Virus record (IMG/VR): IMGVR_UViG_3300037852_000220
Coordinates: 1 to 64,000 of that record
DNA: 64,000 nucleotides
Strand: one strand, 5' to 3'
Origin: a virus
Shown: in pieces, positions 1 through 64,000 of the stretch
Numbering within the stretch: the stretch's first letter is position 1
Layout of the letters: the number at the start of each line of letters is the position of its first letter
The notes under the pieces: generated by a model
Seen by the model: the letters and a program-made list of their open reading frames with translations, nothing else
The model's database searches: none
Told to the model about the DNA's origin: nothing
Program-made: the position numbers and the translations under genes

Positions 1-122
1 CTGAGGCCGCTGCGCAAGCCGTGGAAGCGGCGATCGTGAAAGCACCCGGCTTCGGTGATGGTCCGAGCGGCCTGAAGCATGATCCGATTTTGCGTGCCGG
101 CGAAGACTTCGGAGCCGAATGA
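1..122 (+). CDS. 3' fragment of upstream hypothetical protein (partial at window edge)
   Basis: frame-3 ORF open from window start to TGA at 120-122; stop overlaps next start as ATGA. Confidence 0.35.
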   Translation, partial: EAAAQAVEAAIVKAPGFGDGPSGLKHDPILRAGEDFGAE

Positions 123-499
123 TGAAGCCGCTTATTATCGACACAACGGTACACGGCCTGGTCGTGATTGATCACTCCGCGGGTGACAAGGAATCTACCG
201 CTGCTGAAGGCGTAGCAGAGACGCAAAAATGGGTTGATGCAGCCACGAAGATCTTTGCCGATTTCGGTTTCGTTTTGACCAACGGTTGGTGGAAACACGA
301 GGAGTCGGGCGTCTACGCGGCGGTCGACGATGCGCGTATGGGTCCGGGGCGTGTAGCGGCGGTATACGCCCATCGGATCGATTCGGTCGGGACCGACTAC
401 ATGCAAGGGCTTGTCACAATGCCATGGTACGGCGATGGTGCCGACATCGAGACGTGCAAACGCCTGCTCAAAAACGCCATCGCAACCGTACGAGGCTGA
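119..499 (+). CDS. hypothetical protein (126 aa)
   Basis: ORF track; tight packing with neighbours on same strand. Confidence 0.55.
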   Translation: MMKPLIIDTTVHGLVVIDHSAGDKESTAAEGVAETQKWVDAATKIFADFGFVLTNGWWKHEESGVYAAVDDARMGPGRVAAVYAHRIDSVGTDYMQGLVTMPWYGDGADIETCKRLLKNAIATVRG

Positions 500-500
500 T

Positions 501-770
501 ATGCGAGGAGTCAAAGCAAAACGTTGTCGTCAAGTCGCACGCGCTACGTGTGATGCATCAATCACCGAGATGTCCGGACGAGGTTTTAAGATACCTGAAG
601 TTCTCGGCAAAGACATCAATGGCGACGTTGTTCTGCAAGACGGAAAGCCCATTGTCCTGACTGCAGCATACATTCGCTACACGATGTTCTGGCCACGCAA
701 TTCGTATCGCCGTTCGTTGCGCGAGACGAAAACCGGAAAGCCTTGCGCTTGGATCAATGAGCGTAGCTAA
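501..770 (+). CDS. hypothetical protein (89 aa)
   Basis: in-frame ATG at 501 immediately after preceding stop, GAGG 5 nt upstream; the listed 411 start would overlap the previous gene. Confidence 0.5.
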   Translation: MRGVKAKRCRQVARATCDASITEMSGRGFKIPEVLGKDINGDVVLQDGKPIVLTAAYIRYTMFWPRNSYRRSLRETKTGKPCAWINERS

Positions 771-1013
771 ATGAGCCGCGTCTATTACGCACTAGCCTTC
801 GCGGGCCGAGTGTTGCATGTTGACAACAATGCCGTAGAGTGTAATAAGGTCCGCGACAAGGTTCGGGAAGAGTTCCCCGAGCAGGCTGAACGCATCGTCG
901 TGCGACAGTTGCCTTATCCATCAACAAACACTGTCGAAGGCGCATTCGAATGGATCAATTCCTTGCTCTCAGGCGAGGTTTTGAGTACACTGTCGGATCA
1001 GGAGGTAGCGTAA
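771..1013 (+). CDS. hypothetical protein (80 aa)
   Basis: ORF track, contiguous operon. Confidence 0.5.
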   Translation: MSRVYYALAFAGRVLHVDNNAVECNKVRDKVREEFPEQAERIVVRQLPYPSTNTVEGAFEWINSLLSGEVLSTLSDQEVA

Positions 1014-1418
1014 ATGGGGCAAGCAAAGAACCGCGGTACCAAGGAGCAACGCATCGCAGCAGCAGTTGCTGCGGGCCGCCACGCTGGCGCACCCGAGCGC
1101 ACCAAGCCTTACCAGAATCGCATGCCATTGACCACCCCAATGCTGAACTATCTGTGGGGGCAATTCAAGGTCGTGGGCGACCGGACGATCAACGAGATCC
1201 GCTCCGAAGCACTGCTGGCCCAGAAGGCGGCGCAAGCGCGGCGCTTCGCCGAATCGCAGCAGGCTTCGGCGCAAAATCTTGTCGACGAGAAAACGTTCAA
1301 GACGAACGCCCACGTGATCGAGGAAATGATCAAGGGACCGGCGCAAGCGGAATTGCTACAGCTGGACAGCGGTATCGACCAGGGGGCCAAAGATTTGATG
1401 GCCATGCTCAATGGCTGA
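1014..1418 (+). CDS. hypothetical protein (134 aa)
   Basis: ORF track. Confidence 0.55.
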   Translation: MGQAKNRGTKEQRIAAAVAAGRHAGAPERTKPYQNRMPLTTPMLNYLWGQFKVVGDRTINEIRSEALLAQKAAQARRFAESQQASAQNLVDEKTFKTNAHVIEEMIKGPAQAELLQLDSGIDQGAKDLMAMLNG

Positions 1419-2325
1419 ACGACGCATTGGCGAACGTCCGGTTGAAAATGAATGTCTTCAATGTAAGAAGGCATTCCCACAACCCATTCGCATACAAGGC
1501 GGGGGTGTTCGCAGTGTTTATTGCTCTCCAAAATGTCGCTCGTTGAATTGGGCACATGGCAATAGAGGTAAACGTCAGGCTACAATTTTGAAATACGAAA
1601 GTTCGCCGGATTTCAAAGAGAAGAAGAAAAGATGGCAAAAACTCGGACGCGCGCGTAAATACGGCTGGACATACGCTCGCTTTCAAACTCAATTGAGTAG
1701 GCAGGACCATCGATGTTACGGATGTCATTGCGCTATTGACGAAGAAACTGCACGTATCGACCATTGTCACGAAACCGAACGGGTCAGAGGTCTTTTGTGC
1801 AATGCATGTAACACAGGTCTTGGTTTGTTACGAGACAACCCTATGACATTGCGTCGCCTGTGGGCGTATCTTGATTATAAAATCGAACAACCGTGCGTAT
1901 ATTTGGCCGGGGCATTAAAAAATCCGCGAATCCCGGAGATCGGCAATGCTATTCGCTCGATCGGATTTGATGTTATGGACGAGTGGTGGACCCCCGGTGA
2001 GCATGCCGATACAAATTGGCAATTGTATGAACGAATTCGAGGACGAACATTTGAACAGGCTCTTGATGGACGTTCCGCACGAAACACTGTTGCGTTTGAT
2101 CAGGCGTTTATCGATTTGAGCGACATTTTTGTCAACGTTGCCCCCAGTGGTAAATCTGCAATGCTTGAAATGGGATACGCCAAGGCATGTGGAAAATACA
2201 CCATTCTGTTTCTAGATGGGCATCAACCCGAACGTTATGATGTGATGCCCGCATTAGTTGACGCCACGATTTTGGAAGAGCCCCAATTGATCGAAGTGAT
2301 TCGAACCATAGGAGCGAAGCTATGA
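1411..2325 (+). CDS. Cys-rich N-term + Endonuclease VII-type HNH nuclease fused to nucleoside 2-deoxyribosyltransferase/DNPH1(Rcl)-like domain
   Basis: EndoVII signature RCYGCHCAIDEE..IDHCHETERVRGLLCNACNTGLGLL; C-terminal VYLAGAL...VNVAPSGKSAMLEMGYAKACGKYTILFL resembles deoxyribosyltransferase/DNPH1 core with candidate catalytic Glu. Confidence 0.7.
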   Translation: MAERRIGERPVENECLQCKKAFPQPIRIQGGGVRSVYCSPKCRSLNWAHGNRGKRQATILKYESSPDFKEKKKRWQKLGRARKYGWTYARFQTQLSRQDHRCYGCHCAIDEETARIDHCHETERVRGLLCNACNTGLGLLRDNPMTLRRLWAYLDYKIEQPCVYLAGALKNPRIPEIGNAIRSIGFDVMDEWWTPGEHADTNWQLYERIRGRTFEQALDGRSARNTVAFDQAFIDLSDIFVNVAPSGKSAMLEMGYAKACGKYTILFLDGHQPERYDVMPALVDATILEEPQLIEVIRTIGAKL

Positions 2326-3137
2326 ACACGTACCTGCGCAACAATCTCCACAATTGCATCATGACCTTGGCAGTCGCCTTCATCGGCATTGCCATCGGTT
2401 ATTTCATTGCGCCTCAGGCAGCGCCATGTGAAGCCACGAAAACCGTTCTTACGATTCCGGGCGAGGGTTATTCCGTCGCACTACCGGCAACGTTCACGCG
2501 CGATCAGATGGAATTGCTCGACTTGGCACGTCAGACCGCAGTGGCTGACCAACTGCCGCATCCGCAGCTGCTTCAAGGCATTCTGATGCAGGAAACTCTA
2601 GCAGGCGCGCTACCGGCCTACAAGGTCGCAGGACAGGAGGCCGGCCTCCGACCCAATGAAAGGTACTACGGCGTCTACCAAATCAAGCTGGCGGCCGCCC
2701 GTGACGTCCTGAAGCGCTTTCCGGAGCTATGGGCCCAATACGATTTCCAGACACACATGGACGAAGAGGTGATTGCGCAGCTGATCGAGAACGATGCGTT
2801 CAGCACCGCGGTAGCCAGCAAGTATCTTAAGATTCTGTCGGACTCGGGCTATCACTCTGCCGGCGCCATGGCCGTGGCCTATAACAAAGGGCCAGGCGGA
2901 GCCATGGGCGTGATAGTCAGCGCTGACTCTTACGCAGTAGGGGTGTCCCGCCATATGGCGAAACTGGCACCTATCGCGCCGGCCGTGTATCATGTTCAAC
3001 CTGGCGATTCGCTTAGCAAGATTGCGGCAGCTGTCCACAAGGACATGGCTGCCATTTTCGAGCGGAATCGATGGGCGTTCGTCAAAGGGGATCCGAATAC
3101 CCTAATGGCAAGTGTCGACATTCAACTGCCTCGCTGA
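2322..3137 (+). CDS. membrane-anchored lytic transglycosylase (SLT domain) with C-terminal LysM
   Basis: N-terminal TM helix; SLT motifs LMQETLAG, YYGVYQIK, AYNKGPG; C-terminal YHVQPGDSLSKIA LysM-like. Confidence 0.7.
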   Translation: MNTYLRNNLHNCIMTLAVAFIGIAIGYFIAPQAAPCEATKTVLTIPGEGYSVALPATFTRDQMELLDLARQTAVADQLPHPQLLQGILMQETLAGALPAYKVAGQEAGLRPNERYYGVYQIKLAAARDVLKRFPELWAQYDFQTHMDEEVIAQLIENDAFSTAVASKYLKILSDSGYHSAGAMAVAYNKGPGGAMGVIVSADSYAVGVSRHMAKLAPIAPAVYHVQPGDSLSKIAAAVHKDMAAIFERNRWAFVKGDPNTLMASVDIQLPR

Positions 3138-3143
3138 GCCGCT

Positions 3144-3674
3144 ATGTTTGATTGGCTGAAGACGATACTGGACGGCCTATGGGGACATCTACTCCCATTC
3201 ACGGTGATCCACCAATACGAACGAGGCGGCGTGTTTCGGTTGGGGCTTTACAACCGCACGCTGGAGCCCGGGTTCCATTGGAGATGGCCGTTGGCTGAGC
3301 AAATCGTGACCGAGCATACAGTCACGACGACTCTGGCTCTGGAGCCGCAAACGATCACGACGAAGGACAACAAGTCAGTCGTGGTGAGCGGTATTGTACG
3401 ATACCGGATCGTTAATGTTCAATCGTTTGTATGCGAAATCAGCAGTCCGCATGACGTCCTGCGCGATACGAGTATGGGCTCGGTTCTGAAACAGACGCGA
3501 CAAATCGAATTGCGCACACTGCTGGACGAACCGCCGGAAAGCAAAATTGCTTCAGACATTCGTCGACAGGTCAAAGAGTTCGGCATCGAGATCGATTCGT
3601 TCACTTTTATCGACATTGGGCAGATTCGCACCTTGCGCCTGATCACTCACACCCACGCACTTCCGGGGGTATGA
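3144..3674 (+). CDS. SPFH/band-7 (stomatin/HflKC-like) domain protein
   Basis: VIHQYERGGVFRLG...TKDNKSVVVSGIVRYRI pattern typical of SPFH domain. Confidence 0.6.
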   Translation: MFDWLKTILDGLWGHLLPFTVIHQYERGGVFRLGLYNRTLEPGFHWRWPLAEQIVTEHTVTTTLALEPQTITTKDNKSVVVSGIVRYRIVNVQSFVCEISSPHDVLRDTSMGSVLKQTRQIELRTLLDEPPESKIASDIRRQVKEFGIEIDSFTFIDIGQIRTLRLITHTHALPGV

Positions 3675-3677
3675 CTA

Positions 3678-3845
3678 TGAAGTGGATTTTGTGTTTCGTC
3701 GCAGGCGCATTCGTAGGGGCAGCGTTTGTCGCCCTTGGAGAAAACATCGCAGTCGACTCAGTTGTCGAATGCATCAAACAACCCGACTCATGCGGCATCG
3801 AGGAAGAAGATCTCGACCCGCAAGAACAGTTGGTTCCCGCTTAAT
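3678..3845 (+). CDS. small membrane protein (55 aa), possible SPFH partner
   Basis: ATG 4 nt after SPFH stop; MKWILCFVAGAFVGAAFVALG TM helix; below 60-aa cutoff of ORF track. Confidence 0.35.
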
Positions 3846-3862
3846 CCACCTCAGGAGCAGCA

Positions 3863-4150
3863 ATGGCCGCCAAGCCTTTCAAGAATGCAATGACCCTCGA
3901 TGAATTCGGAACGAAGCACGACAGAACCGTTTTCATTCCGGCGCGCATCACGCAGACGTTGAAGATGCTCGGCGATGCGGGAATGTATGACATGGATTTC
4001 CTTCGCGAAGCCAAGGTTTCGACGAATGATATCGGACCTTTCCGAGAACAATTTGAAGGTCACACGGTCATTGTCCGCGAGAACGGCAAATCCAAGATCG
4101 TGTGGTTTGGAACAATCGCAGCAGCGGCAAAGGCCCGCGACAAGGTGTAA
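3863..4150 (+). CDS. hypothetical protein (95 aa)
   Basis: ORF track. Confidence 0.5.
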   Translation: MAAKPFKNAMTLDEFGTKHDRTVFIPARITQTLKMLGDAGMYDMDFLREAKVSTNDIGPFREQFEGHTVIVRENGKSKIVWFGTIAAAAKARDKV

Positions 4151-4152
4151 GC

Positions 4153-5625
4153 ATGAAAACAATAAGCCTCGAAGAATTTGAACGCCGGCACCACCCAATG
4201 CACGATGAGGGTGAACAGATCCATCAATTCGATCTGGACATCCGCTCGGGGATGAGGTTTATCGTTACTGCAGCCCAGAACGCCACTCCGGTTCATCCGG
4301 AGTGGTGGTCCTGCCTTACCGGCATGGCAAAGGCGAAAGACGCGCAACTGGTCGTCATTCCGTTGCGCTACAAGAACCCGACGAGCCGCTGGACCGGTAG
4401 TCAGCGTAACGACGATTATTGGGTCAGCGCAGTCATGCCGTACTTGTTCAACGGCCGGCACGAGTTCAACAAGAACCTTATGCTGCTCGGTGACATCAAG
4501 ATCCAGCCGACAGCAAGCAGCCCGCTGACGGGGTCGGATGCACTGTCGTTCGCTTCGTCGGGCATCATCGGTCACACGAAGATGCAGCTGCGCTCGATCG
4601 CCACTCCTAGCAATCGGATGGCGAAGATCCTGACCACGACGGGCGCCTGCACGGTGGAAAACTACACCGATTCTCGAGCCGGCAAGACCGGCGAATTCCA
4701 CCACTCGCTGTCGGCGATCATGGTCGAAGTCGTTGGTTCGAAGTTCTTCCTGCGTCAGCTGCACTTCGACAAGAAAACGAAATCGTGTACGGATATCGGC
4801 ATGCAGTACTTCGCCGACGGATCGTTCGGCGTGGCCCCGCGCGCGCTGGCCCTCGTCATGGGTGACACGCACGTCGACTTCGTGGATCCGGGCGTCGAGC
4901 ATGCGACCTGGGGCCGCAACGGTATCGTTGAGGTAATTCGGCCCGAGCACGTCGTATGGCACGATACACTCGATGCGTACAGCTGCTCGCCACATCACGC
5001 CGGGGATCCGTTCATAGCCCGCGCGAAGCAGATGAGTGGTCGGCACAATGTGCGTGCCGAAGTGGAACGTGCGATCCAGTACGTTGCCACACACACCTCG
5101 GATCACTTCAAATCCATCGTGATCGCCAGCAACCACGACGATATGCTGGCCCGATGGGTCAAGCGGCACGATTGGAAGACGGATCCCTCGAACGCCGAGT
5201 TCTACCTGGAGCTCGCGCTGCGCATGCACCGCGGTACCCGGATGACGGATCACGGCACCGAGCATCCGGATCCGTTCGCGATGCTGTTGCGGGAAGCGAA
5301 CATCCCGACGCTGCGAGTGCTGGACCTGGACGAGTCGTTTGTGCTCGGCAATGTCGAGCTCAGCATGCACGGCGACAAGGGCCCGAATGGTGCGCGCGGT
5401 TCGATCAAGAACATCCGCAGGCTCGGCATCCGCTCGATTATCGGCCACAGTCACATTTACGGAATTGACGAGGGTTGCTACCAGGGCGGCACATCCTCGC
5501 GGCTGCGCCAGGATTGGAATCATGGCGCGAGCGCGTGGTTGAACGTACATATCCTGTTGAATCACGACGGTAAGCGTCAAGGTTTGGTGATGATCGAAGG
5601 TTTATGGAGAGGTGTATGTGGATAA
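4153..5625 (+). CDS. calcineurin-like metallophosphoesterase with ~250-aa N-terminal domain of unknown function
   Basis: motifs MGDTHVDF (GDxHxD), ASNHDD (GNHD/E), IGHSHIYG (GHxH); in-frame ATG 4153 after stop of previous gene. Confidence 0.7.
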   Translation: MKTISLEEFERRHHPMHDEGEQIHQFDLDIRSGMRFIVTAAQNATPVHPEWWSCLTGMAKAKDAQLVVIPLRYKNPTSRWTGSQRNDDYWVSAVMPYLFNGRHEFNKNLMLLGDIKIQPTASSPLTGSDALSFASSGIIGHTKMQLRSIATPSNRMAKILTTTGACTVENYTDSRAGKTGEFHHSLSAIMVEVVGSKFFLRQLHFDKKTKSCTDIGMQYFADGSFGVAPRALALVMGDTHVDFVDPGVEHATWGRNGIVEVIRPEHVVWHDTLDAYSCSPHHAGDPFIARAKQMSGRHNVRAEVERAIQYVATHTSDHFKSIVIASNHDDMLARWVKRHDWKTDPSNAEFYLELALRMHRGTRMTDHGTEHPDPFAMLLREANIPTLRVLDLDESFVLGNVELSMHGDKGPNGARGSIKNIRRLGIRSIIGHSHIYGIDEGCYQGGTSSRLRQDWNHGASAWLNVHILLNHDGKRQGLVMIEGLWRGVCG

Positions 5626-5974
5626 AGATGAAAAGGCCAAATTCCATCAGCGCCCGGCGTGTTGTCCGCCAGAAGCTTGGGAAGATTGGTCGATGCCGGC
5701 GTATGTAGATCCTGCCAATTCGTTTGACTGGATTTGCGGCGACTGCAACCCGGCATACAAAGCAAAGATGATGGCGCAAGGCAAGTGTGACTGGCCTTGC
5801 GTCGAGTTTTTTCTGATGCCAATCATTGACAACGGTCGCGTCATCGGTAACGAGATCCAAGGTCGACGCATGTCGATTCCCAACTACCGCGGGTATCCGG
5901 AGGGGCGAAAGATTATTCGCATCGTGGACGCGAAGAAAGGTGTGTACGAACTAGAGCCTGAGAAGCCTAGATGA
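5612..5974 (+). CDS. Cys-rich hypothetical protein
   Basis: ORF track; CCPP..WICGDCNP..KCDWPC cysteine pattern. Confidence 0.45.
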   Translation: MYVDKDEKAKFHQRPACCPPEAWEDWSMPAYVDPANSFDWICGDCNPAYKAKMMAQGKCDWPCVEFFLMPIIDNGRVIGNEIQGRRMSIPNYRGYPEGRKIIRIVDAKKGVYELEPEKPR

Positions 5975-7644
5975 GACTTCGACCGTATCAGTCCGATCTC
6001 GAAGCGGCCGTCTACGCCGCCTGGGATCGAGGGGTTCAAAACATCCTCGCCGTGGCTGCCACGGGCTCTGGGAAGACCGTGATCTTCTCGGACGTCATAC
6101 AGCGTCACCGCGCCGCCAGCGTAGCTGTAGCGCACCGGCAAGAGCTCGTGGGTCAGATCAGCCTGGCGGTGGCTCGCAACGGAGTTCGACACCGTTTGAT
6201 AGGCCCTGCGTCGGTTGCGAAGGATTGCATGCAGCTGCACATGCTGGAACTCGGGCGCAATTACATCGAGCCGGGCGCGCCGGCCGCCGTAGCCGGCGTC
6301 GACACGCTGATCCGGATGAATCCGAGGGATCCTTGGTTCAAACAGGTCACTCTCGGGATTCAGGATGAAGCCCATCATTTGCTTCGAGACAACAAGTGGG
6401 GCAAAGCTGCGGCGATGTTCCCCAATGCGAAGTGGCTTGGTGTAACGGCCACGCCAATGCGTGCCGACGGGCGCGGGCTCGGACGCAATGCTGAAGGAAT
6501 TTTCGACACAATGGTTCAGGCGCCGGGCATGCGGGATTTGATTCGCATAGGGTACCTGACCGATTACCGAATATTCACCGTCCCATCTGACGTGGATTTG
6601 AGAAATGTTCCTATCTCTGCTGGTGGTGATTTCAGTCCAGAGCCACTCCGGAAAGCTGTCCACCGAAGTCACATTGTCGGGGATGTTGTCCAACACTATC
6701 ACCGAATCGCGGGTGGAAAACTCGGAGTCACTTTTGCCGTTGACGTCGAATCAGCCACGGCCATCAGTATCGCCTTCAACGCCTCAGGAGTCAAATCGAA
6801 GGTCGTTACTGCTGACACCCCAAACCGAGAGCGCGTTCAAGTTTTGCGAGCGTTCAGGAGACGTGAACTATTGCAATTGGTGAACGTGGATCTATTCGGC
6901 GAAGGATTCGATTTACCGGCGATCGAAGTCGTTAGTTTCGCCCGGCCGACGCATTCGTTTCCATTATATGCGCAGCAATTCGGTCGCACGCTACGAGTGA
7001 TGGTCGACGATATCTATTGGCCGTACTGGGACACATATTCCGATTTTGAACGGCTACAGATTATCGCGGCGTCCTCGAAACCGAATGGCATCATCATCGA
7101 CCACGTGGGGAACGTCGGACGCCATGGTCTGCCCGATCGCGCCCGAGGCTATAGTCTCGAAGGTCGCGACAAGCGCAGCAAGTCCGTCGCGGTCATCCCC
7201 GTGAGCACGTGCGGCAATTGCGGAGCAACCTATGAACGAATCGAGATTCGCTGTCCGTACTGCAGTACCTCCCCACTCGTTGTCGGACGTGGTTCCCCAG
7301 AGTTGGTTGACGGTGATTTGCATGAGCTCGATGCGGCCACACTGGAGCGTATGCGAGGCGAGATCGATGCTCCTCCAAATATCTGGTTCGGAGCACCGCC
7401 CGCGGTGGTTCAAGGTCTAACCGGCAACTATTGGAAGAAGCATCATGCGCAACAGCCGCTGCGCGCCGCCATTGCACAGTGGTGCGGTTATCGCACTCAG
7501 GATCCAGATCCCGCGAGCGACTCGGTGCGCCGGGCGATGAAAGAATTCTATTTGACATTCGGAGTCGATGTGATGAGCGCGCAGGCGTTGCCGGCCAGCG
7601 AGGCTACCGATCTGGCAGAACGTATTCAACGGAGCATCTCATGA
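5971..7644 (+). CDS. SF2 DEAD/DEAH-box DNA helicase
   Basis: Walker A ATGSGKT, DEAH box (IQDEAHH), C-terminal Zn-ribbon CGNCG..CPYC. Confidence 0.8.
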   Translation: MRLRPYQSDLEAAVYAAWDRGVQNILAVAATGSGKTVIFSDVIQRHRAASVAVAHRQELVGQISLAVARNGVRHRLIGPASVAKDCMQLHMLELGRNYIEPGAPAAVAGVDTLIRMNPRDPWFKQVTLGIQDEAHHLLRDNKWGKAAAMFPNAKWLGVTATPMRADGRGLGRNAEGIFDTMVQAPGMRDLIRIGYLTDYRIFTVPSDVDLRNVPISAGGDFSPEPLRKAVHRSHIVGDVVQHYHRIAGGKLGVTFAVDVESATAISIAFNASGVKSKVVTADTPNRERVQVLRAFRRRELLQLVNVDLFGEGFDLPAIEVVSFARPTHSFPLYAQQFGRTLRVMVDDIYWPYWDTYSDFERLQIIAASSKPNGIIIDHVGNVGRHGLPDRARGYSLEGRDKRSKSVAVIPVSTCGNCGATYERIEIRCPYCSTSPLVVGRGSPELVDGDLHELDAATLERMRGEIDAPPNIWFGAPPAVVQGLTGNYWKKHHAQQPLRAAIAQWCGYRTQDPDPASDSVRRAMKEFYLTFGVDVMSAQALPASEATDLAERIQRSIS

Positions 7645-7964
7645 ACATGGAAGAGTATGAATTGACGCTGCTATCCGAAGAGCTTGGCGAGACGATCGAT
7701 GAATGTCTGCAGGCGCAGAAGCGCATCAGCAAGTTGAAGCGGTTTGGACCCGATGAGGTTATGCCAGGTCAGCTTGTCGACAATGCCGCTCGATTGCGTA
7801 ACGAGATACTCGATGTATTGCTCTGCGTGGAAATGCTGACCGAGCGCGGTCTATTCAAACGCATTACGCAGCAGGACGTGAATCATGCGTATTTCGAACG
7901 CAAAGCCAAGATCGACAGCAATTTGGAGCGTTCGATTGTACAGGGTCGAGTCAATCCCACATGA
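7641..7964 (+). CDS. MazG-like nucleotide pyrophosphohydrolase (putative)
   Basis: ATG at 7641 overlaps helicase stop (ATGA); EELGETIDECLQA resembles MazG helix; size ~107 aa. Confidence 0.5.
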   Translation: MNMEEYELTLLSEELGETIDECLQAQKRISKLKRFGPDEVMPGQLVDNAARLRNEILDVLLCVEMLTERGLFKRITQQDVNHAYFERKAKIDSNLERSIVQGRVNPT

Positions 7965-8425
7965 GTCCATATGACGATTGGGCCGCCCGCTGGCCGCTGG
8001 CCGCCGCTGAGCTCCGAGCCATCGCGCTGCCTGCAATCGTGTCCACGGCACCCGCAGGGGCTGGCGAGGATTACGCGCAGGCCCAGGTGCGTCTGGAAGC
8101 ATCGAAGAAGGGCGGCCGCCTGTTCCGGAACAACGTCGGTGCGGCATACCTTACCGACGGTACGTTCGTTCGCTTCGGGCTGGCGAACGACAGCCCAGCG
8201 GTGAACAAGACCCTGAAGTCGGGCGATCTGATCGGCCCGATGCCGGTGCTGATCACGCCGGCCCATGTGGGTACAGTGATCGCCCAATTCACCAGCCGCG
8301 AGATCAAAAAGCCTGGCTGGAAGTATACCGGTACCGAGCGGGAGAAGGCTCAGCTGAATTGGGCGAACATGGTGAACAGCTTGGGCGGAAATGCCGCATT
8401 TGCCACGGGGCCTGGCAGTCTTTGA
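7961..8425 (+). CDS. VRR-NUC domain nuclease
   Basis: KKGGRLFRNNVG...SGDLIG...ITPAHVGTVIAQFTSREIKKPG pattern of VRR-NUC PD-(D/E)XK. Confidence 0.65.
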   Translation: MSPYDDWAARWPLAAAELRAIALPAIVSTAPAGAGEDYAQAQVRLEASKKGGRLFRNNVGAAYLTDGTFVRFGLANDSPAVNKTLKSGDLIGPMPVLITPAHVGTVIAQFTSREIKKPGWKYTGTEREKAQLNWANMVNSLGGNAAFATGPGSL

Positions 8426-8450
8426 CGCTACCGTCAACATGTGATATACT
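8422..8450 (+). promoter_or_regulatory. sigma70-like promoter TTGACG-17-TATACT with palindromic operator TTGACGCTACCGTCAA
   Basis: exact -35/-10 hexamers at canonical spacing 22 nt upstream of regulator gene. Confidence 0.5.
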
Positions 8451-8471
8451 GATCAGAACCGCGGAGTCCCA

Positions 8472-8774
8472 ATGACCAAACGCCTTGAACCGCTCGTTCG
8501 TCTCGAACAGATCCTCGATGCCGCCCTTCGCATGAGCCGCCTATACGGTTATCGCGATATGACTCGGAAAGACGTAGCGGGTGCCGCAAAGTGTTCCGAA
8601 GCGCTGGTCTCATCATACTTCGGCACGATGGTTCAATTGCGCCGGGCTGTCGTCAGAGCGGCCATTGATCAGAAGGATCTCGCGATAATCGGACAGGCAC
8701 TCGCGGCAAAAGACAAGCACGCTCAAAAAGCCCCGCTTGATCTGCGTGTTGCTGCGCTCGCCTCGCTGGCATGA
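8472..8774 (+). CDS. small HTH transcriptional regulator (TetR-like N-terminal HTH)
   Basis: LEQILDAALRMSRLYGYRDMTRKDVAGAAKCSEALVSSYF helix-turn-helix; sits behind palindromic promoter. Confidence 0.5.
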   Translation: MTKRLEPLVRLEQILDAALRMSRLYGYRDMTRKDVAGAAKCSEALVSSYFGTMVQLRRAVVRAAIDQKDLAIIGQALAAKDKHAQKAPLDLRVAALASLA

Positions 8775-8789
8775 GCCTCGCGGCTAACA

Positions 8790-8810
8790 ACACGACATCG
8801 CATGTCGTGT
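8790..8810. promoter_or_regulatory. 8-bp inverted repeat ACACGACA-N5-TGTCGTGT between regulator and primase genes
   Basis: seen in sequence; possible operator or weak terminator. Confidence 0.3.
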
Positions 8811-8865
8811 ATCTGCTTACTTTCCCCAACGGGAAAAAGTCGACAGCTATGCGAGGCCCACGAAA

Positions 8866-11346
8866 ATGAGTCTCGCATTGGCGTTGTCGCCTTCTGGATC
8901 GCTCGCCGAACTTGCCAAATTACGCAGGTTCATCTGCTATCGCCTTGAGTGGCTCGCAGAAAAATCCAAATGGAATAAAGTACCGACCGATATCCGTGGT
9001 CACAATGCTAATGCTCATGATCTTGCAGTGCAAACAGATTGGCAAACAGCGCTCATGGCAGCTGAGCGACTTGGTAAAGATTATGGCGTGGGATTCGTAT
9101 TCGCAGGGGACGGTATATGGTTCCTTGACATTGACAACTGTCTTGTTGACGGTAAGTGGTCGGATCTCGCACTCCGATTACTCGACATGCTGCCCGGCGC
9201 GGCAGTTGAAGTTAGCGTTTCCGGCAAAGGTCTTCATGTATTCGGTCGTGGAGTAATCCCGCCTCACAGCAATCGTAACGTTCCGCTCGGTATTGAATTC
9301 TATTCAAACCAACGGTTTTGCGCCATAACCGGTACAAATGCAATAGGCAATGCGAATCAAGATTGCACTACCGGAATTGCCGCCATTGTTTCTGAATATT
9401 TCACTGCGACTAAAGACGAGGGTTTCGCTTGGACTGATCTAGGCGTATCGGTTGAACAAGACGACGCGCTTATCGCGCGCATGATCTCGTCGCGCTCAGT
9501 GTACTCGTTCTTCGGCGACAAAGCAGCATTTGCTGACCTGTGGTTCGCGAAGGAGGACGTACTCGCTCGGAACTATCCGGATAGCGGTAAACGAACATAT
9601 GATGCTTCTGCAGTTGATGCTGCTATTTGTTCTCATTTAGCTTTTTGGACAAGAAAAGATTGCTCAAGAATTTGGAGGATTCTCTGGAATCCCGAATGCA
9701 AACTTCGTCGCGACAAATGGCATCCTGATAATCACAGGACGTATTTGCGAAATACCATCCTCAACGCCTGCGCGCGTCAGACCCAGGTGCTGAGCGAGCG
9801 TATGCAACCCGTGATGCCGGGTGCCCCGCCGCCGGCCCAGGCACTCTCTGGCGTTGCAGAAATCGCAGCGCGGGCACCCGTGGCATTGTGTCTAACAACC
9901 GATCAGGGTAACGCTGTACGCATATCCAAAGCGTTCGGCACTCGCATCATGTTCAGTGCTGGCGGGTGGTTCGGATGGGACGGTACCCGGTGGGTGCCCG
10001 ACATGAATTACGTGTGGGAATGCGCGCAACAGCTGTCCACGCTGGTTCGCGCCGAGGCTCAGCACTGGCGTGCCCGAGCCGAAGCGATGCGCGCGGCGAA
10101 TCATCCTGAGGGCGGCATGAAAGAGGATCAGAACGCCGACAACCTGGAAAAGTACATCCAGCAGGCTGAATCCCACGAGAAGAAGAACCTGGCATTGGCC
10201 GAACTTTCGAAGCTGTCCGCCATCAACATTGATGAAATCGATTCGCACGAATTCATACTCAACACACTGTCGGGTCATGTCGATTTGCGTACGGGCGGTC
10301 TCAGCCCACATGATTCGTCACGACGCATTACGAAGGTGGTGCCAGTTAAATTTGACGCAAATGCGACGTGCCCGCAATTCGAAGAGTTCCTGGCGCAGAT
10401 CATGCTTGAAGATCATCTGCCGCCACACCAGCGGCTGAAGGTAAAGTTCTTGCAGCGGTGGTTCGGCTACTGCGCGACCGGCTCGTGCCGCGAGCAGAAG
10501 TTCGCGGTGCATTTCGGCAACGGATCCAACGGCAAGTCGACACTGATCGATGTGATCGCCTCGATCATGGGTACGCAGTACGCGTGCGAAGCAGCGCCTG
10601 ACATGTTGACGGGCAAGGGCGAATCGAAACACCCAACAGATATTGCTGACTTACGGGGCAGACGTATGGTCACAAGCTCTGAAAGTAAATTCGACGAGTT
10701 GCTCAAAGAAGATTTCATCAAGCGTGCGACAGGTGGCGATCGGCTGAAGGGTCGCCTGATGCGCCAAGATTTTTTTGAATTTAAACCGACGCACAAACTA
10801 CAGCTGCTGACCAACCACAAACCCCGCATCATGGGTACCGACTACGCGATCTGGCGTCGAGTGATGCTGATCCCGTATCTTGCGTCGTTCGGAACGAAGG
10901 AAGATGTCGCCGCCGGCCGCTGCACCCGGATCAAGAACGAGAACCTGGCCGAGGCGCTGAAGGCTGAGCGTCAGGGGATCCTGAATTGGATCATCCAGGG
11001 CGCGAAGGAATGGTTCAGCGGCGGCCTGAATCCGCCCGAGGATGTCGCGGCTGCCACGGACGAGTATCGTAACGATCAGGATTCGATCGGACAATTTGTG
11101 CGCGACCAATGTGAACTCGGACCAGAATTCTGCGTCCCGCTGCACGGCGCCGCGGGATTCACCGAGTGCCTTTACCCGCGCTATCAGGTGTGGGCGAAAG
11201 AGAACGGCATGATGGCGATGGGCTCGCGCAAGTTCGAATCCGAAGTGAAGCGATGCGTGCCGGCGGCCCGGATTTACCGGGAGTCGCGGAAATCAGACAT
11301 CAACGGCAGAACAGTGCAGCTTATTATGATTAAGGGCATCAGATAG
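8866..11346 (+). CDS. DNA primase/helicase (prim-pol N-terminus, D5/P4-type SF3 helicase C-terminus)
   Basis: P-loop HFGNGSNGKST; prim-pol-like N-terminus; 826 aa. Confidence 0.8.
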   Translation: MSLALALSPSGSLAELAKLRRFICYRLEWLAEKSKWNKVPTDIRGHNANAHDLAVQTDWQTALMAAERLGKDYGVGFVFAGDGIWFLDIDNCLVDGKWSDLALRLLDMLPGAAVEVSVSGKGLHVFGRGVIPPHSNRNVPLGIEFYSNQRFCAITGTNAIGNANQDCTTGIAAIVSEYFTATKDEGFAWTDLGVSVEQDDALIARMISSRSVYSFFGDKAAFADLWFAKEDVLARNYPDSGKRTYDASAVDAAICSHLAFWTRKDCSRIWRILWNPECKLRRDKWHPDNHRTYLRNTILNACARQTQVLSERMQPVMPGAPPPAQALSGVAEIAARAPVALCLTTDQGNAVRISKAFGTRIMFSAGGWFGWDGTRWVPDMNYVWECAQQLSTLVRAEAQHWRARAEAMRAANHPEGGMKEDQNADNLEKYIQQAESHEKKNLALAELSKLSAINIDEIDSHEFILNTLSGHVDLRTGGLSPHDSSRRITKVVPVKFDANATCPQFEEFLAQIMLEDHLPPHQRLKVKFLQRWFGYCATGSCREQKFAVHFGNGSNGKSTLIDVIASIMGTQYACEAAPDMLTGKGESKHPTDIADLRGRRMVTSSESKFDELLKEDFIKRATGGDRLKGRLMRQDFFEFKPTHKLQLLTNHKPRIMGTDYAIWRRVMLIPYLASFGTKEDVAAGRCTRIKNENLAEALKAERQGILNWIIQGAKEWFSGGLNPPEDVAAATDEYRNDQDSIGQFVRDQCELGPEFCVPLHGAAGFTECLYPRYQVWAKENGMMAMGSRKFESEVKRCVPAARIYRESRKSDINGRTVQLIMIKGIR

Positions 11347-11349
11347 TTG

Positions 11350-11378
11350 TTGACGAACCCGTCATTTTGTGCCAGAAT
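11350..11378 (+). promoter_or_regulatory. candidate promoter TTGACG-17-CAGAAT with operator-like TTGACGAACCCGTCAT
   Basis: same TTGAC..CGTCA motif as 8422 and 13640. Confidence 0.35.
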
Positions 11379-11402
11379 TGGCTAACTTTTAGGAGATGAC
11401 AC

Positions 11403-12497
11403 GTGGGTATGAAGATCGTTCTGACTGGCGATGATGCTCGGGAATATCTCGCATGGGTACAACCGAGCCAACGAGAGCGTTCGGCGAAGCGGCTTTTCGA
11501 ACACCTTGCCGACGAACAGATCAATACCGGATCGACTGCCGATTTGCAAAAAGAAATCGATGCCCATTGGGCGGCGAAAGGTGTGCGCTCGGAAGAAATC
11601 CTGACCAGCCCGGAAGATGCTGCCCGCATTCTCGCGGAAATGGGCGCGCCTCTTCCTGAACCGTTGGTCGGTGCCGTTCAGGTTACGACAACCGGTGAGC
11701 CGAATACCAACGATGTGGTCGACACCGCGGCACTGTTCGGCGGCCAATCCCCTACGACTGCGGTGCCGTCGGCTGTCCCGGCCCCGCCGCAGACTGTTGC
11801 CCCCTCACAGGCGTTGCCTGTTGCCCCGAGCGCTGCCCCTTCTAACGGGCCCCCTCCCATCGTGGCTATCGCGCCGACGCTGGACAAAGATGGCCTCCCG
11901 TGGGATCAGCGCATCCACTCTGGCTCGAAGGCGATCAACAAAGACGGCACATGGCGGACCAAGAAGAACCTGGATCCAGCCACGCTGGCTGTCGTCACCG
12001 CCGAGCTCAAGCAAGTGATGGGTATCCCTTCGCCGGTCGCCTCGACCAACATCCCGCAGCCTCCCACCAACGCGGCGCCGGCACCATTCCAACCTCCCGT
12101 GGGTCCTGCCGCGGTTGTGGGTGATGCGGCGGCTGCGTTTGCTGCCAAGCAAATTCCGCTCATTCCGCCGGTTCCCGCTGTCCCTTTTGCCCCTGCGGTT
12201 CCGGTTCCCCCGCCATCTGGTGCCGCGCCTATCACGAGCTCCGTCCAGGAGAACTCGGCGGTGTTGCCGTTGCCGCCTACCACTGCGATCACTGCATCCC
12301 TTTCTAATACTCCGCCCACGCTGTCATTCGGTGAGCTCATCTTCAAGGTCAGCCAGGGTGTTGCACAGGGCACGCTGACGGATGCCAGGGTGACAGAAGT
12401 GTGTGCGAAGCATGGCCTGCCCGGCGGACAGATCGTGCTGATCGGATCGCGGCCGGATCTGATTCCGCAAGTTGCCAAAGACCTGGGGCTGATGTGA
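11403..12497 (+). CDS. Pro/Ala-rich hypothetical protein
   Basis: GTG start 7 nt after AGGAG; long Pro-rich linker. Confidence 0.5.
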   Translation: MGMKIVLTGDDAREYLAWVQPSQRERSAKRLFEHLADEQINTGSTADLQKEIDAHWAAKGVRSEEILTSPEDAARILAEMGAPLPEPLVGAVQVTTTGEPNTNDVVDTAALFGGQSPTTAVPSAVPAPPQTVAPSQALPVAPSAAPSNGPPPIVAIAPTLDKDGLPWDQRIHSGSKAINKDGTWRTKKNLDPATLAVVTAELKQVMGIPSPVASTNIPQPPTNAAPAPFQPPVGPAAVVGDAAAAFAAKQIPLIPPVPAVPFAPAVPVPPPSGAAPITSSVQENSAVLPLPPTTAITASLSNTPPTLSFGELIFKVSQGVAQGTLTDARVTEVCAKHGLPGGQIVLIGSRPDLIPQVAKDLGLM

Positions 12498-13636
12498 CCG
12501 TTGCCGACCACGCGGAACACGCGCCATCCTCGATATCCCGGATCATCCAGTGTCCGGGGTCGAGGAAGCTGTGTAAGCAATTCCCGGGTATCGTGCTCGA
12601 CGGCACTCGGGAGGCCGCGATCGAAGGCGAGACCGGGCATTGGGTCGCCGCACGTACAGCGCGTGGCGAGCTCACACCACTCGGTACGATCTGCCCGACC
12701 ACGAGTCTGCCGGTCACCGAGGAAATGATCGAAGGTGCCGAGCTCTGGGCGGAAACGATTGGCACCCCTCAGCATATCGAGGAACGTTTGCCACCGAGCG
12801 AGGAGTTCGGCCCGAATTGTTGGGGCACACCGGACTCGTGGAAGTTCGGACCCGAGACGTGGCCTGCCGGTTTGATGTACACACTGCGCGTGTCGGACTA
12901 CAAGTTCGGCCACCGCTACGTGGATGTCTTCGAAAACTGGCAGCTGGTCTGCTACGCGTGTCTGATCATCGACGGTGTCCTGCGGTTGAATGGTCTGCAG
13001 GACCAGGCCGTCAAATGCGTGTTCGATATCGTTCAGCCGCGCAATTTCACGCCAGAGGGACCGGTGCGCACGTGGTCATGCATGGCGTCCGATCTGCGTC
13101 CGTTGCGCAACCGAATCAAGGCAGCAATTGCCGCCTCGGAGAAGGATGACGCACCGTGCGTGGTTGGATACGAGTGCCGCGATTGCAGCGCCCGCGCCCA
13201 TTGCGGCACGCTACAGCGCGCTGCAATGTCGGCGATCGAGGAGTCGACCAAGATCACGCCGCTGGTGCTGAAACCCGAAGCGCTCGGGCTGGAGCTCAGG
13301 ATGCTGGAGCGCGCCGGAATGCTGATCAAGGCGCGCGCCGCCGGTCTGCGCGAAGTGGCCATGGAAACCATCACGAGCGGCATCATGGTGCCCGGCTTCA
13401 AGACCGAAACCGGCCTCGGCCGGCAGCGCTGGAAGGTGCCGATGCCCCAGGTCGTGGCGCTAGAGGCGGTCATTGGCAAGAAGTTGACCGAGCCGAAGGC
13501 CGTCACCCCCAAGCAGGCCATCAAACTCGGCGTGCCCGAGGAAGTTGTGGCCATGTTCAGTGAGACGCCGAACGGGGAAACCCGATTGGTGGAGGATGAC
13601 AGCACGTTGACCCGTCGCATTTTCGGCGGTGCATAG
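12494..13636 (+). CDS. PD-(D/E)XK Cas4-like exonuclease (DUF2800-like)
   Basis: N-terminal SRIIQCPGS motif and C-terminal C-x2-C-x5-C cluster (YECRDCSARAHC); GTG at 12494 overlaps upstream stop. Confidence 0.55.
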   Translation: MTVADHAEHAPSSISRIIQCPGSRKLCKQFPGIVLDGTREAAIEGETGHWVAARTARGELTPLGTICPTTSLPVTEEMIEGAELWAETIGTPQHIEERLPPSEEFGPNCWGTPDSWKFGPETWPAGLMYTLRVSDYKFGHRYVDVFENWQLVCYACLIIDGVLRLNGLQDQAVKCVFDIVQPRNFTPEGPVRTWSCMASDLRPLRNRIKAAIAASEKDDAPCVVGYECRDCSARAHCGTLQRAAMSAIEESTKITPLVLKPEALGLELRMLERAGMLIKARAAGLREVAMETITSGIMVPGFKTETGLGRQRWKVPMPQVVALEAVIGKKLTEPKAVTPKQAIKLGVPEEVVAMFSETPNGETRLVEDDSTLTRRIFGGA

Positions 13637-13639
13637 TAC

Positions 13640-13668
13640 TTGACAGATCCGTCAACAGGCGGTACGAT
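13640..13668 (+). promoter_or_regulatory. candidate promoter TTGACA-17-TACGAT with palindrome TTGACAGATCCGTCAA
   Basis: third copy of TTGAC-N6-GTCAA element. Confidence 0.35.
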
Positions 13669-13694
13669 TCATCACCCTACAGAGGAGCATTTGA

Positions 13695-14624
13695 ATGGCA
13701 AACGAGAAGGTCCGAATCCTCACCCCCAAGCACCCGATCGGTCGTCTGGTCGGCGGTTCCGTGTCGAAGGGCCGTGACAAGGATCCCGACGGCAAACCGT
13801 ACACGATCAAGACCGGCGCGAATGCTGGTCAGCCCACGATCAAGTACTACATCGCGCTCGCCATCCCGAAGCAGGGTGAAGCGCATTGGGCGTCCACAGA
13901 ATGGGGCGCGAAGGTTTGGCAAGTCGGCCACACGGCGTTCCCGGGCATCGCCCAAAACCCGACGTTCGCCTGGAAGATCGAAGACGGCGACAGCCCGATC
14001 CCGAACACCAAGGGAAAGGCGCCGGCCTCGAATCCGAACTACCGCGGTTGCTGGATCCTGCACATGACGACGTCGCTGCCGATCAAGGCATGCAACGCCG
14101 ACGGCAGTGCGGCGATCAACCCCGAGCAGATCAAGTGCGGCTACTACGTCCAAGTCTCGATCATGTGTCAGGGCAACAGCAGCACGCAGAAGCCGGGCGT
14201 GTATCTGAACCCCGAGGCCGTGGCATTGGCCGGTGTGGGCGAGGAGATCGTTCAGGGTCTGGACACGGCGGCTGTCGGTTTCGGTGGTGGCGTTCTGCCC
14301 GCGGGCGCAAGCGTTCCCCCGAACCTGCTGACCGGTGCGCCAGCTGCCCCTGCAGCCCCTGGCGTGGCTGTTCCGACCCCTGCGGCCTACGTTCCGCCGG
14401 TTGCTGCCGCAGTTGCCCCGCCCCCGCCCAATGTGGCGATCCTGGCCCCGCCGCCGGTTCCGGGCGTTGCCGTGGCACCTCCGGCTCCGCCAGCGCCCCC
14501 TGCGCCTCCTGCAGCCCCAGTGGGCCCGCAGCTGACGGCAAAAGCGGCAGGTTTCACATACGCGCAGCTGATCGCCGCAGGCTGGACCGACGCGACCCTG
14601 CGTCAGAACGGCATGATGGTTTAA
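13695..14624 (+). CDS. putative ssDNA-binding protein (DUF2815-like) with Pro-rich C-terminal tail
   Basis: position in DUF2800/DUF2815/PolA cluster; AGGAG RBS. Confidence 0.5.
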   Translation: MANEKVRILTPKHPIGRLVGGSVSKGRDKDPDGKPYTIKTGANAGQPTIKYYIALAIPKQGEAHWASTEWGAKVWQVGHTAFPGIAQNPTFAWKIEDGDSPIPNTKGKAPASNPNYRGCWILHMTTSLPIKACNADGSAAINPEQIKCGYYVQVSIMCQGNSSTQKPGVYLNPEAVALAGVGEEIVQGLDTAAVGFGGGVLPAGASVPPNLLTGAPAAPAAPGVAVPTPAAYVPPVAAAVAPPPPNVAILAPPPVPGVAVAPPAPPAPPAPPAAPVGPQLTAKAAGFTYAQLIAAGWTDATLRQNGMMV

Positions 14625-14910
14625 AACGCAGCCTCCATTGATCCGGAGGCCTCGGGGTGGAATACTATCGACCTGGCCGGCGGTAGCACCCCGAGTTTCC
14701 CCTGGCGCGGTCCAACACGCCGCCGGCAGCCATTCCAAGGGCTGCCGACAGTTAAAGGATGACAGGGGGTTTTCAAAAGCGTCGAGGGGGCTCCTCAGGT
14801 TGCCGCAGGGGAAGACCCGCTCCGCGAGGAGCGACTGAATATACCGAGGTCGCGAATTGACGCAGGAGAGGGGCGTAAAACGTACGCGCCAACTCTCGAC
14901 GCTTTTGAAA

Positions 14911-15435
14911 ATGGACATCATCAGATATATAGGCAATGAGGGAAATAGAGGGCGTCCGCGCCCGAATCACCCAAACCCTGCGCATTGGGATTCGATTCGA
15001 ACGCAAGCAATTGCGCGCGATGGTAAATGTCGCGGATGTGGGGGATCGCCTGATGATTGCCACCACATAACCTACGATCGATTTGGCCATGAGGAGCTCG
15101 ATGACGTAACCATGCTCTGCCGTCTATGCCATGACGCAATCACATCTCGTGTCAGATTTGCTCGAAATGAACATTTCAATCGTCCGTTAACCCTTTTGAT
15201 GGAGGCTATAGGTGCGAACCCTTTCACTCAAGTTGACCGGAGTATCCCCACTGCTCATGCACAACGGACAAACGGCGGACCCGTTGAATCCGTTTGCGAA
15301 AGCGATGAAACAAGTCAGCGGCAAGAAGAAGAAGACGGAGGCGGATTTTCTGGAACTCGCCAAGATCGAATTCAATGCAGGGCTATACCTGAGCGACGAC
15401 AAGAAATCGGTCGTGCTGCCGACATGGGTGCTTGA
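14911..15435 (+). CDS. HNH endonuclease (homing-type insertion)
   Basis: CRGCGG..DCHHITYDRFGHEELDDVTMLCRLCHD HNH motif; 3' end overlaps next gene by >200 nt. Confidence 0.55.
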   Translation: MDIIRYIGNEGNRGRPRPNHPNPAHWDSIRTQAIARDGKCRGCGGSPDDCHHITYDRFGHEELDDVTMLCRLCHDAITSRVRFARNEHFNRPLTLLMEAIGANPFTQVDRSIPTAHAQRTNGGPVESVCESDETSQRQEEEDGGGFSGTRQDRIQCRAIPERRQEIGRAADMGA

Positions 15436-15781
15436 GGCCACGTTGCTGGGCGGCGCGAAGAAAGTCAAGTCTGGACAGGCATGTAAGGCAGGTCTGTTCA
15501 TCGACAACGATTCGATTCTGCATTACGACGGCGAAACGTCACCCGAGAATCTGTGGGCAACCAGCGCACACGTTCTTAAGACTGGCGTACGCGTGGGCAT
15601 GTCTCGCGTGATGCGTACACGGCCGATGTTCCGCAATTGGTCGTGCGTCGTCGACATTTCGTATTCGGACGAACTACTCAATCCGAATGACATTTTTGAA
15701 TTTGCGCAACATGCCGGGCAGTCTGTCGGCCTATGTGACTGGCGTCCGAAGTTTGGACGATTTACTGCGCAGAAGATTTAA
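15212..15781 (+). CDS. hypothetical protein (189 aa)
   Basis: GTG start 7 nt after GGAGG. Confidence 0.5.
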   Translation: MRTLSLKLTGVSPLLMHNGQTADPLNPFAKAMKQVSGKKKKTEADFLELAKIEFNAGLYLSDDKKSVVLPTWVLEATLLGGAKKVKSGQACKAGLFIDNDSILHYDGETSPENLWATSAHVLKTGVRVGMSRVMRTRPMFRNWSCVVDISYSDELLNPNDIFEFAQHAGQSVGLCDWRPKFGRFTAQKI

Positions 15782-15838
15782 ACCGGGTCCGGCATGGTGA
15801 GGCGTGGTTATGTACGGTGCGGTGTGGTTGGATTTGGA

Positions 15839-16009
15839 GCTACTTCGTAGCGGTCAGCGCAAGAGTGTTGACCGGTGCGTGAAGCATCGTTTGGTATGTC
15901 GTGTTGCGGTGGGGTGCGGCGCGGCGCGGTTCGGTCAGGTTGGGCACGGTTTGGTAAGGGCTACTTCGTAGCGGTCAGCACGAGAGTGCTGACCGGTGCG
16001 TGAAGCATC
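15839..16009 (+). repeat. two 50-bp direct repeats (15839-15888, 15960-16009) each with a 10-bp hairpin, in a GT-rich intergenic region
   Basis: GCTACTTCGTAGCGGTCAGC..GAAGCATC repeated 121 bp apart; strongly G+T skewed flanks. Confidence 0.6.
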
Positions 16010-16081
16010 ACATGCTGGGGTAGTGTTTGGTTAGGTTGGGCTTGTTCCGGCTTGGCAAGGCGAGGGCGCGTAAGCGCAAAT

Positions 16082-17959
16082 ATGAAGAATGTTCATCATT
16101 GCACCTCCTGTGACCGCGGATACTCAACCGAGGCGTTGTATTGCCCGTGGTGTGGTTCTGATTACACTGCATCCCAAACCGAAGAGCGCATCGCACGCAT
16201 GGTTGACACCGAATGTTATAAAGATTTCTGGCTCTGCAAAGTCGACCCGCCGTTGCCCGGTCATTCGGGCGAATACCAAATGTTCCCCGGACATCCGCTC
16301 GACGTATATGGATTACATCGCTGCCTATCGTTATCAACAACTGTAGGATTTAATTCATCACATTACGATTTGCCAATGATCGCTTTAGCCATCGCTGGCG
16401 CCGATAATGCGCAATTGAAGCAGGCGAACGACGACATCATCCAGGGTAACCTGCTCCCGTGGCAATTCTACGATCGCTGGCGACTGCAGCCGCCGACGTG
16501 GATCGACCACGTGGATATGATCGAGATCGCGCCAGGCCAGGATTCGTTGAAGATCTACGGCGGCAAGATGCACAGCCGCAAGATGCAAGACTTGCCGATC
16601 GACCCGAGTCAGTCGATCAGCTGGTACGACCGCCTCGTGCTGCGGGAGTATTGTGGCAACGACTTGCAAGTTACGCGAGACCTGTACAACACGTTCCCTG
16701 CGCAGATCAAACTGCGCGAGGACATGAGTGCCGAATATGGTCTCGATCTCCGCAGCAAATCAGACGCGCAAATTGCCGAAGCAATAATGAAGAAGCTGAC
16801 CGGCGTGAAGTATCGCGTCGAGGTCGCGCCGGGGACCCAATTCTATTACCGTCCGCCATCGTGGATGAGATTCCAAAACCTGAATGTCCTGGATCTCATC
16901 GCGCGCTCGCCGTTCACCGTGATGTCGAGTGGCGGCGTTGAAATGACGGAGGAGCTCAAGAAAACCCACATTCGCATTGGCAAGTCGGTCTACCACATGG
17001 GGATCGGCGGCCTTCACTCAACTGAAACAGGAGCAGTGCATGTCGCGGACGATACGTATAGTTTACAAGACGTGGACGTTGCGAGCTATTATCCGTCGCT
17101 TATTATTCAGACTGGCATTTATCCTCCAGCGATTGGAGAACAATTCCGTCCGATCTACAAGGGCTGGTTTGATCGACGAATCGCATGTAAGCGAGCAGGA
17201 AACAAAAAAGACGCAGATTCCCTCAAGACTCTGCTCAACGGAACCTTCGGGAAGCTCGGATCCAAGTGGTCCATCTTCTACGCCCCAAGCGAATTCATCC
17301 AAGTCACCGTGGGTGGTCAGCTATCGCTCTTGGTTCTGATCGAAATGCTGGAGATCTGCGGGATCTCCGTCGTCAGCGCGAACACCGACGGCATTGTGAT
17401 CAAGTGCCGGCGCGACATGGAGTGGTTGCGCGACCAGATCGTGAAATGGTGGGAAGGGATCACCGGCTTCGAAACCGAGGCCGTGACGTACCGCGCCATC
17501 TGCTCGCGCGACGTCAACAACTACATGGCGATGCCGGCGGATCCGAAGAAGCCCATCAAGCGCAAGGGCACATACGCGCCGCCGGTACCCGTGGCCACAT
17601 CCTGGCCGGCGCCGAGCGGCGAGATCTGCCAGGATGCGCTATGCGCGTACTTCACGAACGGCACGCCCTTGGCGGAATCGATTCGAGCGTGCAATGACAT
17701 TCGCAAGTTCGTGTACGTGCGTCGAGTGACGGGCGGAGGCACGTGGAACGGAGACTATTTAGGCAAGGCCGTGCGTTGGTATTACAGCACGGGACAAACG
17801 GCGCCGATCCTATATCGCAGCGACGGTCGCAAAGTTGCGGATAGCGACGGGTGTCGGCCACTCATGGAATTGCCTGATGCAATGCCGACAGATGTCGACT
17901 ACGGCAAATATATTTCAGATGCACGATCAATGCTTGCCGACTTGGGGGTCCAAGGATGA
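16082..17959 (+). CDS. family A DNA polymerase
   Basis: motif A DVASYYPSLI, motif B KTLLNGTFGK, motif C ANTDGIV; N-terminal Zn ribbon; alternative TTG start at 16052. Confidence 0.8.
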   Translation: MKNVHHCTSCDRGYSTEALYCPWCGSDYTASQTEERIARMVDTECYKDFWLCKVDPPLPGHSGEYQMFPGHPLDVYGLHRCLSLSTTVGFNSSHYDLPMIALAIAGADNAQLKQANDDIIQGNLLPWQFYDRWRLQPPTWIDHVDMIEIAPGQDSLKIYGGKMHSRKMQDLPIDPSQSISWYDRLVLREYCGNDLQVTRDLYNTFPAQIKLREDMSAEYGLDLRSKSDAQIAEAIMKKLTGVKYRVEVAPGTQFYYRPPSWMRFQNLNVLDLIARSPFTVMSSGGVEMTEELKKTHIRIGKSVYHMGIGGLHSTETGAVHVADDTYSLQDVDVASYYPSLIIQTGIYPPAIGEQFRPIYKGWFDRRIACKRAGNKKDADSLKTLLNGTFGKLGSKWSIFYAPSEFIQVTVGGQLSLLVLIEMLEICGISVVSANTDGIVIKCRRDMEWLRDQIVKWWEGITGFETEAVTYRAICSRDVNNYMAMPADPKKPIKRKGTYAPPVPVATSWPAPSGEICQDALCAYFTNGTPLAESIRACNDIRKFVYVRRVTGGGTWNGDYLGKAVRWYYSTGQTAPILYRSDGRKVADSDGCRPLMELPDAMPTDVDYGKYISDARSMLADLGVQG

Positions 17960-18312
17960 CAATGAAAAAATGCATCAAGTGCGCCAGGTTTTTGCGCAAC
18001 TACGGGGATCACGAATGCGTCGCAAATGTCGGAGAGTATCATCGAGAAACGCATGAAAAGTATCGGACGAATCCGCCGGCTGTGCCGGTCGAACGAGTGC
18101 GCGCACTTCACAGCGACGGGGCCTATGCCATGAAACTGAACGATTTGCAGATCCTGTACATGTCACAAGAGGCGGGGCTAAGCGATGCCCCACTGCCGGC
18201 TCTGAAACGATTCGCGGATCTGGTTCGAGCCGATATGCGTTCGGAAATTAATGCCGAATCGCTGCGAGCGATCGAGCAGCGTGCGGCCGCGGTGGGGGTG
18301 ACCCTAAAGTGA
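17956..18312 (+). CDS. hypothetical Zn-ribbon protein (118 aa)
   Basis: CIKCARFLRNYGDHEC. Confidence 0.5.
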   Translation: MTMKKCIKCARFLRNYGDHECVANVGEYHRETHEKYRTNPPAVPVERVRALHSDGAYAMKLNDLQILYMSQEAGLSDAPLPALKRFADLVRADMRSEINAESLRAIEQRAAAVGVTLK

Positions 18313-18932
18313 TCGATCCCCGGGCCCAGGAAGCCTCTGAGCGGGGCCTGGCCGCCATCCGGGCGTCTGACTGGCCCGCGGCCGCCCAAGCCTTCTTGGA
18401 GGCCGTGCAGCTGGCCCCGGGAAGCGTCCAGGCCTGGTACAACCTGGCGAATGCCCGCACGCGCGCTGGCGATCATGCTGGAGCCCTGCCGGCGGTGCTG
18501 CGGGCCTTAAGACTCGAGTCTCGGTTCCCGAACCTCCAATTGCTGGCAGGAAACATCCACGCCGAGCTTGGGCAGTATCCGGCGGCCGTGGAGCGCTACG
18601 TGGCCGCGGTGGAGCAAGATCCCCGCCAAATAATCGCCAGCATCAACCTAGCGGTCGCCTTCGAGCGACTGAGCCTCCACGAGGAGGCCTGTGAATGCTA
18701 TGAGGTAGCGATTATGCTCGGGGCCGATCGCAGCACGGCACTGTCTTCCATGTATTACGCAGCACAGTCATGCGGCCGGTGGGATATCTCGGCCGACGCG
18801 CAGGCACGGTTCGATCAATACGTTCGGGAAGGTGGCGAGAATCGCGCAGCACCGTTCCAGATGCTGACGATGGAATCAACCCGAGCCATGCAGCTGGAAG
18901 CGGCGCGCAATTACGCGAAACGAATGTTATAG
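18309..18932 (+). CDS. TPR-repeat protein
   Basis: repeated AWYNLANARTRAGDHAGAL-type helical hairpins. Confidence 0.55.
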   Translation: MIDPRAQEASERGLAAIRASDWPAAAQAFLEAVQLAPGSVQAWYNLANARTRAGDHAGALPAVLRALRLESRFPNLQLLAGNIHAELGQYPAAVERYVAAVEQDPRQIIASINLAVAFERLSLHEEACECYEVAIMLGADRSTALSSMYYAAQSCGRWDISADAQARFDQYVREGGENRAAPFQMLTMESTRAMQLEAARNYAKRML

Positions 18933-19060
18933 AACCGGAGCGGCGTTGTATTTGCAACACGCCATTTCGTCGACAGCAGTAGCCCAAAATTTGCACCACA
19001 AAGTTCTGCCGGCACTATCAGGTTCGACGCGTTTTTCTGCATAATGCAAATAGATCTTTT

Positions 19061-19612
19061 TCATGGCAGAAGCTCATCCCTATCCGCGGCGACTATGGCT
19101 TGGAGGGCTCGGACTTGGTCGGCGAGGCGCTCAGCGTCTGTTGCGAGGCCGCTCGCCAGGTTGTCACACGACCCGAGTATGTTCCCGAGGGTTGCGGCGG
19201 GGTCATCAGTGTAGGATCCACTTGGGATTGGGCCGGGCAGTCGCTTACTTTCAGCGGCGCTGATATAGGCGGCAATGGTGCGCTGGAACACGCCATGATC
19301 AGCAGCGAGCTGAGCAGCGAGAGCATCAGTGCGCTGTTTTGCGACTTCGTTCTTTGCTTCGAGTGCTCGTTCATTTCGGTTACGCTCCTCTTCCTTGGCT
19401 TTCGCTTGGGTGACGAAATCGTCGTGATCCTTTTGGGACGCGACGGTCATGTTGGCAATCTTCACATCACGCGACGCGATCTCGGGCTTGGCGTATACCC
19501 ATACGCATAGCGCTGCGCCGGCTGCGGCAGCCGCAACGTAGGTCGCTAGTTTGAACCAGATGCTCGTCAATAGGGCAGCGGGATTCAAAAGCTTCAGTAG
19601 CCCAAACATCAT
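19061..19612 (-). CDS. i-spanin (Rz-like)
   Basis: N-terminal TM then coiled-coil Ala/Glu-rich periplasmic domain; last gene of lysis cassette. Confidence 0.5.
   Translation of the reverse strand: MMFGLLKLLNPAALLTSIWFKLATYVAAAAAGAALCVWVYAKPEIASRDVKIANMTVASQKDHDDFVTQAKAKEEERNRNERALEAKNEVAKQRTDALAAQLAADHGVFQRTIAAYISAAESKRLPGPIPSGSYTDDPAATLGNILGSCDNLASGLATDAERLADQVRALQAIVAADRDELLP
19093..19374 (-). CDS. o-spanin (Rz1-like) embedded in +1 frame of Rz
   Basis: signal + lipobox LLIMAC followed by Pro-rich mature region; fully embedded. Confidence 0.45.
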   Translation of the reverse strand: MNEHSKQRTKSQNSALMLSLLSSLLIMACSSAPLPPISAPLKVSDCPAQSQVDPTLMTPPQPSGTYSGRVTTWRAASQQTLSASPTKSEPSKP

Positions 19613-19836
19613 CGATCCCCTTCAATGTGCTGCTTCATCACGATAGCCGCAAGCACCGCGGCCGCGCCGAGTCCGAAAGCTTGGAAAGCATCGCCAGTGA
19701 TCGGCGTCATCTGCAAGAATTTCCAGCCCATGACTCCAAGCGTTCCGTATCCCCCAAGACGGACGGGGCACGTGGCGGTCGGATCCTTCGACTCATTGAA
19801 GATGTCTGCAGCTTTCTGCTTGATCCAAGCCCACAT
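19609..19836 (-). CDS. putative holin (75 aa, two TM segments)
   Basis: ATG 19836 with AAGGA 8 nt upstream; two hydrophobic helices; stop overlaps Rz start. Confidence 0.45.
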   Translation of the reverse strand: MWAWIKQKAADIFNESKDPTATCPVRLGGYGTLGVMGWKFLQMTPITGDAFQAFGLGAAAVLAAIVMKQHIEGDR

Positions 19837-19837
19837 G

Positions 19838-20299
19838 TCACGCGTCCTTCCATTTATATTCGACTTCGATCTTGGGCGCGCCATTGGCAGCCGTCATGAA
19901 GGCTTTGAAGGCGTCGCCACTATGTACGACGGCCAGCTGTAGCGGTTTCCCAGGCGGCGCGAGCTGGCCATGGGACGTGCCGAACACGGTGCATCCTTCG
20001 ACGTCCGAATGGAAACCTAGCGATACATCGCCGGCCCAATTGCCGATATGAAGCTCACATGCGACGCGATTCGGCACGTTGTCGAGTTCATACACGGGAT
20101 AGCCAAACTTCGACGTCGGTCGTAAATGTGCCACGAACAGACCGGGCGGCACACATGAGATCCCTGACGCATTATTGCGCCACGGGAGTTCCAGCGAGAA
20201 GCCTGTCCAAAGCTCTATGCCGGCAGGATGAACAAGTTCGGCGGTACCGGGCGTGCCCTGGTCCGTCGAGGGGTCACGCACGATGATCAGACGATCCAT
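19838..20299 (-). CDS. putative endolysin/peptidoglycan peptidase (153 aa)
   Basis: position immediately upstream of holin-spanin genes; His/Asp/Cys motifs HIGNWAGD..FHSDVEGC; function inferred from context only. Confidence 0.4.
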   Translation of the reverse strand: MDRLIIVRDPSTDQGTPGTAELVHPAGIELWTGFSLELPWRNNASGISCVPPGLFVAHLRPTSKFGYPVYELDNVPNRVACELHIGNWAGDVSLGFHSDVEGCTVFGTSHGQLAPPGKPLQLAVVHSGDAFKAFMTAANGAPKIEVEYKWKDA

Positions 20300-20303
20300 G
20301 ATG

Positions 20304-20600
20304 TCAGCCGAGACTCAGAGGAATGTGAAGCAGCTTGATTGCTGCAATGGTAACGCTACCCGTGGCAATATGCGAAACTGCGGAAGCGATACGCGCGCGG
20401 ACTTTGCTTGCACCCTCGCGCTCACGCATACCATTCAGCACCAGATCGAACTTGCCATTCATGCTGTCGAATTTACCACTCATCGACGCCAGGCCTGAAC
20501 GCATTTCATCCCGCACCTCTACGACTCTCTCCGAGAGGTTGTCGTAGTTGGTTTGCAGGACTGCGATTGAGACCCGAGCATCCACGAGTTGATCTTCCAC
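20304..20600 (-). CDS. hypothetical protein with C-terminal TM (98 aa)
   Basis: ORF track. Confidence 0.45.
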   Translation of the reverse strand: MEDQLVDARVSIAVLQTNYDNLSERVVEVRDEMRSGLASMSGKFDSMNGKFDLVLNGMREREGASKVRARIASAVSHIATGSVTIAAIKLLHIPLSLG

Positions 20601-20608
20601 AATGACCC

Positions 20609-21016
20609 CTACTGCGCTTGAAGCCAGTACGGCATGTTGCCGGAAGCCGCGCAGGTCACCGTGCCCGTTACCTGCACCTCGTAGTCATACGTTGGCACGG
20701 TCGCGACCGTCTCATCGCAGCCTTCCCAATGCGTCCGGGTATTGCTGAAGCAATGGCCCGGCGCGCTGTTCACGGTCATGGTGCTTAGATTCATGCTGCC
20801 GATCCGGCTCGCCGCCACGGAGGTGGAACTATTGGTGGCTTGGAAGACCTGTACGTCCGAGAACGAGCTACCCGGCGCGGTGCAGTACACGTTGAACTGA
20901 ACCGCCGGCCCTACCGTGAACGTCGGCGGGAAGGGGCAGGGGATCAGTCCACATTGCTGCGCGAACGCCGGAACGGACAGGGCCAGGGCAACCAGGAACA
21001 GGGCAATTCGTTTCAT
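20609..21016 (-). CDS. secreted Cys-containing protein (signal peptide)
   Basis: MKRIALFLVALALSVPAFAQQ signal; N-terminus similar to secreted protein at 53403-54266. Confidence 0.5.
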   Translation of the reverse strand: MKRIALFLVALALSVPAFAQQCGLIPCPFPPTFTVGPAVQFNVYCTAPGSSFSDVQVFQATNSSTSVAASRIGSMNLSTMTVNSAPGHCFSNTRTHWEGCDETVATVPTYDYEVQVTGTVTCAASGNMPYWLQAQ

Positions 21017-21028
21017 GGAGATCTCCGA

Positions 21029-21934
21029 TTAATAGAAGATAGCGACGTTGAATCCTGCATCGGCGGCAGACCCGCCTGCGGAATTGAATGTTTGCATGAT
21101 GAAGCTTCCGGCAGCCAAACTTGCGGGATCCTCTGTGGCCGTGAAGAATCCGCTATTAGTTGTCGCGATCACGGCATAGTTCGCATTTGGCATCGCGGTC
21201 CCGAAGGTGATCGTATAGACACCTGTGCCGGTATGCGACACGCTAATGGTATTGGGTCCGTTCTGATGCTGAATCACTCCGGACGAATTGACTCGGGCGA
21301 TAACCTGTGCCCCGAGGCCGTTGGCAGTCACGAAGGCCGTATTTGCGAGTTTGGTAGAGCTGTCGCCAGCCGCAGCCGTCGGACCGTTTTGAAAACCACC
21401 GGCATTCGACATCAAAACGAATGACGTGCCCACCGACGTGTAAATCACCGTGACCATGGCGTTGGCGATGAGTTCGCCGCCAACGAGGGCACCGTTGTCC
21501 TGATTTACTATCGCATGCGCGGGCGATCCGTTTATCGAAAGTGTCGATGCGCCAGTGTTCGAATGATTGGGTCGGAACGAGTAAACCGCGCCGTCGGTCA
21601 ACGAAGCTGCCGGCAGATATGTCAGGCTATATGAATTGGCAACCGAACTCTGATCCACTTGAAATTGACACGCTTGAATCGCCGACAACAGATTGGTAAG
21701 CAATGTCGAAGTCGTGCCATCATCGACCGAATTCTGCCCCGTGACATCGGCGATGAATTGCGCCAGCACCGCGGCAATGATCGACGCCTGGCGCCAGGTC
21801 TTGTTCAGCTGGTTCGACTCGGCGATACCCGTCTGGTATCCAGGTCCAAGCGCCGCCATCGATGCATAGGTCGATTGGGGGACGACATTGGCACCGCTGG
21901 CGGCGGCGAACGGGAGAAAATCGTTGGAGGGCAT
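21029..21934 (-). CDS. tail fibre protein
   Basis: Gly/Ser/Thr/Asn-rich beta-rich composition typical of tail fibres; MPSNDFLPFAAASGANV N-terminus. Confidence 0.6.
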   Translation of the reverse strand: MPSNDFLPFAAASGANVVPQSTYASMAALGPGYQTGIAESNQLNKTWRQASIIAAVLAQFIADVTGQNSVDDGTTSTLLTNLLSAIQACQFQVDQSSVANSYSLTYLPAASLTDGAVYSFRPNHSNTGASTLSINGSPAHAIVNQDNGALVGGELIANAMVTVIYTSVGTSFVLMSNAGGFQNGPTAAAGDSSTKLANTAFVTANGLGAQVIARVNSSGVIQHQNGPNTISVSHTGTGVYTITFGTAMPNANYAVIATTNSGFFTATEDPASLAAGSFIMQTFNSAGGSAADAGFNVAIFY

Positions 21935-21968
21935 GGGGGATCCTTAGGCAGGTGAATTATAGCGGGAA

Positions 21969-23024
21969 TCACGTCACGGTGGCGGTGGCCGCCGCGGTAT
22001 CGGCACCTTCTAGGATGGCGGCGCTGCCAACGGACGAATCGGTGTCGGTTCCATGTACGGTGTCGTGCCGCTCGGTCACAGCTACCGTACCGGAAGAGAT
22101 CTTCTGCGCACCGGCGGCCGCTATGTCATGCGACTCGTGCGGCGTCCCACTGAGAGTGGCGTACGTAGACCCAGTCGACGCGGATACGACAGTGTCATGC
22201 CCTTCCGTGACGGCGGCGGTCCCGGCGATCGACGTATTAAACGCATGAACCTGATCATGAGACTCGAGAATTGCGCCGACGAGAACGCCCGGGGTGAAGC
22301 TACCTGCAGCCACTCGGTCGTGACCTTCATGAATCGCACCACTCATGAACACGGCTGGTGCGATCGTAAAGGCTTCCGACGCCCACGCGCCTTGATCGAA
22401 ACCCTGAATGATTGCGTCTTCGATATCGAAACCGAACAGCGGTGTGAACGGGACACCGCCCGAACCTTGCGCAAAATAATGATTCGTGACACCTACGCCG
22501 GCCGCTACCACGTCGAGATAGCCGTTTTTGTAAAGCGACTGCGTGACAGCATTCGGAACTGGCCCGACCAGCAAAAATGCGATCGTCATGTCTTGGTGAT
22601 CGATGATGTATTCGCTGTAACCGAGCGGATTCCAGAATTGATTCAGCACTCGCTCGCCGCCGGGTACTGTGCCATCCCAATGGTTGGCGGCCACGGTGGC
22701 GTACAGAAGCAAACGGTATTCGTCATCGGGTAGCGGATAGAGAACCGTATTGCCGCCAACGAGTGGCGCCCACGCGCCTTGGTCGAAACCCAGGCCGGCG
22801 ATGTCGAAAGAGAAGAACAGTCCCGTGATCGGCACGTTAACAAAGCGCGTCGGGCCGATCCATTGCCCCGTGGTGTCGAGCTGCGATCCGATCGCCGTGT
22901 CGAGATCGTACAACGCAGGAATTCCGTTCGTAACATTCTGCTGATCGACGAGCGGCTGCAGCAACGCCTTCATCACTGCGACGAAGTCGGGCTGACTGAA
23001 TGGTGCTTGCGGCAACTGGCTCAT
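21969..23024 (-). CDS. tail fibre-associated protein with E-x-HD repeats
   Basis: start MSQLPQ at 23024 (2 nt after upstream stop); repeats EGHDRV/ESHDQV/EGHDTV shared with 40929-42053. Confidence 0.5.
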   Translation of the reverse strand: MSQLPQAPFSQPDFVAVMKALLQPLVDQQNVTNGIPALYDLDTAIGSQLDTTGQWIGPTRFVNVPITGLFFSFDIAGLGFDQGAWAPLVGGNTVLYPLPDDEYRLLLYATVAANHWDGTVPGGERVLNQFWNPLGYSEYIIDHQDMTIAFLLVGPVPNAVTQSLYKNGYLDVVAAGVGVTNHYFAQGSGGVPFTPLFGFDIEDAIIQGFDQGAWASEAFTIAPAVFMSGAIHEGHDRVAAGSFTPGVLVGAILESHDQVHAFNTSIAGTAAVTEGHDTVVSASTGSTYATLSGTPHESHDIAAAGAQKISSGTVAVTERHDTVHGTDTDSSVGSAAILEGADTAAATATVT

Positions 23025-23026
23025 GA

Positions 23027-23893
23027 TCAGAACGCAAAAGGATACGCCGGAGGCGTGAAATTCGCAGTATATCGAGCGACAGGACTCATTCGGATTTCGT
23101 CCATGAAGCAAGGGCACGAGATCCCTTGCACTTGGTCTCCGAATACCACGCTACCGCCATCATTTCCAGGACCTGAGGCGGTTCCTCCGGTAGCGGTAGA
23201 CCATTGTACTCCATCCAAATAGGCCGCATAAACTTCGCTGCCGCTTATCGCTTGGCCGACAAGCGCAAAGTGATGCCACGTATTTAACGAAAGGGCAGGG
23301 GACGCACTCGACGTGTAATCCCAATTGCCTATAGTAGAGGGGGTACCGACGTTAATGGTTATCTGTCCGGACGTATTGATAAACGCACCGAACCCTGTGA
23401 AATTGAGACTGCTCACGTGCTTGGTATAGATATTGTTGTTCGCAGCAGGATATGCCTGCAAATATACGAACAACTCGACGGTCCAATTTGACGGAAGATT
23501 TAGACTTGGTGCATTCCCACAGTTGATTCCATTCGAACCTACGCTTGATATTTGTAATGATGATGGTCCGAATTTCGATTGAGCAGTTGAGAGCGCCGCA
23601 GAACCTACGAAGGTTATTGTGTTTCCGTATACATCGGTAGTCGTCGTAGCACCGTTGAGTCCGTCAAGATGAAGCAATAGAACGGATGAGGTTCCAGAGG
23701 TGCCAAGCGCATGCACTATGTCAGAGTATTCCGTTACCGCAATATTACCCAACTGTAGCGATCCGCTCACGCGTACGCCATCATGTCCTTCCACAATGTT
23801 TGCGCGCGCCAAAATAGGCGCAAGCGGCGGAACCAATAGTCCGCTATTGTGCTCAGGCACAATCAACTTGATGTATTGGTCGACTAGGATCAT
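23027..23893 (-). CDS. LamG (concanavalin-like) domain tail fibre paralog B
   Basis: LLHLDG.NG.TTTTDVYGNT and C-terminal ARYTANFTPPAYPFAF; N-term MILVDQYIKLIVPEHNSGLL identical to paralog A. Confidence 0.6.
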   Translation of the reverse strand: MILVDQYIKLIVPEHNSGLLVPPLAPILARANIVEGHDGVRVSGSLQLGNIAVTEYSDIVHALGTSGTSSVLLLHLDGLNGATTTTDVYGNTITFVGSAALSTAQSKFGPSSLQISSVGSNGINCGNAPSLNLPSNWTVELFVYLQAYPAANNNIYTKHVSSLNFTGFGAFINTSGQITINVGTPSTIGNWDYTSSASPALSLNTWHHFALVGQAISGSEVYAAYLDGVQWSTATGGTASGPGNDGGSVVFGDQVQGISCPCFMDEIRMSPVARYTANFTPPAYPFAF

Positions 23894-23895
23894 GA

Positions 23896-24747
23896 TTAGA
23901 ACGCAAACGGATACGCCGGAGGCGTGAAATTGGACGTGTAACGAGCTACGTTGCTGAATCGAACTTCATCTATATTCCCGTCGAATATTTCTCCGATAGC
24001 TGCGATATCTCCGCCTATGGCAATTGGGTGTCCATTCGTGGAAATAGTCCCCGTGAGTGTCCCACTGCCGAAAGAAGTGCCTTGAAAGAATGCAATCATT
24101 ATTCCGGACGAACGAACAAGCGCACAATGCAACCACTGACCGGTCGGTACCGTAGGGCCAATTGCGGCAAATTGATATGCGCCAACACTGTTGCTTGCAT
24201 AAAAATGAATGAGATGGTTTATATCGCATTGAAGCAGAAGCCATGACGCCCCACCCACCGTTCCTGTTTGACCTAAGAACGAAGTGTTGATAGCCATAGA
24301 AGTTATCGTGTTGAAATACACGAAACATTCAATCGTGAAATCTCCAACAAAATCCCATTGAGTTGCGTCAGGCGTAGTGATACGTTGATTAGTAGTGCTA
24401 AGAAGAGATGCTGTTCCAAATTTGAAGTTTGTAGTCGATAGTGCCGCACCGTTCACACCAGTCCAAGTGTTTCCATACACGTCCGTGAAAGTGGTTGAAC
24501 CATTCGTACCATCAAGATGCAACAACGCCAATCCGTTCGGCCCGGACTGCAACTGCCCAAATACCGTATCTGGAGATTCTTGTACTGCTACTCTTCCAAT
24601 CGCATTCAAGAAAGAACGAGCACTGACGCGATCGTAGCCTTCGATGATCGCAGCACGGCCTAGAATTGGAGCCAACGGTGGCGCTAGAAGCCCGCTGTTG
24701 TGCTCAGGCACAATCAGCTTTATGTATTGATCAACGAGGATCATCAC
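23896..24747 (-). CDS. LamG domain tail fibre paralog A
   Basis: same N- and C-terminal blocks as 23027-23893, divergent middle. Confidence 0.6.
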   Translation of the reverse strand: MMILVDQYIKLIVPEHNSGLLAPPLAPILGRAAIIEGYDRVSARSFLNAIGRVAVQESPDTVFGQLQSGPNGLALLHLDGTNGSTTFTDVYGNTWTGVNGAALSTTNFKFGTASLLSTTNQRITTPDATQWDFVGDFTIECFVYFNTITSMAINTSFLGQTGTVGGASWLLLQCDINHLIHFYASNSVGAYQFAAIGPTVPTGQWLHCALVRSSGIMIAFFQGTSFGSGTLTGTISTNGHPIAIGGDIAAIGEIFDGNIDEVRFSNVARYTSNFTPPAYPFAF

Positions 24748-25940
24748 GTCACCGTGACGACAACATTGGCAGGCACGCAGAATGCCGCAGCGTTAAACGC
24801 GATCGGGATGTTCACTGTGCCCGTGGGGCTCGGAGCCAGTCCCACCGTGAGTGCGGTGATGTAATACGTCGCGCCCACTCCGGTCGATTCGAGTTGTGCG
24901 GCAGGATACAGTTGCGAGTAAAACACCTCACCGCCAATCGGGAGAGACTCGAGAAATGCTGAAACTGCCGCTTGAATCGAACCTACGGTGCTACCCGCAA
25001 ATCCAGGCAATGCTTTGATCGTGATGCTCACATAGATCGGAATTTCAGTCAGCACGTCGAAGTGAATCACGATCGGCAATCCTGAACCTTGATCGATAAC
25101 CGTAAACGTCTCGGCTCCATACGTACCTGTACCCTCAGACTTCGTCTTCTGAATCGTGTTGGCGATCGTCTGCAGATCCCCGCCGGCCACGATGACGTCG
25201 ATCGAGTGACTCGGCACACCGTTGACATCCGTCGAGCTTGTGTTGTTCTCGTAAACCGTCCACTGCGTTACACCAGGCAGCTGCCCGATTGCCGCAAAGA
25301 TTGCGGCAAGAGGTGACGTCGCCGGCAGTGCGACAGATTTGGACTGACGCACGCGAAGAGTCGCGTCAGTTTCAACAGGTGCGCCGGGCACTGCAATATG
25401 CACCGGGTTGTTCACTGTCGACCATCCGAGTTGCGGATTGAATATGATGTTTACGCTGTTGGTCGTTGCGCTAATGGCTCCGATCTGTTGCGCCGTAGCG
25501 GTTTCGTCGATTGCGCCCGCGAGAGGGATCGTAACGCTCGCGGGCAGATTCCACAGATTTCCATTCGTGTCTTGCACCACACCATTGGTAATGGTGGTTC
25601 CAGCGGTACCCGTGATAGTTACGACGACGGTGCTGTTCGTGGCCACGTCTCGCGTCAGACCGTTAATCCGAACCAAGCTCGACAGATTGGCCCCTTGAGC
25701 AAATGACGGACTGAAAGATTGATATGCCGCTACGATGGCGTTGTTTCCGTCACTGATTGCCTTGGCAAATACAGCGAGCATGTTGCCATCCTGGCTGTCC
25801 GGAGAGATCACCGCATCGGAGCCGTAGATACCCTGGAAACTGGCCTGCAGCGACGCATAAACGTCCGCATACGTCGGGATAGTGATACCGGCGCTCGTGA
25901 TGGTAGGGCCGAGCGTGGCGAGCGGATAGGGTCCAGCCAT
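24744..25940 (-). CDS. baseplate J-like protein (Mu gp47/P2 gpJ family)
   Basis: N-terminal MAGPYPLATLG...IPTYADVYASL pattern and size. Confidence 0.7.
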   Translation of the reverse strand: MAGPYPLATLGPTITSAGITIPTYADVYASLQASFQGIYGSDAVISPDSQDGNMLAVFAKAISDGNNAIVAAYQSFSPSFAQGANLSSLVRINGLTRDVATNSTVVVTITGTAGTTITNGVVQDTNGNLWNLPASVTIPLAGAIDETATAQQIGAISATTNSVNIIFNPQLGWSTVNNPVHIAVPGAPVETDATLRVRQSKSVALPATSPLAAIFAAIGQLPGVTQWTVYENNTSSTDVNGVPSHSIDVIVAGGDLQTIANTIQKTKSEGTGTYGAETFTVIDQGSGLPIVIHFDVLTEIPIYVSITIKALPGFAGSTVGSIQAAVSAFLESLPIGGEVFYSQLYPAAQLESTGVGATYYITALTVGLAPSPTGTVNIPIAFNAAAFCVPANVVVTVT

Positions 25941-25950
25941 GGCAGTTTCC

Positions 25951-26298
25951 TCAAAGACTGAGCGTTATCGGCGCGGTGCCGTAAATCGTATCGATGGTTG
26001 CAGTGATCGTCAGGGCGCGACCATTCAACTGCGACGAATAGTCCAGGATCTGATTCACTCCCGGCGTATTCAGGATCGCGCTTTGAATCGCCCCATCGCG
26101 GACGCCTGCAGTGCCGAATCCAATCACTTGCTGCAAGTACGGTACCCCGACATTCGTATCGAGGAACCACTGACCTTGCCATAGGCGCAAACGCGTCAGG
26201 ACCGCCTGAGCGACGCATTGCGGCGAGTTGACCAGGAACTGCGTGTGCCCGCTGAAGATCGTGCTATCGCCAGTTGGAGTGAGCTCGCGGTATCGCAT
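25951..26298 (-). CDS. baseplate wedge protein (gp25/Mu gp46-like)
   Basis: 115 aa immediately upstream of baseplate J. Confidence 0.5.
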   Translation of the reverse strand: MRYRELTPTGDSTIFSGHTQFLVNSPQCVAQAVLTRLRLWQGQWFLDTNVGVPYLQQVIGFGTAGVRDGAIQSAILNTPGVNQILDYSSQLNGRALTITATIDTIYGTAPITLSL

Positions 26299-26306
26299 TT
26301 TTGTCT

Positions 26307-27044
26307 CTATGCTACGGGGCCACTGTCGTCGCCGCCAGTTTGAACCAAAGTGTGGAGGTGGGTCTCGTCGATGCGATGGCCATTGGCAACCACTTCGCCC
26401 GCAAATGTGCTCGTGGCCGCGGTGATTCCTACAGCTGCAGCATCGATGATCGTGTTTCCTACGGATGCGACATTGACCTGACCCGCAGCATTCAGATTGA
26501 TGTCGCCGCCCGCATTGATATTCACGTTGGCAGGCGTGTGAATGTTCACAACGTGGCCGCCGGCAATCTCGATGTACGCCTGGCCATCATCTGAGCGCAA
26601 TTGTACCGTATTCGTGCTGACGCTTGGCAGGGCATGCGGAAGACTGGAAACGCCCACGCGGACGAATCCATCGGACAGATCGTGCATCCGAAGATCCCCT
26701 TGCTGACTCATTTGGCCAGTCGACCACCACCCGTCGATGCAGCGACTGGAAAATGCCACTGTGCATTCATCTCCGGGCTGAATGGGGAATGTCAGGTGAT
26801 ATCCCCCTCCTCCTGGAAACTCCACGGGGCAATCGGCGATCACTGGCATCTGAATGTGTGCGGGCGAGCCTGTCCGAGGATCATTCCACTGGATGATGAT
26901 CTGGGGCTGAACCTGACACGTTTGTTTCACCGCGTCGTAACTGACGATCTTCGCCGGCAGAAGAGTCCATATGTTCGCCTGACGGCCGCGGATCGCCGCA
27001 ATCACGGCGCTTCGCAAGTCGTTTACGCGTTCGCGCGGATCCAT
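26307..27044 (-). CDS. baseplate spike/assembly protein (Mu gp45-like)
   Basis: synteny and C-terminal beta-helix like repeats VNIHTPANVNINAGGDINLNAAGQVNV. Confidence 0.6.
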   Translation of the reverse strand: MDPRERVNDLRSAVIAAIRGRQANIWTLLPAKIVSYDAVKQTCQVQPQIIIQWNDPRTGSPAHIQMPVIADCPVEFPGGGGYHLTFPIQPGDECTVAFSSRCIDGWWSTGQMSQQGDLRMHDLSDGFVRVGVSSLPHALPSVSTNTVQLRSDDGQAYIEIAGGHVVNIHTPANVNINAGGDINLNAAGQVNVASVGNTIIDAAAVGITAATSTFAGEVVANGHRIDETHLHTLVQTGGDDSGPVA

Positions 27045-27045
27045 C

Positions 27046-28059
27046 CTAACCTCCGGTCAATGGGTTCGTTAGAACCGTCGAGGTGGTTTTGTCGGTAGCC
27101 AGGCACGTTAAATTGGCGTACCACTTCTGACCGCGCGTGTCACCTTCGTACTCGATGACATATATACGGTAAACGCCGTCGAACGTCGTCTTTGCAACGT
27201 AATCGATGTCCTTGCCTCGGCTGCGAAAACTGACACCTGCCGAACCGCCCTGTGCCAGGTTAATCGAACTACCGATGAAGGTGTTGATCAGATCGGCGTT
27301 CAGTTGAATCGTGCCGCCAACTTGTAGCAGCGGGTTAATCAAACACTGAATCTTGAGACCCTCATTTGTCGCTTCCGGAATGCCGGTTACGCCTGTCTGT
27401 GTCGACATCTGGATCGGAGGCCCCGGCAGATATCGGTTAACCGGAATCAATTGCAGCACGCCTTGCTGGATTGACCACGAGACATTCAAAGTAGATGCCA
27501 GCGTATGGATCGTGTCGCGTGCCGCTCCGAACAACACTTTCGAACGAGGATTCGCGATACCTGTTTTCAAAGTGTCAAAGTCATCACGAACGACAACGGA
27601 TGTCTCGCCATTACTCACATTGCTGATAGCTTTGTTTCCTGCGGCAACTGCAGCCGCTATGACTTGCTGCGGCGTATTGCCTTTCGCCAGAGAAGTGCTC
27701 ACAAAGCCTTGGTTGTAAAACACGTCAGCGTCGGAACATAGCAAATCAAGATACGTGCGCGTGGCAGTCTCTTTGCCTTTTCGAAATTGTTTGATCGAAC
27801 CTGCAAAGATCGCAGCGGATGGCCCATTCTGATAGCCAGCTTCCAGAGTCACCGTTGTGAATTCGAGCAGGATCTTGTTCATCGTCTCGGGTTTCAAGTT
27901 GTATACCCGAATGACGGCCGTGTTGGGGTGATCAATGTCCGCAGCCTCAATGCTGAACACGATGCGGAATTCTGACAAATCAAGTGTTTCACCTGCTGCA
28001 CTGGTTATTCGCAGCACGCATTTTCTATTGAACAAACCTATCTGATCGGTAGTCATCAC
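27046..28059 (-). CDS. baseplate hub protein (Mu gp44/P2 gpD-like)
   Basis: synteny between tape-measure region and gp45-like gene. Confidence 0.5.
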   Translation of the reverse strand: MMTTDQIGLFNRKCVLRITSAAGETLDLSEFRIVFSIEAADIDHPNTAVIRVYNLKPETMNKILLEFTTVTLEAGYQNGPSAAIFAGSIKQFRKGKETATRTYLDLLCSDADVFYNQGFVSTSLAKGNTPQQVIAAAVAAGNKAISNVSNGETSVVVRDDFDTLKTGIANPRSKVLFGAARDTIHTLASTLNVSWSIQQGVLQLIPVNRYLPGPPIQMSTQTGVTGIPEATNEGLKIQCLINPLLQVGGTIQLNADLINTFIGSSINLAQGGSAGVSFRSRGKDIDYVAKTTFDGVYRIYVIEYEGDTRGQKWYANLTCLATDKTTSTVLTNPLTGG

Positions 28060-28385
28060 GGCACCGTGATGAAGTAAAGATTTCCGTTGTCGCCCAGATT
28101 GCTATATGTCGGCACCGCGTCGGTGTCGTAGTCAGTCATGGCTACGAGCGACCCTCCGAAATTCAAGTAACCGTACTGTCCGAGGAGATCACAACCTGTG
28201 ACCAGCGCGATTCCTGTAACGATGTTATTTCCCGACTGATCGGCAATATCGAGTGTCCAGCTGTTCGCATTGGAATTGAAATTGAGCGTCAGCGTGTATA
28301 CCGTGCCGCCCAATGAGATACCCAACTGCTGCTGAGAGCTGGTCAAAGGAATACGATAGGGGGTCATGGCGCCACTCCTATCCAC
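28056..28385 (-). CDS. tail protein (109 aa)
   Basis: ORF track, synteny. Confidence 0.45.
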   Translation of the reverse strand: MDRSGAMTPYRIPLTSSQQQLGISLGGTVYTLTLNFNSNANSWTLDIADQSGNNIVTGIALVTGCDLLGQYGYLNFGGSLVAMTDYDTDAVPTYSNLGDNGNLYFITVP

Positions 28386-29044
28386 ACGCCTGCGGCGGTC
28401 GCATTGAAGTTGGGTGCGGCCGCAACCGACAAACGACCCGTTAACTGCACCGGATTCGTATCCTGAGGAGATTGTTGAGCGGACTGAGGCGCAGCCACCG
28501 GGACAATTTGCGTTAGCGCAATCAGCACTTGACGCATGTGCAACGTCACTCCGAGCATGTTGACTTTTTCTTTGTCGGATTCGGTGGAGATCCCTTGGAT
28601 CATCATTTGCGAATACTGACGCTTGCTAGTGACAACCGTATAAAGCACGCGCGCCGTCTGACCCCGAATCAGTTGCGTGTAAATGGCAGCCAACTGCGCA
28701 ATGTATTCCGCACCGGGAGTGCTGTTTCCAATTCGACCGAGATCGAATAGCTGTTGCCCCGACCAACCAATATGCAAAGTGAGCTCGGCAGGCTTCTTGA
28801 ACGAATGATCAGTGATGGGCGCACCCTGTTCGATCGGGTGATCCTCGATCTCCATCTCGTCGTGATGAATCTCTTCGAGCGTGACCTGGCCGATGAATTG
28901 AGGATTGTTCGCCTGCGACGCCGGCAGCCCATTCTGCAGAATGTTGTCCTGACCAACGAGCGCGCCCGTCGTCCCGACCTCGGGGTAGAGGCCGCGAACG
29001 AGTTGCAGACCGGGCACTGGTGCGTTTGTGAGAGGCATGATCAA
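28364..29044 (-). CDS. tail protein (226 aa; DNA-circulation/gp43-like region)
   Basis: ORF track, synteny. Confidence 0.45.
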   Translation of the reverse strand: MIMPLTNAPVPGLQLVRGLYPEVGTTGALVGQDNILQNGLPASQANNPQFIGQVTLEEIHHDEMEIEDHPIEQGAPITDHSFKKPAELTLHIGWSGQQLFDLGRIGNSTPGAEYIAQLAAIYTQLIRGQTARVLYTVVTSKRQYSQMMIQGISTESDKEKVNMLGVTLHMRQVLIALTQIVPVAAPQSAQQSPQDTNPVQLTGRLSVAAAPNFNATAAGVWIGVAP

Positions 29045-30474
29045 TTCGCAAAAAGACCGACGCCATCGCGGAACAGATCCGCATTTGTGCGTCGCACTTT
29101 CGATTGTACAACCTCACCGACGGCACCCGCATCGGAGCCGCTGATGTTGAAATTCTGCGTTACTTGGGGCGCGAAGACCTTCGAACCTTCGCCTCGAACT
29201 TGCGCATTGACGTCGCCGAGACGCGTATTGCCCAGAATCTTGTTTGGATACTCGGTAGTCTCTTTCGTCAGCGGGCCATACTTCTTGCCTCCGGCCAGCT
29301 GATCGTCTATGCGGCCCGATCCTGCATTGTAGGCTTGTAACGCCAAGCGGTAATTGCCTTTGTATTTGTCCAGCAACTCTTTCAAGAATTTCGCCGCTTC
29401 GAAGATGTCACGCATCGGATCCTGTCCCGCTTCGAACCCACGACCACGCGCAGTGGCCGGCATGAATTGAGCCACACCTTTGGCACCCGCAGGACTTTCG
29501 GCGGTCGGATTCCACGCGGATTCTTGCTTGAGCATGCGCATGAATATGTTCGGATCTAGCCCGAATTTCATTGCATCCTTTTGCGCTTCGATCTGCAGAT
29601 CCTGCGTGGATATATTGCTGAACTTAGGTTTCCCCACACCACCGGCAGCCCGTAAACGCGCTTCGTCTTCAGGCTTCAGTTTCATTGTTGGGAATGCATT
29701 CTCGAACATATTTTTCCAATCACCTCTCAACATATGATCGAGTACCGAGGATGCTTTCGTGGCAGTATCTACGGCATCATTCATGTAGCTGTTCAACCCG
29801 AGCCATTTCGCACCAAGACCAGAGATCTCCTGTCCGATGATGCCGAGCTGTCGATTGAATTCTGCACCTTGCGATGCGGCCGTCTGATAGTTCTGGCCAC
29901 TCAGTTTCATGATGTCTTGCGACTTCTTGAACTGTTCGTCCAACACTGGCAACTCTTTAACCAGCTGCACGAAGTTGCGCTCATTCATGTGCAACCAGTC
30001 TTGGGCCAGCTGGAGGGCCGTGTAGCGCTCGCCGCCCCCTCGGTTGTACATGGCCGCCAACATATGCTCCACGTCCTTAGCAACGAACTCCGTGGGTTGT
30101 TTGGTGTTGATGCCCCATCCGCGCAACAGACTCTCGGTGCCCGGTTTACGCAGCATGTCGCCGATCGCCTCAATGGCCTCAGTGGCCACGCCGGCCTGCA
30201 GTCCCACGCCTTGGAATGCCGCCTCAGTGGCCTTCAAACCGGCGACTGTTGCGCCTGTACGCTCGCTGATATAGAAAAGACGTGACAGGCCGTCGGCCAT
30301 GGACTCGACGAACTTTTCCACCGCCAGACCGACACCGATCATGGTGCCACCGAGAGCCATCGCGCCCTTGGTGGTCTCGCTGAGTTGCGAGCGAAACTTC
30401 TTGCCACCAGCCTCGTCAATCTTGAAGCCGATGGCAATCAGAAACTCTTTTAGGATTTCGGATTCAGTGGCCAT
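29041..30474 (-). CDS. tape measure protein with lytic transglycosylase (SLT) domain
   Basis: TM helix, coiled regions, SLT motifs MLKQESAWNPTAES..GVAQFMP..AYNAG; follows chaperone frameshift pair. Confidence 0.65.
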   Translation of the reverse strand: MATESEILKEFLIAIGFKIDEAGGKKFRSQLSETTKGAMALGGTMIGVGLAVEKFVESMADGLSRLFYISERTGATVAGLKATEAAFQGVGLQAGVATEAIEAIGDMLRKPGTESLLRGWGINTKQPTEFVAKDVEHMLAAMYNRGGGERYTALQLAQDWLHMNERNFVQLVKELPVLDEQFKKSQDIMKLSGQNYQTAASQGAEFNRQLGIIGQEISGLGAKWLGLNSYMNDAVDTATKASSVLDHMLRGDWKNMFENAFPTMKLKPEDEARLRAAGGVGKPKFSNISTQDLQIEAQKDAMKFGLDPNIFMRMLKQESAWNPTAESPAGAKGVAQFMPATARGRGFEAGQDPMRDIFEAAKFLKELLDKYKGNYRLALQAYNAGSGRIDDQLAGGKKYGPLTKETTEYPNKILGNTRLGDVNAQVRGEGSKVFAPQVTQNFNISGSDAGAVGEVVQSKVRRTNADLFRDGVGLFAN

Positions 30475-31080
30475 GGGAATTCGTGTATTCGGTTATGCGA
30501 TAGCGGTTTTCTTCCTCGACATCGAGAGCCTCATTGGCGAGGACGATGTCCTGTAGATCAAGGGTACCATCTTTCAGGTCCCTCAACGTACACATGCCTG
30601 CGCGCACCGGCCGGTAGAGAAAATCTTCCCCGCCCGACATGGTTACGAGGTCTACGAGGTTCCCTGCGTCGCTTCCTCGACGTTCGATGGGCCGTCGAGG
30701 AGGCCCGACAAGAAAGGGCGAAAATGCTCCATCAGGACAGCCCATACGATCTGCAGCATGGTTGGCAGATCCATCTCACCAAACATCGAGCGTCCATTGA
30801 CGATCAGCTTCAAAGGCTTCCCGTCGGTCTGCACTTCGACAACGGACAGGCACTTGTGGATGACGTAGTTCATCTGCTCGTCGGGAATCTTGGACATGTC
30901 ATCCGACATGACCATCATCATCGCGATCTTGCTGACGGGGATGCCGGCCTGCGCCTGTTTCAGCGACATCAGGATCGGGCTGATCAGCGGCATCACTCGA
31001 CGGAGGACGTGAAACTGGTCCTCACAATTCAACTTGCCAATCAGATAGGTCTTGCCGCCGAAATCAAATTCGGTGGCCAT
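30464..31080 (-). CDS. tail assembly chaperone long form via -1 programmed frameshift
   Basis: 93-aa -1-frame ORF overlaps chaperone 3' end and terminates overlapping the tape-measure ATG. Confidence 0.35.
30652..31080 (-). CDS. tail assembly chaperone (short form)
   Basis: start MATEFDF at 31080 (2 nt after tube stop); position between tube and tape measure. Confidence 0.5.
   Translation of the reverse strand: MATEFDFGGKTYLIGKLNCEDQFHVLRRVMPLISPILMSLKQAQAGIPVSKIAMMMVMSDDMSKIPDEQMNYVIHKCLSVVEVQTDGKPLKLIVNGRSMFGEMDLPTMLQIVWAVLMEHFRPFLSGLLDGPSNVEEATQGTS
30712..30718 (-). other. candidate slippery heptamer C CCT TTC (X XXY YYZ) for -1 frameshift
   Basis: in zero frame of chaperone inside overlap with -1 ORF. 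Confidence 0.35.
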
Positions 31081-31082
31081 GA

Positions 31083-31532
31083 TTAGACCGCTACTCCGAG
31101 CACTTGGGTCGCATCGCCGACCAGGAATGTCCACTCGAACATTTTGCCGGTTTTGTCATATGTGTTGTCGGGAATTTTCTCGAACGCCACCTGGGACGCC
31201 GTCACTTCGTCACCAGTGGCGAAGTTCGTGATGGAGATCACATTGCGGCCCCAGAGTGCCCCGGAGGTCCGCTGGACTTCGACCAGGGCCATCAACTGTG
31301 CATTGACCGGGGACGTTTTCAGGAGGCGCAGGGTCATGCGCGCGCCGCGAGTGGCCTGCAGAACCTGCATAGCCGTGGCATCCGCACCGATCTGCATGTG
31401 GCCGACATTGTCGACCTGGGCCACGGTGATGCCTTCTTCTGCGACGCCGGCCGTCGAGCCGATGCTGATATTCGCCCCCGTGGAGGCGTCCACGAGAGTG
31501 GCGTGGACGTCGATGAAGGAATAGGTTGCCAT
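31083..31532 (-). CDS. tail tube protein
   Basis: 149 aa directly downstream of sheath gene. Confidence 0.6.
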   Translation of the reverse strand: MATYSFIDVHATLVDASTGANISIGSTAGVAEEGITVAQVDNVGHMQIGADATAMQVLQATRGARMTLRLLKTSPVNAQLMALVEVQRTSGALWGRNVISITNFATGDEVTASQVAFEKIPDNTYDKTGKMFEWTFLVGDATQVLGVAV

Positions 31533-31544
31533 GAACGTTCCTTG

Positions 31545-33062
31545 TTACTGGTTGACAGTGACTGCGACGTTGACGGTTTGAACCGCCCCCGCCAGCTTGA
31601 TTGCGACCTGGATCGGCACCGATTTGCGCGCGAGGCGATCGGTCGGATTCTGCACGTTAACGGATGGCGCGAAAATGTAGAAACCGGTCGGCATGAAGTC
31701 ACCTTGCTTCAGCGTCCCGAAGCCGCCCACGTTCCACACCCCCGGCGCGATGAACCCATTGTTGACGTACTGCACGCAATCCTTCTTGATCACCGCGGTG
31801 ATTTGATGCGTACCCGGGTCGGTCTGCGGGATCTTCGTCGGCGACAGATAGAGCAGGTTGTAGAGATCGGTCTGCATCTGAATGGCAAAGTTGTCCGAAC
31901 CGATCAGAACGTCAGCATACAGATTCGACGCGCTCACAAACGACTCGAGAATTGCCGTGTTGTTGTTGTAGGCCGCAAACACATTCGCATTGAACCCTTG
32001 CAACGTCGCAAGCTGCGTCGCGTTCAGGTTCTCCGCGGAGATCAGCGGTTCCTGCTTGTACATCAGCGTGATGACCGTGTTGTTGCCGCCGTAGTTCGTG
32101 GTCAGGATCCGTGCGAAAGCGCTGGTGATCGCGTACGGGCTGGTGGCCGAGTATTGCGTGTAGGTGCGATTCAGCTTCAGCTGCTTCAGCAAATACGCCA
32201 CATTGGTCGTGTCCGACGGATTGTTGATGATCGCGCCTTCACTGGTAGTGACGCCGTAGATATGCTTGTTGCCCGAGCCTTCGATGTAACTGGCAACGGC
32301 CACATGATCCGTGTCGCTCGTGATCGTCGGCATGGTCAGTGCGTACCACGTTTGACCGAACAGATTGTCGAACAGCGTTGCGGCGCTCACGGCGCTCTCG
32401 GCAGCCAGGCCCGGTGCCACATACGCGCCCGAGCTCGCGTCGCTCGACAGACCTTCCATCGGACCCGAGATGTCGGTGCCAGTCGTACCGGCGGTCAGGA
32501 ATGAAACCGTACTTGCCGAGCCGGTCGTGCCCGAATAGATCTCGAAGCGGGTAAAATTGGCGTTGTACACGCACGTTGCGGTATTGCTGAATGTGGTACG
32601 AATTGCGGCCTGAATAACGGCAGCGACACCATTCAGACTCAGCGCGGCCGCGAACGGCGTACCGCTCATCACGACTTGCGTCACCGACCCACCATCGAAC
32701 GCCACTGCAAATGATGCACTGGTCAGTGCAGTCCAGTAACTGAGCAGCAATTGCGCGGGTTCCAGAACGCCAGCAATCAGCGCGCCATTGGTTGCAGTCT
32801 GTGCCCACCGGCCGATCGCGATGCTAGTCGGCTGCGGGGTCTGAGCGAACCACAGATTGGCTGCCAGATACTCGGGCGCGCTCGTGCCGAAGTCAGCGGC
32901 GACGGCACCCAAGGTCGTGTAATAACGAATGCGAGTGATCGTGTCGATCACCGCCGAATTGCCAAGCACTAGTTCAACGGACGTATTTTGCGCCTGCGCG
33001 GCGGCCGGCGACAGATTGACCGAGACCTGGATCAGGGCGTCAATGGAAAGAGTTGCGGGCAT
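31545..33062 (-). CDS. tail sheath protein
   Basis: ~505 aa, start MPATLSID at 33062 avoids overlap; synteny sheath-tube-chaperone-TMP. Confidence 0.65.
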   Translation of the reverse strand: MPATLSIDALIQVSVNLSPAAAQAQNTSVELVLGNSAVIDTITRIRYYTTLGAVAADFGTSAPEYLAANLWFAQTPQPTSIAIGRWAQTATNGALIAGVLEPAQLLLSYWTALTSASFAVAFDGGSVTQVVMSGTPFAAALSLNGVAAVIQAAIRTTFSNTATCVYNANFTRFEIYSGTTGSASTVSFLTAGTTGTDISGPMEGLSSDASSGAYVAPGLAAESAVSAATLFDNLFGQTWYALTMPTITSDTDHVAVASYIEGSGNKHIYGVTTSEGAIINNPSDTTNVAYLLKQLKLNRTYTQYSATSPYAITSAFARILTTNYGGNNTVITLMYKQEPLISAENLNATQLATLQGFNANVFAAYNNNTAILESFVSASNLYADVLIGSDNFAIQMQTDLYNLLYLSPTKIPQTDPGTHQITAVIKKDCVQYVNNGFIAPGVWNVGGFGTLKQGDFMPTGFYIFAPSVNVQNPTDRLARKSVPIQVAIKLAGAVQTVNVAVTVNQ

Positions 33063-33075
33063 GCTGGACTCCCAA

Positions 33076-33732
33076 TCAAGTGACCGTCGCCATGGCGGAC
33101 ACGGTATCGAAACCTTCACCTATCGACGCGTCCCCATCAGGCCGAGCCAGCAGGATGGTGGTCGTGTACGACTCGTTATTTACGGTCACATTGATGGCGA
33201 CAAGGTCCTGAATCGCATACCAACGGACAATCTGACGACGTATTCTAACAGGCAAATCCACGCGATAGAGCCAGCGCTCCTTCACAAGGGAGGGTACTGT
33301 ACGAAGTTCCCCGGTGTCGACCAGGCTCGCATTTTGGGTATTCAAGATGGCTAGATTTTGCGGGATGTACAGCCCATCGCGCAATAGCGCCGCATAGTAA
33401 TCGGCGGTACCGTCAGGGCTGTAGAACGACACCAGAATCTCAAGCGTCTCGTGTGTCTGGAACTCGTCATGCTCGGGCATGTTGCCCGACTGCGGCACGT
33501 GTCGTTGATAGGAGAATTTTGGATTCGAACGCTTCACGACACCAAACGCTGCCCATGGGCCAGTCGGCAGATTTGCGACGTCCGGAAACTGCCAGCGCGG
33601 AAAGAACGACGTGCCAGGCAGACCCGTAATGCCGACGAAGATGGGCTGCAGGAAACGAAAAAGATCCTGACCTTCGAGAGGTGCGGGCGCACTATACGGC
33701 AGCAGATATCCGCTGGTTGCCGAAGTGTTCAT
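33076..33732 (-). CDS. hypothetical tail/neck protein (218 aa)
   Basis: ORF track. Confidence 0.45.
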   Translation of the reverse strand: MNTSATSGYLLPYSAPAPLEGQDLFRFLQPIFVGITGLPGTSFFPRWQFPDVANLPTGPWAAFGVVKRSNPKFSYQRHVPQSGNMPEHDEFQTHETLEILVSFYSPDGTADYYAALLRDGLYIPQNLAILNTQNASLVDTGELRTVPSLVKERWLYRVDLPVRIRRQIVRWYAIQDLVAINVTVNNESYTTTILLARPDGDASIGEGFDTVSAMATVT

Positions 33733-34145
33733 CGCGTCACCGTTGCATCAATCCGATCCACGCTCGTGGCCACAACGCGCACCCAACCTGGGCCAAAATG
33801 GTTCCATGGCAGCACTTGCACGATCATGAATGTGTCGCCGCTCCAGAGCAGCAGATCGGGTTGCCGTTGCGTGGGCGGTATCGTATTCAGCTGTACCGCA
33901 GCAGTGTTCAGCAACGCCCTCGTGAAAATCACTATGTTGCGTTGCCCGTACTGTATGTCGTCGCGTCGCTTCAGATCCGCCGGCTTGGCTGGCGTTACCA
34001 CACCGAGTATGTTGCGCGTGATTGTGTCGTTGGTACTGACCTCTCCGAGATTGCTGACGCTCTGCACGCGCTGGACGACATCGAACCGATCCGTAAACTG
34101 CGGATCCAGAAGCATGATGCTCGGATCGAGGAACGGCCCGGCCAT
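33729..34145 (-). CDS. hypothetical structural protein
   Basis: internal Met at 34145 chosen to avoid overlap. Confidence 0.4.
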   Translation of the reverse strand: MAGPFLDPSIMLLDPQFTDRFDVVQRVQSVSNLGEVSTNDTITRNILGVVTPAKPADLKRRDDIQYGQRNIVIFTRALLNTAAVQLNTIPPTQRQPDLLLWSGDTFMIVQVLPWNHFGPGWVRVVATSVDRIDATVTR

Positions 34146-34149
34146 GGCT

Positions 34150-34695
34150 TTACCTGCTGCGTCGAGCGTACAGAATCCCAAGCGCAGTCAGGTCGGTACC
34201 GCTGGTTACAGTAACGTTCAGCACAAGATAGACGGTGGTTGGAGTCGACACATTGAACGGTTGCGGTGCAGGTACATCCGACACAGGTGTCGCCAACGCG
34301 ATGCCGTAGACGTCCGACGCACAGAGATACGCTGCCGGCAATACCCCCGTCGTGGTGCTGATGCCGACAGTCGCTTGCGCAGGCACCGCAGAACCGCCCG
34401 TACTGGTCAGAACCATCGAGCCCCACACATCCCAATCACCCGCCGGTAGTGTCAACGAAATCAGGTTGTGAGTGCCAGTGGCAGCGAATGCCACGGGGCT
34501 CGCAGTTACGGCCTGAAGCAACTGCCCCACGGTTCCTGCCGCAGCAGCGCTGCCGTCGGTGATTCCGGGAATTTGCCCGATCGGCGAAAACACGGACAAT
34601 CCTTGTGCGGTTTGAATCCCCGACGGAATGCCGTTGGTCAGCTGTAGCAGGCAAATTTCGCCGGCAATTCCAAGATCGATGTATGCAACGGCCAT
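34150..34695 (-). CDS. hypothetical virion protein (181 aa)
   Basis: ORF track. Confidence 0.45.
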   Translation of the reverse strand: MAVAYIDLGIAGEICLLQLTNGIPSGIQTAQGLSVFSPIGQIPGITDGSAAAAGTVGQLLQAVTASPVAFAATGTHNLISLTLPAGDWDVWGSMVLTSTGGSAVPAQATVGISTTTGVLPAAYLCASDVYGIALATPVSDVPAPQPFNVSTPTTVYLVLNVTVTSGTDLTALGILYARRSR

Positions 34696-34704
34696 GTCGT
34701 TCTC

Positions 34705-34932
34705 CTACTGGTTCTTGACCAGATCTGTGCGCTCGCGCTTCTGCTTTTCAGAACGCTCGCCCGGATGCGAACCCGGTGTGAACACCCCCGCACCATTGCG
34801 CGGATGTTCTGATTTCTGCAGCGGTTTTCCGGGGCCCGATCCAAACTGTCCGCGACCACCTCGCGGATGTTCCTTTGGATCGAAATCGACTGTCCGCGTG
34901 CCGGTACTGTCGTGGATGTGGATTTTGATCAT
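34705..34932 (-). CDS. hypothetical protein (75 aa)
   Basis: ORF track. Confidence 0.35.
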   Translation of the reverse strand: MIKIHIHDSTGTRTVDFDPKEHPRGGRGQFGSGPGKPLQKSEHPRNGAGVFTPGSHPGERSEKQKRERTDLVKNQ

Positions 34933-34969
34933 TCGTTATTCCCGAATCGCGAATACTTCCGTTCGGAGT

Positions 34970-35224
34970 TTAAAGCATCGGGTTGCGAGCTTTCGCCTTT
35001 TCATGGGCGGCCTGGCGCGCGGCTTCGACAGCTTCGCGCGAATGCTTCGCAGCATACGCGGCCGCACCAGTGGCAGGAGTGCGCGCAGGGGCGGTTCCGG
35101 TTTTGGTCGCGAATTTGCCGCCTTCCCGTTTGTGCTTGTTTTCTTCGAATGCACCGGCATCCGCGACGTGTTGTTCGAACATGCCTGGATGCAAATGCAA
35201 ATAAATGTGGGTCACGCGCGCCAT
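34970..35224 (-). CDS. hypothetical protein (84 aa)
   Basis: ORF track. Confidence 0.4.
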   Translation of the reverse strand: MARVTHIYLHLHPGMFEQHVADAGAFEENKHKREGGKFATKTGTAPARTPATGAAAYAAKHSREAVEAARQAAHEKAKARNPML

Positions 35225-35226
35225 GA

Positions 35227-35796
35227 TTAGCCTCGGCTTTTGTCTCTGACTATGTATGTTACAGCATTGCGCATCTCTGCCTCGTCGACCAGAGTGTTTG
35301 TTCGAGTTACCCCACGAGCGCGCCGATCGGCCAGTGTGCGTTCCGCCAGCGGCGGGGGCGTATTCGAGTTAATCATCTCTTTTATCGAATCGGCTGCCGC
35401 CAGTCCTGCGGCATGCATTCCTTGATCGACTGACTGCGCATTACCGGCCATGGCCGCGCGCGCTACGGATGCCATCCGTTTGTTGATTTCTTCTCGGGCC
35501 GCCTCGATACCAGGCATCACCGTCGGACGCGCCGGGATATTGGCCTCAGGCGCGCCGTACTCGCTGATGTACAGCCGAGCGGCATTGTTCAGACTTTCAC
35601 CGTCCTGACGATCAGCCTTGTCGGACGGAATCCCCACGAGCACCTCTTGCTTTACGAGGTCATCCAGAGCCTGCAAAACGACCTGTGAGCGATCCTTCGT
35701 CTGGGATGCGCCGTTGCCGCCAATGACTTTGAACGCGTTACCCAGGCGCCCCGCAATCGCGCGCAAGGCCGCTTCATCAAACTGAGGGCCGGCCAT
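35227..35796 (-). CDS. putative head-tail joining protein (189 aa)
   Basis: ORF track, synteny. Confidence 0.45.
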   Translation of the reverse strand: MAGPQFDEAALRAIAGRLGNAFKVIGGNGASQTKDRSQVVLQALDDLVKQEVLVGIPSDKADRQDGESLNNAARLYISEYGAPEANIPARPTVMPGIEAAREEINKRMASVARAAMAGNAQSVDQGMHAAGLAAADSIKEMINSNTPPPLAERTLADRRARGVTRTNTLVDEAEMRNAVTYIVRDKSRG

Positions 35797-35799
35797 GGA

Positions 35800-36282
35800 T
35801 CACTCCGAGAAGTCTTCAAACCGAGGACCCGACCAGGCAGGCCCCATCGGGAAGAAGACTCCGCCGAATTGCCCGGCCGGCGCAAATCCCGGACGTGTTT
35901 GGATCGGCCCGGATCCAAATTGACGTGCCAGCTTAACGAACATCGTGCCATAGCGCGTATTCGACCACGGGCCATCTTCCGCGTTCGTTCCGAGAGCCGT
36001 GTCGTAGGCGATCGTGAGTTCGCCGACCGTCTTGCTGGAGATTGGGCCGACCGTCATCCCCGGGGGCGCACCATTGCCGCCCTCGGCCGTAGAGAGCCCT
36101 TGCATCGAGATCTGATGCGCCGTATACAGCTGAGCACCCAAATCGATCGCCGTCTTCCAACGCCTGGTCGACAGGAACGTGTAGGCCCATTGCAGCCACA
36201 TGTTCACCATCGAGTCAGGATAGACCGTGGCTGCCGTGAACTCCGGAAAGTTGGCGCGAAATTGCGCTACGCTGATTGCCAC
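35800..36282 (-). CDS. DUF4054-like head-tail connector protein
   Basis: GTG 36282 behind AGGG; FRANFPEF motif; listed 36387 start would overlap upstream gene by ~100 nt. Confidence 0.4.
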   Translation of the reverse strand: MAISVAQFRANFPEFTAATVYPDSMVNMWLQWAYTFLSTRRWKTAIDLGAQLYTAHQISMQGLSTAEGGNGAPPGMTVGPISSKTVGELTIAYDTALGTNAEDGPWSNTRYGTMFVKLARQFGSGPIQTRPGFAPAGQFGGVFFPMGPAWSGPRFEDFSE

Positions 36283-36290
36283 GATACACC

Positions 36291-36641
36291 CTATTGCGGC
36301 GTGACGATGCCGTTGGAGTTCTCCGGATCGTGCTCGTTGGCACCCCACATCTGGTGCACGCGATTCGCATATTCCAGCGTGTCGCATTTAACCGGCATGT
36401 GGCTGCCGTCGTGACCCATACTTGAGCCTTCGCCGTAGCCGAAGTCCATCACCCGCGCGGCCGGGCTGGCGGCACCTGGCGCCTTTGCTTCGAACGGGCA
36501 CTCGTGATCCTTGTTCGCTTCGCGCTTCGTGTTTTCCGCGATGGCGATGGCTTGTTTCATCGGCATGTCGGGATGCGCATGCTTCTCGATGCTGATGTTT
36601 TCGCCGACCGATTTCTCGGTTCCTGTTTTGACCAGAGGCAT
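36291..36641 (-). CDS. hypothetical protein (116 aa)
   Basis: ORF track. Confidence 0.4.
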   Translation of the reverse strand: MPLVKTGTEKSVGENISIEKHAHPDMPMKQAIAIAENTKREANKDHECPFEAKAPGAASPAARVMDFGYGEGSSMGHDGSHMPVKCDTLEYANRVHQMWGANEHDPENSNGIVTPQ

Positions 36642-36651
36642 GATGCTCTCC

Positions 36652-36843
36652 TTACCTGATGAAACCTGCAGCGCGGAGTTCTACTTCAGTCCAACCCGCG
36701 GCCAAGAAATCCTTGATCGATATCCCTTGGGCCTTACTCGTCATGCGGATATCCTGAAATTGACTATGCGGTACGGTGCCACCGGCAGGCCGACTTGGAT
36801 CGACACTAGGGGCCTTATGGGTAGCGGGTAACAGCATTTTCAT
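36652..36843 (-). CDS. hypothetical protein (63 aa)
   Basis: AGGAG RBS before ATG pair. Confidence 0.35.
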   Translation of the reverse strand: MKMLLPATHKAPSVDPSRPAGGTVPHSQFQDIRMTSKAQGISIKDFLAAGWTEVELRAAGFIR

Positions 36844-36857
36844 TCTCCTGAAAGTGA

Positions 36858-36884
36858 AACGGCCTGGGGGTCGCCCAGGCCGTT
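36858..36884 (-). terminator. 11-bp GC-rich hairpin immediately downstream of major capsid gene (attenuator/terminator)
   Basis: AACGGCCTGGG-ggtcg-CCCAGGCCGTT followed on - strand by TTTCACTTTC. Confidence 0.4.
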
Positions 36885-36937
36885 CCGTTTGCGACCGCGG
36901 TGAGGACGGCCGAGTTCGGCTCGCGGAAAGGACTCTC

Positions 36938-38026
36938 TTACACGCCGTAGCGCGAACCCGCAGTCTCGGGGTACACGACTTCTACGACGCCGAGCCGGCA
37001 GAAGTAGGTCGTCATGTGCCAGATACCGCTGTACTGGATCGGCGTACGCTGAAGCGTGGTCATCGGGAAACGAACCCGGTTGTACTGCTTCGTGTAGCAG
37101 AACATCACGTCGTTCGAGCTCGTCTTCGTACCCGGGACACCGAAGTTCGGGCTCGACAGACCGGCGTTCAGACCGACCAGCCACTTGCACGGGAAGATCT
37201 GCAAACCACCGCCCTTTTGCGCGCGCACGGTGATGTTGTTCTCTTCCAGGTAGCGCAGGATCGACACGTTGCCGGCATTCGATACCTTCTGCGTGCTGAT
37301 GTAGCCGAAAACGATCGGCGGAAGCAGCAGACGATTCGGCATCACTGCCCACGCCGAGGCGGTCCAAACGCTGGTGATGAGCTCGTTCACGTCGGCCAGG
37401 ATTTCATCCGGCTGCTTGCTCACCCACGGGGTGCTGCCGCTGGCGCCCGTTGCCACGATCTTGGTGTTCGTGATCAGCGACGAATTCAGCAGACCGGTGT
37501 CACCCGTGCCCAGGTCACCAACGTACACTTGCTCGTCGATGTCCATCTGGTGCTTCAGCTGCAGGAATTCGAACTTCTGCTGGTCGACAGGGCGGCCCGT
37601 CTTCGCAGCGCTTTCGAGTTCCAGGATCGTGAACTTGACTTCTTGTTCCCAAATCCGCAGCGGGTTGGTGATCTTCGCGATATCCAACGACTGAGCACCC
37701 ACTTGGTTGGTTTGCTTGCCAGCCCACGACTTGCCACGGCCGACGGTGTTACCCGTGCCAAGGCCGCCCGGCGAACCACCAGTCGACAGCGTGAACGAGG
37801 AGAGCTCGTCGGCGATCGTCACGTCGGAGCGCAGATCGATGTCACGGTGCCAGGTGACCGAAGCCAGCGGCATGTGCAGCGTCTGATCCAGACGTTCGAG
37901 CTCGCCCACCATGAACGCGCCGGTCGAGTCGACCGTGCGAATCACTTGCCCCTTGGAGTCACGCACCTTACCGGGTTGCGACAGGGGATACCCATTGGGA
38001 CCCAGTTGAAGATTCGTCATGTCCAT
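36938..38026 (-). CDS. major capsid protein (XkdG/DUF2184-like)
   Basis: 362 aa downstream of protease/scaffold gene and followed by strong hairpin. Confidence 0.65.
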   Translation of the reverse strand: MDMTNLQLGPNGYPLSQPGKVRDSKGQVIRTVDSTGAFMVGELERLDQTLHMPLASVTWHRDIDLRSDVTIADELSSFTLSTGGSPGGLGTGNTVGRGKSWAGKQTNQVGAQSLDIAKITNPLRIWEQEVKFTILELESAAKTGRPVDQQKFEFLQLKHQMDIDEQVYVGDLGTGDTGLLNSSLITNTKIVATGASGSTPWVSKQPDEILADVNELITSVWTASAWAVMPNRLLLPPIVFGYISTQKVSNAGNVSILRYLEENNITVRAQKGGGLQIFPCKWLVGLNAGLSSPNFGVPGTKTSSNDVMFCYTKQYNRVRFPMTTLQRTPIQYSGIWHMTTYFCRLGVVEVVYPETAGSRYGV

Positions 38027-38066
38027 TGCAGTTTCCTTGGTTGTGCGCTGTCAGGCGTCAGATGGA

Positions 38067-38642
38067 TTAGCCGCCCAGAACAACTTCGGCCACGCCGAAT
38101 TGGTCCGCCGGTCCGTTGTAGTACGCGTCGTCGACGATCAGCTGCGAGGTGGCTTGGGGATCGACCACCGATTCGAAGCCGCCAACCGGCAGAGTCGTAA
38201 AGCCGGTGCTGGCCGAAGTGGCTACACGGACGTACACGGGGGCGCCCAGTTGAACCGCAGCTGCGTAGGTGCCAGTCGGTTCGTTGACCGTAACCAGAAC
38301 CCCGCCCGAAAGCGACAGCACATCAACCACTTGACCGGCGGTCGGGCCGCCCGCGTTGAACGCAGTGGCGCCAAACGTCTCGCCCGAACCGTTGTCTTGG
38401 GTCGGATACGGACGCGTGGTGATGCCGGCGATGCGGACCTTCGTGTTGCCTTTGGCGGTGTCATCGGTAGTGTCGACGGCACGGACAGTGTTGGTCGCGC
38501 CATGGAACAGCACAGCCTGTCCGAAGTACGTGGCCGGATTCGAGCCCGACGCGTCATTCATGAACGCACGGATCGAGCCGGGATGGATGCGGGTGACTTC
38601 ACCGGGACTGCCGGCGCCCATGCGATACGGAAAAGCGGCCAT
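38067..38642 (-). CDS. head protein (191 aa), possible decoration/auxiliary protein
   Basis: between protease/scaffold and capsid genes. Confidence 0.45.
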   Translation of the reverse strand: MAAFPYRMGAGSPGEVTRIHPGSIRAFMNDASGSNPATYFGQAVLFHGATNTVRAVDTTDDTAKGNTKVRIAGITTRPYPTQDNGSGETFGATAFNAGGPTAGQVVDVLSLSGGVLVTVNEPTGTYAAAVQLGAPVYVRVATSASTGFTTLPVGGFESVVDPQATSQLIVDDAYYNGPADQFGVAEVVLGG

Positions 38643-38673
38643 GTTGATTCCTTGTCGTGGTCAAAAGTGGTTG

Positions 38674-40284
38674 TTACTCGGCAGTTTGTTGAGCCCAATG
38701 CTCTTCGTTCATCCGCTGCACGTCGGCGATCGAGAGAGGTCCGGTACGACCCGCGCCAGCACCCGTCTTTTCGGAGTCCGAGAAGCTGCGCATATCGGCG
38801 TGGTTCGTTTGAGCTTTATGAATCGCGACGGCCGCCCGGAAAGTGCTGGTCACTTCGCGGCAGCTACAGCCGGCGAAATCGAGATTCCGCGTGACTTGCG
38901 ACAGAACTTTCTTGCCGTCTTCGCTCGCCGAGAACAGAATCAAGGCGTTCTTGCGCAGATTGCAGAGGGTGTCATAACCTTGGGCTGTCGGCAGCTTCGA
39001 GTCGAATGTCGGGATGCTGATAGTCGGGGCCAGGATCGCGGCATCGCGCACCGTGTCGGCGAAAGATTCGACCAACATTTCGGAGTCCCGAGCCTTAATC
39101 GCATCGCCCGTGTACTGAGGCGCTTCTTCTTTAAGCTCACCTTCAATCTTGCGATTGGCCTTCTCGTGCGCAGGCTCTTCGCCCGCGGCCGCATCGACTT
39201 GCTTACCGGCGGTCTTCGCGGCTTCAGCCATGTTGTCCATGTGCTTTTTCATTTCTTCGAACCCGTCTTCGCACGTCTTCTTGATGTGCTCGATCGAATC
39301 CTCCATACCTTTCATCTTCTCGTGAAAGGCCGCGTTGGTTTCGGCATCCGCGAAAAACACTTTGCCACCGAAGGTCGCTGCATGTTCGCCGCCGACCGTG
39401 CCGGCGTTGTCTTTGGCTGAGCTCACGCGTTCTTCTCCTGTTTCGGGCAGCCCACCTTCGGGCTTGGTCGTTTCTGGCGCACCCAGATGGACGTGGATGT
39501 GCGTCGTCGATTCATTGTGCTCGGGGTCACCGGTGAGCTTCATGATGCCGTCGCTATCTTCCATGGCCGCCTTCAGGGCAACCTTGTCATCACGCAACAC
39601 GGCATCCTTGACTCGCTTCATCCAATCGGTAACAACACGCATAGCACTGTCCTCAATTCGGTGGGTTGTTTCTGCACCACAGGAACAGAGTATATCGGAA
39701 CAATTCGCGTGCGTGCGCTGGCCCCACAAGTCGGGTCCTTCCGGCTGCATAGCGGAGTCTCGCACGGCGCATCGAGTGCCGCATCGGCCGGGAATGTTGC
39801 GCAAGAACGCAACGTGATTGATTCGAATCTGTCGTTGTGCAGCATGCCCGGGTCCGTAAATCTCATAGCGCGATTCGTAGCCACAGGACAGTTCCTGTGT
39901 CGGATCCGCTTCTACTGCTGTAATCGCATCGGGGTGTTTAAAGATCAAATCCGCGAGCAACAGATCATCCTCGATACCAGTGCCGCGCCGAATGTTTTGC
40001 ATGTGACCGCGAGACAGCATCGACCAATTGTCCGGGACGACATCTACGCCCGGATGATTATCGACAATGTCTTTCCCTTCGGCACTAGCCATAGCCTCGG
40101 GCGCGAACACCTCTTCGGGATCGCGCTCGATCTTTATGATGCCGTCGGGGCCAGGCTCCAGTCCAACCTCATTGACGCTGTACAGCTGAAATCCGGTGCG
40201 CGCGATGGCGCACCCGGAGATCACGAGGAATCCCTCGGGCGTCTTTGAGCGATGCTCGGTGAGTTTGACTGGCGTATAAAACAT
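38674..40284 (-). CDS. prohead protease/scaffold fusion (XkdF/DUF2213-like)
   Basis: N-terminal MFYTPVKL..EGFLVISGCAIARTG..SCGYE pattern; charged coiled C-terminal half. Confidence 0.6.
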   Translation of the reverse strand: MFYTPVKLTEHRSKTPEGFLVISGCAIARTGFQLYSVNEVGLEPGPDGIIKIERDPEEVFAPEAMASAEGKDIVDNHPGVDVVPDNWSMLSRGHMQNIRRGTGIEDDLLLADLIFKHPDAITAVEADPTQELSCGYESRYEIYGPGHAAQRQIRINHVAFLRNIPGRCGTRCAVRDSAMQPEGPDLWGQRTHANCSDILCSCGAETTHRIEDSAMRVVTDWMKRVKDAVLRDDKVALKAAMEDSDGIMKLTGDPEHNESTTHIHVHLGAPETTKPEGGLPETGEERVSSAKDNAGTVGGEHAATFGGKVFFADAETNAAFHEKMKGMEDSIEHIKKTCEDGFEEMKKHMDNMAEAAKTAGKQVDAAAGEEPAHEKANRKIEGELKEEAPQYTGDAIKARDSEMLVESFADTVRDAAILAPTISIPTFDSKLPTAQGYDTLCNLRKNALILFSASEDGKKVLSQVTRNLDFAGCSCREVTSTFRAAVAIHKAQTNHADMRSFSDSEKTGAGAGRTGPLSIADVQRMNEEHWAQQTAE

Positions 40285-40290
40285 GACGTG

Positions 40291-40560
40291 TTACTCGATG
40301 TCGTACGTGTCGCCCGATGCGCCGGCAAACAGAACCTGACCAATAGGTCCGTTGTAATTCAACAGGATCGCGCCGGCAACAGTGGCAGTCGGCGTCATCG
40401 TAACGAAATGCGCGCCACCATCCATACTCAAACTGATCGCACGACTGGCGTTCGTCGAGTTCAGCTGGATGCTAAACGGAGGCGAGCCTGCGCCCACACC
40501 GGTCGCGACCGTGCCGCCAGCGGGGATAGTTCCGGATGAAAACAGAGCGGGAGTGTCCAT
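40291..40560 (-). CDS. hypothetical protein (89 aa)
   Basis: ORF track. Confidence 0.4.
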   Translation of the reverse strand: MDTPALFSSGTIPAGGTVATGVGAGSPPFSIQLNSTNASRAISLSMDGGAHFVTMTPTATVAGAILLNYNGPIGQVLFAGASGDTYDIE

Positions 40561-40590
40561 GATTGTGATCCTTTCAGGTGGAATTGTATC

Positions 40591-40920
40591 TCAAATATTT
40601 TCAGTGACGATGAGGCGAAACCCTCGGGGCTCGATACGACCACCGACGGTGTAGATCGTGTTTAGGATGAAATAAGTGCCAATCGTGGGTGACGAGATCC
40701 ACGTCGTGGTCACATTGGTTGGGATGTTTGTCGCGGGCGAGCTCGCGACATTCGGTGCTGGAACAGACCACGTGGAGCGTGCGATCTGATCGAGCGGGGA
40801 CATGCCGGGCACCGCCGGCAAACCTGCAAGAAAATCGGTCCAATCAAGGCTGTAATCGCGAAACTCGCCTGGCGCCACGACGATGTACCAACCTTGTGCA
40901 TCTTGAATGAAATCGCCCAT
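40591..40920 (-). CDS. hypothetical protein (109 aa)
   Basis: ORF track. Confidence 0.4.
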   Translation of the reverse strand: MGDFIQDAQGWYIVVAPGEFRDYSLDWTDFLAGLPAVPGMSPLDQIARSTWSVPAPNVASSPATNIPTNVTTTWISSPTIGTYFILNTIYTVGGRIEPRGFRLIVTENI

Positions 40921-40928
40921 GACGGTCC

Positions 40929-42053
40929 TCAGAAGGGTAGCGACACTATACCGGTATCGCGATACTGCGCCGACACGCGAAGGACACCAGATGCCGCGGG
41001 AAGTCGAAGTGCGGGCCTTGCGATGTACGCCATACCGATTGCACGCACGATGTCATTTGTTTCTTGAATGATCGCAGTGGTCACCGGAAGCTTTGCTTTG
41101 GCGATGACCGCGTCTACAAGTTCGCGGATCGCTGCAGTGCCTGATGAAATGACTGTACCGCCCGAATGCGCAATGTCATTATGTTCTTTGATCAGGGCCT
41201 GGCCAATCGACGCAACTGTCGCGTGCGACAGCACCGAGTCGATACGTTCGCGAATCGCTGCAGTACCTGTTGCTATAGGTGAGGCTAACGCGCGAAAAAT
41301 ATCATGAGACTCGAGAATTGCGGCAGTTCCTTGATTGGCAATGGAAGTGGCCGAGCCTTGCGCGCGGTCCTGCTGTTCGAGCATGCTCTGCACTGAAAAT
41401 GGTGCAGATGGCGGAGTGAAGTTCGCGGTGTAAACCGCTTTCCCCATCGTGATGCGGGCTTCATCGATGAATCCATTCCACGTGCTATTGGGAGAACCAT
41501 TAGCGGATCCGATCGCTTGACCTGTCATGCCTTTAATAATCGACCCACTGTATGAACCGGTTGGCGTTTGCGCAACACCGTCAAGGTACATGGTAAACGT
41601 CGAACCGTATCGTACCCACGCGCCGTGATGCCATGATCCTGTAGATAGAACCGCACTCGGTGTACTTATCGCAACGCTCCAATTGGTAGAGCCGTCAGCG
41701 CTACCGCAGAGCATGAACATGTCGCCGTTATTGAAAAAGCAGAGACATCCCGAAAATCCGGAGCCCTGAGATCCAAACACAACGGTTGATCCGCTAAGGC
41801 TGTTCGCGTATACCCAGGCCTCGAATGTCCAATCCTGAGTCAGCGGGGCAAAGATGTCGTTGCTCGTGCTGATTAATACGCCGCCGCCCAGGCCCAGGGA
41901 TGACGGGCCAAATTTTTGCTGAGTGGTGGAAAGTGCGGCACCGCCAACAGCCGACCACGAGCTACCGAAGACATCGGTGAACGTGGTCGAGCCGTTGGAT
42001 CCGTCAAAGTGCAATAGCGCTGTCGACGGGTCGGTGTAGAGGGTAGCGGCCAT
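40929..42053 (-). CDS. LamG-domain protein with E-x-HD repeats (third fibre-like paralog, in head module)
   Basis: LLHFDGSNGSTTFTDVFGS and AVYTANFTPP blocks as in 23027-24747; ESHDIF/EHNDIA/ETNDIV repeats. Confidence 0.5.
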   Translation of the reverse strand: MAATLYTDPSTALLHFDGSNGSTTFTDVFGSSWSAVGGAALSTTQQKFGPSSLGLGGGVLISTSNDIFAPLTQDWTFEAWVYANSLSGSTVVFGSQGSGFSGCLCFFNNGDMFMLCGSADGSTNWSVAISTPSAVLSTGSWHHGAWVRYGSTFTMYLDGVAQTPTGSYSGSIIKGMTGQAIGSANGSPNSTWNGFIDEARITMGKAVYTANFTPPSAPFSVQSMLEQQDRAQGSATSIANQGTAAILESHDIFRALASPIATGTAAIRERIDSVLSHATVASIGQALIKEHNDIAHSGGTVISSGTAAIRELVDAVIAKAKLPVTTAIIQETNDIVRAIGMAYIARPALRLPAASGVLRVSAQYRDTGIVSLPF

Positions 42054-42065
42054 GCGCCGCTCCTA

Positions 42066-42668
42066 TTACGCGCCGTTGGCAGTGATCGTCATCGACGAAA
42101 CTGCGACGGTCTGAGGCGAAGTAATCGTGGTCGAGTTCATCGACATGTCGCCGCCGAAGGTGATGGTCGTGGTGTTGGACACCCCGCCCGGCGTGGTAGT
42201 GCTCATGGTCACCGTGGTGCCGCCCACCGCAAGCACGGTGGTATTGGCCGGAACCCCCGTACCCGAAATCGTCATGCCGGCAACGACGCCAGTGGTCGAG
42301 GCAAAGTTCAGAACGTTGCCATCAGCGGCCGTCGCGGAGTTGGTCGTCAGAGTGGTCGTCTGATAGATCGTGCCCTGCGCGATGACCGTGGTACCGGCCG
42401 AACTCGTGCAGATCCGCCAATAGCCAGCCGTGCCGCTGTTCCCGGCCGCCGCGCTGGTGATAGCCGACATGGTCAGCACACCGGCAGACGCCGCGCCAGC
42501 AATCGGATTGGACATGGGCAACGACGCGAGCAGCGTGCCGGTCGCACCCGTAGCGCAGCTGGCAGGTACCGCGCCCGAATAGATCAACAGGAAGGCTGTC
42601 GTCGACGCCAGCGTGGTGATGTCATTCATGTTGTCGTTCTGATGGGTAACACTGTATTGCACCGACAT
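42066..42668 (-). CDS. Thr/Ser/Ala-rich beta-rich surface protein
   Basis: low-complexity T/S/A/G composition. Confidence 0.45.
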   Translation of the reverse strand: MSVQYSVTHQNDNMNDITTLASTTAFLLIYSGAVPASCATGATGTLLASLPMSNPIAGAASAGVLTMSAITSAAAGNSGTAGYWRICTSSAGTTVIAQGTIYQTTTLTTNSATAADGNVLNFASTTGVVAGMTISGTGVPANTTVLAVGGTTVTMSTTTPGGVSNTTTITFGGDMSMNSTTITSPQTVAVSSMTITANGA

Positions 42669-42671
42669 GGT

Positions 42672-42887
42672 TCATCCTTCATGCGCAAATTTGCGCTTTT
42701 TCCAAATTTCTTTTAACAGAGCCGACTGTTTTGCTCTGACCGCGGGATCTTGATATCGTCGCTTATGAGTATCGGACATTTTCTTCCGAGTCTCTTCAGA
42801 TGCGACGTATGTTACCACTCCGACATGCGCTGCCGCAATTCTAGCACGATGTTCGGCAGACTTCGGGATACCCTTTCTTTTTCGCAA
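42672..42887 (-). CDS. stand-alone NUMOD3-repeat DNA-binding protein (71 aa)
   Basis: TTG start; KSAEHRARIAAAHVG / SEETRKKMSDTHKRR / AVRAKQSALLKEIWKK repeats typical of homing-endonuclease DNA-binding modules. Confidence 0.45.
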   Translation of the reverse strand: MRKRKGIPKSAEHRARIAAAHVGVVTYVASEETRKKMSDTHKRRYQDPAVRAKQSALLKEIWKKRKFAHEG

Positions 42888-42962
42888 AGCCTGTAAACCT
42901 GCGGCCTTTTCCGATATAGAAAGGCGTGCCGTCGGGTTTATGATGCGAATACGTATAAAACA

Positions 42963-43736
42963 TCATTCAGGTTCCGGTAGAACCACCTGAGGCCAACAGC
43001 GACAATTGGCGTTACACCCGGGATGACTGCGAAATCCTGATCGTTTATCCACGATGGGTGGTTCGTCCCATCGATGGAATGTACCGTCAAGTTCGTTATG
43101 ATCCTTTCGCACATCCGAATCCTTTGATGTGCGCCAGAAATAGCCAGGTGATCCCACATACAACGCCCTGGATTCAACCAGCGTCGAGGACGCGGTTGAG
43201 ACAGCAGATCTCGCGAGCATGCGCGCCCGGGCAACCGTGACGTCTTCGGTGCGGAGAATCTCTTCCGCAATCTCCGCGCTGCGCCGGCCGCCGGCATGTG
43301 CTTCCATCGCGAGATTGAAGACGCGGCTCGCCGCTTCGAGTGGAATGCTTTTGATTTCGTCGACCTGATCCGCGATCAGCGTTTGCATCGTGTGACCGAT
43401 TGGCGTCGACTCGATCGCGTGACGCAGGTTCTGCCCGAGCTCTTGCGCCGTCGCATTCCATGCATTCGCATCGCGGCGCGCCACTTCATCGACCATGCGC
43501 GCAGCTGTGGCGCGCGCCCACGGGTCGAGCACGTCCGAATATTTCTCCAGCGTGGTCACGAGGTCTGTCGGCCGGTGCGCGAGGCCTCGAATGATTGTGC
43601 CGACCTGGCGACCGACGGCGACCAGCTGGCGACCGTAGCCCTTCTCCGCGTTTCGCACGCGCATGAAGTGCAGGCGCAAATTACGCGCCATTTGCTTGAA
43701 GGAAGGTTTCGCGTCAGTGATCATAAAATTGCCCAT
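42963..43736 (-). CDS. head morphogenesis protein (Mu F/SPP1 gp7 family)
   Basis: C-terminal RARMLARSAVSTASS...YFWRTSKDSDVRKDH...HPGCNANCRC. Confidence 0.65.
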   Translation of the reverse strand: MGNFMITDAKPSFKQMARNLRLHFMRVRNAEKGYGRQLVAVGRQVGTIIRGLAHRPTDLVTTLEKYSDVLDPWARATAARMVDEVARRDANAWNATAQELGQNLRHAIESTPIGHTMQTLIADQVDEIKSIPLEAASRVFNLAMEAHAGGRRSAEIAEEILRTEDVTVARARMLARSAVSTASSTLVESRALYVGSPGYFWRTSKDSDVRKDHNELDGTFHRWDEPPIVDKRSGFRSHPGCNANCRCWPQVVLPEPE

Positions 43737-43766
43737 TAAGCCAGATAATGGGAAATATATGTTACA

Positions 43767-43991
43767 TCAGACGACACGATTCAGACTCGGATTCAGCGTG
43801 GGGTCGAGCGACGCTTCAGCTTCGCCCGTCATCATGAGCACGTGCTCCAATTCTGATTTTTGCGACTGCTCGACATTTTCTTCGGCCGCCTGCTGATAAA
43901 AATCCTGTACGAGCGAATCCCACGTGCGAGCGCCGTAGGCCGAGGTATACCCCTCGACCTTCGCCATTGCTTCGCGATCAAGCTTTTCCAT
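43767..43991 (-). CDS. hypothetical protein (74 aa)
   Basis: ORF track. Confidence 0.35.
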   Translation of the reverse strand: MEKLDREAMAKVEGYTSAYGARTWDSLVQDFYQQAAEENVEQSQKSELEHVLMMTGEAEASLDPTLNPSLNRVV

Positions 43992-46140
43992 ATGGCTTCC
44001 TAAGGTGACCGGTTCCGAGCCAGGTTTTGAACTCGTTCATCGACACGCGATGTACGGACATGATGCGGTCGACGCCCTGCAGATCACTGTAGCTGGACAC
44101 GTAGGCCGCACACGCGCGTGCCTGCGATGAGAACCCGAGCATGCACTTGTGCTCATCAAAAAATCCGGTGCGCAGATCCTTCTGGTTGATGATGTACACG
44201 GTGTCCGCGCCGCGATCGGGCCCGAGGAAGCAATCCATTCCTTCGTCCGGACCTTCGGCCGAACCCGTACCGATCACGTAGCCGTAGTCGGCCGCTATGA
44301 TAGCTTGCCACGGGTTCGCAGGATCACGCGAGGTGCGCGTCGTGCCGCGCTGATTCTCGATGTGCAACTTCAACCCGTGGAACTCGCACGTCACTGGGCC
44401 GCACGCCGCGTCATCGAACGGCCGCGCACCTGGCATTACACCACTCGGCATGACGTCGGGTTTGGGTAGAACGTTCGGAGGGTAGCCGGGCTCGCTGTAC
44501 GGAATAGCGTGACGCTCTTCAGTGCCACCAGCAGAACCTGTCCATGCAGCGTCGCGGCTCTTCCCCTTTGCAGGAGCCGGTTTCTTACCGCCCGGGGGCG
44601 GACCACCTGGCACTGGGGGCTGATCCTCCATGCCCGGCATGACGATCCCCGCGGCAGGAACCGGAACATCGGCGGCCGCTTCGATATCTTCTTCCGTGAT
44701 GTTTGTCCACACGCCGGTTTCGTGCGACTGCTGTTTGAGCTCCTGCATCGCAGTCTTCGTGGACACGGTGCCTTTTTCTTCGGCAGCCAGAATGGTCTCG
44801 GTGATGGTCTTGGCGATCGTGGCCTTTTCGAGCTCGGTCGGTTGCCACAGGGGCTTGAACGCGATGCTCATCTCCTCGTTCCACTTGATCCCGAGGGATT
44901 GCGCCATCAGCTGATACACGACCGTCATCGGATACAGCAGATCAGCGATTTGGCGTGCCTTGATCATGTCGTAGTAGTTGCGCATGTCGGACTCACCCGT
45001 GGCGTTCATGCCGGCGGGTGATGTGCCGAACAGCTTTGTCTGCGGCATCTGCAGGGCGCCCGACAATTGCTGCCGGAACTCTTGCAGAATCTCGGCCAGC
45101 CCCGCGAACGCGGCGTGCTCATGACCTTCGTATTCGTCTTCCAGGTCCATCAAGGTGACGCCCTCGATGCCCTGCTGCGAGCGCATAACTTCGAGCAGTG
45201 CGCGCACACCTTCCATCGCGACTTCGTTCGAGCCGACGAGCTCTTTCAGGCCCTTCAGCTTGTATGTGCGGATGAACGATTTGTCGATCAGCTGCGCGGC
45301 GCCGCTCGATCCGATGTCGAACGCATTGATCCGGTCCTGGATCGTTTCGAGCACGGACAGGCCCCAGAGATTCTCCTGGATCGCCTGCCAGTACGGAAGC
45401 TCGTTTCCGACCATGCGGATCACGCGCGAGTGATGAATTTTCATGCGCGGCAGGGCCGGCGCGTCCGCGGTGACGCGGTAAAACATCGGCTTGCCGAATT
45501 GCGGGGACGCAAAGTCCGTTACCAGCAATTCCAGGCTCGGGTCGACCATCCACCGGTCGAGCGGGAAGATGCCCTTGAATTGATCCTTGCCGACGGTCTC
45601 GATTCGCAGCGGAGTCGAAGGATCCTGGTTGGCGATTATGATGAACCCGAGGCACCCGCCGTACAGGCGCGACCACTTCAGCACCGACCGGACGCTCGTC
45701 CACAGATTAAGCTTCGTGGCCTCGGCATCCATCTTACGGATGTCCTTTGGCTTCATAGGCCCATTAAGAATGACCCCTTGACGAGTCATGTCTTCCGGGA
45801 TCACGTCGATGGCGTTCTTGCAGACGAACTGCCCGCGGTACATCCACTCGACCAGCGTGCGGATCCGGGTCAGCGGGTTGAAACTTGAACTGGAGCTTGA
45901 AAGGATGTTCTGCGCGCCGAGCCCGAGCCGGTGCGTGTAGTTGACGAACGAGTCCTGGAATTTGCCGCCGGCCGTCGCTTTCGCCATCGGGGTAACGGCG
46001 TCCATGCCGATACTCTCACGAGCCTTGCTGTCGGCGACTCTCGCGGAGCGTGCTACCTGAGTGACACCCACTCGTTTTGGCGCGCCGGCACCGTTACGCT
46101 TCCCGCCCCATCCGTTCGCCATCTTGAAACCTCGATTCAA
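43978..46140 (-). CDS. portal protein (DUF1073-like) with ~170-aa C-terminal extension
   Basis: 720 aa upstream of MuF-like gene; core followed by Pro/Gly linker then Cys/His-containing extra domain. Confidence 0.65.
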   Translation of the reverse strand: MNRGFKMANGWGGKRNGAGAPKRVGVTQVARSARVADSKARESIGMDAVTPMAKATAGGKFQDSFVNYTHRLGLGAQNILSSSSSSFNPLTRIRTLVEWMYRGQFVCKNAIDVIPEDMTRQGVILNGPMKPKDIRKMDAEATKLNLWTSVRSVLKWSRLYGGCLGFIIIANQDPSTPLRIETVGKDQFKGIFPLDRWMVDPSLELLVTDFASPQFGKPMFYRVTADAPALPRMKIHHSRVIRMVGNELPYWQAIQENLWGLSVLETIQDRINAFDIGSSGAAQLIDKSFIRTYKLKGLKELVGSNEVAMEGVRALLEVMRSQQGIEGVTLMDLEDEYEGHEHAAFAGLAEILQEFRQQLSGALQMPQTKLFGTSPAGMNATGESDMRNYYDMIKARQIADLLYPMTVVYQLMAQSLGIKWNEEMSIAFKPLWQPTELEKATIAKTITETILAAEEKGTVSTKTAMQELKQQSHETGVWTNITEEDIEAAADVPVPAAGIVMPGMEDQPPVPGGPPPGGKKPAPAKGKSRDAAWTGSAGGTEERHAIPYSEPGYPPNVLPKPDVMPSGVMPGARPFDDAACGPVTCEFHGLKLHIENQRGTTRTSRDPANPWQAIIAADYGYVIGTGSAEGPDEGMDCFLGPDRGADTVYIINQKDLRTGFFDEHKCMLGFSSQARACAAYVSSYSDLQGVDRIMSVHRVSMNEFKTWLGTGHLRKPYGKA

Positions 46141-46165
46141 ATTGAATCAAGATGGTATCACCGAA

Positions 46166-46402
46166 TCAAGGCATGCAGTGCTGGTCTAGATCTTCGAGGA
46201 AGGGTTTCATCAGCCGGGCGAATTTTTCACCATCAAATTCGCCGGAGGAGGTGCATTGTGTGAATGCTCCGAGAAGAATCTGGGCGCCACAGCTGAAGCC
46301 TGTTTTGTACCCTGCGCACGCCGCCTGCCGAGTGGCCAGGCTGGCATTTTCACATGCCGTCATGGAGAATTCGGCCAACGACCCCGTGAGCGTGCGAATC
46401 AT
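46166..46402 (-). CDS. hypothetical Cys-containing protein (78 aa)
   Basis: ORF track. Confidence 0.35.
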   Translation of the reverse strand: MIRTLTGSLAEFSMTACENASLATRQAACAGYKTGFSCGAQILLGAFTQCTSSGEFDGEKFARLMKPFLEDLDQHCMP

Positions 46403-46665
46403 TTCCGTCCCCTATTTCGGACCTTCTTATCGAAGGCTTCAAGAGTTGGCGCCGGTTGCCGATGAATACTGTCGGTATCGAGCTTGGCAGCCGGCCGGGT
46501 CAGGGTAATGGTCAGACGATCGCCGACGCGCGCCATGTCCACAATTATTGTGCTGGCTTCGCCAAGGCCGCCCTGCATCCGGTACGTGCGATTGTCCTCG
46601 GCGTCAAGCTGGACCGCCGAATCGAGAGACAGGGCCTCGATGCGGACCAGGCTCATGACGGTCAC
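46399..46665 (-). CDS. hypothetical protein (88 aa)
   Basis: ORF track. Confidence 0.35.
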   Translation of the reverse strand: MTVMSLVRIEALSLDSAVQLDAEDNRTYRMQGGLGEASTIIVDMARVGDRLTITLTRPAAKLDTDSIHRQPAPTLEAFDKKVRNRGRK

Positions 46666-46859
46666 GCAAACTGGCTGGTATTCACGGTCTGCGGATTGAA
46701 CACCGCGGAAGCGCCGCCAAGGGCCAGCAACACGTTCGCGACCGCATCGGCCGCATTGTCCGTGTTCAACGTGACGACGACCTGGGTTATGGTCTGAGCG
46801 CCACTAAGCGCGTTCGTGACATTGACCGGGATGGTCATGGTGTGGGAAGCGACGGGCAT
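46662..46859 (-). CDS. hypothetical protein (65 aa)
   Basis: ORF track. Confidence 0.35.
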   Translation of the reverse strand: MPVASHTMTIPVNVTNALSGAQTITQVVVTLNTDNAADAVANVLLALGGASAVFNPQTVNTSQFA

Positions 46860-46954
46860 GTGATTCTCCTAAAATTGGTGGGCGGGGGCCGCGAGTCAAG
46901 CCCCCTCGGATACCTGAGCCCGGGTTTCCTCGTAGGCTATGCCTGCAGTCTATT

Positions 46955-47551
46955 CTACGCGATCCTGTGCGTCGGTTGGGGCAGACGCGAGCTTGCGCCC
47001 AAAACCGGTCGTTGATCGAACGCCTCCCCTGCATTGGGCGCCACGATGACCGTGGTTCCTGGATCGGCCAAAACTGGTGGTGCGATCTCGACCGTACCAC
47101 CGCCAGCCCGCACGACATCCCCTGTCCGCGGATCGACAGTATGCGGAACACCGGTCTCGCGCGTCAAGCGACCAGCTTCAACGTCGCCGGCAGGATTCAG
47201 CCAGGTGCCAATCTCGACCATTTCACCTTCACCATTCTGCGCGAAGCGGCCGGTACCCTTGAAATGTTTCCCCGTAGTTGCCGGGGTTTGCGTCACTTGC
47301 AAATCCTTCGATTGTAGGATCGGATCTCCGGCTAGCGCTGATGCCTTCTTAGTGGGGCGCGGCGCGCCGCCACCTGATTCTTTCTTCGAGCGTGGGGCCG
47401 TAACGAAATCAAGCGCGGCCTGCAGCTGTTCACGCCATACATGGTCATGAGGCGACCCGGGCTCATTTTCGTAGACAAATGACTGCAGCGGATCCATCTG
47501 CCCTGTGCGAGCCAGTGCGTCGTTGCATTCATCCCAGGTCGGCAGTATCAC
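46955..47551 (-). CDS. hypothetical protein (198 aa)
   Basis: ORF track. Confidence 0.4.
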   Translation of the reverse strand: MILPTWDECNDALARTGQMDPLQSFVYENEPGSPHDHVWREQLQAALDFVTAPRSKKESGGGAPRPTKKASALAGDPILQSKDLQVTQTPATTGKHFKGTGRFAQNGEGEMVEIGTWLNPAGDVEAGRLTRETGVPHTVDPRTGDVVRAGGGTVEIAPPVLADPGTTVIVAPNAGEAFDQRPVLGASSRLPQPTHRIA

Positions 47552-48351
47552 TTCGTTCCTCCACGTCGAGCGGCATTCGCGGCCACGATGGTCGGAAGTG
47601 CCAAGTCCAGCATGTTTCGACGCTGCGCAGCCTTACGATCCTCGACTGCCTTGTGATCGCCAAACAGCAGTTGTTTGATTCGCTTCTGGTTGTCGCGCGC
47701 GCCGGGAATGTTACTGTCGGGCCGGGCCATGCGTTCCCAGATCGAACGCTTCGCCGGGTTGTCGACGGGCTCTGGACCTGGATCTGGCAGGTATGGTGCT
47801 CGTAGATACGCGATCAGCTCGGGCCTGAAATTGTCGATCGCCATGCGGAGTTCGATCGGAATCTGCGACCGCTGCATGTTCACATAATCGGCGTCCGGAA
47901 ATGTCGCGGTATCAATCAGTGCACTGATCTCTGGCGGTGCGTCAACCCACGGAAGGGGGTTGTCCTTTGGATTTCCGTTCGCCACATCCTTCGGATCAGG
48001 GACCATGCGAGTCACCCACGGTGTGATGACTTTGATCATGCCCATAGCATTCGGATGATCAAGCGTGATCGTGATCCCCATCGCGGCCGCAGTACTAATG
48101 ATCGTCTCGGCGATCGAAGGCTTGGCGGGCTCAGGGGGCGGCAGATCGTCGATTGTGAGCTCTTGGCCGCCCCCGTCGCGTTCCTCGATGAATTCGATTA
48201 GATCGGCGCGACACTTGCGAATCTCTTGCAGCAAATCGGCCGGGACCTTGCGCTTTGGCGTGGCCGTCAGTTTACCGTCAGTCGGGTTGATGCGCAGTTT
48301 GACTCCGCGCTTTTCACAGGCTTCTACGATCTCAGCTGGCTTCACGTTCAA
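47548..48351 (-). CDS. hypothetical protein (267 aa)
   Basis: ORF track. Confidence 0.45.
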   Translation of the reverse strand: MNVKPAEIVEACEKRGVKLRINPTDGKLTATPKRKVPADLLQEIRKCRADLIEFIEERDGGGQELTIDDLPPPEPAKPSIAETIISTAAAMGITITLDHPNAMGMIKVITPWVTRMVPDPKDVANGNPKDNPLPWVDAPPEISALIDTATFPDADYVNMQRSQIPIELRMAIDNFRPELIAYLRAPYLPDPGPEPVDNPAKRSIWERMARPDSNIPGARDNQKRIKQLLFGDHKAVEDRKAAQRRNMLDLALPTIVAANAARRGGTK

Positions 48352-48671
48352 TCACCGTCCAAATCGCCATCGGTATCGATCACCGGCAGCGGAGGGTATT
48401 GGACACCGCGCACGGCGCCGATGATAGATTCACGAGCATTGCTGATCAAAGCCTGGAGTTCGGCCGGCAGCGGCGTCGGAGTGTTGTCGGGTTGGAACGG
48501 CATCGTGACCGTCATCGTGGTGAAGTTGTTCGACAAAATGACATCGCCTCCGAGCGCCCGAATCCAGTCGAGCGCATACTGGCCTTTTGTCACTCGCAAA
48601 CCTGGCGTACCTCCATTGAACATTCCGTCAGGGGCCCCATTGGGCTCGAACACGTTAGGCGGGTACGGCAT
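48348..48671 (-). CDS. hypothetical protein
   Basis: internal ATG 48671 with GGAG 6 nt upstream avoids overlap with lipoprotein gene. Confidence 0.4.
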   Translation of the reverse strand: MPYPPNVFEPNGAPDGMFNGGTPGLRVTKGQYALDWIRALGGDVILSNNFTTMTVTMPFQPDNTPTPLPAELQALISNARESIIGAVRGVQYPPLPVIDTDGDLDGD

Positions 48672-48672
48672 A

Positions 48673-49068
48673 TCAGGCTCCGTGCAAATCAGGCAGTTGA
48701 AACATGAACCGGAATTGCTCAGCATTGTCAGGATCACACTTACCAAGGACCGCTTCTCGCACCATTCGCGGAGTCACTTCGTCATCCATGTCCCATAACG
48801 AATGAACGGTTTCGCGCACGCGAGACACGTCTTCTTTGTCTCGGACGTATGTAAACCAACGACCGTCTTCGAACATCTTCCGCAGACCTTCGTCCGCTTC
48901 GTCGACCGACCAACCCTGTATTTTCAGAGTCATGAATCGTTCGGCGTCGGATGCATACGATATACATTCACCCGGCTGCAGGGTATGTGCGTGCGAGCCG
49001 CAGGACACTAAAACAAACATGCTACCGAGAATCGATGCTGTCCAGAAGGCTCGCGTCAATACGACCAT
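48673..49068 (-). CDS. lipoprotein (signal + lipobox LVSC)
   Basis: MVVLTRAFWTASILGSMFVLVSCGS. Confidence 0.45.
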   Translation of the reverse strand: MVVLTRAFWTASILGSMFVLVSCGSHAHTLQPGECISYASDAERFMTLKIQGWSVDEADEGLRKMFEDGRWFTYVRDKEDVSRVRETVHSLWDMDDEVTPRMVREAVLGKCDPDNAEQFRFMFQLPDLHGA

Positions 49069-49069
49069 G

Positions 49070-49453
49070 TCAATCCTTATTCGGCACACCGTGCGATTGG
49101 CGCAACGACTCCATCAACCGCTCTTTGCAGTTGCTCTCCACTATATCATGGACCTGTTTCGCCGACAGCGTAAGATTACCGTAAATCCAATTCAGGGTAT
49201 TGATTGCCTGCTGATCGTCGTCGTCGTCTTTGTAGATGCACGTCAGCCGATGAGCGGGATCGCGACAGATCTCCAGAGTCGCCGCCATCACACCGAGTTG
49301 CATCTTGAGGGACGCGTTCTTGACGTCGAACGCTTCCTGCTTCGCGTCCCACGCGAACGCGTGGCATTCGGTTTCGTTCATCGTGTGGGCAACGGCGGCC
49401 CCGGCAACAGCATAGATCGCGAGCATGATCGAAAACGACAGGCTTCTCATCAC
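49070..49453 (-). CDS. secreted protein (signal peptide)
   Basis: MMRSLSFSIMLAIYAVAGAAVAHT signal; acidic DDDDD stretch. Confidence 0.45.
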   Translation of the reverse strand: MMRSLSFSIMLAIYAVAGAAVAHTMNETECHAFAWDAKQEAFDVKNASLKMQLGVMAATLEICRDPAHRLTCIYKDDDDDQQAINTLNWIYGNLTLSAKQVHDIVESNCKERLMESLRQSHGVPNKD

Positions 49454-50127
49454 AGGGTCCTTTCAAATGCGGCCACAGCCGCGGGAACGTATGGGCGAAT
49501 CAGGTCGAGCATGGCTTCGGCGTAGACCCGTATTTCAAACTGCGCATGCTCGTGCAAACGAAGCCTAAGGAAACCGAACAAGTTGTGCAGATCGACGGTC
49601 GCGAAGTGCTTGCTGTACGTGTTCAGTGGCAGCACGCCGCGCGCGAGCTCGCGGGGGCAACCGAGCGACAGGAGTTTTCTGTAGCTCCGGAACGATTCCA
49701 GACACGCGCATCGGATCTCGTCCTGTATCTCAGCCGCATTCTCATTTACCTCGTCAGTCCGCATCTGCTTGTTGTGCGTCGATTGCGTCGTGATCTGGTC
49801 AAGCGCCGGCACGTAGAAGCACTCTTCGAGCTCGCTATAGCGACCCGACTGCTCGTTGTACTTCCAGGTGCGGTGCCGATGCCACTGACGGAAGTTGAAG
49901 ATCGGAGCCTTCGCCTCGAAACAGAAGATCACATGCTCGAATGGCGACGTGTGCTTGTTCTCCATCAGGTAAGCGATCAGCTTCTCGTCCGATCCGTCGT
50001 TGCGCGGCGCGGCGTTGTACGACACCCGGGCCGCGCGCACGATCATCTGGTCGTCACCCATGTGGTCGACCAGGCGCACTATGCCGTGATCTAGCACGGC
50101 GCGCCAATTGAGGATAGGCTCACTCAT
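49450..50127 (-). CDS. thyX: flavin-dependent thymidylate synthase
   Basis: ThyX signature RHR..S: FRQWHRHRTWKYNEQSGRYS, plus RVSYN..FEH motifs. Confidence 0.8.
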   Translation of the reverse strand: MSEPILNWRAVLDHGIVRLVDHMGDDQMIVRAARVSYNAAPRNDGSDEKLIAYLMENKHTSPFEHVIFCFEAKAPIFNFRQWHRHRTWKYNEQSGRYSELEECFYVPALDQITTQSTHNKQMRTDEVNENAAEIQDEIRCACLESFRSYRKLLSLGCPRELARGVLPLNTYSKHFATVDLHNLFGFLRLRLHEHAQFEIRVYAEAMLDLIRPYVPAAVAAFERTL

Positions 50128-50564
50128 TTTGTCAAATACGCCAGGGTCGACTCGATCGCGGCAACGTGCGCCGCGGGGACGAAGATCATCTTACCGTCGG
50201 CCGGCGCCGGGCTCTGGCCAGGTTCGAAACCTGCGGCGTCACGCACCGCGGTCCAAAGACCTGCCGCATCCACGGGGCGGTCAGCATGCCACACTGCCGC
50301 ATAGTAGAGTGCAGTCACGGCGTCGAGCAATGCCCCGCCGTCGTTATCGTTGGCATATTCGGTCAGCAGTACGGCGGCACGCGCCATGTACGACAGATTC
50401 TCCGAGTACAGGCCCTCGCGGTAGAAGCGATCGATCGACATGCGGATCTTCTCGACCAGCTGTTCGACGGGCATTGCCACGATCTCGGGGAATTCTTTTG
50501 GTGGTTTGGCGTCAATGGTCGCGACCAACTTGCTCTTCGGTGTCATGCTACCTCCATAGTGCAT
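50124..50564 (-). CDS. hypothetical protein (146 aa)
   Basis: ORF track. Confidence 0.4.
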   Translation of the reverse strand: MHYGGSMTPKSKLVATIDAKPPKEFPEIVAMPVEQLVEKIRMSIDRFYREGLYSENLSYMARAAVLLTEYANDNDGGALLDAVTALYYAAVWHADRPVDAAGLWTAVRDAAGFEPGQSPAPADGKMIFVPAAHVAAIESTLAYLTK

Positions 50565-50863
50565 TGCAGGGGATGTCTGTGATTGCTTGCCGTGCCACGA
50601 ACTTGGTAGACTCGAGTCTCGGCAATTTGATGAGAATATACACCGGCCACGGCACGCCCTTCAGTATGAACCTTGAGCATGATATCGACCGCTTCGAAAG
50701 CAGTTTTGCCGAAGATCTGGATCAACAACTCAACCACGAACTCGGCCGGTGTGATGTCATCATTGATCAGAATCACAGCCCACAGTGGGGGCGGGGCTGG
50801 GGGTTGGATTTGACTGATCATACCCGGAACGATTTCGCCGGGCACTGCGTAGGTGGCGCTCAT
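50543..50863 (-). CDS. clpS: ATP-dependent Clp protease adaptor ClpS homologue
   Basis: WAVILINDDITPAEFVVELL...AVDIMLKVHTEGRAVAGVY..VAETRV..HPLQCTME aligns by eye with bacterial ClpS core. Confidence 0.75.
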   Translation of the reverse strand: MSATYAVPGEIVPGMISQIQPPAPPPLWAVILINDDITPAEFVVELLIQIFGKTAFEAVDIMLKVHTEGRAVAGVYSHQIAETRVYQVRGTASNHRHPLQCTMEVA

Positions 50864-50864
50864 T

Positions 50865-51068
50865 TCATTCCCCACTGAGACGCGTATAGGCGCCCGCACG
50901 TTCGAGCTCTTCGATCTCTTCCTCGACTTCTTCGAGCGTCTCGCGATGACCGAGCCCGGTACGTAACGCCACGCTGACGCGAACCAGAATACCCCGCAGT
51001 CGGTTGCGATCCTCGGGAGTCATCGCGTCGTGTCCCGAGTGATCAACAGATCCGGGAAGTGACCCCAT
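50865..51068 (-). CDS. hypothetical acidic protein (67 aa; alt start 51023)
   Basis: ORF track. Confidence 0.35.
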   Translation of the reverse strand: MGSLPGSVDHSGHDAMTPEDRNRLRGILVRVSVALRTGLGHRETLEEVEEEIEELERAGAYTRLSGE

Positions 51069-51229
51069 GGATGCACACTCATACCGAACGCGTAGTTACG
51101 GCATTGCTCCATGTCAATGAAATCTTTCGAATGACTAACTTCCAGTCGTCCGTCGTACCAAACCTCCCGGCGACTGCTGGTGCAGTTGTCGAACGTGCCA
51201 GTTGGATGTTTCGGTTTCGTAGCCATCAC
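51020..51229 (-). CDS. hypothetical protein (69 aa, GTG start)
   Basis: ORF track. Confidence 0.35.
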   Translation of the reverse strand: MMATKPKHPTGTFDNCTSSRREVWYDGRLEVSHSKDFIDMEQCRNYAFGMSVHPWGHFPDLLITRDTTR

Positions 51230-51326
51230 TCAGTATCCTTCCAGTTGAATTCTCGTGGAGTAACTGGAACAAACATCCAAGAAAGAAGGATGCCGAACAT
51301 GACTATCAATGTTATAAAAACCTGGC
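51217..51326 (-). CDS. micro membrane protein (36 aa)
   Basis: GGAGG RBS, single TM, stop overlaps next start; below ORF cutoff. Confidence 0.2.
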
Positions 51327-51335
51327 CAGGACTCA

Positions 51336-51533
51336 TCAATCCTCCACGAATTGCCGGATCTCGGTATCGAATTGGGTGTCGCGCTCGCGGGCGCCCAGGA
51401 TGTGCTTGGCCTCTTCGAGAGACTTGAACTTGTCGCGCGTGCGCCGGCCGGCGCGGTCGGGCGGGTTGAGCATGTTGCGGATGTTCCGCTCGACCGCTTC
51501 TTCGTACCGCTGCTGTCGGGTCTTAGCCATCAC
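51336..51533 (-). CDS. hypothetical protein (65 aa)
   Basis: ORF track. Confidence 0.35.
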   Translation of the reverse strand: MMAKTRQQRYEEAVERNIRNMLNPPDRAGRRTRDKFKSLEEAKHILGARERDTQFDTEIRQFVED

Positions 51534-51862
51534 TTCCCCTTGGCGAGCCGACGGACACGGGCGCGTTCTTTCTTCGCCACCTTCAGCAGATCGCTCCAGA
51601 CGTCCTGCTCGATGCGTATGCGCAACCGCTCGATGAAATTCATCGCATTGACGGCCTGCTCCATGACCATCACCGGGCGGGCGGGTTTGTTGCCGATGTC
51701 GAACCGGGCGAGCAGAACGTCGCGCAGGGCGTCGATCTCGCGGACATTCAGGCGGATGTTTCTGATTGCGGTCGCGGTGAGTTTGTTGCGGTCCGGCATG
51801 TATTGATACAGATTAGAATCGACCGACTTCACAGGCGTTGCCTCCATCGAGTGAACAGTCAT
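51530..51862 (-). CDS. hypothetical protein (110 aa)
   Basis: internal ATG chosen over TTG 51889. Confidence 0.4.
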   Translation of the reverse strand: MTVHSMEATPVKSVDSNLYQYMPDRNKLTATAIRNIRLNVREIDALRDVLLARFDIGNKPARPVMVMEQAVNAMNFIERLRIRIEQDVWSDLLKVAKKERARVRRLAKGK

Positions 51863-51888
51863 TATGGCAGTAAATGACGGTCGTGTCA

Positions 51889-52017
51889 ATAAATATCGTC
51901 GTCATTCTGATCAGCAATCTGCCGGATCAGATCCAGGATCCAACAGCCGGCCGCCACGAGTGCTGCAGCGCACATTCCTGCAGTAACTGCTTGACAAACC
52001 GTCAGATCGTCGATCAT
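51889..52017 (-). CDS. micro membrane protein (42 aa)
   Basis: GAGGA RBS 7 nt upstream; hydrophobic core; below ORF cutoff. Confidence 0.25.
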
Positions 52018-52166
52018 CAGAATTTCCTCAAAACGAACATCAGATGATCGTACGCTTCGCGCGGAGTGGATCCTCTACGCGCAACCCATCCTAGCCGGCA
52101 ATACCATACACCGCACTCGCGCCAAAGACGAGGCTTATGAGCCATTCGAATCACTCCGCGAAAAAA

Positions 52167-52763
52167 TTAAAACTCGGAACGAAGCGACAGGCTGAAAACG
52201 CCCCATCCCAATCCTTGGTACTGCGTCTGTACCGAACCAACGTGGACATTCTCCGTGCGCAAGAGACGATAGTTGAAAATCAATTCCGCCACGGGAGTGC
52301 GATATCCGATCCCCGCCAGCGGTGACACAAGGGTTTGAGTGTTGTCCACTCGTAGACCCTGATGCGGCTTGACCGTCCCATCGGTCCAATCGGGGATATT
52401 CATCGCGAATCCCGAACGCGCGACACCCACCCCGATCTGCGCGAACGCCGGGCCCCAGTGAGGCTCGTACGCCGCCCAAATCCCATACGGATGCTCTACC
52501 CCGTACCAGTGGCTGTACGGAACACGCCCGTCACGACAGGCCGGCTCGTCTGCGCCACATGCGATCGCAGACGATGTCATCCTCCCCAGGCGCTCTGCCG
52601 ACACGCTCCAGTTTGAGCCGACCAGCGTGACACCATATGCCACACCTTCGTTGCGAAACGAATGAGGCTTCTCGGCTTGGTACCACGTACCATTCGGAGG
52701 ATTCGTTTCGTAGGAGCCGCCGAGCAGCAGCTGCAGACATGCGGTAAACAGGCAATTCGTCAT
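52167..52763 (-). CDS. outer-membrane beta-barrel protein (PagL/Lom-like moron)
   Basis: N-terminal signal, alternating amphipathic strands, C-terminal ...LSLRSEF ending in Phe. Confidence 0.5.
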   Translation of the reverse strand: MTNCLFTACLQLLLGGSYETNPPNGTWYQAEKPHSFRNEGVAYGVTLVGSNWSVSAERLGRMTSSAIACGADEPACRDGRVPYSHWYGVEHPYGIWAAYEPHWGPAFAQIGVGVARSGFAMNIPDWTDGTVKPHQGLRVDNTQTLVSPLAGIGYRTPVAELIFNYRLLRTENVHVGSVQTQYQGLGWGVFSLSLRSEF

Positions 52764-52948
52764 TGCGTGGACTCCCTAATTGCTTGACGGGCCAGGTCGA
52801 GAATCTCGCCCGGAGTTATAGTTGGGCCGCCGAACGGACAGCGCGCGTGGCGTGCCTTGATCCATTCGAGATGCTTCCGGTCGAGTGCAGCGAGAAGCAC
52901 AACGGCTTGCGCAGGACTGAGTGTCGGAACCCCAACGGTGTTGAACAT
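52760..52948 (-). CDS. hypothetical protein (62 aa)
   Basis: ORF track. Confidence 0.35.
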   Translation of the reverse strand: MFNTVGVPTLSPAQAVVLLAALDRKHLEWIKARHARCPFGGPTITPGEILDLARQAIRESTQ

Positions 52949-52963
52949 GTCGTTACCCCCGAT

Positions 52964-53113
52964 TCATACGTGAACCCACAGAATGACTGCGCAGAGTACT
53001 GCAACAAGCGCGTAGTCGAACGCCGCACCGTGATGCGCGTATTTGCCGTACGAGAATTCCATGAGGGCGCGCAGAGTGTAGATTGCGCATATGAAGTAAA
53101 TCAGCCAGTGCAT
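52964..53113 (-). CDS. small two-TM membrane protein (49 aa)
   Basis: GGAG 6 nt before ATG; MHWLIYFICAIYTL...LVAVLCAVILWV; preferred over listed 52953-53159 frame. Confidence 0.3.
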   Translation of the reverse strand: MHWLIYFICAIYTLRALMEFSYGKYAHHGAAFDYALVAVLCAVILWVHV

Positions 53114-53358
53114 CTTCATCTCCGGTTGCGGATCCAATGCAAGTGATGATGCTGTTCAAGTGATTCGGCGCGGCGCGACCGCCTGCATTGGCCTATGAAC
53201 GGTGTGCCCGGCAAAGCCAGGTATCCCACCAAAAGTTCGGCACGTCGGACGGGTCACAGGCAATTAGCGCCTCGCCGCTTCGACTCGCAACCGGCGGCGC
53301 CGCCGGCCCTATCACTTGAACAGCATCATCGAGAGCGAGACTGTAGCACATGATCCGA

Positions 53359-53385
53359 TCTGATGCAAGAAAAAAATAGGCCCCG
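53359..53385 (-). terminator. rho-independent terminator (8-bp stem ATAGGCCC/GGGCCTAT, loop CGAA, then 7 U on - strand)
   Basis: seen in sequence downstream of secreted-protein gene. Confidence 0.6.
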
Positions 53386-53402
53386 AAGGGCCTATTATTA
53401 GG

Positions 53403-54266
53403 CTATCGCCTAACTGCGTCATCTCCACCACCGCCCCCGCCGCCACTCGGCGGAGAGACGTAATGCTGCTGCAGACCATTCCCCCAAATCGGAATGTAGG
53501 AGAAGAACGTAGCATTGTCGAGGATGCCGCAATTGAATCCACCGCATCCCGAACCCGTGAACGTCACCAGATACGTTCCCGGCTGCAACACGTTCCCCGT
53601 GCTTTGGTTCAGGACCCATTCGTCGCACCGCACCCAGGTGTTGCAGGCGTAGGTGGCGTGATTGAATTGCGCCACCGTCCCATCGCCCAAAAGAGCCGGC
53701 TGACCCGTCGAGACCCATTGCTGCAACATGCAAGGGGATCCGCCGCAGAAGCCCTGCCCCATCACCGGAACCGTGTTTCCGTTGGCATCAGTCGTAGTCT
53801 CCGGCACCGCCTGAACGATCGAGACTAGAGGCGCGCCATTCACGTCTGTTGCCGGCATGTATGTCAGATACGTCGGCGGAGGACATCCGCGCCCTGAACA
53901 CACGCCTCGCCCTTCCTGACCGTACAACGTCCACGGCATGTTGGTGATGACCCATCCGCCGCCAGCTGCCGTAGCTGCCGCGTCTGACGTGTAATAGCCG
54001 GAGAAACTGGCCTGGATAGCACCGGAGAAATCTTCAGTCACCAGAGGGTTGCTAGTGCCGCCAATGCGGAAAGTGGTCTGCGTGTATGTGCCGTTGACCA
54101 GTGCCCCTTGAGAGATAGTCTCACGTCCGCTGTTACCCGCGGTGCTGATCTGCGGCGGAAACGGATTGGGGGTAGGACCCGCGCATGGCGCGGCATGCGT
54201 ACACGTCTGCGCGAGCGCAAACGTCGAAAACAGCAATGCGAAACATCCTGCAATGAATTGCTTCAT
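53403..54266 (-). CDS. secreted Cys-rich protein (moron)
   Basis: MKQFIAGCFALLFSTFALAQT signal; many Cys and Gly; flanked by terminators. Confidence 0.5.
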   Translation of the reverse strand: MKQFIAGCFALLFSTFALAQTCTHAAPCAGPTPNPFPPQISTAGNSGRETISQGALVNGTYTQTTFRIGGTSNPLVTEDFSGAIQASFSGYYTSDAAATAAGGGWVITNMPWTLYGQEGRGVCSGRGCPPPTYLTYMPATDVNGAPLVSIVQAVPETTTDANGNTVPVMGQGFCGGSPCMLQQWVSTGQPALLGDGTVAQFNHATYACNTWVRCDEWVLNQSTGNVLQPGTYLVTFTGSGCGGFNCGILDNATFFSYIPIWGNGLQQHYVSPPSGGGGGGGDDAVRR

Positions 54267-54371
54267 TTTCCCGCTTCCTTTATTCAACATCCCGAGAACC
54301 GCTCGGTACGGTGGTTCGATAGCCTGATCTTACCCGAAATCAAAGTCAACTCATCCGATCGGTTGAGGGTG

Positions 54372-54397
54372 AAAAAAATCCCCGCATATGCGGGGAT
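54372..54397 (-). terminator. rho-independent terminator (perfect 20-bp palindrome ATCCCCGCATATGCGGGGAT then 7 U on - strand)
   Basis: seen in sequence upstream of moron gene. Confidence 0.6.
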
Positions 54398-54536
54398 TGT
54401 CAGTTGGTTGTTACCACGACTGTAACTGAGATCGGTATCGTGGCGTAAATGCGACGGTGTCTCCGTCTTTCTCGCCATCTCCGCCACTTGGGTGAGTACC
54501 GCCAGTTAAGCTCGCGGACTAGCCCAAGGACCGAGC

Positions 54537-54848
54537 TCACGACAACGTGACTGTCACGGACAGCGGAATTGTCGCCGTCACGTTCGGCACCGTAAACGGC
54601 AGCGAGACCACCGCGGGGGCGGCCGGGCGGGCCGTTTGCGCGTCAATCCGTTCCGCCGAGATCGTGTAGGTGCCAGGGGCAACGTTGTTGAACGTGACCG
54701 ACACTTGCGTGCCCGTGCCCGTGGTGTCTTGCCCACTTTGCGTGGACACGATCGCGCCGGTGCTGTCCAGCAGATTGAAGTTGACCGGCCCTACCAGACC
54801 CACGTTAACCGGGCTGCCGAGGCTGGCGACTGCGTTTGCATTCATCAT
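54537..54848 (-). CDS. Ig-like/beta-sandwich domain protein
   Basis: ATG 54848 with AAGGA 6 nt upstream; PGTYTISAE..VTATIPLSVTVTLS. Confidence 0.4.
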   Translation of the reverse strand: MMNANAVASLGSPVNVGLVGPVNFNLLDSTGAIVSTQSGQDTTGTGTQVSVTFNNVAPGTYTISAERIDAQTARPAAPAVVSLPFTVPNVTATIPLSVTVTLS

Positions 54849-54920
54849 GGTGATTCCTTTCGAAGAAGTGAATCGAGAGTATGCCACGCTGCACTGCAGC
54901 GTGGGGACCCTCTGATTCGA

Positions 54921-55085
54921 TTACAGCTTTTTCACTGCAGATTGAGCAGCTGCCACATCGGCCTTGATCTTTTGAGCGATCATCGGATGTTTCGCCTGCA
55001 CGAACACGCCAACCACGACAGCGGCTGCGTGAGTGCCGATCAACAAAGCGTTCGTGGCCAGAAACGCATACACGGAACTGAACAT
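54921..55085 (-). CDS. small membrane protein (54 aa)
   Basis: GGGGAG 6 nt upstream of ATG 55085; single TM. Confidence 0.4.
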   Translation of the reverse strand: MFSSVYAFLATNALLIGTHAAAVVVGVFVQAKHPMIAQKIKADVAAAQSAVKKL

Positions 55086-55267
55086 GGGATTCTCCCCAAA
55101 GAGTGAGTCTGCGATGGTACTCCGAATTCGCATGTTGCGCGGATGCCACTTTCGCGTGTCAACTGTCTGGAAGTGTCGACCCTGTATCCCGCCAGCAAGT
55201 GGTATATGGTTACCAGTAGGTCTTTGGCTGATTGGCGGAACAGGACACCATAGTTCTAGACAGTCGA

Positions 55268-56914
55268 CTACACCTCATCCTCGTCAGCTAGATACCCCAC
55301 GCGAGTGGGTGTCTCTCCGTCGGCGCGCTCGCGCACCAGGCCGTCGGTGAACTTGAATTGCGCCAGGCGTTGCACATTTGCAACAGCCTTCAGCTTCTCC
55401 AGCGTCTCTTCATCCGGAATGGCCAGCACCGCATAGGCGTCAGCGCACGCGTCGACCCCGTCGTCGTGGCGGCAGTCTGGGAACGGCCGGAAGTGATCCT
55501 TGACAGCGTCGGCGCAGTGTGCCATGACCGCGACCCACCCCACGTTCAGCTGCGAGGCGAGTGGGTCTGCGCGTGTCTGTTTATCCGATCGCGCAGGGCG
55601 CTCCACAACCGTGTAACCGTCAAGCAGCTGTGTGATGGTCATGAATTGGTCGGTGCCTGCCTGGCCCGGCTCCACCGGCACCGCTATCTTCACGTCACGT
55701 CCGTCGCGATGTGCTGTTGCCTTCATCCGCGCCTTTACCTCATCCGGGCGCGCGCGAAACAGCATGAATTCCTCGATGACGTAGATGTGCACCTGGGGGT
55801 AGTACGCCAGCAGCACGCTCGCTGTGAAGTCGGGCTCGGTCCTACCCGCCTTGAGCTCACGCGCGGCCAGGTCCCATCCGCGGCAGGCTAGGCGAGGACC
55901 CGGCGGCCGCACCGTGATCACCGGCATAGCGTCGACCTTGAATGTCGTACCCGACACGTTGTACGGCTGCTGCATATACTGCGTGGCGAACTCCCACGGT
56001 TTCTGCAGGCGATACGCGTGCAGCCACTCTGTAGTGGCGCCGCCTTCCCATCGCGAGTTGTCGTTCTCGTCGAGCGCGGTCAGAGTCAGGTTATGGAACT
56101 TGACGCCCAGGATGCTGGTCATGTCCTGACGCCCATGTTCATCTGGTAGATGAAGCTTCGAGAAAATGTCGTCCGTGGCGGCCCGCTGCCCAATGACCAG
56201 GAACGGCGTACGCGTCGTCTCGTTGCGTCGCGAGTTGACGACACCACCAACGATGTTGAGCACCTCCTCCTTGCTGAGCTCGCTCTTGGCTTCCTGCAGT
56301 TTGTGCAAGTCGTCCATGACCAGCGCGCCCGAGAAGCGATCGAGCACGCCTTTGATGCCGACGCCGAAGCCCGTGATCTGGCCGTTGATTCCGACGAACT
56401 TCATGTTGCCGCCCTGCGTCGTCTTCGTCACTTCCTTGCTGTCGTTCTTCCGGTCGATGACGGTCTTGGGGAACAGCCGCTTGTACAGAGCCGATCCCAT
56501 GATCTTCTGACGGATCAGGTCCGACGAGTCGTTGGCCAGCTTCTCCGTAGAGCAGATGTACATGATGTTTGAGTCCGGGTACTGGCCCATCCCGAACGCG
56601 ATCCACATGCACACGATGTATGTCTTGCCGAACCGCGGCGGGATGTTGATATCGGCGCCCAGGTACTTCCCCTCGAAGCACTGCTGTAAGAATTGCATGA
56701 GCGTCGTGTGGAACTCCTGCTCGTCAAACGGCCGCCCGTCGGAGAGCTCCATGTGCATCAGGTGCACGAAACTGCGGAAGTCCTGCCGGGCCATTGCCTC
56801 GCGCACGGCCTGGTGCTGCTCGGGCGTGAGTTCCTCCTCTGGCTCGGGCCCGTCGGGCGGCAGCACGCCGTATGGCGTCACCTCCCAAAGGATGGGGTCA
56901 TCTTGCAGTCGCAT
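55268..56914 (-). CDS. terminase large subunit
   Basis: Walker A PPRFGKTY; nuclease-domain Asp-rich C-terminus; start chosen at 56914. Confidence 0.75.
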   Translation of the reverse strand: MRLQDDPILWEVTPYGVLPPDGPEPEEELTPEQHQAVREAMARQDFRSFVHLMHMELSDGRPFDEQEFHTTLMQFLQQCFEGKYLGADINIPPRFGKTYIVCMWIAFGMGQYPDSNIMYICSTEKLANDSSDLIRQKIMGSALYKRLFPKTVIDRKNDSKEVTKTTQGGNMKFVGINGQITGFGVGIKGVLDRFSGALVMDDLHKLQEAKSELSKEEVLNIVGGVVNSRRNETTRTPFLVIGQRAATDDIFSKLHLPDEHGRQDMTSILGVKFHNLTLTALDENDNSRWEGGATTEWLHAYRLQKPWEFATQYMQQPYNVSGTTFKVDAMPVITVRPPGPRLACRGWDLAARELKAGRTEPDFTASVLLAYYPQVHIYVIEEFMLFRARPDEVKARMKATAHRDGRDVKIAVPVEPGQAGTDQFMTITQLLDGYTVVERPARSDKQTRADPLASQLNVGWVAVMAHCADAVKDHFRPFPDCRHDDGVDACADAYAVLAIPDEETLEKLKAVANVQRLAQFKFTDGLVRERADGETPTRVGYLADEDEV

Positions 56915-57186
56915 CAGAAGACCCAGACCAGCACCGTGAGTGCGAATCCGATGCAGTATCCGCCGAAGTCGACGCACCCTGATTGAATTGACGCACCTTC
57001 TTCATGCAAGTCGAACCAGAACTCCTTCCACGCTGTGAACGCCACCGCGGCCGCGAGCCCGTACCAGCGCAGGCCGGGCAGCCAATGCGACCACAGCGCC
57101 AGCACCGTGAAGATCATGAACGCGTGCAGCTCCAACGACGTCGTGACGGGCGACAACATGTATTTCTTGAACCAATTCACGAACAT
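56914..57186 (-). CDS. three-TM membrane protein between terS and terL
   Basis: hydrophobic segments; stop/start coupling with terL. Confidence 0.45.
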   Translation of the reverse strand: MFVNWFKKYMLSPVTTSLELHAFMIFTVLALWSHWLPGLRWYGLAAAVAFTAWKEFWFDLHEEGASIQSGCVDFGGYCIGFALTVLVWVF

Positions 57187-57353
57187 AGTCTCACCTCTTT
57201 AGGGTCACACCACATTTCACCTTCGTCGAATCGAACAGCTATCAGATCGAACTCGACACGCGTCACCTCACCGCGGGCGCCGGCATGTAGGTACGGCAAC
57301 CCGCAGCCTTCCGGCAACTTGATTATTTGAATCGTGTCGCCCACCTTGATCAT
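57177..57353 (-). CDS. small hypothetical protein (58 aa)
   Basis: GGAG 6 nt before ATG; stop overlaps next start; below ORF cutoff. Confidence 0.4.
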   Translation of the reverse strand: MIKVGDTIQIIKLPEGCGLPYLHAGARGEVTRVEFDLIAVRFDEGEMWCDPKEVRLCS

Positions 57354-57355
57354 GA

Positions 57356-58063
57356 TTAACTCCTAAGGATTGGATCGTCCGCCAGTCTAATTGGGGACGT
57401 AGTAGACTCGAGTCTCGACGAGACCGAAACGGGCCTGCCCGTAACGACCGTGGCGTCAGTGGCCCGCGCATTCATCGTCCGCAGCCATAGGGATGCTGCG
57501 TGGTCGATCTGAGCCTGGGTCATCCCGGCCGCCGGATCAACCGGCGTGTCGACCTTCACGCGTGTGGGCGCGTCGATGCCCAGGAGCATGGCCCGGCGAT
57601 GCCACAGCTTCAGCAGCAGGCCTATGGCTTCGTTCTGAGGCCCCTCGTCGACCATCTCCTCCAGGACCGGCTGTAGCTGCCCCGTGTTCACGTTGCGCTC
57701 CAACAGCACCTGGCCATCAGCGCCCTTCACCGGGATCATGACGACCTGGCCGGCGTTCACCTTGATGTACTTGCGCTGCGTCTTCTTGAACAGCTGTGCC
57801 TCGACTTTGTCGTATTTCTCCAACTCCATCTCGCGAAACTCCTCGGCGGCCTGCGAGGGGTTGTCCTGCATGTAGCGCCTGATCATCTTGCTGCAGCCCG
57901 AGACGCTAAGCCCCAGCTGATCTGCGCATTCCTTAAGGGTAAGCCCCTTCAGGCGCAATTCCAGCACTTGCTTCGTTCGCTCGTTGCGCTCGATGGCCGC
58001 TACGGTAGTCTTCCCGTGAGAAGGAGCGTGTGGTGTGTGCGATGTTGACATTTCAGGCCTCAA
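57356..58063 (-). CDS. terminase small subunit (HTH-containing)
   Basis: LKGLTLKECADQLGLSVSGCSKMIRR helix-turn-helix; position between HNH and terL. Confidence 0.5.
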   Translation of the reverse strand: MRPEMSTSHTPHAPSHGKTTVAAIERNERTKQVLELRLKGLTLKECADQLGLSVSGCSKMIRRYMQDNPSQAAEEFREMELEKYDKVEAQLFKKTQRKYIKVNAGQVVMIPVKGADGQVLLERNVNTGQLQPVLEEMVDEGPQNEAIGLLLKLWHRRAMLLGIDAPTRVKVDTPVDPAAGMTQAQIDHAASLWLRTMNARATDATVVTGRPVSVSSRLESTTSPIRLADDPILRS

Positions 58064-58622
58064 ATTGAATTTTTGCAGCGTCGATCAGTACCAATTCTAA
58101 CTCGCGGAGTGTCGCATTCGACTTCAGCGTATTTGCTCGGAACGAGATCCATCGCACGTTCCCCCTCACATACCCGAGCTCGGGTCGAATCTTGTCGATG
58201 CTAGGAAGTCCCGGCGAACACTGCCCCGTGCCGCGTACGAGAGGGATGCCTAGAACCGGGCATATGCTCGGAATAGAGCCGAGACATCCGCCTGGTTCAC
58301 AATCGTCATTCGTCAGATCGAATGCTATGCCTGATTTTGCGGCACGGTTTCGCACATTCGTGATGAAGACGTGCTCAGGTTTCTCGGTGCGCCGCGACTT
58401 CATAAGCTTGGCGGCCCTTGCGTTTGCGCACATGACACATGTGCCGCTGCACGAGTACCTCTCAGATCCGTGCGTGACGTCGGTGCGGCACGGATCCCCA
58501 TTGAATCGGGGCTCTCGTTGTTGCATTGCGGTCGCCCGAGCAGTGTCGTGCATCGAGCTCATCGGTTTATAACGCATTCGACACCCCGTTATTGACATAA
58601 CATTGTAGCACGTTAGTGTCAA
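58053..58622 (-). CDS. HNH endonuclease (terminase-associated)
   Basis: IDKIRPELGYVRGNVRWISFRAN..KSNAT HNH_3-like motif; first gene of late operon. Confidence 0.6.
   Translation of the reverse strand: MTLTCYNVMSITGCRMRYKPMSSMHDTARATAMQQREPRFNGDPCRTDVTHGSERYSCSGTCVMCANARAAKLMKSRRTEKPEHVFITNVRNRAAKSGIAFDLTNDDCEPGGCLGSIPSICPVLGIPLVRGTGQCSPGLPSIDKIRPELGYVRGNVRWISFRANTLKSNATLRELELVLIDAAKIQFEA
58600..58611 (-). promoter_or_regulatory. candidate extended -10 promoter TGCTACAAT for - strand late operon
   Basis: reverse complement of 58603-58611. Confidence 0.3.
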
Positions 58623-58739
58623 GTTTCCGAAACTGTCCCCGAATTTTTTAAAATTAATTCACCTGATGTTATTCGTCAATTTCTAATAGCCGAGCGACCG
58701 ACGCTTACCGCGACCCTGACCCTAAATCCGGTACCTTTT

Positions 58740-59010
58740 TTTGCAACGCAACATTAGTGAGCACTTACTCGTTGTATCGGCGCAACAATGTCGCATTTCT
58801 GCCATGCAGCAAATGACGCAATGCAGCAAGTGTTGCATTTGCGCCACTGTCGCATTTTAGCAACGCAATGTATCATTTGTGCCACATGTATCATTTGTGC
58901 CACTGTTGCGCATTTGCAACATTTGCTGCATTTCGGCGTTTGCGGGAGAGGGCGGCCGTTCGTCTGGTAGCCCTACAGTCAGAGCTACAAATGCCGAAAA
59001 TGTGGCATGT
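58740..59010. repeat. repeat-dense divergent intergenic region (candidate cos/pac and control region) including tandem 18-bp repeat 58869-58904
   Basis: TGTATCATTTGTGCCAC x2 tandem; recurrent TGTCGCATTT, GCAACGCAATG, ATGCAGCAA, GCATTTGC units and inverted GTGCCACATG/CATGTGGCA. Confidence 0.5.
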
Positions 59011-59170
59011 GTTCGGGCTATCACGCGACGATTGCCACGGGTTCGGTTTTGTAGTAGACTGTCCGTATGTATAGGGTTTGTATTCCCCAGCTAGGACAGT
59101 ATTTAACCCAAGGGGTTGTTTTGCTGACCGGGGGAAACGGAAAGCCGTTCATAAGGACAGTAGGCTACAT

Positions 59171-59962
59171 ATGACAGAATTGCTCGAACAGCTACTAGCA
59201 CCGCACGACGTAATTCCGGCCCCTTGGGTGTCGCAAATGTTGCGCACGTTGGGATTGCCAAAGCTACATACTCGCGCGCTTACCGACGCTATGAGCGCCG
59301 CGGGATTCGAGCGGATCGATCGCCCTCGGCTAGGCGCAATGGTGAACAGCGCGTATCGGGGTCGACGCTTTGATACCAGGTCGTGGTCTGTGCCCGGGGT
59401 AGGTCACTGCACTGTCTACGTGCGAAATACCGCAGGTGACGCTGAAACGATGGTTCGCAAATACGGGCAAAATATCCCGATCCGTGGTCATGCGGCGCGG
59501 GTGTTTCAATGGCTCGATACGTTCCCGCGCAAACCTGATGGGCGTCAAACCCGGTTCGAGGATAAACCAGGACGGCGCACGTTGGCGCGTCTGGCAATGG
59601 GTGAGATTCTCTATCATGCTAAACGTTCAGCAGCAAAGGGCGGAAAGCGCGGGCCGGCGCGAGCGACAATCTGTCGCGTTTGCGGGGTCAATCCGCCTAC
59701 CCATGCGGGTGCGCGATGCAAAGAGTGTTTGTTGGCATGGCGCCGTGCATTCGACTATCCAGCGCAACGCATCAAACCCGCAGCGCCAGTGATCCCCCTT
59801 GGACGCAAGCGGGCGCTCGCGCGTCAGACGGCGCGTATCGAGTCAGAGCGACAGGTGGCAGAGGGCCGCGCATTTGCTGCTGATCTGGCGCGCCGACGCG
59901 CCGCGGGTGAGGCAATTCCGCCCCCTGTCAAACCTTACTGGGTGAGTGACAATGACACGTAA
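59171..59962 (+). CDS. hypothetical protein with Zn-ribbon (263 aa)
   Basis: ATG 59171; CRVCGVNPPTHAGARCKEC. Confidence 0.45.
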   Translation: MTELLEQLLAPHDVIPAPWVSQMLRTLGLPKLHTRALTDAMSAAGFERIDRPRLGAMVNSAYRGRRFDTRSWSVPGVGHCTVYVRNTAGDAETMVRKYGQNIPIRGHAARVFQWLDTFPRKPDGRQTRFEDKPGRRTLARLAMGEILYHAKRSAAKGGKRGPARATICRVCGVNPPTHAGARCKECLLAWRRAFDYPAQRIKPAAPVIPLGRKRALARQTARIESERQVAEGRAFAADLARRRAAGEAIPPPVKPYWVSDNDT

Positions 59963-60122
59963 AAGTCAGACTGAAAAGACGCGAGACACTGAGCGGTCCC
60001 GCGCGGCTGCAACGCAACGGCGCTATTACCGTTCGTCTATCCCATGCCCCGATGGTCACACGGTGCGAGACTTGAATGGGGATTGCGTGGAATGTATCGT
60101 CAACGACGCTCTAAGCGGGTAA
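59952..60122 (+). CDS. small Zn-ribbon protein (56 aa, Com-like?)
   Basis: CPDGH...CVEC; start overlaps upstream stop. Confidence 0.35.
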   Translation: MTRKSQTEKTRDTERSRAAATQRRYYRSSIPCPDGHTVRDLNGDCVECIVNDALSG

Positions 60123-60126
60123 TCGG

Positions 60127-60405
60127 ATGAGCGCCGCTCTGACGCCGATCGAGCGCTACCGCGCCGCCGTGGCTACGGTGCGACAGCGCGCTGCATTGCC
60201 ATGGGTGATCGACCCTGCGCTGCTTGAATGCCTGGACGCGGGCCGGCCGTTCTGCTTCCTGCGGACGCTGGATAATGTGGAGCGAGTCGCACTGCGTCAG
60301 ACGTGGGAACAGCATCGGCGCGACACGTGGGCGGCTGACGCAATTGCCCGATACCGCGACATCCGACACATGGCGCTAGGCCAGCATGTGGACACGACGG
60401 CATAG
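60127..60405 (+). CDS. hypothetical protein (92 aa)
   Basis: ORF track. Confidence 0.45.
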   Translation: MSAALTPIERYRAAVATVRQRAALPWVIDPALLECLDAGRPFCFLRTLDNVERVALRQTWEQHRRDTWAADAIARYRDIRHMALGQHVDTTA

Positions 60406-60506
60406 GCGACAGACGGTAGGTTTCACCCGACGAACGGCGTCATGTTGCAGTGCATTTGACCCGATAATGCATGTGTAGCGCAACCACTCACTCGGAGCAT
60501 TCAACC

Positions 60507-61130
60507 ATGGCACGTATCAGCAAACCCCGCAAGTCAATCACGACCATGTGGACGGACCCGCATACGGGAGTGCAGTACACCGTTCAAGCGCAACACGCTT
60601 TGAGCGCTGCCGAAATGCGCGAAATATGTGTATGGACCGCGCGATTGCAAGATGACTTGCGTAGCGGCGCGAAGCAGATGATCACAACCCCGCACGACGC
60701 AAGCGCCGAAACTCCCGCATATATCATGCAGGGGAAGGTTGACGCCATCATGGACAATCGCAGCAACCTGAAGGGACGCGCTATCGGTAAGTACCTGGAC
60801 ACGGTTGTGCGCAAGATGATGCAGCAACCGGTTCAGCAGCAACAGTCGCAAGCCCGCGCTGACCGCTATGCTGAATTTGAATGGACCCCGCAAGCTACGT
60901 CACTGCTGGCGGATCGGTTCGAGCATATGCCGCGTGTCGGCGACACGTTCAGCATCACGCACCCGAACGGTAGCCCTGAACAATGGCGCGTAGAAGAAGT
61001 ATTTTCGTGCTTTGGCGAGACGCGCATCCGTGCGCGGTTCATGGACTTACCGGTCCGCACATTCGAGCGGATTGCCCGTAATAAATGGCGCCGCTGGCAA
61101 GACAGCACCGCGCCAGTGTTCAGCCTGTAA
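60507..61130 (+). CDS. hypothetical protein (207 aa)
   Basis: ATG at MARISKPRK. Confidence 0.45.
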   Translation: MARISKPRKSITTMWTDPHTGVQYTVQAQHALSAAEMREICVWTARLQDDLRSGAKQMITTPHDASAETPAYIMQGKVDAIMDNRSNLKGRAIGKYLDTVVRKMMQQPVQQQQSQARADRYAEFEWTPQATSLLADRFEHMPRVGDTFSITHPNGSPEQWRVEEVFSCFGETRIRARFMDLPVRTFERIARNKWRRWQDSTAPVFSL

Positions 61131-61153
61131 CCCTCACTTGGAGACACACAATC

Positions 61154-61387
61154 ATGCACGGCACAGGTAAGACAATGCAAGCCTACAGCGACCCGACACG
61201 CGAGAATGACCCGCACGCACTGCCCGACCTTGAAGTTTGGCACTCGGGCGACTTGCAGACGGATAGCGACCTTGACGGACCCGGCTGGTATTACTGGTTT
61301 TGCTTTCCGGGGTGCTTGCCTGATGGTGATCCGATCGGACCGTTTGAAACGCAAGCGGCCGCACTCGCTGACGCACGGGGGGAATGA
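61154..61387 (+). CDS. hypothetical protein (77 aa)
   Basis: GGAG RBS; ATG MHGTGKT. Confidence 0.4.
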   Translation: MHGTGKTMQAYSDPTRENDPHALPDLEVWHSGDLQTDSDLDGPGWYYWFCFPGCLPDGDPIGPFETQAAALADARGE

Positions 61388-61447
61388 TGGCTCACTATCG
61401 CGTTAACCTTGCCATTCCCCGCGCCGTGGTCTTGACCGTGAGGAGAA

Positions 61448-61972
61448 TTGTTCATGAACAAGTATGAATTGATCGGCGAACCGAATGAATGCGGATTGCG
61501 GCGCATTCGGTATCTGTCGGACGGTAGTTTAGGGGGATGGCTGGAAAGCGAAACGAATTTGTCGCAATCAGGCAATGCCCGCGTGTACGACGATGCCAGC
61601 GTGTTCGGCGATGCCATCGTGTTCGACAATGCCCGCGTGTTCGGCGATGCCCGCGTGTTCGGCGATGCCAGCGTGTTCGGCAATGCCCACGTGTACGGCA
61701 ATGCCCACGTGTACGACGATGCCCACGTGTTCGGCGATGCCCGCGTGTACGACGATGCCAGCGTGTTCGACAATGCCAGCGTGTTCGGCAATGCCCGCGT
61801 GTACGACGATACCAGCGTGTTCGGCGATGCCCACGTGTACGACGATGCCTACGTGTTCGGCGATGCCCACGTGTACGACGATGCCCACGTGTTCGGCAAT
61901 GCCCGCGTGTACGACGATGCCAGCGTGTTCGGCAATGCCCGCGTGTTCGGCAATGCCCGCGTGTACGAGTGA
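61448..61972 (+). CDS. hexapeptide-repeat protein, short paralog (41-aa N-domain + 22 x [G/D][N/D]A[x]V[F/Y])
   Basis: GAGGAG RBS 8 nt upstream; conserved N-terminus MFMNKYELIGEPNE; repeats encoded by 18-bp tandem DNA repeats. Confidence 0.55.
   Translation: MFMNKYELIGEPNECGLRRIRYLSDGSLGGWLESETNLSQSGNARVYDDASVFGDAIVFDNARVFGDARVFGDASVFGNAHVYGNAHVYDDAHVFGDARVYDDASVFDNASVFGNARVYDDTSVFGDAHVYDDAYVFGDAHVYDDAHVFGNARVYDDASVFGNARVFGNARVYE
61571..61966 (+). repeat. 22 tandem 18-bp repeats (consensus GGCAATGCCCGCGTGTTC / GACGATGCCCACGTGTAC)
   Basis: seen in sequence; open in all six frames. Confidence 0.8.
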
Positions 61973-61978
61973 CAAATC

Positions 61979-62197
61979 ATGCACGGCACAGTCATTAGCA
62001 AGGTTCGCGTAACACTGTCCGACGGGTCACACGTGTTTGACGTCGTGATGTCCCGACCCGGTGCTGAGGTGGTTCGGTTCAATTGTCCTGATGAACCGGA
62101 CGCAGATTCGTTCGTTACGGGTTTGCATACGCTTCTCAACTATCACACGCTAGACTGCGCGCATCGTGGTCTTGACCGTGAGGAGAATTGTTCATGA
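61979..62197 (+). CDS. hypothetical protein (72 aa)
   Basis: fills gap between paralogs; weak RBS. Confidence 0.3.
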   Translation: MHGTVISKVRVTLSDGSHVFDVVMSRPGAEVVRFNCPDEPDADSFVTGLHTLLNYHTLDCAHRGLDREENCS

Positions 62198-63120
62198 ACA
62201 AGTACGAATTGATCGGCGAGCCGAACGAATACGGATTGCGGCGCATTCGATATCTGTCGGACGGCAATTTAGGTGGGTGGTTGGAGAGTGAAACGAATTT
62301 GTCGCAATCAGGCAATGCTCGCGTGTTCGGCGATGCCCGCGTGTTAGGCAATGCCCGCGTGTTAGGCAATGCCCGCGTGTACGGCAATGCCCGCGTGTTA
62401 GGCAATGCCCGCGTGTTCGACAATGCCGAGGTGTTCGGCAATGCCGAGGTGTTCGACAATGCCCGCGTGTACGGCAATGCCCGCGTGTTAGGCACTGTCG
62501 AGGTGTTCGACAATGCCCGCGTGTTAGGCAATGCCCGCGTGTTAGGTAATGCCCGCGTGTACGGCAATGCCCGCGTGTTAGGCACTGTCGAGGTGTTCGA
62601 CAATGCCCGCGTGTTCGGCAATGCCGAGGTGTTCGACAATACCCGCGTGTTCGACAATGCCCGCGTGTACGACGATGCCAGCGTGTTCGGCGATGCCCAC
62701 GTGTACGACGATGCCCACGTGTTAGGCAATGCCCGCGTGTTAGGCAATGCCCGCGTGTTAGGCAATGCCCGCGTGTTCGGCAATGCCCGCGTGTTAGGCA
62801 CTGTCGAGGTGTTCGGCAATGCCCGCGTGTTCGACAATGCCAGCGTGTTCGGCAATGCCCGCGTGTTCGGCAATGCCAGCGTGTTCGGCAATGCCGAGGT
62901 GTCGAAAACCCCCATTTGTTTGAGTGGTTTACAGTGGTATATTACGATAACCGAAAATCATATGTTTATTGGGTGCCAAGGTCGCACACATGCCGAATGG
63001 GCGTCATTTGACGATGACACTATCAAACGCATGGATGTTCGGCATGCGCTCAAATTTTGGGAAGACAACGCGCGTATTCTTTTGACCCTTTGCGAGCGTC
63101 AAGCAAATGCCGCACTTTAG
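62188..63120 (+). CDS. hexapeptide-repeat protein, long paralog (N-domain + ~33 repeats + 70-aa C-terminal domain)
   Basis: same upstream 28 nt and N-terminal 41 aa as 61448 gene; C-terminal non-repeat domain ...CLSGLQWYITITENHMFIGCQGRTHAEW. Confidence 0.55.
   Translation: MFMNKYELIGEPNEYGLRRIRYLSDGNLGGWLESETNLSQSGNARVFGDARVLGNARVLGNARVYGNARVLGNARVFDNAEVFGNAEVFDNARVYGNARVLGTVEVFDNARVLGNARVLGNARVYGNARVLGTVEVFDNARVFGNAEVFDNTRVFDNARVYDDASVFGDAHVYDDAHVLGNARVLGNARVLGNARVFGNARVLGTVEVFGNARVFDNASVFGNARVFGNASVFGNAEVSKTPICLSGLQWYITITENHMFIGCQGRTHAEWASFDDDTIKRMDVRHALKFWEDNARILLTLCERQANAAL
62311..62904 (+). repeat. 33 tandem 18-bp repeats (consensus GGCAATGCCCGCGTGTTA/C)
   Basis: seen in sequence. Confidence 0.8.
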
Positions 63121-63340
63121 CGTCACCCATGCGGTACCGGGCACCGTGGTTGAATCGATCGTCCTGGATGCACCCACGGCGGGGGCCGCTTGCACGCGGG
63201 CCGCAGAGTGGCTATCCGTGCCCTTCCCGGACATTCTAGTGGGACAGGTAACGCTAGAGTCAGTGCGTCAGATCAGCGACCGCGAAGCGTGGTCACCCGT
63301 AACCGACGAACGGCAGGTTCTACCCGATGAACGGGCTTGA
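63107..63340 (+). CDS. hypothetical protein (77 aa)
   Basis: ORF track. Confidence 0.35.
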   Translation: MPHFSVTHAVPGTVVESIVLDAPTAGAACTRAAEWLSVPFPDILVGQVTLESVRQISDREAWSPVTDERQVLPDERA

Positions 63341-63453
63341 TTGCTGCACCGCACACGCCGATAATATAGGTATCACTTCGGAGCGCGCAAAATGTCAATC
63401 ACTGTACTTCTGATTACTGCGGCAATCGAGCTAGCCCTTTGGGTGCGTCGATA

Positions 63454-63693
63454 ATGGCGACTTACAAGTATCGCGGGTATACGCTCAAGTCTGAAGGGCG
63501 CTGTAGCGGATGCTCAGTGTTTGATCCGACTGGCGTAGATGTTACCCGCAAAGTTACCGGGTACAGTTACGTATGGTCGCTGCAAATAGCGCGCGATTGG
63601 ATTGATAGCCGGCCCGATGCGTTGCCTCGCGTGATTCGCACTCGCGCAGTCGTTAAGATCAAGACCCCGCGTGTTGTGTCGGATGGCGCATAA
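63454..63693 (+). CDS. hypothetical protein (79 aa)
   Basis: ATG at MATYKYRGY. Confidence 0.4.
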   Translation: MATYKYRGYTLKSEGRCSGCSVFDPTGVDVTRKVTGYSYVWSLQIARDWIDSRPDALPRVIRTRAVVKIKTPRVVSDGA

Positions 63694-63899
63694 TGGACAA
63701 TCAAGGCACGGGCATCATGTCTACCACGGTTGCGGACTTGCGCACCGTGCACGCTGCCAAGGTCGCGCAGTACGCTGTCGGCCCGGTCAGCTTAGGTGAT
63801 CTGTTGCATGTCCACATGCTGCGGGATCTGGCGCGCGGTATCGAAGTGACTGAGCGGCCAGCATCATGGTTCGAATATTTGATGGGGCGCCCATTATGA
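63693..63899 (+). CDS. hypothetical protein (68 aa)
   Basis: ORF track. Confidence 0.35.
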   Translation: MDNQGTGIMSTTVADLRTVHAAKVAQYAVGPVSLGDLLHVHMLRDLARGIEVTERPASWFEYLMGRPL

Positions 63900-64000
63900 G
63901 CGGATACAGTGTCAAGCGTGCGGATCTATGCGAAGCGGGCCGCAAGGGATGGGCTTGCGTAGACTCGAACGGCGCACCCGTTGAGTACTTCTACAATTAC
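63896..64000 (+). CDS. 5' fragment of hypothetical protein (partial at window edge)
   Basis: ATG 63896 overlapping previous stop; open to window end. Confidence 0.3.
   Translation, partial: MSGYSVKRADLCEAGRKGWACVDSNGAPVEYFYNY

Follow-up and report, generated by a model that had tools for sequence, protein, structure and literature searches.

An endonuclease VII-type nuclease fused to a nucleoside deoxyribosyltransferase-like domain occupies the slot of a standalone deoxyribosyltransferase-like gene in a tailed phage lineage

The DNA analysed here, referred to as the window, is a stretch of 64,000 nucleotides (positions 1 to 64,000) of the IMG/VR record IMGVR_UViG_3300037852_000220. Family matches of its ORFs identify it as a tailed phage, with genes for a T5 A1-like 'DNA transfer protein' (phrog_1745), a DEAD-type helicase, an NrS-1/D5-type primase, a DUF2800 PD-(D/E)XK nuclease, a DNA polymerase (phrog_1252) and a terminase, together with baseplate, sheath-like and portal structural genes. 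Close to its 5' end lies a gene encoding a zinc ribbon, an endonuclease VII (EndoVII)-type HNH nuclease and a nucleoside deoxyribosyltransferase (NDT)-like domain in a single protein, designated here the fusion. The position it occupies between its two flanking genes is designated the slot.

1014..1418, + strand: upstream flanking ORF of 134 aa, without a family match, adjoining the slot in the relatives L135, L136, L137 and L138
1411..2325, + strand: fusion gene, a complete ORF of 304 aa with an ATG start, encoding a zinc ribbon, an EndoVII-type HNH nuclease and an NDT-like domain
1447..1542, + strand: N-terminal C4 zinc ribbon, residues 13-44 (C15, C18, C38, C42)
1651..1875, + strand: EndoVII-type HNH (beta-beta-alpha-metal) core, residues 81-155 (PF02945)
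1888..2322, + strand: NDT/DNPH1-superfamily domain, residues 160-304
2322..3137, + strand: downstream flanking gene of 271 aa with a LysM domain, adjoining the slot in all relatives
4102-5625: T5 A1-like 'DNA transfer protein' gene

The ORF was present exactly as described in an earlier, sequence-only reading of this DNA. It is part of a co-directional gene string, with an 8-nt overlap between its start and the upstream ORF's stop (ATGGCTGA) and a 4-nt overlap (ATGA) between its TGA stop and the start of the LysM gene. A promoter and terminator scan at the gene produced no signal above shuffle expectation.

The EndoVII motif that the sequence-only reading had placed in the N-terminal half was borne out by matches of residues 81-155 to PF02945 in Pfam (E=1.6e-17; 63.6 bits against a cut-off of 23.6) and of the nuclease core to phrog_2914 in PHROGs (E=2e-25), and profile searches against the PDB returned T4 EndoVII (2e-9) and Hpy99I (3e-9). 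The catalytic residues D117, H118 and H120 (nt 1759-1770) and N134, as well as the zinc ligands C102, C105, C130 and C133, are invariant at all eight positions in a family alignment of 60 sequences. They complete the set of T4 EndoVII (D40, H41, H43, N62 and four zinc Cys), with N134 falling on the T4 N62 column, which reads D in the N62D entry 1e7l. Because these residues are both invariant and aligned on T4 EndoVII, the nuclease core is predicted to be intact, with a complete active site. The similarity to the T4 enzyme is restricted to its residues 8-71 of 157, after which the NDT-like domain follows instead; as judged from the extent of the profile match, the T4-type C-terminal helical dimerisation domain is not present in the fusion protein. 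In PADLOC, the HNH core was the only part of the fusion to find a match, a model for a type II restriction enzyme.

The N-terminal C4 zinc ribbon constitutes a third module, missed in the sequence-only reading. It presents a weak Pfam match to zf-FCS (E=0.005-0.014) and forms two short strands in an AlphaFold2 model of the protein. Its four Cys are nearly invariant in the 60-sequence alignment and the module was found in about 70 of 90 homologs, with some JGI homologs of the fusion being named YacG/DUF329-like. It probably represents an extra DNA-binding module.

The C-terminal half had been likened to a 'SLOG-type' deoxyribosyltransferase/DNPH1 fold. The NDT/DNPH1 component of this assignment was upheld by a PHROGs match to phrog_12607 'nucleoside deoxyribosyltransferase' (E=8.6e-11), an AlphaFold2 monomer model on the family alignment with a mean pLDDT of 90.8 and a pTM of 0.74, and Foldseek searches against the PDB, in which the first 13 matches were exclusively NDT-clan structures. 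These include YtoQ (8of6), the Desulfotalea NDT (7o62), BcmB (4jen), MilB (4ohb), a designed phosphodeoxyribosyltransferase (4hx9) and DNPH1. The structural model thus confirmed the predicted NDT-type Rossmann-like fold, and the 'SLOG-type' label proved imprecise, since the specific relatives are NDT-clan enzymes. A profile of the NDT domain alone matched MilB at E=1.7e-4, and the catalytic residues of DNPH1 could be aligned with it in a consistent correspondence, albeit with a weak pairwise hhalign score (E=0.026; the human DNPH1 sequence was verified against PDB entries before this step). The domain missed the PF05014 gathering score (15.9-18.3 bits against 28.8; E=0.003-0.015), and homologs have no precomputed PF05014 match.

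Conserved residues of the NDT domain encompass Y164, K170, N171, W192, D200, D230, P245, G247, K248, S249, E253, G255 and Y256. The Glu in a GYA context that had been put forward as a possible nucleophile corresponds to E253 (codon at nt 2167-2169), an invariant residue within a (S/G)xxxExG(Y/W)A motif that aligns on the catalytic Glu103 of MilB, which is Ala in the E103A entry 4ohb, and on the Glu of DNPH1 ELG. Y164 and D230, also invariant across the 60 sequences, align on the DNPH1 Tyr (YFCGS) and Asp (EQDLEW), D230 being aligned as well with an Asp of MilB, and position 170, occupied by K or R, falls on the Arg of the DNPH1 SIRGG phosphate loop. K248 and S249, preceding the catalytic Glu, are likewise conserved. 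The domain carries the Tyr/Asp/Glu catalytic set of an N-glycosidase or transferase in an intact-looking active site. The best sequence matches of the domain are NMP N-glycosidases and the best structural matches are nucleoside transferases; together with the DNPH1-like Lys/Arg170, the former mildly favour a phosphorylated substrate. In addition, the domain contains a family-specific conserved insert (DEWxTPGExADxNWQxYExxRGR), and the inter-domain linker (TLRRLxAYLD) is conserved among fusion homologs.

Full-length homologs place the fusion in many other genomes, answering the question of its co-occurrence raised from the sequence: they form about 90 clusters at the 90% identity level, sharing 40-78% identity, and all of them are metagenomic. 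Among 50,697 deposited phage records, not one encodes 80% or more of the fusion, BFVD yielded single-domain matches only, NCBIfam holds no model for it, and full-text literature searches did not return any description of the domain combination. Both halves are known enzyme families; their combination and its behaviour as a mobile replacement are undescribed within the literature searched.

Searches with the NDT domain alone returned 517 representatives at the 50% level, the best 150 of which comprise 109 standalone proteins, 24 EndoVII fusions and 17 proteins with other extensions. These other fusion partners were uninformative except for one weak LAGLIDADG match. A search with a standalone member retrieved 3,856 clusters at E<=1e-30. 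A tree of 160 NDT domains, computed by neighbour joining without bootstrap, places all 35 fused domains in one clade of 38 tips; the remaining three tips are short 'standalone' sequences, perhaps derived from truncated gene calls. Outside this clade lie the standalone alleles found in relatives of this phage and the proteins of phages NMeng1 and ParKuw1. Because all fused domains cluster together, the fusion appears to have arisen once, as a branch of the very large standalone NDT-like family of phages.

On long contigs, fusion homologs were always located in replication or deoxynucleotide modules of unrelated phages. Five of these loci illustrate the pattern.

L003: PolA (with a faint UDG match), fusion, MazG, PF05014 NDT
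L131: ThyX, fusion, one further gene (x), dCMP deaminase, dGTP_diPhyd_N, PolA
L132: dGTP_diPhyd_N and, further along, ThyX, fusion, NT5C
L133: dGTP_diPhyd_N and, further along, fusion, DUF4406 and then Band_7
L007: fusion upstream of RNase T, Prim-Pol and PolA

ThyX lies directly upstream of the fusion in two of them (L131 and L132). Furthermore, L007, L131 and L133 each have, besides the fusion, a separate gene for a short EndoVII, and the fused nuclease is therefore not the only EndoVII of these phages. PF05014 NDTs have been reported to be enriched on contigs of 2-aminoadenine (dZ) phages carrying PolA, UDG and DatZ domains, and one phage PF05014 NDT to be a purine deoxyribosyltransferase preferring dA (bioRxiv 10.1101/2025.10.22.683976). 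These reports support a role for phage NDTs in the nucleotide pool generally, and the genes adjacent to the fusion (MazG/dGTP_diPhyd_N, NT5C, dCMP deaminase and other NDT-clan genes) fit such a role here. The phage in the window was itself considered as a candidate Z-genome (2-aminoadenine) phage, and this was rejected on finding no PurZ or DatZ (no adenylosuccinate-synthetase-like or HD-type dATPase gene) among the approximately 60 window ORFs scanned. A standalone NDT adjoins the A1-like gene in NMeng1 and ParKuw1; a general link between NDTs and the T5 A1-like gene was rejected, the domain being present in none of 40 A1-like loci (525 kb), which presented no other synteny with the window.

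The composition of the fusion gene sets it apart from the genomes in which it resides. Its GC content is 0.47 and its GC3 0.41, against 0.57 and about 0.65 for the window, and it is the lowest-GC stretch of 915 nt in the 64 kb (rank 1 of 1262), with all three modules equally low. Fusion genes lie 2.5-10 GC points below their surroundings in all eight independent lineages analysed. In contrast, five standalone genes on long contigs range from +0.2 to +3.8 GC points relative to their surroundings; the other two of the seven, in L136 (-2.9) and L137 (-4.9), fall below flanks that are very short. The fusion is foreign in composition, and the single clade of its NDT domains, found in diverse gene contexts, indicates horizontal spread across unrelated backbones.

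The slot itself could be compared among close relatives. L135, L136 and L137, the latter two on short contigs, were found in a metagenome scan with the downstream LysM gene; searches of IMG/VR with the LysM neighbour, the helicase, the L003 polymerase and the L132 ThyX returned no usable close relatives. The fusion is present in L135, which is 98% identical in DNA to the window over positions 1-8774. L136 is 97.7% identical to the window up to position 1408 and 92% identical from 2405 onward, and the flanks of L137 are 71-77% identical. In both L136 and L137 the segment in the slot is shorter and codes for an NDT-like protein that stands alone (147 aa in L136, 145 aa in L137). The two proteins are 80% identical to each other and only 35-36% identical to window residues 162-303. 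A standalone NDT also occupies the slot of L138 (15.8 kb), which is syntenic with the window at the protein level, and that of the P0275 contig (16.5 kb), in which the upstream ORF and the LysM, Band_7, A1-like, helicase, TetR and primase genes are collinear with the window. No EndoVII was found on either of these two contigs (about 16 kb each). On both, genes for dGTP_diPhyd_N and dCMP deaminase lie upstream of the slot at a distance of 2-3 kb; no homologs of these genes were found within the window, where their expected position lies beyond the 5' end.

Close relatives are thus polymorphic at one fixed site, with the fusion in the window and L135 and the standalone gene in L136, L137, L138 and P0275. 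The limits of the exchanged segment are narrowly defined.

1405..1411, no strand: left breakpoint of the allele exchange, where window and L136, until then 97.7% identical, diverge at the start codon of the slot gene
2310..2325, no strand: right breakpoint, about 15 nt before the stop and common to the standalone alleles

Both alleles share the sequence at the right edge, encompassing the last five or so codons (..GAK.), the AGGAGCGAAGC ribosome-binding stretch and the ATGA stop/start overlap, the latter elements serving the downstream LysM gene. In this phage lineage, the fusion is a gene-for-gene replacement of the resident standalone NDT.

The two fusion copies of this lineage differ at a single nucleotide in 915 (V36I). 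The gene is 0.11% diverged between window and L135, against 2.8% and 6.9% for the adjacent genes. Divergence between the two genomes is nevertheless mosaic, with 28 of 315 sliding windows, in two regions, being equally clean, and for this reason the p-value of about 7e-8 that a naive Poisson test gave for the fusion's low divergence was discounted. Since low divergence is not unique to the fusion gene, it is only suggestive of a recent spread.

The location of the fusion exactly where the closest relatives carry an NDT alone points to a self-spreading replacement. The explanation that best accounts for the data, to which we assign a probability of roughly 45%, is that the NDT domain keeps the normal job of the slot and that the nuclease enables the fused allele to propagate itself in a homing-like manner. 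The NDT domain would cleave or transfer the base of a dNMP or deoxynucleoside as part of the remodelling of the phage dNTP pool. In mixed infections, the zinc ribbon and HNH core would act as a DNA endonuclease cutting genomes that carry the standalone allele, at the allele or in its surroundings, and recombinational repair from a fusion-bearing genome would copy the fusion into the cut genome. The divergent NDT domain fused to the nuclease would preserve the function of the displaced gene while itself lacking the target site. Such a process would amount to homing without an intron or intein. The proposal of the sequence-only reading that this is not a standard phage resolvase is in keeping with a replacement allele in the slot of a standalone NDT. 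Likewise, the existence of relatives without an EndoVII, and of three fusion-bearing phages with a separate short EndoVII, argues that the nuclease is dispensable as a resolvase.

Several observations weigh against a homing-like process or accommodate other origins. PF02945 proteins are classically junction resolvases and not homing enzymes. The low GC content and the mosaic replacement would also be expected if an accessory gene were exchanged by ordinary illegitimate or flank-homology recombination, with no nuclease-driven drive, and a joint biochemical role could equally explain why the fusion and its linker are strictly conserved among homologs at 40-78% identity.

A joint function is the basis of the rival that survives best, although we consider it unlikely. 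The fusion would here be a bifunctional metabolic enzyme, in which the HNH nuclease cuts host or other non-phage DNA, exonucleases release dNMPs and the NDT domain reshapes the precursor pool by hydrolysing or trans-glycosylating particular dNMPs or deoxynucleosides, so that the fusion couples supply and processing and its mobility reflects the ordinary mosaic exchange of an accessory gene. The neighbourhood is consistently one of deoxynucleotide metabolism (ThyX, dCMP deaminase, NT5C, MazG/dGTP_diPhyd_N, PolA), both active sites and the linker between them are strongly conserved, and the NDT lies near the T5 A1-like gene in the window lineage and in two Autographiviridae phages. Nevertheless, close relatives manage with an NDT alone, and the link to A1 is not general, given the 0 of 40 A1-like loci with the domain. 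Furthermore, a nuclease without specificity would put the DNA of the phage itself at risk, and the window yielded no genes for self-protection by base modification. A bifunctional enzyme also leaves unexplained why the fused form alone is compositionally foreign in every genome.

The absence of the T4 dimerisation region raises a second alternative, since something must substitute for it if the protein is a junction-resolving or structure-specific nuclease. NDT-family enzymes are obligate dimers, and the NDT fold could serve as a dimerisation scaffold replacing the T4 C-terminal domain, with a site that might stay active or act as a nucleotide sensor. The restriction of T4 similarity to residues 8-71 would fit such a role, as would the lack of matches to a second EndoVII in the 64-kb window and to any other resolvase family in the approximately 60 ORFs scanned. 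We nonetheless regard it as improbable: the syntenic L138 and P0275 contigs lack an EndoVII on their 16 kb, three fusion-bearing phages carry a separate short one, and the catalytic residues of the NDT domain, needless for a scaffold, are invariant.

The least supported reading, and a very improbable one, is that of a DNA glycosylase coupled to a nuclease, in which the NDT domain excises a possibly modified base from host or competitor DNA and the EndoVII module cuts there, or in which the protein counters a nucleotide-signal defence. T4 EndoVII also cuts at abasic sites, the pairing of the two domains is logically compatible with such a scheme, DNA binding is suggested by the zinc ribbon, and a base could be accommodated by the conserved insert rich in aromatic residues (W192, W203, Y206); yet the characterised matches (NDTs, MilB, BcmB, DNPH1) act on free nucleosides or nucleotides and none on polymeric DNA, the same conserved pocket is common to thousands of standalone copies that have no DNA-binding module, and neither modification genes in the window nor PADLOC or anti-defence similarities were found. 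The role in modified DNA or anti-defence suggested by the sequence-only reading accordingly received no support.

Within the self-propagating replacement reading, a more specific version can be tentatively entertained, although the odds are against it. By analogy, the fusion may constitute a natural 'cleave-and-rescue' drive, in which the EndoVII-type nuclease destroys the resident NDT allele or its surroundings in co-infecting relatives and is copied in together with a cut-resistant NDT. If true, this would represent a third route, besides introns or inteins and intergenic insertion, by which a homing nuclease enters a useful gene, and one that does not cost its host the function of the gene invaded. 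The allele replacement yields a testable hypothesis, namely that a nuclease gene can spread by bringing along its own spare version of the gene whose place it takes, of relevance to phage mosaicism and the biology of selfish elements. Although absent from the deposited phage genomes searched, the fusion is common in metagenomic phages, as reflected in its 90 or so clusters. In addition, the very large family of standalone phage NDT-like proteins, with thousands of clusters, a distinctive conserved pocket and a location among dNTP-pool genes, bears on how phages bias their nucleotide supply.

The components of the fusion can be compared with several known systems. T4 endonuclease VII (gp49) and Hpy99I share its zinc-bound HNH core, with the Asp-His...His...Asn set and four Cys. 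The fusion differs from the T4 enzyme in carrying an NDT-like domain in place of the C-terminal dimerisation region, and an extra zinc ribbon; T4 Glu65 corresponds to Leu137, as in Hpy99I. MilB, BcmB, BlsM, DNPH1, the NDTs and YtoQ are 15-20% identical to its NDT domain, to which the fusion adds the family-specific insert and the nuclease. Standalone phage NDT-like proteins (phrog_12607; Nostoc phage NMeng1 WKV17019.1, Paracoccus phage ParKuw1 WFG40871.1 and the L136/L137 alleles) belong to the same subfamily and have the same pocket, and those of close relatives occupy the same genomic slot. They are 35-40% identical to the NDT domain of the window, lack the zinc ribbon and HNH core, and present native composition on long contigs.

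Phages also harbour free-standing homing endonuclease genes, such as the T4 seg and mob genes and those of I-TevI type. Free-standing phage and 'fractured gene' homing endonucleases (PMC2677866) resemble the fusion in being present in some close relatives and absent from others at a fixed site, in their AT-rich composition, in lying among genes of nucleotide metabolism and replication, and in combining an HNH-type nuclease with additional modules for DNA binding. Known homing elements, however, insert between genes or reside in introns or inteins, whereas the fusion joins its nuclease in frame with a divergent copy of the gene it replaces. The nuclease is also EndoVII-type and not a member of a recognised homing family, and it is from the arrangement of alleles that we infer homing here. 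The synthetic 'cleave and rescue' gene-drive elements engineered in insects combine a nuclease with a recoded, cleavage-resistant copy of its target gene. The logic proposed for the fusion would be the same, the parallel being drawn from the anatomy of the protein and the replacement of the standalone allele.

The comparison of the window with L135, a 98%-identical relative carrying the same nuclease-NDT fusion gene, identified the LysM-domain gene bordering the fusion as the most diverged segment between the two sequences (6.9%, versus a mean of 1.9%). The window features at and next to the fusion are:

1843-2325, plus strand: part of the fusion gene from the internal Met145 onward
2322-3137, plus strand: LysM-domain gene, immediately 3' of the fusion
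3144-3674, plus strand: SPFH/Band_7 gene, about 1 kb downstream of the place of the fusion gene (NDT slot) in this lineage

In L136, a close relative with a standalone NDT gene in this slot, the first ~80 nt of the LysM-domain gene have been replaced too. Together, this replacement and the elevated divergence suggest repeated recombination or diversifying pressure at the fusion/LysM border.

A second indel polymorphism in this phage lineage is defined by a 357-base segment of L135 (5983-6339) that is absent from the window, where it maps to the 5617/5618 junction. The segment lies between the gene for a T5 A1-like DNA transfer protein and the next ORF, and contains the following gene:

L135, 6193-6280: tRNA-Ser(tga)

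No tRNA genes were found anywhere in the window.

In public annotations of L135-type contigs, the predicted proteins (P0267 and P0272, each 160 aa) begin at the internal Met145 and comprise the NDT domain only. This start is probably a gene-caller artefact; alternatively, it may be an internal start yielding a free NDT domain as well.

In P0246, a metagenomic protein (273 aa) of the standalone NDT family, the NDT domain spans residues 2-109, and the region C-terminal to it matches LAGLIDADG_1 weakly (E=0.002), which hints at an association of other homing-endonuclease types with this gene family. Furthermore, the presence of three separate EndoVII-type ORFs within ~5 kb of one A1-like phage locus (L024, 11490-16071) suggests that, in some phages, genes of the endonuclease VII family (PF02945) can proliferate in the manner of selfish elements.

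A Band_7 gene downstream of the fusion is common to the window lineage and to L133, the contig of another fusion-bearing phage, the contigs being otherwise unrelated:

L133, 9995-10525: SPFH/Band_7 gene, approximately 1.2 kb 3' of the fusion

Upstream of the slot, relatives with a standalone NDT (L138, 6709-8020; P0275 contig) encode a dGTP_diPhyd_N (MazZ-like) protein and a dCMP deaminase at a distance of 2-3 kb. Homologs of these were not detected by tblastn inside the window, the 5' end of which starts too late to include them.

Elsewhere in the window, the features considered were:

23896-24747, minus strand: Laminin_G_3/ConA-like domain protein, 283 aa (GC 0.48, GC3 0.44)
40929-42053, minus strand: another Laminin_G_3 protein
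42672-42887, minus strand: small ORF, 71 aa (GC 0.47, GC3 0.39)
43978-46140, minus strand: portal protein (PF06381) with a C-terminal PF18823 'InPase' domain (E=5e-29)

The first of these adjoins a Baseplate_J gene, and its product matches PHROGs of tail-fibre, baseplate and virion structural types; it is probably an exchanged receptor-binding module. It is also the second low-GC compositional outlier, the third being the small ORF, amid head genes. The inorganic-pyrophosphatase-like PF18823 domain constitutes an unusual addition for a portal protein.

Follow-up and report, generated by a model that had tools for sequence, protein, structure and literature searches.

A probable layered junction region between the terminase and portal genes of an uncultured soil myovirus

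Introduction

What is the nature of the long stretch of small genes that separates the terminase large subunit gene (terL) from the portal gene in the virus record IMGVR_UViG_3300037852_000220? We analysed positions 1 to 64,000 of this record (64 kb, hereafter the window), the whole genome being ~76 kb. The original prediction described a single 9-kb accessory island carrying host-interaction or anti-defence cargo. Instead of a single insertion, the interval is probably a junction region built of layers: a core (layer 1), a putative host-takeover operon (layer 2) and a hot spot (layer 3). The comparison set is small: ~15 related contigs (designated by L numbers), all of them fragments from metagenomes, which represent ~8 independent lineages. 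Several of these contigs span only part of the terL-portal gap. The layers were delimited by tblastn and clustering with L002, L005, L006, L020, L012, L013, L007, L009, L010 and L023.

Results

The interval and its flanking genes

The minus strand carries both flanking genes, and transcription accordingly runs from terL towards the portal gene. The terL ORF extends from 55268 to 56977; its likely start at 56914, placed according to the genes called on twin contigs (95–97% identical), gives a gene of 548 aa (55268–56914) that matched PHROG 38 'terminase large subunit' (1.4e-57) and Pfam Terminase_6C. The portal ORF (43978–46140) likely starts at 46122, and the resulting 714-aa product (43978–46122) matched Phage_portal_3 (4e-94) and, in its C-terminal part, InPase (5e-29), a fusion kept in all relatives. 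Both genes had thus been called correctly. The gap between them (46123–55267; 9,145 bp) is tiled by 22–24 ORFs, all co-oriented with the flanks and with overlapping stops and starts. Independent gene calls on the twin contigs support 22 genes, to which two possible ORFs are added, in agreement with the predicted number of about 25; the majority are orphans.

The phage is an uncultured soil myovirus, PB1/ZHS-like, with a Gram-negative host. Domain searches in the rest of the window revealed neither an integrase nor a repressor, and we see no evidence for a temperate phage, so that the lysogen-expression rationale of morons probably does not apply.

A conserved set of portal-proximal genes

Layer 1 (46166–48671, ~2.5 kb) comprises six minus-strand genes, A to F. 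Homologues of gene A (48348–48671, 107 aa), 46–73% identical, follow terL immediately or nearly so in L002, L005, L006, L020, L007 and L023. Gene B (47548–48351, 267 aa) carries an N-terminal TubC_N-like beta-hairpin docking domain, and the third core gene, E (46399–46656, 85 aa), belongs to a single family that includes L012, L013, L002, L005, L006, L015 and L023. The semi-core genes are C (46955–47551, 198 aa; homologues in L002, L020, L007, L012, L013 and L023), D (46662–46859, 65 aa; 61–81% identity in L002, L012, L013, L007 and L023) and the Cys-rich F (46166–46402, 78 aa; family in L012, L013, L002 and L020). For A–F, searches detected no characterised homologue. Given that B bears protein-docking-type domains, layer 1 may play an accessory role in assembly or packaging.

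The order of A–F and their position between terL and the portal gene are identical in the relatives, and A, B and E were found in every gap-spanning relative, down to 43–46% terL identity. By this synteny, which defines 'core' status here, layer 1 is to be regarded as lineage core, not cargo, and makes up about a quarter of the 9.1 kb, the remainder being cargo specific to particular lineages. The gap itself measures 1.0 kb in L015, 2.1–3.0 kb in L006, L005 and L002, 6.1 kb in L020, 9.1 kb in the window and 10.3 kb in L023. In the more distant relatives, the terL-proximal ~6.6 kb is missing, with 0–2 small genes (0 to ~0.8 kb) between terL and A. Moreover, L023 is 81% identical to the window in the portal but only 45% in terL, which places a mosaic breakpoint in or near the interval.

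These data bear on the proposal of one accessory island that fills the entire 9 kb between adjacent core genes and carries host-interaction or anti-defence cargo. The absence of the terL-proximal ~6.6 kb from more distant relatives agrees with it, as do the orphan status of most interval genes and two temperate phages with the same portal type, Burkholderia phage Magia and Salmonella phage SEN34, in which terL directly abuts the portal gene. However, A–F keep their position and order, and A, B and E are universal among gap-spanning relatives, which contradicts accessory status for 46166–48671; conservation as core genes in related phages was what the original prediction itself had named as refuting it. 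In addition, no interval gene matched a known anti-defence family in searches made without a dedicated anti-defence library. We therefore regard a single island as quite unlikely.

A ClpS-ThyX block behind a conserved promoter

Layer 2 (48673–51889) opens with a conserved sigma70-like promoter, P2 (51861–51889, minus strand; TTGACA-17-CATAAT with TG), which matches 11 of 12 consensus positions and is unique in the window. In L007, L009, L010 and L023 this promoter is retained together with the 5'UTR TCGATGGAGG and the start context, while its spacer diverges. It should be noted that our promoter calls are consensus matches and that a general promoter scan gave no enrichment over shuffles.

A run of minus-strand genes follows. 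The first codes for a 100-aa conserved hypothetical protein (51530–51832; homologues in L007, L009 and L010), followed by a 64-aa basic one (51336–51530; 53–73% identity in L007, L009, L010 and L023), a 36-aa TM micro-protein (51226–51336; GC 0.41), a 68-aa conserved hypothetical protein (51020–51226; L007, L010 and L023) and a 52-aa acidic one (50865–51023; L007 and L023). The ClpS adaptor homologue (50543–50863, 106 aa) matched Pfam ClpS (1.1e-29), PHROG 27368 and PDB ClpS (1.9e-23); it retains the NDD/T/H N-degron pocket, with Ala at the gatekeeper Met position. Its stop overlaps the start of a 140-aa hypothetical gene (50124–50546), which matched nothing in Pfam, PHROG or PDB and is kept beside ClpS in L007 (59%) and L023 (33%). 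The next product is the flavin-dependent thymidylate synthase ThyX (49450–50127, 225 aa; Pfam Thy1 3.9e-52; PDB 6j61 7.5e-57), in which the RHR-X7-S motif is readable. The layer ends with a secreted/lipoprotein pair identified by inspection: a 126-aa signal-peptide protein (49070–49450; MRSLSFSIMLAIYAVAGAAVA before HT) and a 131-aa lipoprotein candidate (48673–49068), with a hydrophobic N-terminus followed by the lipobox LVSC. The latter has a homologue in L007 (58% identity) and a weak family similarity to the L007 homologue of the 126-aa gene (26% identity, E = 3e-6). The predicted thyX, ClpS and lipoprotein genes were thus all recovered.

Layer 2 is confined to one sub-clade of relatives: carriers of the ClpS-ThyX block have a portal at least ~80% identical (window, L023) or a terL at least 71% identical (L007). 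Layer 2 could be a sub-clade-specific host-takeover operon under the sigma70-type promoter P2, in which ThyX would supply dTMP for phage DNA and ClpS, having retained its N-degron pocket, may redirect the substrate choice of host ClpAP.

Such pre-late functions, of which ThyX and ClpS are typical, and the internal sigma70-like promoters would also suit an ancestral non-structural (early/middle) module, the short-gap relatives being deletion derivatives. PB1 offers a parallel: a 6.5-kb block separates its terL from its portal-InPase gene, and a similar head module comes after the latter. Nevertheless, the PB1 block lies on the opposite strand and has no homologues in the window interval; parsimony favours gain, given that ClpS-ThyX is confined to close lineages; and layer 3 differs among even close relatives. 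This origin is accordingly unlikely, and we retain the layered junction.

A hot spot of envelope-targeted proteins next to terL

Layer 3 (51890–55267), the first ~3.3 kb after terL, is different in every lineage examined, and its gene content varies even between close relatives. All its genes are on the minus strand. The first encodes a 54-aa single-TM micro-protein (54921–55085; RBS GGGGAGAA, then ATG; hydrophobic 19-mer), with a gene call in L089–L092 and DNA/protein similarity at another position in L010. It is followed by a 103-aa possible beta-sandwich protein (54537–54848), predicted as 'Ig-like'. That assignment is plausible but not established: the Pfam matches are sub-threshold (GBD_IRG7_N 8e-5, PPC, SpaA) and the PDB matches non-significant, though all beta-sandwich. 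A homologue (40% identity) occupies the same relative place in L023.

The predicted moron encodes a 295-aa Cys-rich secreted protein (53403–54290; probable start Met9, 54266) with the signal peptide MKQFIAGCFALLFSTFALA before Q; by inspection, this and the 126-aa protein are the two signal-peptide proteins expected. Homologues of the 295-aa protein form only 5 clusters among 1.84 billion representatives, with a signal peptide in all, and its gene is absent from L007, L009, L010 and L023. In base composition the gene does not stand out (GC 0.59 vs ~0.575).

Further downstream are a 51-aa two-TM micro-protein (52964–53119; weak homologues in L007 and L023), a possible 62-aa gene (52760–52948; RBS GGGGG, ATGA overlap with the next gene) that was not called on the twin contigs and has no homologues beyond them, and a 43-aa TM micro-protein (51886–52017; homologues in L007 and L009). 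With the 54-aa protein and the 36-aa protein of layer 2, they include the micro-TM proteins that had been foreseen. The expected outer-membrane beta-barrel is present as a 198-aa candidate (52167–52763), which ends in LRSEF and has an atypical N-terminal export signal; a model of moderate confidence suggests an OmpW-like barrel.

From these comparisons, layer 3 appears to be a true hot spot, in which every lineage has its own set of mostly signal-peptide proteins. Variability among related phages therefore holds for the ~3.3 kb after terL, but not for A, B and E. The cargo is mostly envelope-targeted in the window and relatives alike, with three signal peptides in a row in L007 and four in L023; this agrees with the original prediction. 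An anti-defence function was shown for no gene. The beta-sandwich protein, the Cys-rich secreted protein, the OmpW-like barrel and the several micro-TM proteins of the window may remodel or mask the infected cell's envelope, which could, for instance, serve superinfection exclusion or shield progeny from receptor-bearing debris.

Terminators, promoters and a structured RNA

A strict scan revealed only two canonical intrinsic terminators in 64 kb (0.1 expected by chance), both on the minus strand, and they bracket 53403–54290, as claimed for the moron. T1 (54377–54398; 9-bp stem, 4-nt loop, T7 tail) closes the terS-terL-Ig unit, and T2 (53375–53396) directly follows the stop codon of the moron, for which no convincing promoter of its own was found. 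A sigma70-like promoter, P_RNA (53340–53368, minus strand; TTGCAT-17-TACAGT), comes next. Its counterparts in L007/L009 and L010 (TTGCAA-18-TAGTAT; TTGCGC-17-TACATT) end 7–10 nt before the RNA described below, and the architecture is kept while the spacer sequences diverge.

Behind P_RNA, directly downstream of the terminator-flanked gene, is a structured RNA of ~193 nt (53140–53332, minus strand) with a 19-bp closing stem and internal hairpins (MFE −106.7 kcal/mol, z = −5.3). Its covariance model matched L010 (51 bits, E = 2e-14), 98.5% of cells were paired vs 34–49% in slid controls, and 23 pairs covary across the sample of three independent lineages. A separate MAFFT/RNAalifold run recovered the closing stem with 9 covarying pairs. 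Reading frames through the region are broken by 2-nt and 1-nt indels, and Rfam gave no match. This strongly covarying, conserved RNA is undescribed.

In this arrangement, T1 would end the terS-terL unit, T2 would insulate the single-gene moron, and expression would restart at P_RNA, on a transcript opening with the structured RNA as a putative leader, and again at P2. With regard to transcription, it is doubtful that the interval forms part of a late packaging-head operon, because a strong terminator closes the terS-terL unit and two conserved sigma70-like promoters precede downstream genes.

The same signals weigh against an extended head module, in which most of the interval would be virion or assembly components. 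Co-oriented genes tightly packed beside the portal, the conservation of A–F and the frequency of beta-sandwich decoration proteins in phages speak for such a module. Nonetheless, terminators and promoters split the interval into separate units, layer 3 lacks conservation, and ThyX, ClpS, Sec signal peptides, a lipobox and an outer-membrane barrel fold are not virion features. This reading, with the 'Ig-like' protein as a candidate capsid decoration and A–F and the small proteins as candidate internal, ejection or chaperone proteins, is very unlikely. The layered junction remains our preferred interpretation.

Comparison with known systems

The split between terL and portal, predicted to be an unusual location, is not unprecedented. 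In PB1, 13 small hypothetical genes on the opposite strand (6.5 kb) separate the two, as against 9.1 kb of co-oriented genes here, and in Edwardsiella phage ZHS they are split by 4 genes (1.6 kb). The window resembles Pbunavirus (PB1, 14-1) as a myovirus with a portal-InPase fusion, a Mu-F-like protein and a DUF2213/Pa193_gp24 protein; it also shares with PB1 a cement protein, a PF09950 capsid protein and a similar head module after the portal-InPase gene. However, the PB1 block and the window interval have zero homologous genes, the portal domains are ~22% identical and terL relatedness is not detectable by BLAST. Pbunavirus 14-1 carries many host-type sigma70-like promoters and single-gene moron-like units (PMC10914365).

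Overall, the interval belongs to a known type of phage variable region, of which it is a well-documented case, ordinary in kind and moderately interesting in content. As in phage hyper-variability hotspots (P2 old/tin, Z/fun; bioRxiv 10.1101/2024.10.15.618418), conserved flanks enclose changing cargo, and one classical P2 hotspot also adjoins the portal gene. In contrast to these, the cargo here consists of envelope-targeted orphans, an auxiliary metabolic gene and a protease adaptor, with no recognisable defence systems, and hotspot behaviour is limited to the terL-proximal third.

In lambdoid phages, morons such as lambda lom and bor are inserted singly in late operons, each gene bringing its own promoter and terminator; the definition reportedly goes back to the work of Hendrix and Juhala. 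The gene at 53403–54290 is similarly a single gene between strong intrinsic terminators, missing in relatives, and the adjacent OmpW-like barrel candidate recalls Lom, an outer-membrane barrel within the lambda late operon, as the lipoprotein candidate recalls Bor. It differs in lacking a convincing promoter of its own, in its non-deviant composition and in residing in a phage without temperate signs. Moron-like units in virulent phages have been discussed (PMC10914365).

ClpS matches occur in 28 of 50,697 phage records, mostly jumbo phages. The ClpS proteins of the jumbo phages PA5oct and Atu_ph07 (PHROG 27368) belong to the same Pfam family and likewise conserve the N-degron pocket, and phage ClpS was proposed to feed targets to host ClpAP (PMC7824862). 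Unlike these, the present phage, at ~76 kb, is not a jumbo phage. The natural Ala at the gatekeeper position is the same change as in the engineered C. crescentus M53A mutant.

Finally, T5 Llp, Cor of phi80/N15 and T4 Imm/Sp are envelope proteins involved in receptor masking or superinfection exclusion. Like them, the interval's small lipoprotein candidate and its secreted or membrane proteins are predicted to be aimed at the envelope, a likeness of function only.

Gene content of the terL-portal interval

The large terminase gene, terL, occupies a minus-strand ORF of 569 aa at 55268–56977. Judged from homologue lengths and from the genes called on nearly identical contigs, its start is at 56914, which gives a protein of 548 aa. 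A mis-called terL, which would speak against any island at this position, is ruled out by matches to PHROG 38 (1.4e-57) and to Pfam Terminase_6C. Upstream of it on the same strand lies the probable small terminase gene (terS), whose 231-aa product contains a sigma-70 region-4 HTH. The portal gene (ORF at 43978–46140, minus strand, start at 46122; Phage_portal_3, 4e-94) carries a C-terminal InPase domain (PF18823, residues ~585–708), and this portal-InPase fusion is kept in every relative. It is followed by genes for a Mu-F-like protein and a DUF2213/Pa193_gp24 protein, and then by capsid, sheath, tape measure and baseplate genes. The replication module is found at 1–19 kb on the plus strand, where the early and replication genes include a LysM-containing membrane protein (2322–3137), an SPFH/Band-7 protein (3144–3674) and a small TetR-like regulator (8472–8774).

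The 9,145 bp between terL and portal are tiled by minus-strand ORFs with overlapping stops and starts. Pipeline calls on four contigs of 95–97% identity give 22 genes, to which we added two possible ORFs. ORF tiling, these gene calls and the domain matches indicate that the gene inventory of the original prediction was largely correct. Of the island proteins, 20 had no match in PHROG or Pfam searches.

Three layers of conservation

The interval had been read as a single 9-kb accessory insertion. Comparison with related metagenomic contigs (L-numbers) revealed instead three layers that differ in their conservation across relatives, and we consider the interval to be, probably, a layered junction region made of a core block, a sub-clade operon and a true hotspot. 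The relatives comprise near-identical twins of the window (L001/L011 and L089–L092, of which the longest contig measures 76,472 bp); L007, L009 and L010, with terL 72–75% identical; L012 and L013, whose portals are 82% and 73% identical, respectively; L002, L005, L006 and L020 (terL 43–51%, portal 57–64%); and L023, whose portal and Mu-F proteins are 81% and 76% identical while its terL reaches only 45%. Across this clade the terL-portal gap ranges from 1.0 to 10.3 kb.

The first layer consists of six small portal-proximal genes, A to F (46166–48671). Homologues of A (48348–48671), B (47548–48351) and E (46399–46656) occur in the same order in all gap-spanning relatives, including those with terL at only 43–46% identity, and C, D and F in most relatives. 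In L005, gene A directly follows terL; one or two small ORFs intervene in L002 and L006. Given this conservation of gene order, the portal-proximal ~2.5 kb is, on the comparative sequence evidence, lineage core.

The second layer, from the promoter P2 (51889–51861) through the lipoprotein gene that ends at 48673, is common to L007 and, in part, to L023. The shared genes encode ThyX (69–74% identity to the window), ClpS (58–60%), a 140-aa neighbour of ClpS, several proteins of 52–100 aa and a secreted/lipoprotein pair. The L009 and L010 contigs stop short of ClpS, and on both P2 is followed by the same first genes. The block is absent from L002, L005, L006 and L020.

In the third layer, the first ~3.3 kb past terL (51890–55267), gene sets differ among the window, L007/L009, L010 and L023. 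Conserved flanks enclosing cargo that is non-homologous among relatives, by which a hotspot is recognized, were found here and not at 46166–48671. The claim that the interval is accessory cargo thus holds for this variable part and fails for genes A–F, which keep their order across relatives. The theme of the variable region nevertheless stays constant, with three signal-peptide proteins in a row in L007 and, in L023, four of them alongside a membrane-anchored protein and a protein homologous to the window's beta-sandwich protein. The relatives' variable cargo had no match in PHROG or Pfam searches. One cargo family with the motif NVWD..PNVSLIHDHPWDF sits at differing positions in the variable region of L009 (4703–5284), L010 (3678–4259) and L023 (5671–6156); it is absent from the window and has no Pfam match. 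L020 has extra cargo at a second site, the junction of the core block with portal, where, on sequence inspection only, one gene looks glycosyltransferase-like and another methyltransferase-like.

The mismatch in L023 between terL and portal identity places a mosaic or recombination breakpoint within or next to the interval, and the packaging and head modules differ in history. Among the twin contigs, identity varies block-wise all the way from terL to portal, falling locally as far as 68–89%, and layer 3 is 97–100% identical. Just upstream of terS, an endonuclease VII/HNH-like gene (58053–58622, minus strand) looks like a strain-specific homing-endonuclease insertion, since colinearity with the 95–97% identical twins stops at 58066, where these carry opposite-strand genes.

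The comparison of several genomes sets true cargo apart from lineage-core genes, two groups that the view from one genome alone had merged. It also indicates that the 3' side of terL is a site where a little-known lineage of soil myoviruses can gain genes with virion assembly undisturbed.

Relatives and lifestyle

At the near-identity level (megablast), the island DNA matched none of 50,697 phage records. The closest cultured terL, from Bordetella IFTN phages, is 33% identical and the closest cultured portal, from Edwardsiella phage ZHS, 46%; judged by these identities, a close cultured relative does not exist. A portal-profile scan of 185,579 reference genomes found no relatives, and hence neither prophage evidence nor a host. 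As the window also yielded no integrase or repressor domain, the phage is probably virulent. Scans of the window for tRNAs and against Rfam returned nothing.

ClpS and ThyX in the sub-clade operon

The ClpS gene (PF02617; 50543–50863, minus strand) is recognized by Pfam at 1.1e-29, scoring 102.5 bits where the cut-off is 23. Alignment to the C. crescentus structures 3g1b and 3dnj and to relatives revealed that the N-degron pocket (N-D-D, Thr and the His of the VH motif) is present. The gatekeeper Met is replaced by Ala in the window (TPAEF) and in L007 (TPADF); L023 has Met. The gatekeeper Met limits ClpS binding to bulky hydrophobic N-termini, and its change to Ala in the laboratory broadens N-degron specificity. 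The best PDB match of the window protein is the engineered C. crescentus gatekeeper mutant M53A, because the phage ClpS naturally has Ala at this position, and by analogy this residue may broaden the specificity of the phage protein. ClpS occurs in 28 of the 50,697 phage records, mostly in jumbo phages, whereas the phage studied here is mid-sized. It has been proposed in a review that phage ClpS feeds targets to the host ClpAP (PMC7824862).

The ThyX gene (PF02511; 49450–50127, minus strand) matches Thy1 at 3.9e-52 (177 bits) and PDB entry 6j61 at 7.5e-57, and its translation contains the ThyX signature RHR-X7-S as RHRTWKYNEQS.

Envelope-targeted and other small proteins

The small outer-membrane beta-barrel candidate is modelled as a closed antiparallel barrel. 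It ends in ...LSLRSEF, with the C-terminal aromatic residue expected of such proteins, and 3 homologues all keep this Phe; with Ser at -3, it matches the beta-signal consensus only in part. Its N-terminus is hydrophobic over ~16 aa and has no basic n-region, and AlphaFold places residues 9–19 in a strand. Pfam and PHROG searches did not assign it to the curated families OmpW, Ail_Lom and OMP_b-brl.

By inspection, the gene at 48673–49068 (minus strand) encodes a lipoprotein candidate, in which an n-region and an h-region precede the lipobox LVSC (MVVLTRAFWTASILGSMFVLVS-C; consensus [LVI][ASTVI][GAS]C). The adjoining gene at 49070–49450 (minus strand) encodes, again by inspection, a signal-peptide protein, and the L007 homologue of the latter is weakly similar to the lipoprotein candidate (26% identity, E = 3e-6). 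Four micro-TM proteins were confirmed in the interval. The 103-aa protein described as Ig-like is plausibly so, its Pfam matches being sub-threshold and its PDB matches non-significant, though all of them are to beta-sandwich domains.

The cargo is coherent, combining arrays of exported proteins with a ClpS adaptor and ThyX, and it leads to testable predictions on how a virulent phage changes the host envelope and proteolysis.

Terminators, promoters and a moron-like gene

When a perfect stem of at least 8 bp followed by a T-rich tail was required, the whole 64 kb yielded only two intrinsic terminators, against 0.1 expected by chance, and both lie on the coding strand and flank a single island gene, that of a 295-aa secreted protein (53403–54290). 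T1 (54398–54377, minus strand) is 3' of the beta-sandwich gene, and T2 (53396–53375, minus strand) starts 7 nt past the stop codon of the 295-aa gene. A general scan found promoter-like and terminator-like sites not in excess. Between T1 and the ATG of the 295-aa gene there is no convincing promoter and no sigma70-like site with a proper spacer.

As expected of a moron, the 295-aa gene has a factor-independent terminator directly downstream and no homologue in L007, L009, L010, L023, L002, L005, L006 or L020; among the contigs compared it is present only in the 95–99% identical twins. It lacks the deviant composition of a moron (GC 0.59, against a window average of ~0.575). Its product has homologues in only five clusters of 1.84 billion representatives, and signal peptides and conserved cysteines are common to all five. 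Another secreted Cys-rich protein is encoded at 20609–21016 (minus strand), next to a tail-fibre-like gene. That the two are paralogues is not established, as the BLASTP match (E = 0.002) covers only the signal peptide and a PFPP motif.

Two sigma70-like promoters lie downstream on the minus strand. P_RNA (53368–53340; TTGCAT-17-TACAGT) immediately follows T2. L007/L009 (TTGCAA-18-TAGTAT) and L010 (TTGCGC-17-TACATT) have a promoter of the same architecture with different spacer sequences. P2 (TTGACA-17-CATAAT with a TG) is stronger; it matches 11 of 12 consensus positions and is the only such site in the window. Moreover, P2, its 5'UTR (TCGATGGAGG) and the start context are conserved in L007, L009, L010 and L023. 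With this arrangement, the terS-terL unit would end at T1 and the 295-aa gene would be insulated, and the cargo and the ClpS-ThyX operon would run from host-type promoters rather than from terL read-through.

A conserved structured RNA

Between P_RNA and an ORF for a 51-aa protein with two TM segments lies a structured RNA of ~193 nt (53140–53332, minus strand), in which a 19-bp closing stem surrounds several hairpins. About 200 nt of this region show DNA-level conservation in L007, L009 and L010; together with the twins, these make up all lineages whose terL is at least 71% identical, and the RNA was not found in L023 or more distant relatives. Its minimum free energy is -106.7 kcal/mol (z = -5.3), and none of 200 shuffled sequences folded as well. 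A covariance model built from window/L011 and L007/L009 matched L010 over its full length (51 bits, E = 2e-14). In the model-fitted alignment 98.5% of cells are paired, against 34–49% with slid partners, double-sided changes occur in 23 pairs, and no shuffle out of 500 reached any of these measures. A separate MAFFT/RNAalifold run recovered the same stem, with 9 of its 19 pairs covarying across three lineages, and G-U pairs place the RNA structure on the sense strand. The alternative that the 200 nt are conserved as a small ORF (53193–53351) is ruled out by two frame-breaking indels, one of 2 nt and one of 1 nt, and by the compensatory nature of the stem substitutions. The RNA structure is well supported, and the family is thin, consisting of three independent lineages.

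No Rfam family was assigned to the RNA at gathering thresholds in a scan of the whole window. In E-value mode, a scan of 52900–53500 gave noise, the best hit (E = 0.08; 21.8 bits, the gathering threshold being 50) overlapping the terminator and not the RNA. Pattern scans of viral contigs for further copies returned only a twin contig or non-homologous loci, and 62 pattern matches in genome contigs were dismissed as chance, since the covariance model found no full-length match there.

In three lineages a sigma70-type promoter precedes the RNA, which in the window lies directly past the only two intrinsic terminators of the 64 kb. The conserved promoter-RNA unit is a candidate for a new regulatory RNA. 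A bolder reading, to which we give little credence, is a new class of phage leader RNA, either a ligand- or protein-sensing switch or a polymerase-modifying (put/EAR-like) element. Such an RNA would let transcription start anew and gate it across the envelope-cargo genes, the ClpS-ThyX operon and perhaps the head genes farther downstream.

Comparison with known systems

The variable region is real and belongs with the phage variable regions that carry morons and auxiliary genes; it is no new kind of system. What stands out is the coherence of its envelope-targeted cargo, the natural gatekeeper change in the ClpS of a mid-sized phage, and a structured RNA, so far undescribed, close to a promoter. 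Elsewhere in the window, two plus-strand paralogues (61448–61972 and 62188–63120) have near-identical N-termini and long runs of YdcK-type beta-solenoid repeats (NARVFG...).

The location, originally regarded as unusual, has precedents, adjacency of terL and portal being common and not universal. In PB1, the two genes are 6.5 kb apart, separated by thirteen small hypothetical genes on the opposite strand, and the head module has the same series of domains as the window (portal-InPase, Mu-F, DUF2213, cement protein and PF09950 capsid). When the island proteins were compared with PB1 1–22 kb, portal alone was matched, and the PB1 gap genes have no homologue in the gap of the window. The PB1 portal gene region is 39% identical to that of the window in its InPase-side C-terminal part, and only ~22% in the portal domain. 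In Edwardsiella phage ZHS the gap measures 1.6 kb and holds four genes, one of them RNA-ligase-like; hhalign found the gene B family unrelated to ZHS_4. In P2, hotspots adjoining portal are classical (bioRxiv 10.1101/2024.10.15.618418). For the transcription plan, the virulent Pbunavirus 14-1, with 26 sigma70-like promoters and single-gene moron-like units, provides a model (PMC10914365).

Follow-up and report, generated by a model that had tools for sequence, protein, structure and literature searches.

A phage-encoded ClpS-family protein with a natural alanine at the N-degron gatekeeper position

In bacteria, ClpS fixes the N-degron rule, i.e., which N-terminal residues send proteins to the protease ClpAP, and a phage-made ClpS could rewrite this rule in the infected cell. 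The locus studied here raises the question of whether a short viral gene encodes a genuine ClpS and, if so, what it would do to host proteolysis. It lies in a stretch of 64,000 nucleotides (positions 1 to 64,000 of the IMG/VR virus record IMGVR_UViG_3300037852_000220), hereafter the window. The reading frame that an earlier note on this DNA had called a ClpS homologue exists at 50543..50863; it lies on the minus strand, which that note did not give, starts with an ATG at 50863 and comprises 106 codons followed by a TGA stop at 50543-50545. The four ClpS motifs quoted in the note were all found in its 106-aa product (VILINDDITPAEFV, MLKVHTEGRAVAGVY, AETRV, and HPLQCTME), and the ORF list, Pfam, PHROG, PDB, and fold comparisons agree on the coding sequence. 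A Shine-Dalgarno-like GGGGA (50869..50873, minus strand) is located 5 nt 5' of the ATG, and the TGA of the upstream ORF sits between the two, the ATG beginning one base past this stop. The ATG at 50863 is favored because of the run GGGGAA, the spacing after the prior stop, and the gene calls in relatives, where ClpS has 105-106 aa. A GTG start at 50899, which would give 118 aa, was rejected since it overlaps the preceding ORF, has no ribosome-binding site, and is unused in the gene calls of the relatives.

Judging from its gene content, the window represents a myovirus-like tailed phage genome, with genes for a large terminase, portal, major capsid protein, DUF3383 sheath, baseplate J, DNA polymerase, and primase, and also for a head-maturation (prohead) protease. 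The phage is mid-sized, with relatives up to about 76 kb. The megablast search of window positions 45000-56000 against 50,697 phage records gave no match, which indicates that there is no close cultured relative among them. The terminase shares no more than 33% identity with those of Bordetella, Proteus, and Acinetobacter phages, and the DNA polymerase no more than 48% with those of Burkholderia AH2, Acidovorax, and Achromobacter phages. When bacterial genome contigs were scanned with the ClpS protein, the sole match was an Oligoflexia MAG with 48% identity, giving no lead to a host or prophage.

Membership of the ClpS family, proposed in the earlier note, was confirmed by the Pfam profile PF02617, which matched over its full length (positions 2-80 of 80) with E=7.8e-30 and 102.9 bits (gathering cut-off, 23). 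The viral ClpS profile PHROG 27368 also matched (E=3.3e-22, 18-100 of 102 profile positions), as did ClpS chains in the PDB, with E=1e-23 to 1e-18. The NCBIfam ClpS equivalog models were missed, the best score being 104.4 bits for NF000672 against a cut-off of 112, followed by the remaining models (NF000669, NF000670, and others; 103 vs 149 and 89 vs 143 bits), so the product belongs to the ClpS family without qualifying as an equivalog of the cellular gene. In the AlphaFold (AF2) model, the pLDDT of the core is above 90 (85-95 over residues 26-106), and the element order E-H-H-E-H-E corresponds to the ClpS alpha/beta fold, with three strands packed on three helices. Foldseek superimposed the model on ClpS crystal structures with an rmsd of 0.5-1.0 Å and target TM-scores of 0.92-0.98. 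Based on pLDDT, TM-score, and dN/dS, the folded core (beta-alpha-alpha-beta-alpha-beta) comprises residues 26-106 (50546..50788, minus strand). The clpS-clpA operon context is missing, as the genes downstream are a 140-aa gene and then thyX. Overall, the window protein is almost certainly a functional member of the ClpS family; it is an intact copy, new among the phage ClpS proteins already known, and its distinctive feature is a Met to Ala exchange at the gatekeeper of the N-degron pocket.

The loop of this pocket, N34-D-D-I-T-P-A-E-F-V43 (50735..50764, minus strand), was located by alignment to the ClpS of E. coli and Caulobacter. The residues binding the alpha-amino group and the backbone, a check that the earlier note had put forward, are all present, N34, D35, D36, T38, and H66 being identical to E. 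coli ClpS (5/5, gap-free alignment). According to column counts, N, D, D, and T at positions 34, 35, 36, and 38 are invariant across 108 homologues, and His66, the ligand of the alpha-amino group (codon at 50666..50668, minus strand), is invariant in 108/108 homologues and 59/59 viral ClpS. With the pocket position list taken from Caulobacter ClpS (I45, L46, V56, M75, V78, L112, and equivalents; PMC12493166), 10 of the 11 positions are kept, i.e., L32, I33, N34, D35, T38, V43, M62, V65, H66, and L99; the hydrophobic specificity pocket made up of L32, I33, V43, M62, V65, and L99 is thereby present. The sole pocket change is found at the gatekeeper, where the codon GCC (50744..50746, minus strand) encodes Ala40 in place of E. 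coli Met40 and Caulobacter Met53. The earlier note had missed this exchange, the most distinctive trait of the window ClpS. Of 257 other homologues, 246 have Met at the gatekeeper, and Ala is restricted to the subfamily of the window phage, which keeps a small residue at 66-92% identity (Ala in five distinct proteins, Gly in one, relative L001). In IMG/VR, the loop NDDxTP[A/G]EF was found in only 2 true ClpS genes vs at least 593 contigs with the Met/Ala pattern. Position 37 is Ile in the window ClpS and I/V in its phage clade, vs Tyr/Phe in cellular ClpS (Y 99, F 8, I 1 in the 108 homologues); of the scans bearing on both positions, one held position 37 at I/V and the other held the gatekeeper. 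Several unrelated lineages also have stand-alone ClpS proteins with a small gate and no adjoining clpA-like gene.

The top PDB sequence match of the window protein is the Caulobacter M53A gatekeeper mutant (3g1b/3g3p, mutants according to their entry titles), which ranks above the wild type 3dnj. The M53A/M40A exchange reportedly widens ClpS specificity. Considering the small residue at the gatekeeper (Ala or Gly), the accepted N-termini are predicted to extend beyond Leu/Phe/Tyr/Trp, at least to Ile and Val, and the N-degron specificity of the window ClpS is probably wider than the canonical one. Met40 has been described as keeping out beta-branched residues (PMC12493166; bioRxiv 10.1101/2024.06.12.598358). 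The gatekeeper residue sets canonical specificity and not family membership, the ClpS1 proteins of Arabidopsis and Leptospira also being without Met.

Two further regions bear on the predicted contact with ClpA. The N-terminal extension (NTE), residues 1-25 (50789..50863, minus strand), was delimited by pLDDT, alignment, and dN/dS, and ends in the Pro-rich junction QPPAPPP. It is predicted to be flexible and disordered, with pLDDT <50 at residues 1-15 and no secondary structure before residue 28, and its length equals that of the E. coli ClpS NTE (gap-free alignment, shared numbering). The NTE evolves fast (dN 0.13-0.40 vs dS 0.36-0.62) at a steady length of 24-28 aa in the relatives. To reach the ClpA pore, the stretch preceding the core is said to need about 14 or more residues, and with 25 the window ClpS is above this minimum. 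Residues 79-84, Q-I-A-E-T-R (50612..50629, minus strand; column counts), form the start of the predicted ClpA-docking helix. In E. coli ClpS, E79, E82, and K84 reportedly touch the ClpA N-domain; in the window protein E82 is kept, K84 is replaced by Arg, and E79 by Gln. Two acidic residues have been found to stabilize the ClpS-ClpA interaction (bioRxiv 10.1101/2024.06.12.598358). The basic residue at 84 and E82 are retained in most viral ClpS, and the 108 homologues have D (92), E (15), or Q (1) at position 79, compared to E (55) or Q (4) in the 59 viral ClpS, these four Gln79 copies being otherwise canonical-looking. We take the two stabilizing residues to be E79 and E82, and from the sequence, Gln at position 79 could weaken ClpA docking.

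Downstream of ClpS, a 140-aa gene (p140; 50124..50546, minus strand) starts with an ATG that overlaps the ClpS stop (ATGA), which suggests translational coupling, and a GGAGG is found within the last ClpS codons, ahead of p140. The p140 protein carries a highly conserved 45-aa motif in alignment, and full-length homologues come after ClpS in all related contigs; it had no match in Pfam, PHROG, or PADLOC, and its AlphaFold model is poor (pLDDT 58, pTM 0.31, all-helical). The next gene is thyX, coding for a flavin-dependent thymidylate synthase (49450..50127, minus strand; PF02511 E=3.9e-52, phrog_85 E=5.9e-66), so that ClpS does lie two genes from thyX, as the note had stated. Most genes from ClpS onward overlap their neighbor by 4 nt, with listed overlaps of up to 74 nt. 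This tightly packed block is headed by a putative sigma-70-type promoter, TTGACA-17 nt (with TG)-CATAAT (51861..51889, minus strand), which matches the consensus at 11/12 hexamer positions with an extended -10 TG and is unchanged over its 29 nt in seven related contigs; the region as a whole has no more promoter-like sites than shuffled sequence. PADLOC had no match among ten proteins of the accessory block, which thus gave no sign of a known defense system.

The tblastn searches of the 64-kb window for ClpA, ClpP, and Aat (L/F-transferase) gave no match at E<=1 with approximate E. coli queries, and such queries are still meaningful because these families are conserved enough. Since the window is without ClpA or ClpP, the phage ClpS most likely relies on host ClpAP. 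The nearest cellular ClpS proteins come from Betaproteobacteria, the probable host group, which would be expected to possess ClpA. Based on these observations, we propose that host RNA polymerase would transcribe the ClpS block during infection, and that the phage ClpS would dock on the host ClpA N-domain via its E82/R84 helix, with its NTE fed into the ClpA pore. Proteins with destabilizing N-terminal residues would then be passed to host ClpAP, which may simultaneously be drawn off other substrates, as with cellular ClpS. The Ala/Gly gate would widen the accepted N-termini from Leu/Phe/Tyr/Trp to at least Ile and Val, and the targets of the phage adaptor would thus form a different and wider set of proteins than those of host ClpS. 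The pay-off could be the removal of host or defense proteins, amino-acid recycling, or the reprogramming of ClpAP. We consider this chain as a whole, i.e., a phage N-recognin that delivers to host ClpAP with widened specificity, to be more likely than not. The suggestion in the earlier note that host ClpAP is redirected or blocked appears reasonable and is in line with Iyer et al. 2021 (PMC7824862).

The gene order around ClpS is common to about 13 related phage contigs from independent sources (JGI, Logan, NCBI, and IMG/VR) and holds even in relatives with just 66-69% ClpS identity; this, together with the position of the gene between large terminase and portal, upholds its description as phage-encoded. 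An origin from bacterial DNA, by chimeric assembly or as a host flank bearing clpS, could be imagined from the Ralstonia phage YO084_1 fragment (UNVERIFIED_ORG) with ClpS and from 4/80 IMG/VR loci with a clpA-like gene downstream, all of them probably host DNA. However, with no adjacent clpA and the same arrangement recurring in the independent contigs, synteny already refutes this origin, and we give it next to no credence. A recent capture from the host without a role in the phage, or a decaying passenger, would fit the closest cellular ClpS being found in Betaproteobacteria, with core identities of up to about 63%, and the ClpS/p140 segment being a recombination hot spot. The absence of any cellular sequence above this identity instead indicates that the capture is old. 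Besides, the reading frame is intact in all of the roughly 13 contigs, and strong purifying selection acts on the core (dN/dS 0.03-0.19; between close relatives, dN 0.005-0.026 vs dS 0.15-0.47, i.e., about 0.03), so the decayed fragment that the earlier note had allowed for is not what was found, and this explanation is very improbable.

If the gene is a maintained phage function, it might still act other than by delivery. Cellular ClpS inhibits the ClpAP degradation of ssrA-tagged substrates via its NTE (Dougan 2002, cited in PMC6102473), and, by the same known activity, excess phage ClpS could fill the ClpA N-domains and pore, with N-degron delivery secondary or irrelevant, thus shutting down the degradation of ssrA-tagged and other substrates, phage proteins included. 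The NTE length, held at 24-28 aa despite sequence drift, agrees with such blocking, and expression driven by a strong consensus promoter would be plausible. On the other hand, a pure blocker could dispense with a pocket for N-degrons, but the residues of this pocket do not vary and the core dN/dS between close relatives is that low; moreover, the only pocket position to change is the one that determines specificity, suggesting that selection acts on the ligand. We therefore regard blocking as possible but unlikely. The phage ClpS could also cap N-termini while docking poorly on ClpA because of the E79Q exchange, competing with host ClpS and protecting phage proteins, with the products given new N-termini by the prohead protease as candidates. 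Gln79, where 107/108 homologues have D or E, would fit such a shield, as would the head-maturation protease creating new N-termini, and an open gate would allow more kinds of N-termini to be capped. Against this, E82 and the basic residue 84 are retained, Gln79 also occurs in the 4/59 other viral ClpS of otherwise canonical look, Gln is still able to form hydrogen bonds, and engagement of the ClpA pore would be the simplest reason for an NTE of conserved length. A protective role of this kind thus seems quite doubtful.

The reading that we prefer, delivery to host ClpAP with widened specificity, has a further-reaching form, in which the open-gate ClpS (Ala or Gly at the gatekeeper, Ile or Val at position 37) would have evolved in the phage into an N-recognin that follows a new N-degron code, giving host ClpAP proteins that host ClpS ignores. 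Its targets could be Ile, Val, or other N-termini arising from proteolytically activated defense effectors or from phage-induced cleavage. NTE and gatekeeper alleles swap rapidly within a genome backbone that is otherwise near identical, a pattern that an arms race, be it with the targets or with host ClpA, could have produced. We consider this form rather unlikely; if true, the phage ClpS would be a counter-defense or host-takeover device, and if the window ClpS acts like an ordinary ClpS, it is a routine auxiliary gene. The manipulation of host AAA+ proteases by phages via adaptors is experimentally almost unexplored, and the window ClpS is convenient to study, since it is near the E. coli and Caulobacter ClpS and existing assays and structures apply directly. 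It naturally carries the one exchange that, made in the laboratory, has been reported to widen specificity, and open-gate natural ClpS variants may also serve as N-terminal amino-acid binders in protein sequencing.

Compared with E. coli ClpS/YljA (1mbu, 2w9r, 3o2b), the window protein has the same length of 106 aa and aligns gap-free over residues 23-105, and its identity to the E. coli and Caulobacter crescentus (3dnj) proteins is 44-52%, with an rmsd of 0.5-1.0 Å. The window and E. coli ClpS share the 25-residue disordered NTE with its Pro-rich junction as well as E82 and a basic side chain at position 84. Unlike proteobacterial ClpS, the window copy is phage-encoded, has no clpA next to it, and carries Met40Ala, Tyr37Ile, and Glu79Gln. 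The Caulobacter M53A mutant (3g1b, 3g3p) shares the loop type NDDxTPAEFV with the window ClpS and overlays on its model at 0.5-0.6 Å; the exchange was engineered in a cellular adaptor, whereas the small residue of the window phage is natural, clade-conserved, and accompanied by I/V37.

Phage ClpS proteins are already known from the annotation of jumbo phages, a PHROG family, a 2021 review, and at least 593 IMG/VR contigs, and this, which the earlier note had missed, lowers the novelty of the window copy; we found no experimental study of any phage ClpS in the literature. Jumbo phages with annotated ClpS include Agrobacterium Atu_ph07 (gp708), Pseudomonas PA5oct, Sinorhizobium Phosso, and Vibrio 2.275.O, and their proteins (PHROG 27368, 15940) are, like the window copy, virus-encoded stand-alone ClpS domains of about 100 aa, proposed by Iyer et al. 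2021 (PMC7824862) to bring targets to host ClpAP. These phages have genomes of 285-490 kb, some of them also encoding ClpX, ClpA, or ClpP and small heat-shock proteins, whereas the window has no Clp ATPase. Their ClpS proteins are divergent (33-44% identity), and several are without pocket residues, e.g., Atu_ph07 with HDDQKTPL and His66 lost, and the Vibrio phage with His66 lost, in contrast to the near canonical window ClpS. The at least 593 IMG/VR contigs carry stand-alone viral ClpS with the loop NDDxT[PT][MA]EF, and 76 of the best 80 loci are without a downstream clpA-like gene. In these viral proteins, H66, E79, E82, and K84 are conserved, position 37 is mostly not Tyr, and F/H97 and I/V101 replace H97 and C101 in the majority; their gatekeeper is Met in 80/80 of the best-matching loci, compared to Ala in the window ClpS. 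Natural gatekeeper exchanges with altered N-degron selectivity have been described for Arabidopsis ClpS1 (Arg) and Leptospira ClpS1 (Tyr) (PMC7966870, PMC12493166). Those residues are large or charged and reshape or narrow the pocket entrance, while the Ala or Gly of the window phage and its relatives is the smallest possible gatekeeper and should thus open it.

The minus-strand ORF that runs from an ATG at 50863 to a TGA stop at 50543-50545 encodes a protein of 106 aa, MSATYAVPGEIVPGMISQIQPPAPPPLWAVILINDDITPAEFVVELLIQIFGKTAFEAVDIMLKVHTEGRAVAGVYSHQIAETRVYQVRGTASNHRHPLQCTMEVA, in which all four ClpS motifs named in the earlier note were found. The Pfam profile PF02617 (ClpS) matches it over profile positions 2-80 of 80 (E=7.8e-30, 102.9 bits), ClpS chains in the PDB match at 1e-23 to 1e-18, and PHROG 27368, which is labelled 'ATP-dependent protease' although its actual content is viral ClpS, matches at 3.3e-22. 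The alignment with E. coli ClpS has no gaps, and thus residue numbering is identical in both proteins. In an AlphaFold model built from our ClpS alignment (A3), the core has a pLDDT >90 and residues 1-15 fall <50; this predicted model overlays crystal structures of ClpS from E. coli and Caulobacter at 0.5-1.0 Å. A GTG start at 50899 was disfavoured, since the ATG at 50863 is preceded by GGGGAA and lies one base past the stop codon that ends the ORF before it. In relatives, the called ClpS genes encode 105-106 aa, in line with the ATG. Profile, fold, binding residues, pocket and N-terminal tail all agree with ClpS, and we conclude that the protein is a member of this family. It is not the housekeeping equivalog, because eight NCBIfam ClpS models match it, each under its equivalog cut-off (top score 104 bits vs 112), it is not part of a clpS-clpA operon, and it lacks the canonical gatekeeper.

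Ten of the 11 pocket residues listed for Caulobacter ClpS (PMC12493166) are conserved in the gap-free alignment (L32, I33, N34, D35, T38, V43, M62, V65, H66 and L99), and D36 is also kept. The sole pocket exception is the gatekeeper, which is Ala in the phage protein vs Met40 in E. coli and Met53 in Caulobacter. Met40 is described as letting in Phe, Trp, Tyr and Leu and barring beta-branched side chains (PMC12493166; bioRxiv 10.1101/2024.06.12.598358). The top-scoring PDB sequence was the engineered Caulobacter M53A mutant (3g1b/3g3p), above the wild type. In work by Wang and colleagues from 2008, this mutation reportedly opens ClpS to N-terminal Ile and Val. Of the 108 nearest database homologues, 106 have Met at the gatekeeper position, one has Thr and one, the 90% relative, has Ala. 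In the top 150 representatives from a library of 1.84 billion proteins the gatekeeper is Met in 140, Gln in two, Lys in two, Arg in one and Ala in two, both Ala proteins belonging to the phage subfamily of the window. The highest-scoring protein of that representatives search, P0109 (166 aa), carries two tandem ClpS core domains.

A small gatekeeper residue is present throughout the window's ClpS subfamily. An IMG/VR DNA-pattern scan for NDDxTP[A/G]EF returned only two true ClpS, the window family and that of one 89-kb contig. A metagenome scan for NDD[IV]TP[AG][ED]FV yielded three or four more small-gate lineages, none adjoining a clpA-like gene. The natural Met-to-Ala/Gly gatekeeper, conserved over a phage clade, is the distinctive feature of this ClpS, and we found no description of such a natural substitution in the literature. 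Two further near-invariant positions are altered in the window protein, which has Ile in place of Tyr37 and Gln in place of Asp/Glu79. Two acidic ClpS residues are reported to stabilise ClpA binding (bioRxiv 10.1101/2024.06.12.598358). We take the two acidic residues to be E79 and E82, with K84 presumably a further contact; in the window ClpS E82 is kept and the K84 position is Arg.

The window is phage DNA. It encodes a large terminase (55268-56977), portal (43978-46140), prohead protease (38674-40284), major capsid protein (36938-38026), DUF3383 sheath (31545-33119) and baseplate J protein (24744-25940) on the minus strand, and a DNA polymerase (16052-17959), primase (8866-11346) and helicase (5971-7644) on the plus strand. 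DNA-level similarity of the window to cultured phages was not found. Its DNA polymerase is 46-48% identical to its nearest relatives, which come from Burkholderia, Acidovorax and Achromobacter phages, and the closest cellular ClpS are betaproteobacterial (Sulfuricella, Thiobacillus, Hydrogenophilales, Eoetvoesiella); taken together, these relationships suggest a betaproteobacterial host with ClpAP. No homologues of ClpA, ClpP or L/F-transferase were found within the 64-kb window.

The interval between terminase and portal is a block of small minus-strand genes, in which ClpS is followed by p140 (a 140-aa protein, 50124-50546), thyX (PF02511, 3.9e-52) and more small genes, with overlaps from ClpS onward that are mostly of 4 nt (ATGA). 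ThyX is the nucleotide-metabolism neighbour of ClpS here. The ClpS block is headed by a sigma-70-like site on the minus strand (51861-51889; TTGACA, 17 nt including the TG of an extended -10, CATAAT; 11/12 match), all 29 nt of which are identical in seven related contigs, and 3' of it stand GGAGG and the GTG start of a 100-aa gene, which is ATG in relatives. This site is a putative promoter.

Several other genes of the region carry features of their own. The p140 gene is probably translationally coupled to ClpS and encodes, at residues ~73-113 (alignment A2), a 45-aa motif, L..AV..LYYAAVWHADRPVDE..LWTAVRDAAGF.PG.SP, which recurs at 70-85% identity in >20 small metagenomic proteins (95-215 aa) that are otherwise unrelated. 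The p140 protein has no family match and its AF2 model was of too low quality to be read; the motif looks like an uncharacterised mobile mini-domain. A 295-aa protein (53403-54290, minus strand), with a signal-like N-terminus, MKQFIAGCFALLFSTFALAQ, a Gly-rich C-terminus and no Pfam match, looks like a self-contained moron, since its gene is bracketed by two strong intrinsic-terminator-like hairpins with T-runs (54377-54398 and 53375-53396). Just after thyX, adjacent minus-strand genes encode proteins of 127 and 138 aa (49070-49453 and 48673-49089), neither with a family match. In each, a hydrophobic signal-like N-terminus leads into a common AHT..EC motif, and the two are weakly similar (E=0.002 over 33 residues); they may be a duplicated pair of secreted or periplasmic proteins. 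A 267-aa protein (47548-48351, minus strand), kept in all relatives of the ClpS block, has a weak N-terminal match to the TubC_N docking domain (E=2.3e-6, 28 bits vs a cut-off of 26). The portal has an extra C-terminal domain (residues ~587-719) matching families that occur in virion proteins of the large polyvalent or DarB-like kind; this domain is recorded as PF18823 InPase in the orthologue of the related contigs L102 and L106.

The arrangement of the window was found again in L001/L094/L117, L003 and L098-L108 (IMG/VR, JGI, Logan and NCBI contigs), which share the order terminase, small genes, ClpS, p140, thyX, TubC_N-like protein, portal, and in which ClpS identity is 66-100%; on a further contig, a ClpS of 66% identity (P0111) is again followed by a p140 homologue (P0265). 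The subfamily comprises six distinct ClpS proteins. By the Nei-Gojobori method, core residues 23-106 gave dN 0.005-0.026 and dS 0.15-0.47 in close pairs, and dN 0.19 and dS 1.0-1.6 against the 69% relative, whereas the N-terminal 22 residues gave dN 0.13-0.40 and dS 0.36-0.62 in close pairs. Thus, the core is under strong purifying selection, and the tail is free in sequence but holds its length at 24-28 aa. The DNA of the window and L001 is ~100% identical across most of 48.5-53 kb and drops to 86% in the ClpS 5' half; in other relatives ClpS is kept and p140 is ~20% different. From these local drops amid ~100% identity, the ClpS/p140 segment evidently swaps alleles within a near-identical backbone. 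The ClpS proteins of the window and L001 differ only in eight tail changes and the gatekeeper, which is Ala in the window and Gly in L001. When L001, L102 and L106 are set against the 48500-53000 interval, most of it is ~100% identical, and short patches of 73-90% fall in the 5' half of ClpS, in p140, in a portion of thyX and at 51150-51450.

For this protein we have established a ClpS fold in the predicted model, an N-terminus-binding site intact in sequence, a disordered tail of conserved length, and a place in a phage genome within a gene order that relatives share. We propose that the phage ClpS would be expressed by the host RNA polymerase, dock on host ClpA and deliver N-degron proteins to ClpAP, which would meanwhile be diverted from other substrates; because the gate is open, its specificity would be widened. 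Competing with this delivery model are the readings that the protein blocks ClpAP, or that it acts as a sponge for N-termini without docking. That the gene is a functionless passenger, or host contamination, is effectively excluded by the selection on the core and the synteny. A natural small gatekeeper in a phage ClpS offers a direct and cheap experimental test.

ClpS genes occur widely in viruses. A profile-guided IMG/VR scan found one in at least 593 viral contigs; among the best 80 of these loci, a clpA-like gene lies downstream in four and the gatekeeper is Met in all 80. In 59 distinct clpA-less viral ClpS (L011-L090), H66, E79 (55/59), E82 and K84 are conserved, conservation at positions 34-42 except 37 being uninformative since the search pattern fixed them. 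Position 37, which is Tyr or Phe in cellular ClpS, is hypervariable: S in 17, F in 9, Y in 7, Q in 6, T and K in 5 each, and H and V in 4 each. Half of the 59 have Thr at position 62, and this pattern may mark viral ClpS in general. Neighbour genes in spot checks were phage-only PHROGs and a phage GroEL, and viral ClpS genes often adjoin chaperone genes: a phage GroEL lies ~700 bp upstream of ClpS in L029 (L029:1707-3320; IMGVR_UViG_3300042197_002955), and small heat-shock proteins, as well as thymidine kinase or ClpX, lie near ClpS in Atu_ph07, Phosso and PA5oct (L005, L006, L007).

A tblastn search against phage genomes retrieved annotated ClpS in jumbo phages (Atu_ph07, Phosso, the PA5oct group and a Vibrio phage), together with some ClpS-bearing records that are probably host DNA. 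In Atu_ph07, ClpS is listed as one of seven Clp-like genes (PMC6102473), and phage ClpS has been proposed to bring targets to host ClpAP (Iyer et al. 2021, PMC7824862). Our literature searches turned up no experiments with any phage ClpS; the identity of the window protein as ClpS is secure, and the viral class is unstudied. A viral ClpS as such will not surprise the specialist, and the functional twist depends on one residue and on inference. Overall, phage-encoded ClpS is a class already annotated and discussed, of which the window protein is a further member and no new kind, and the jumbo-phage ClpS are far more divergent than that of the window, some of them missing pocket residues.
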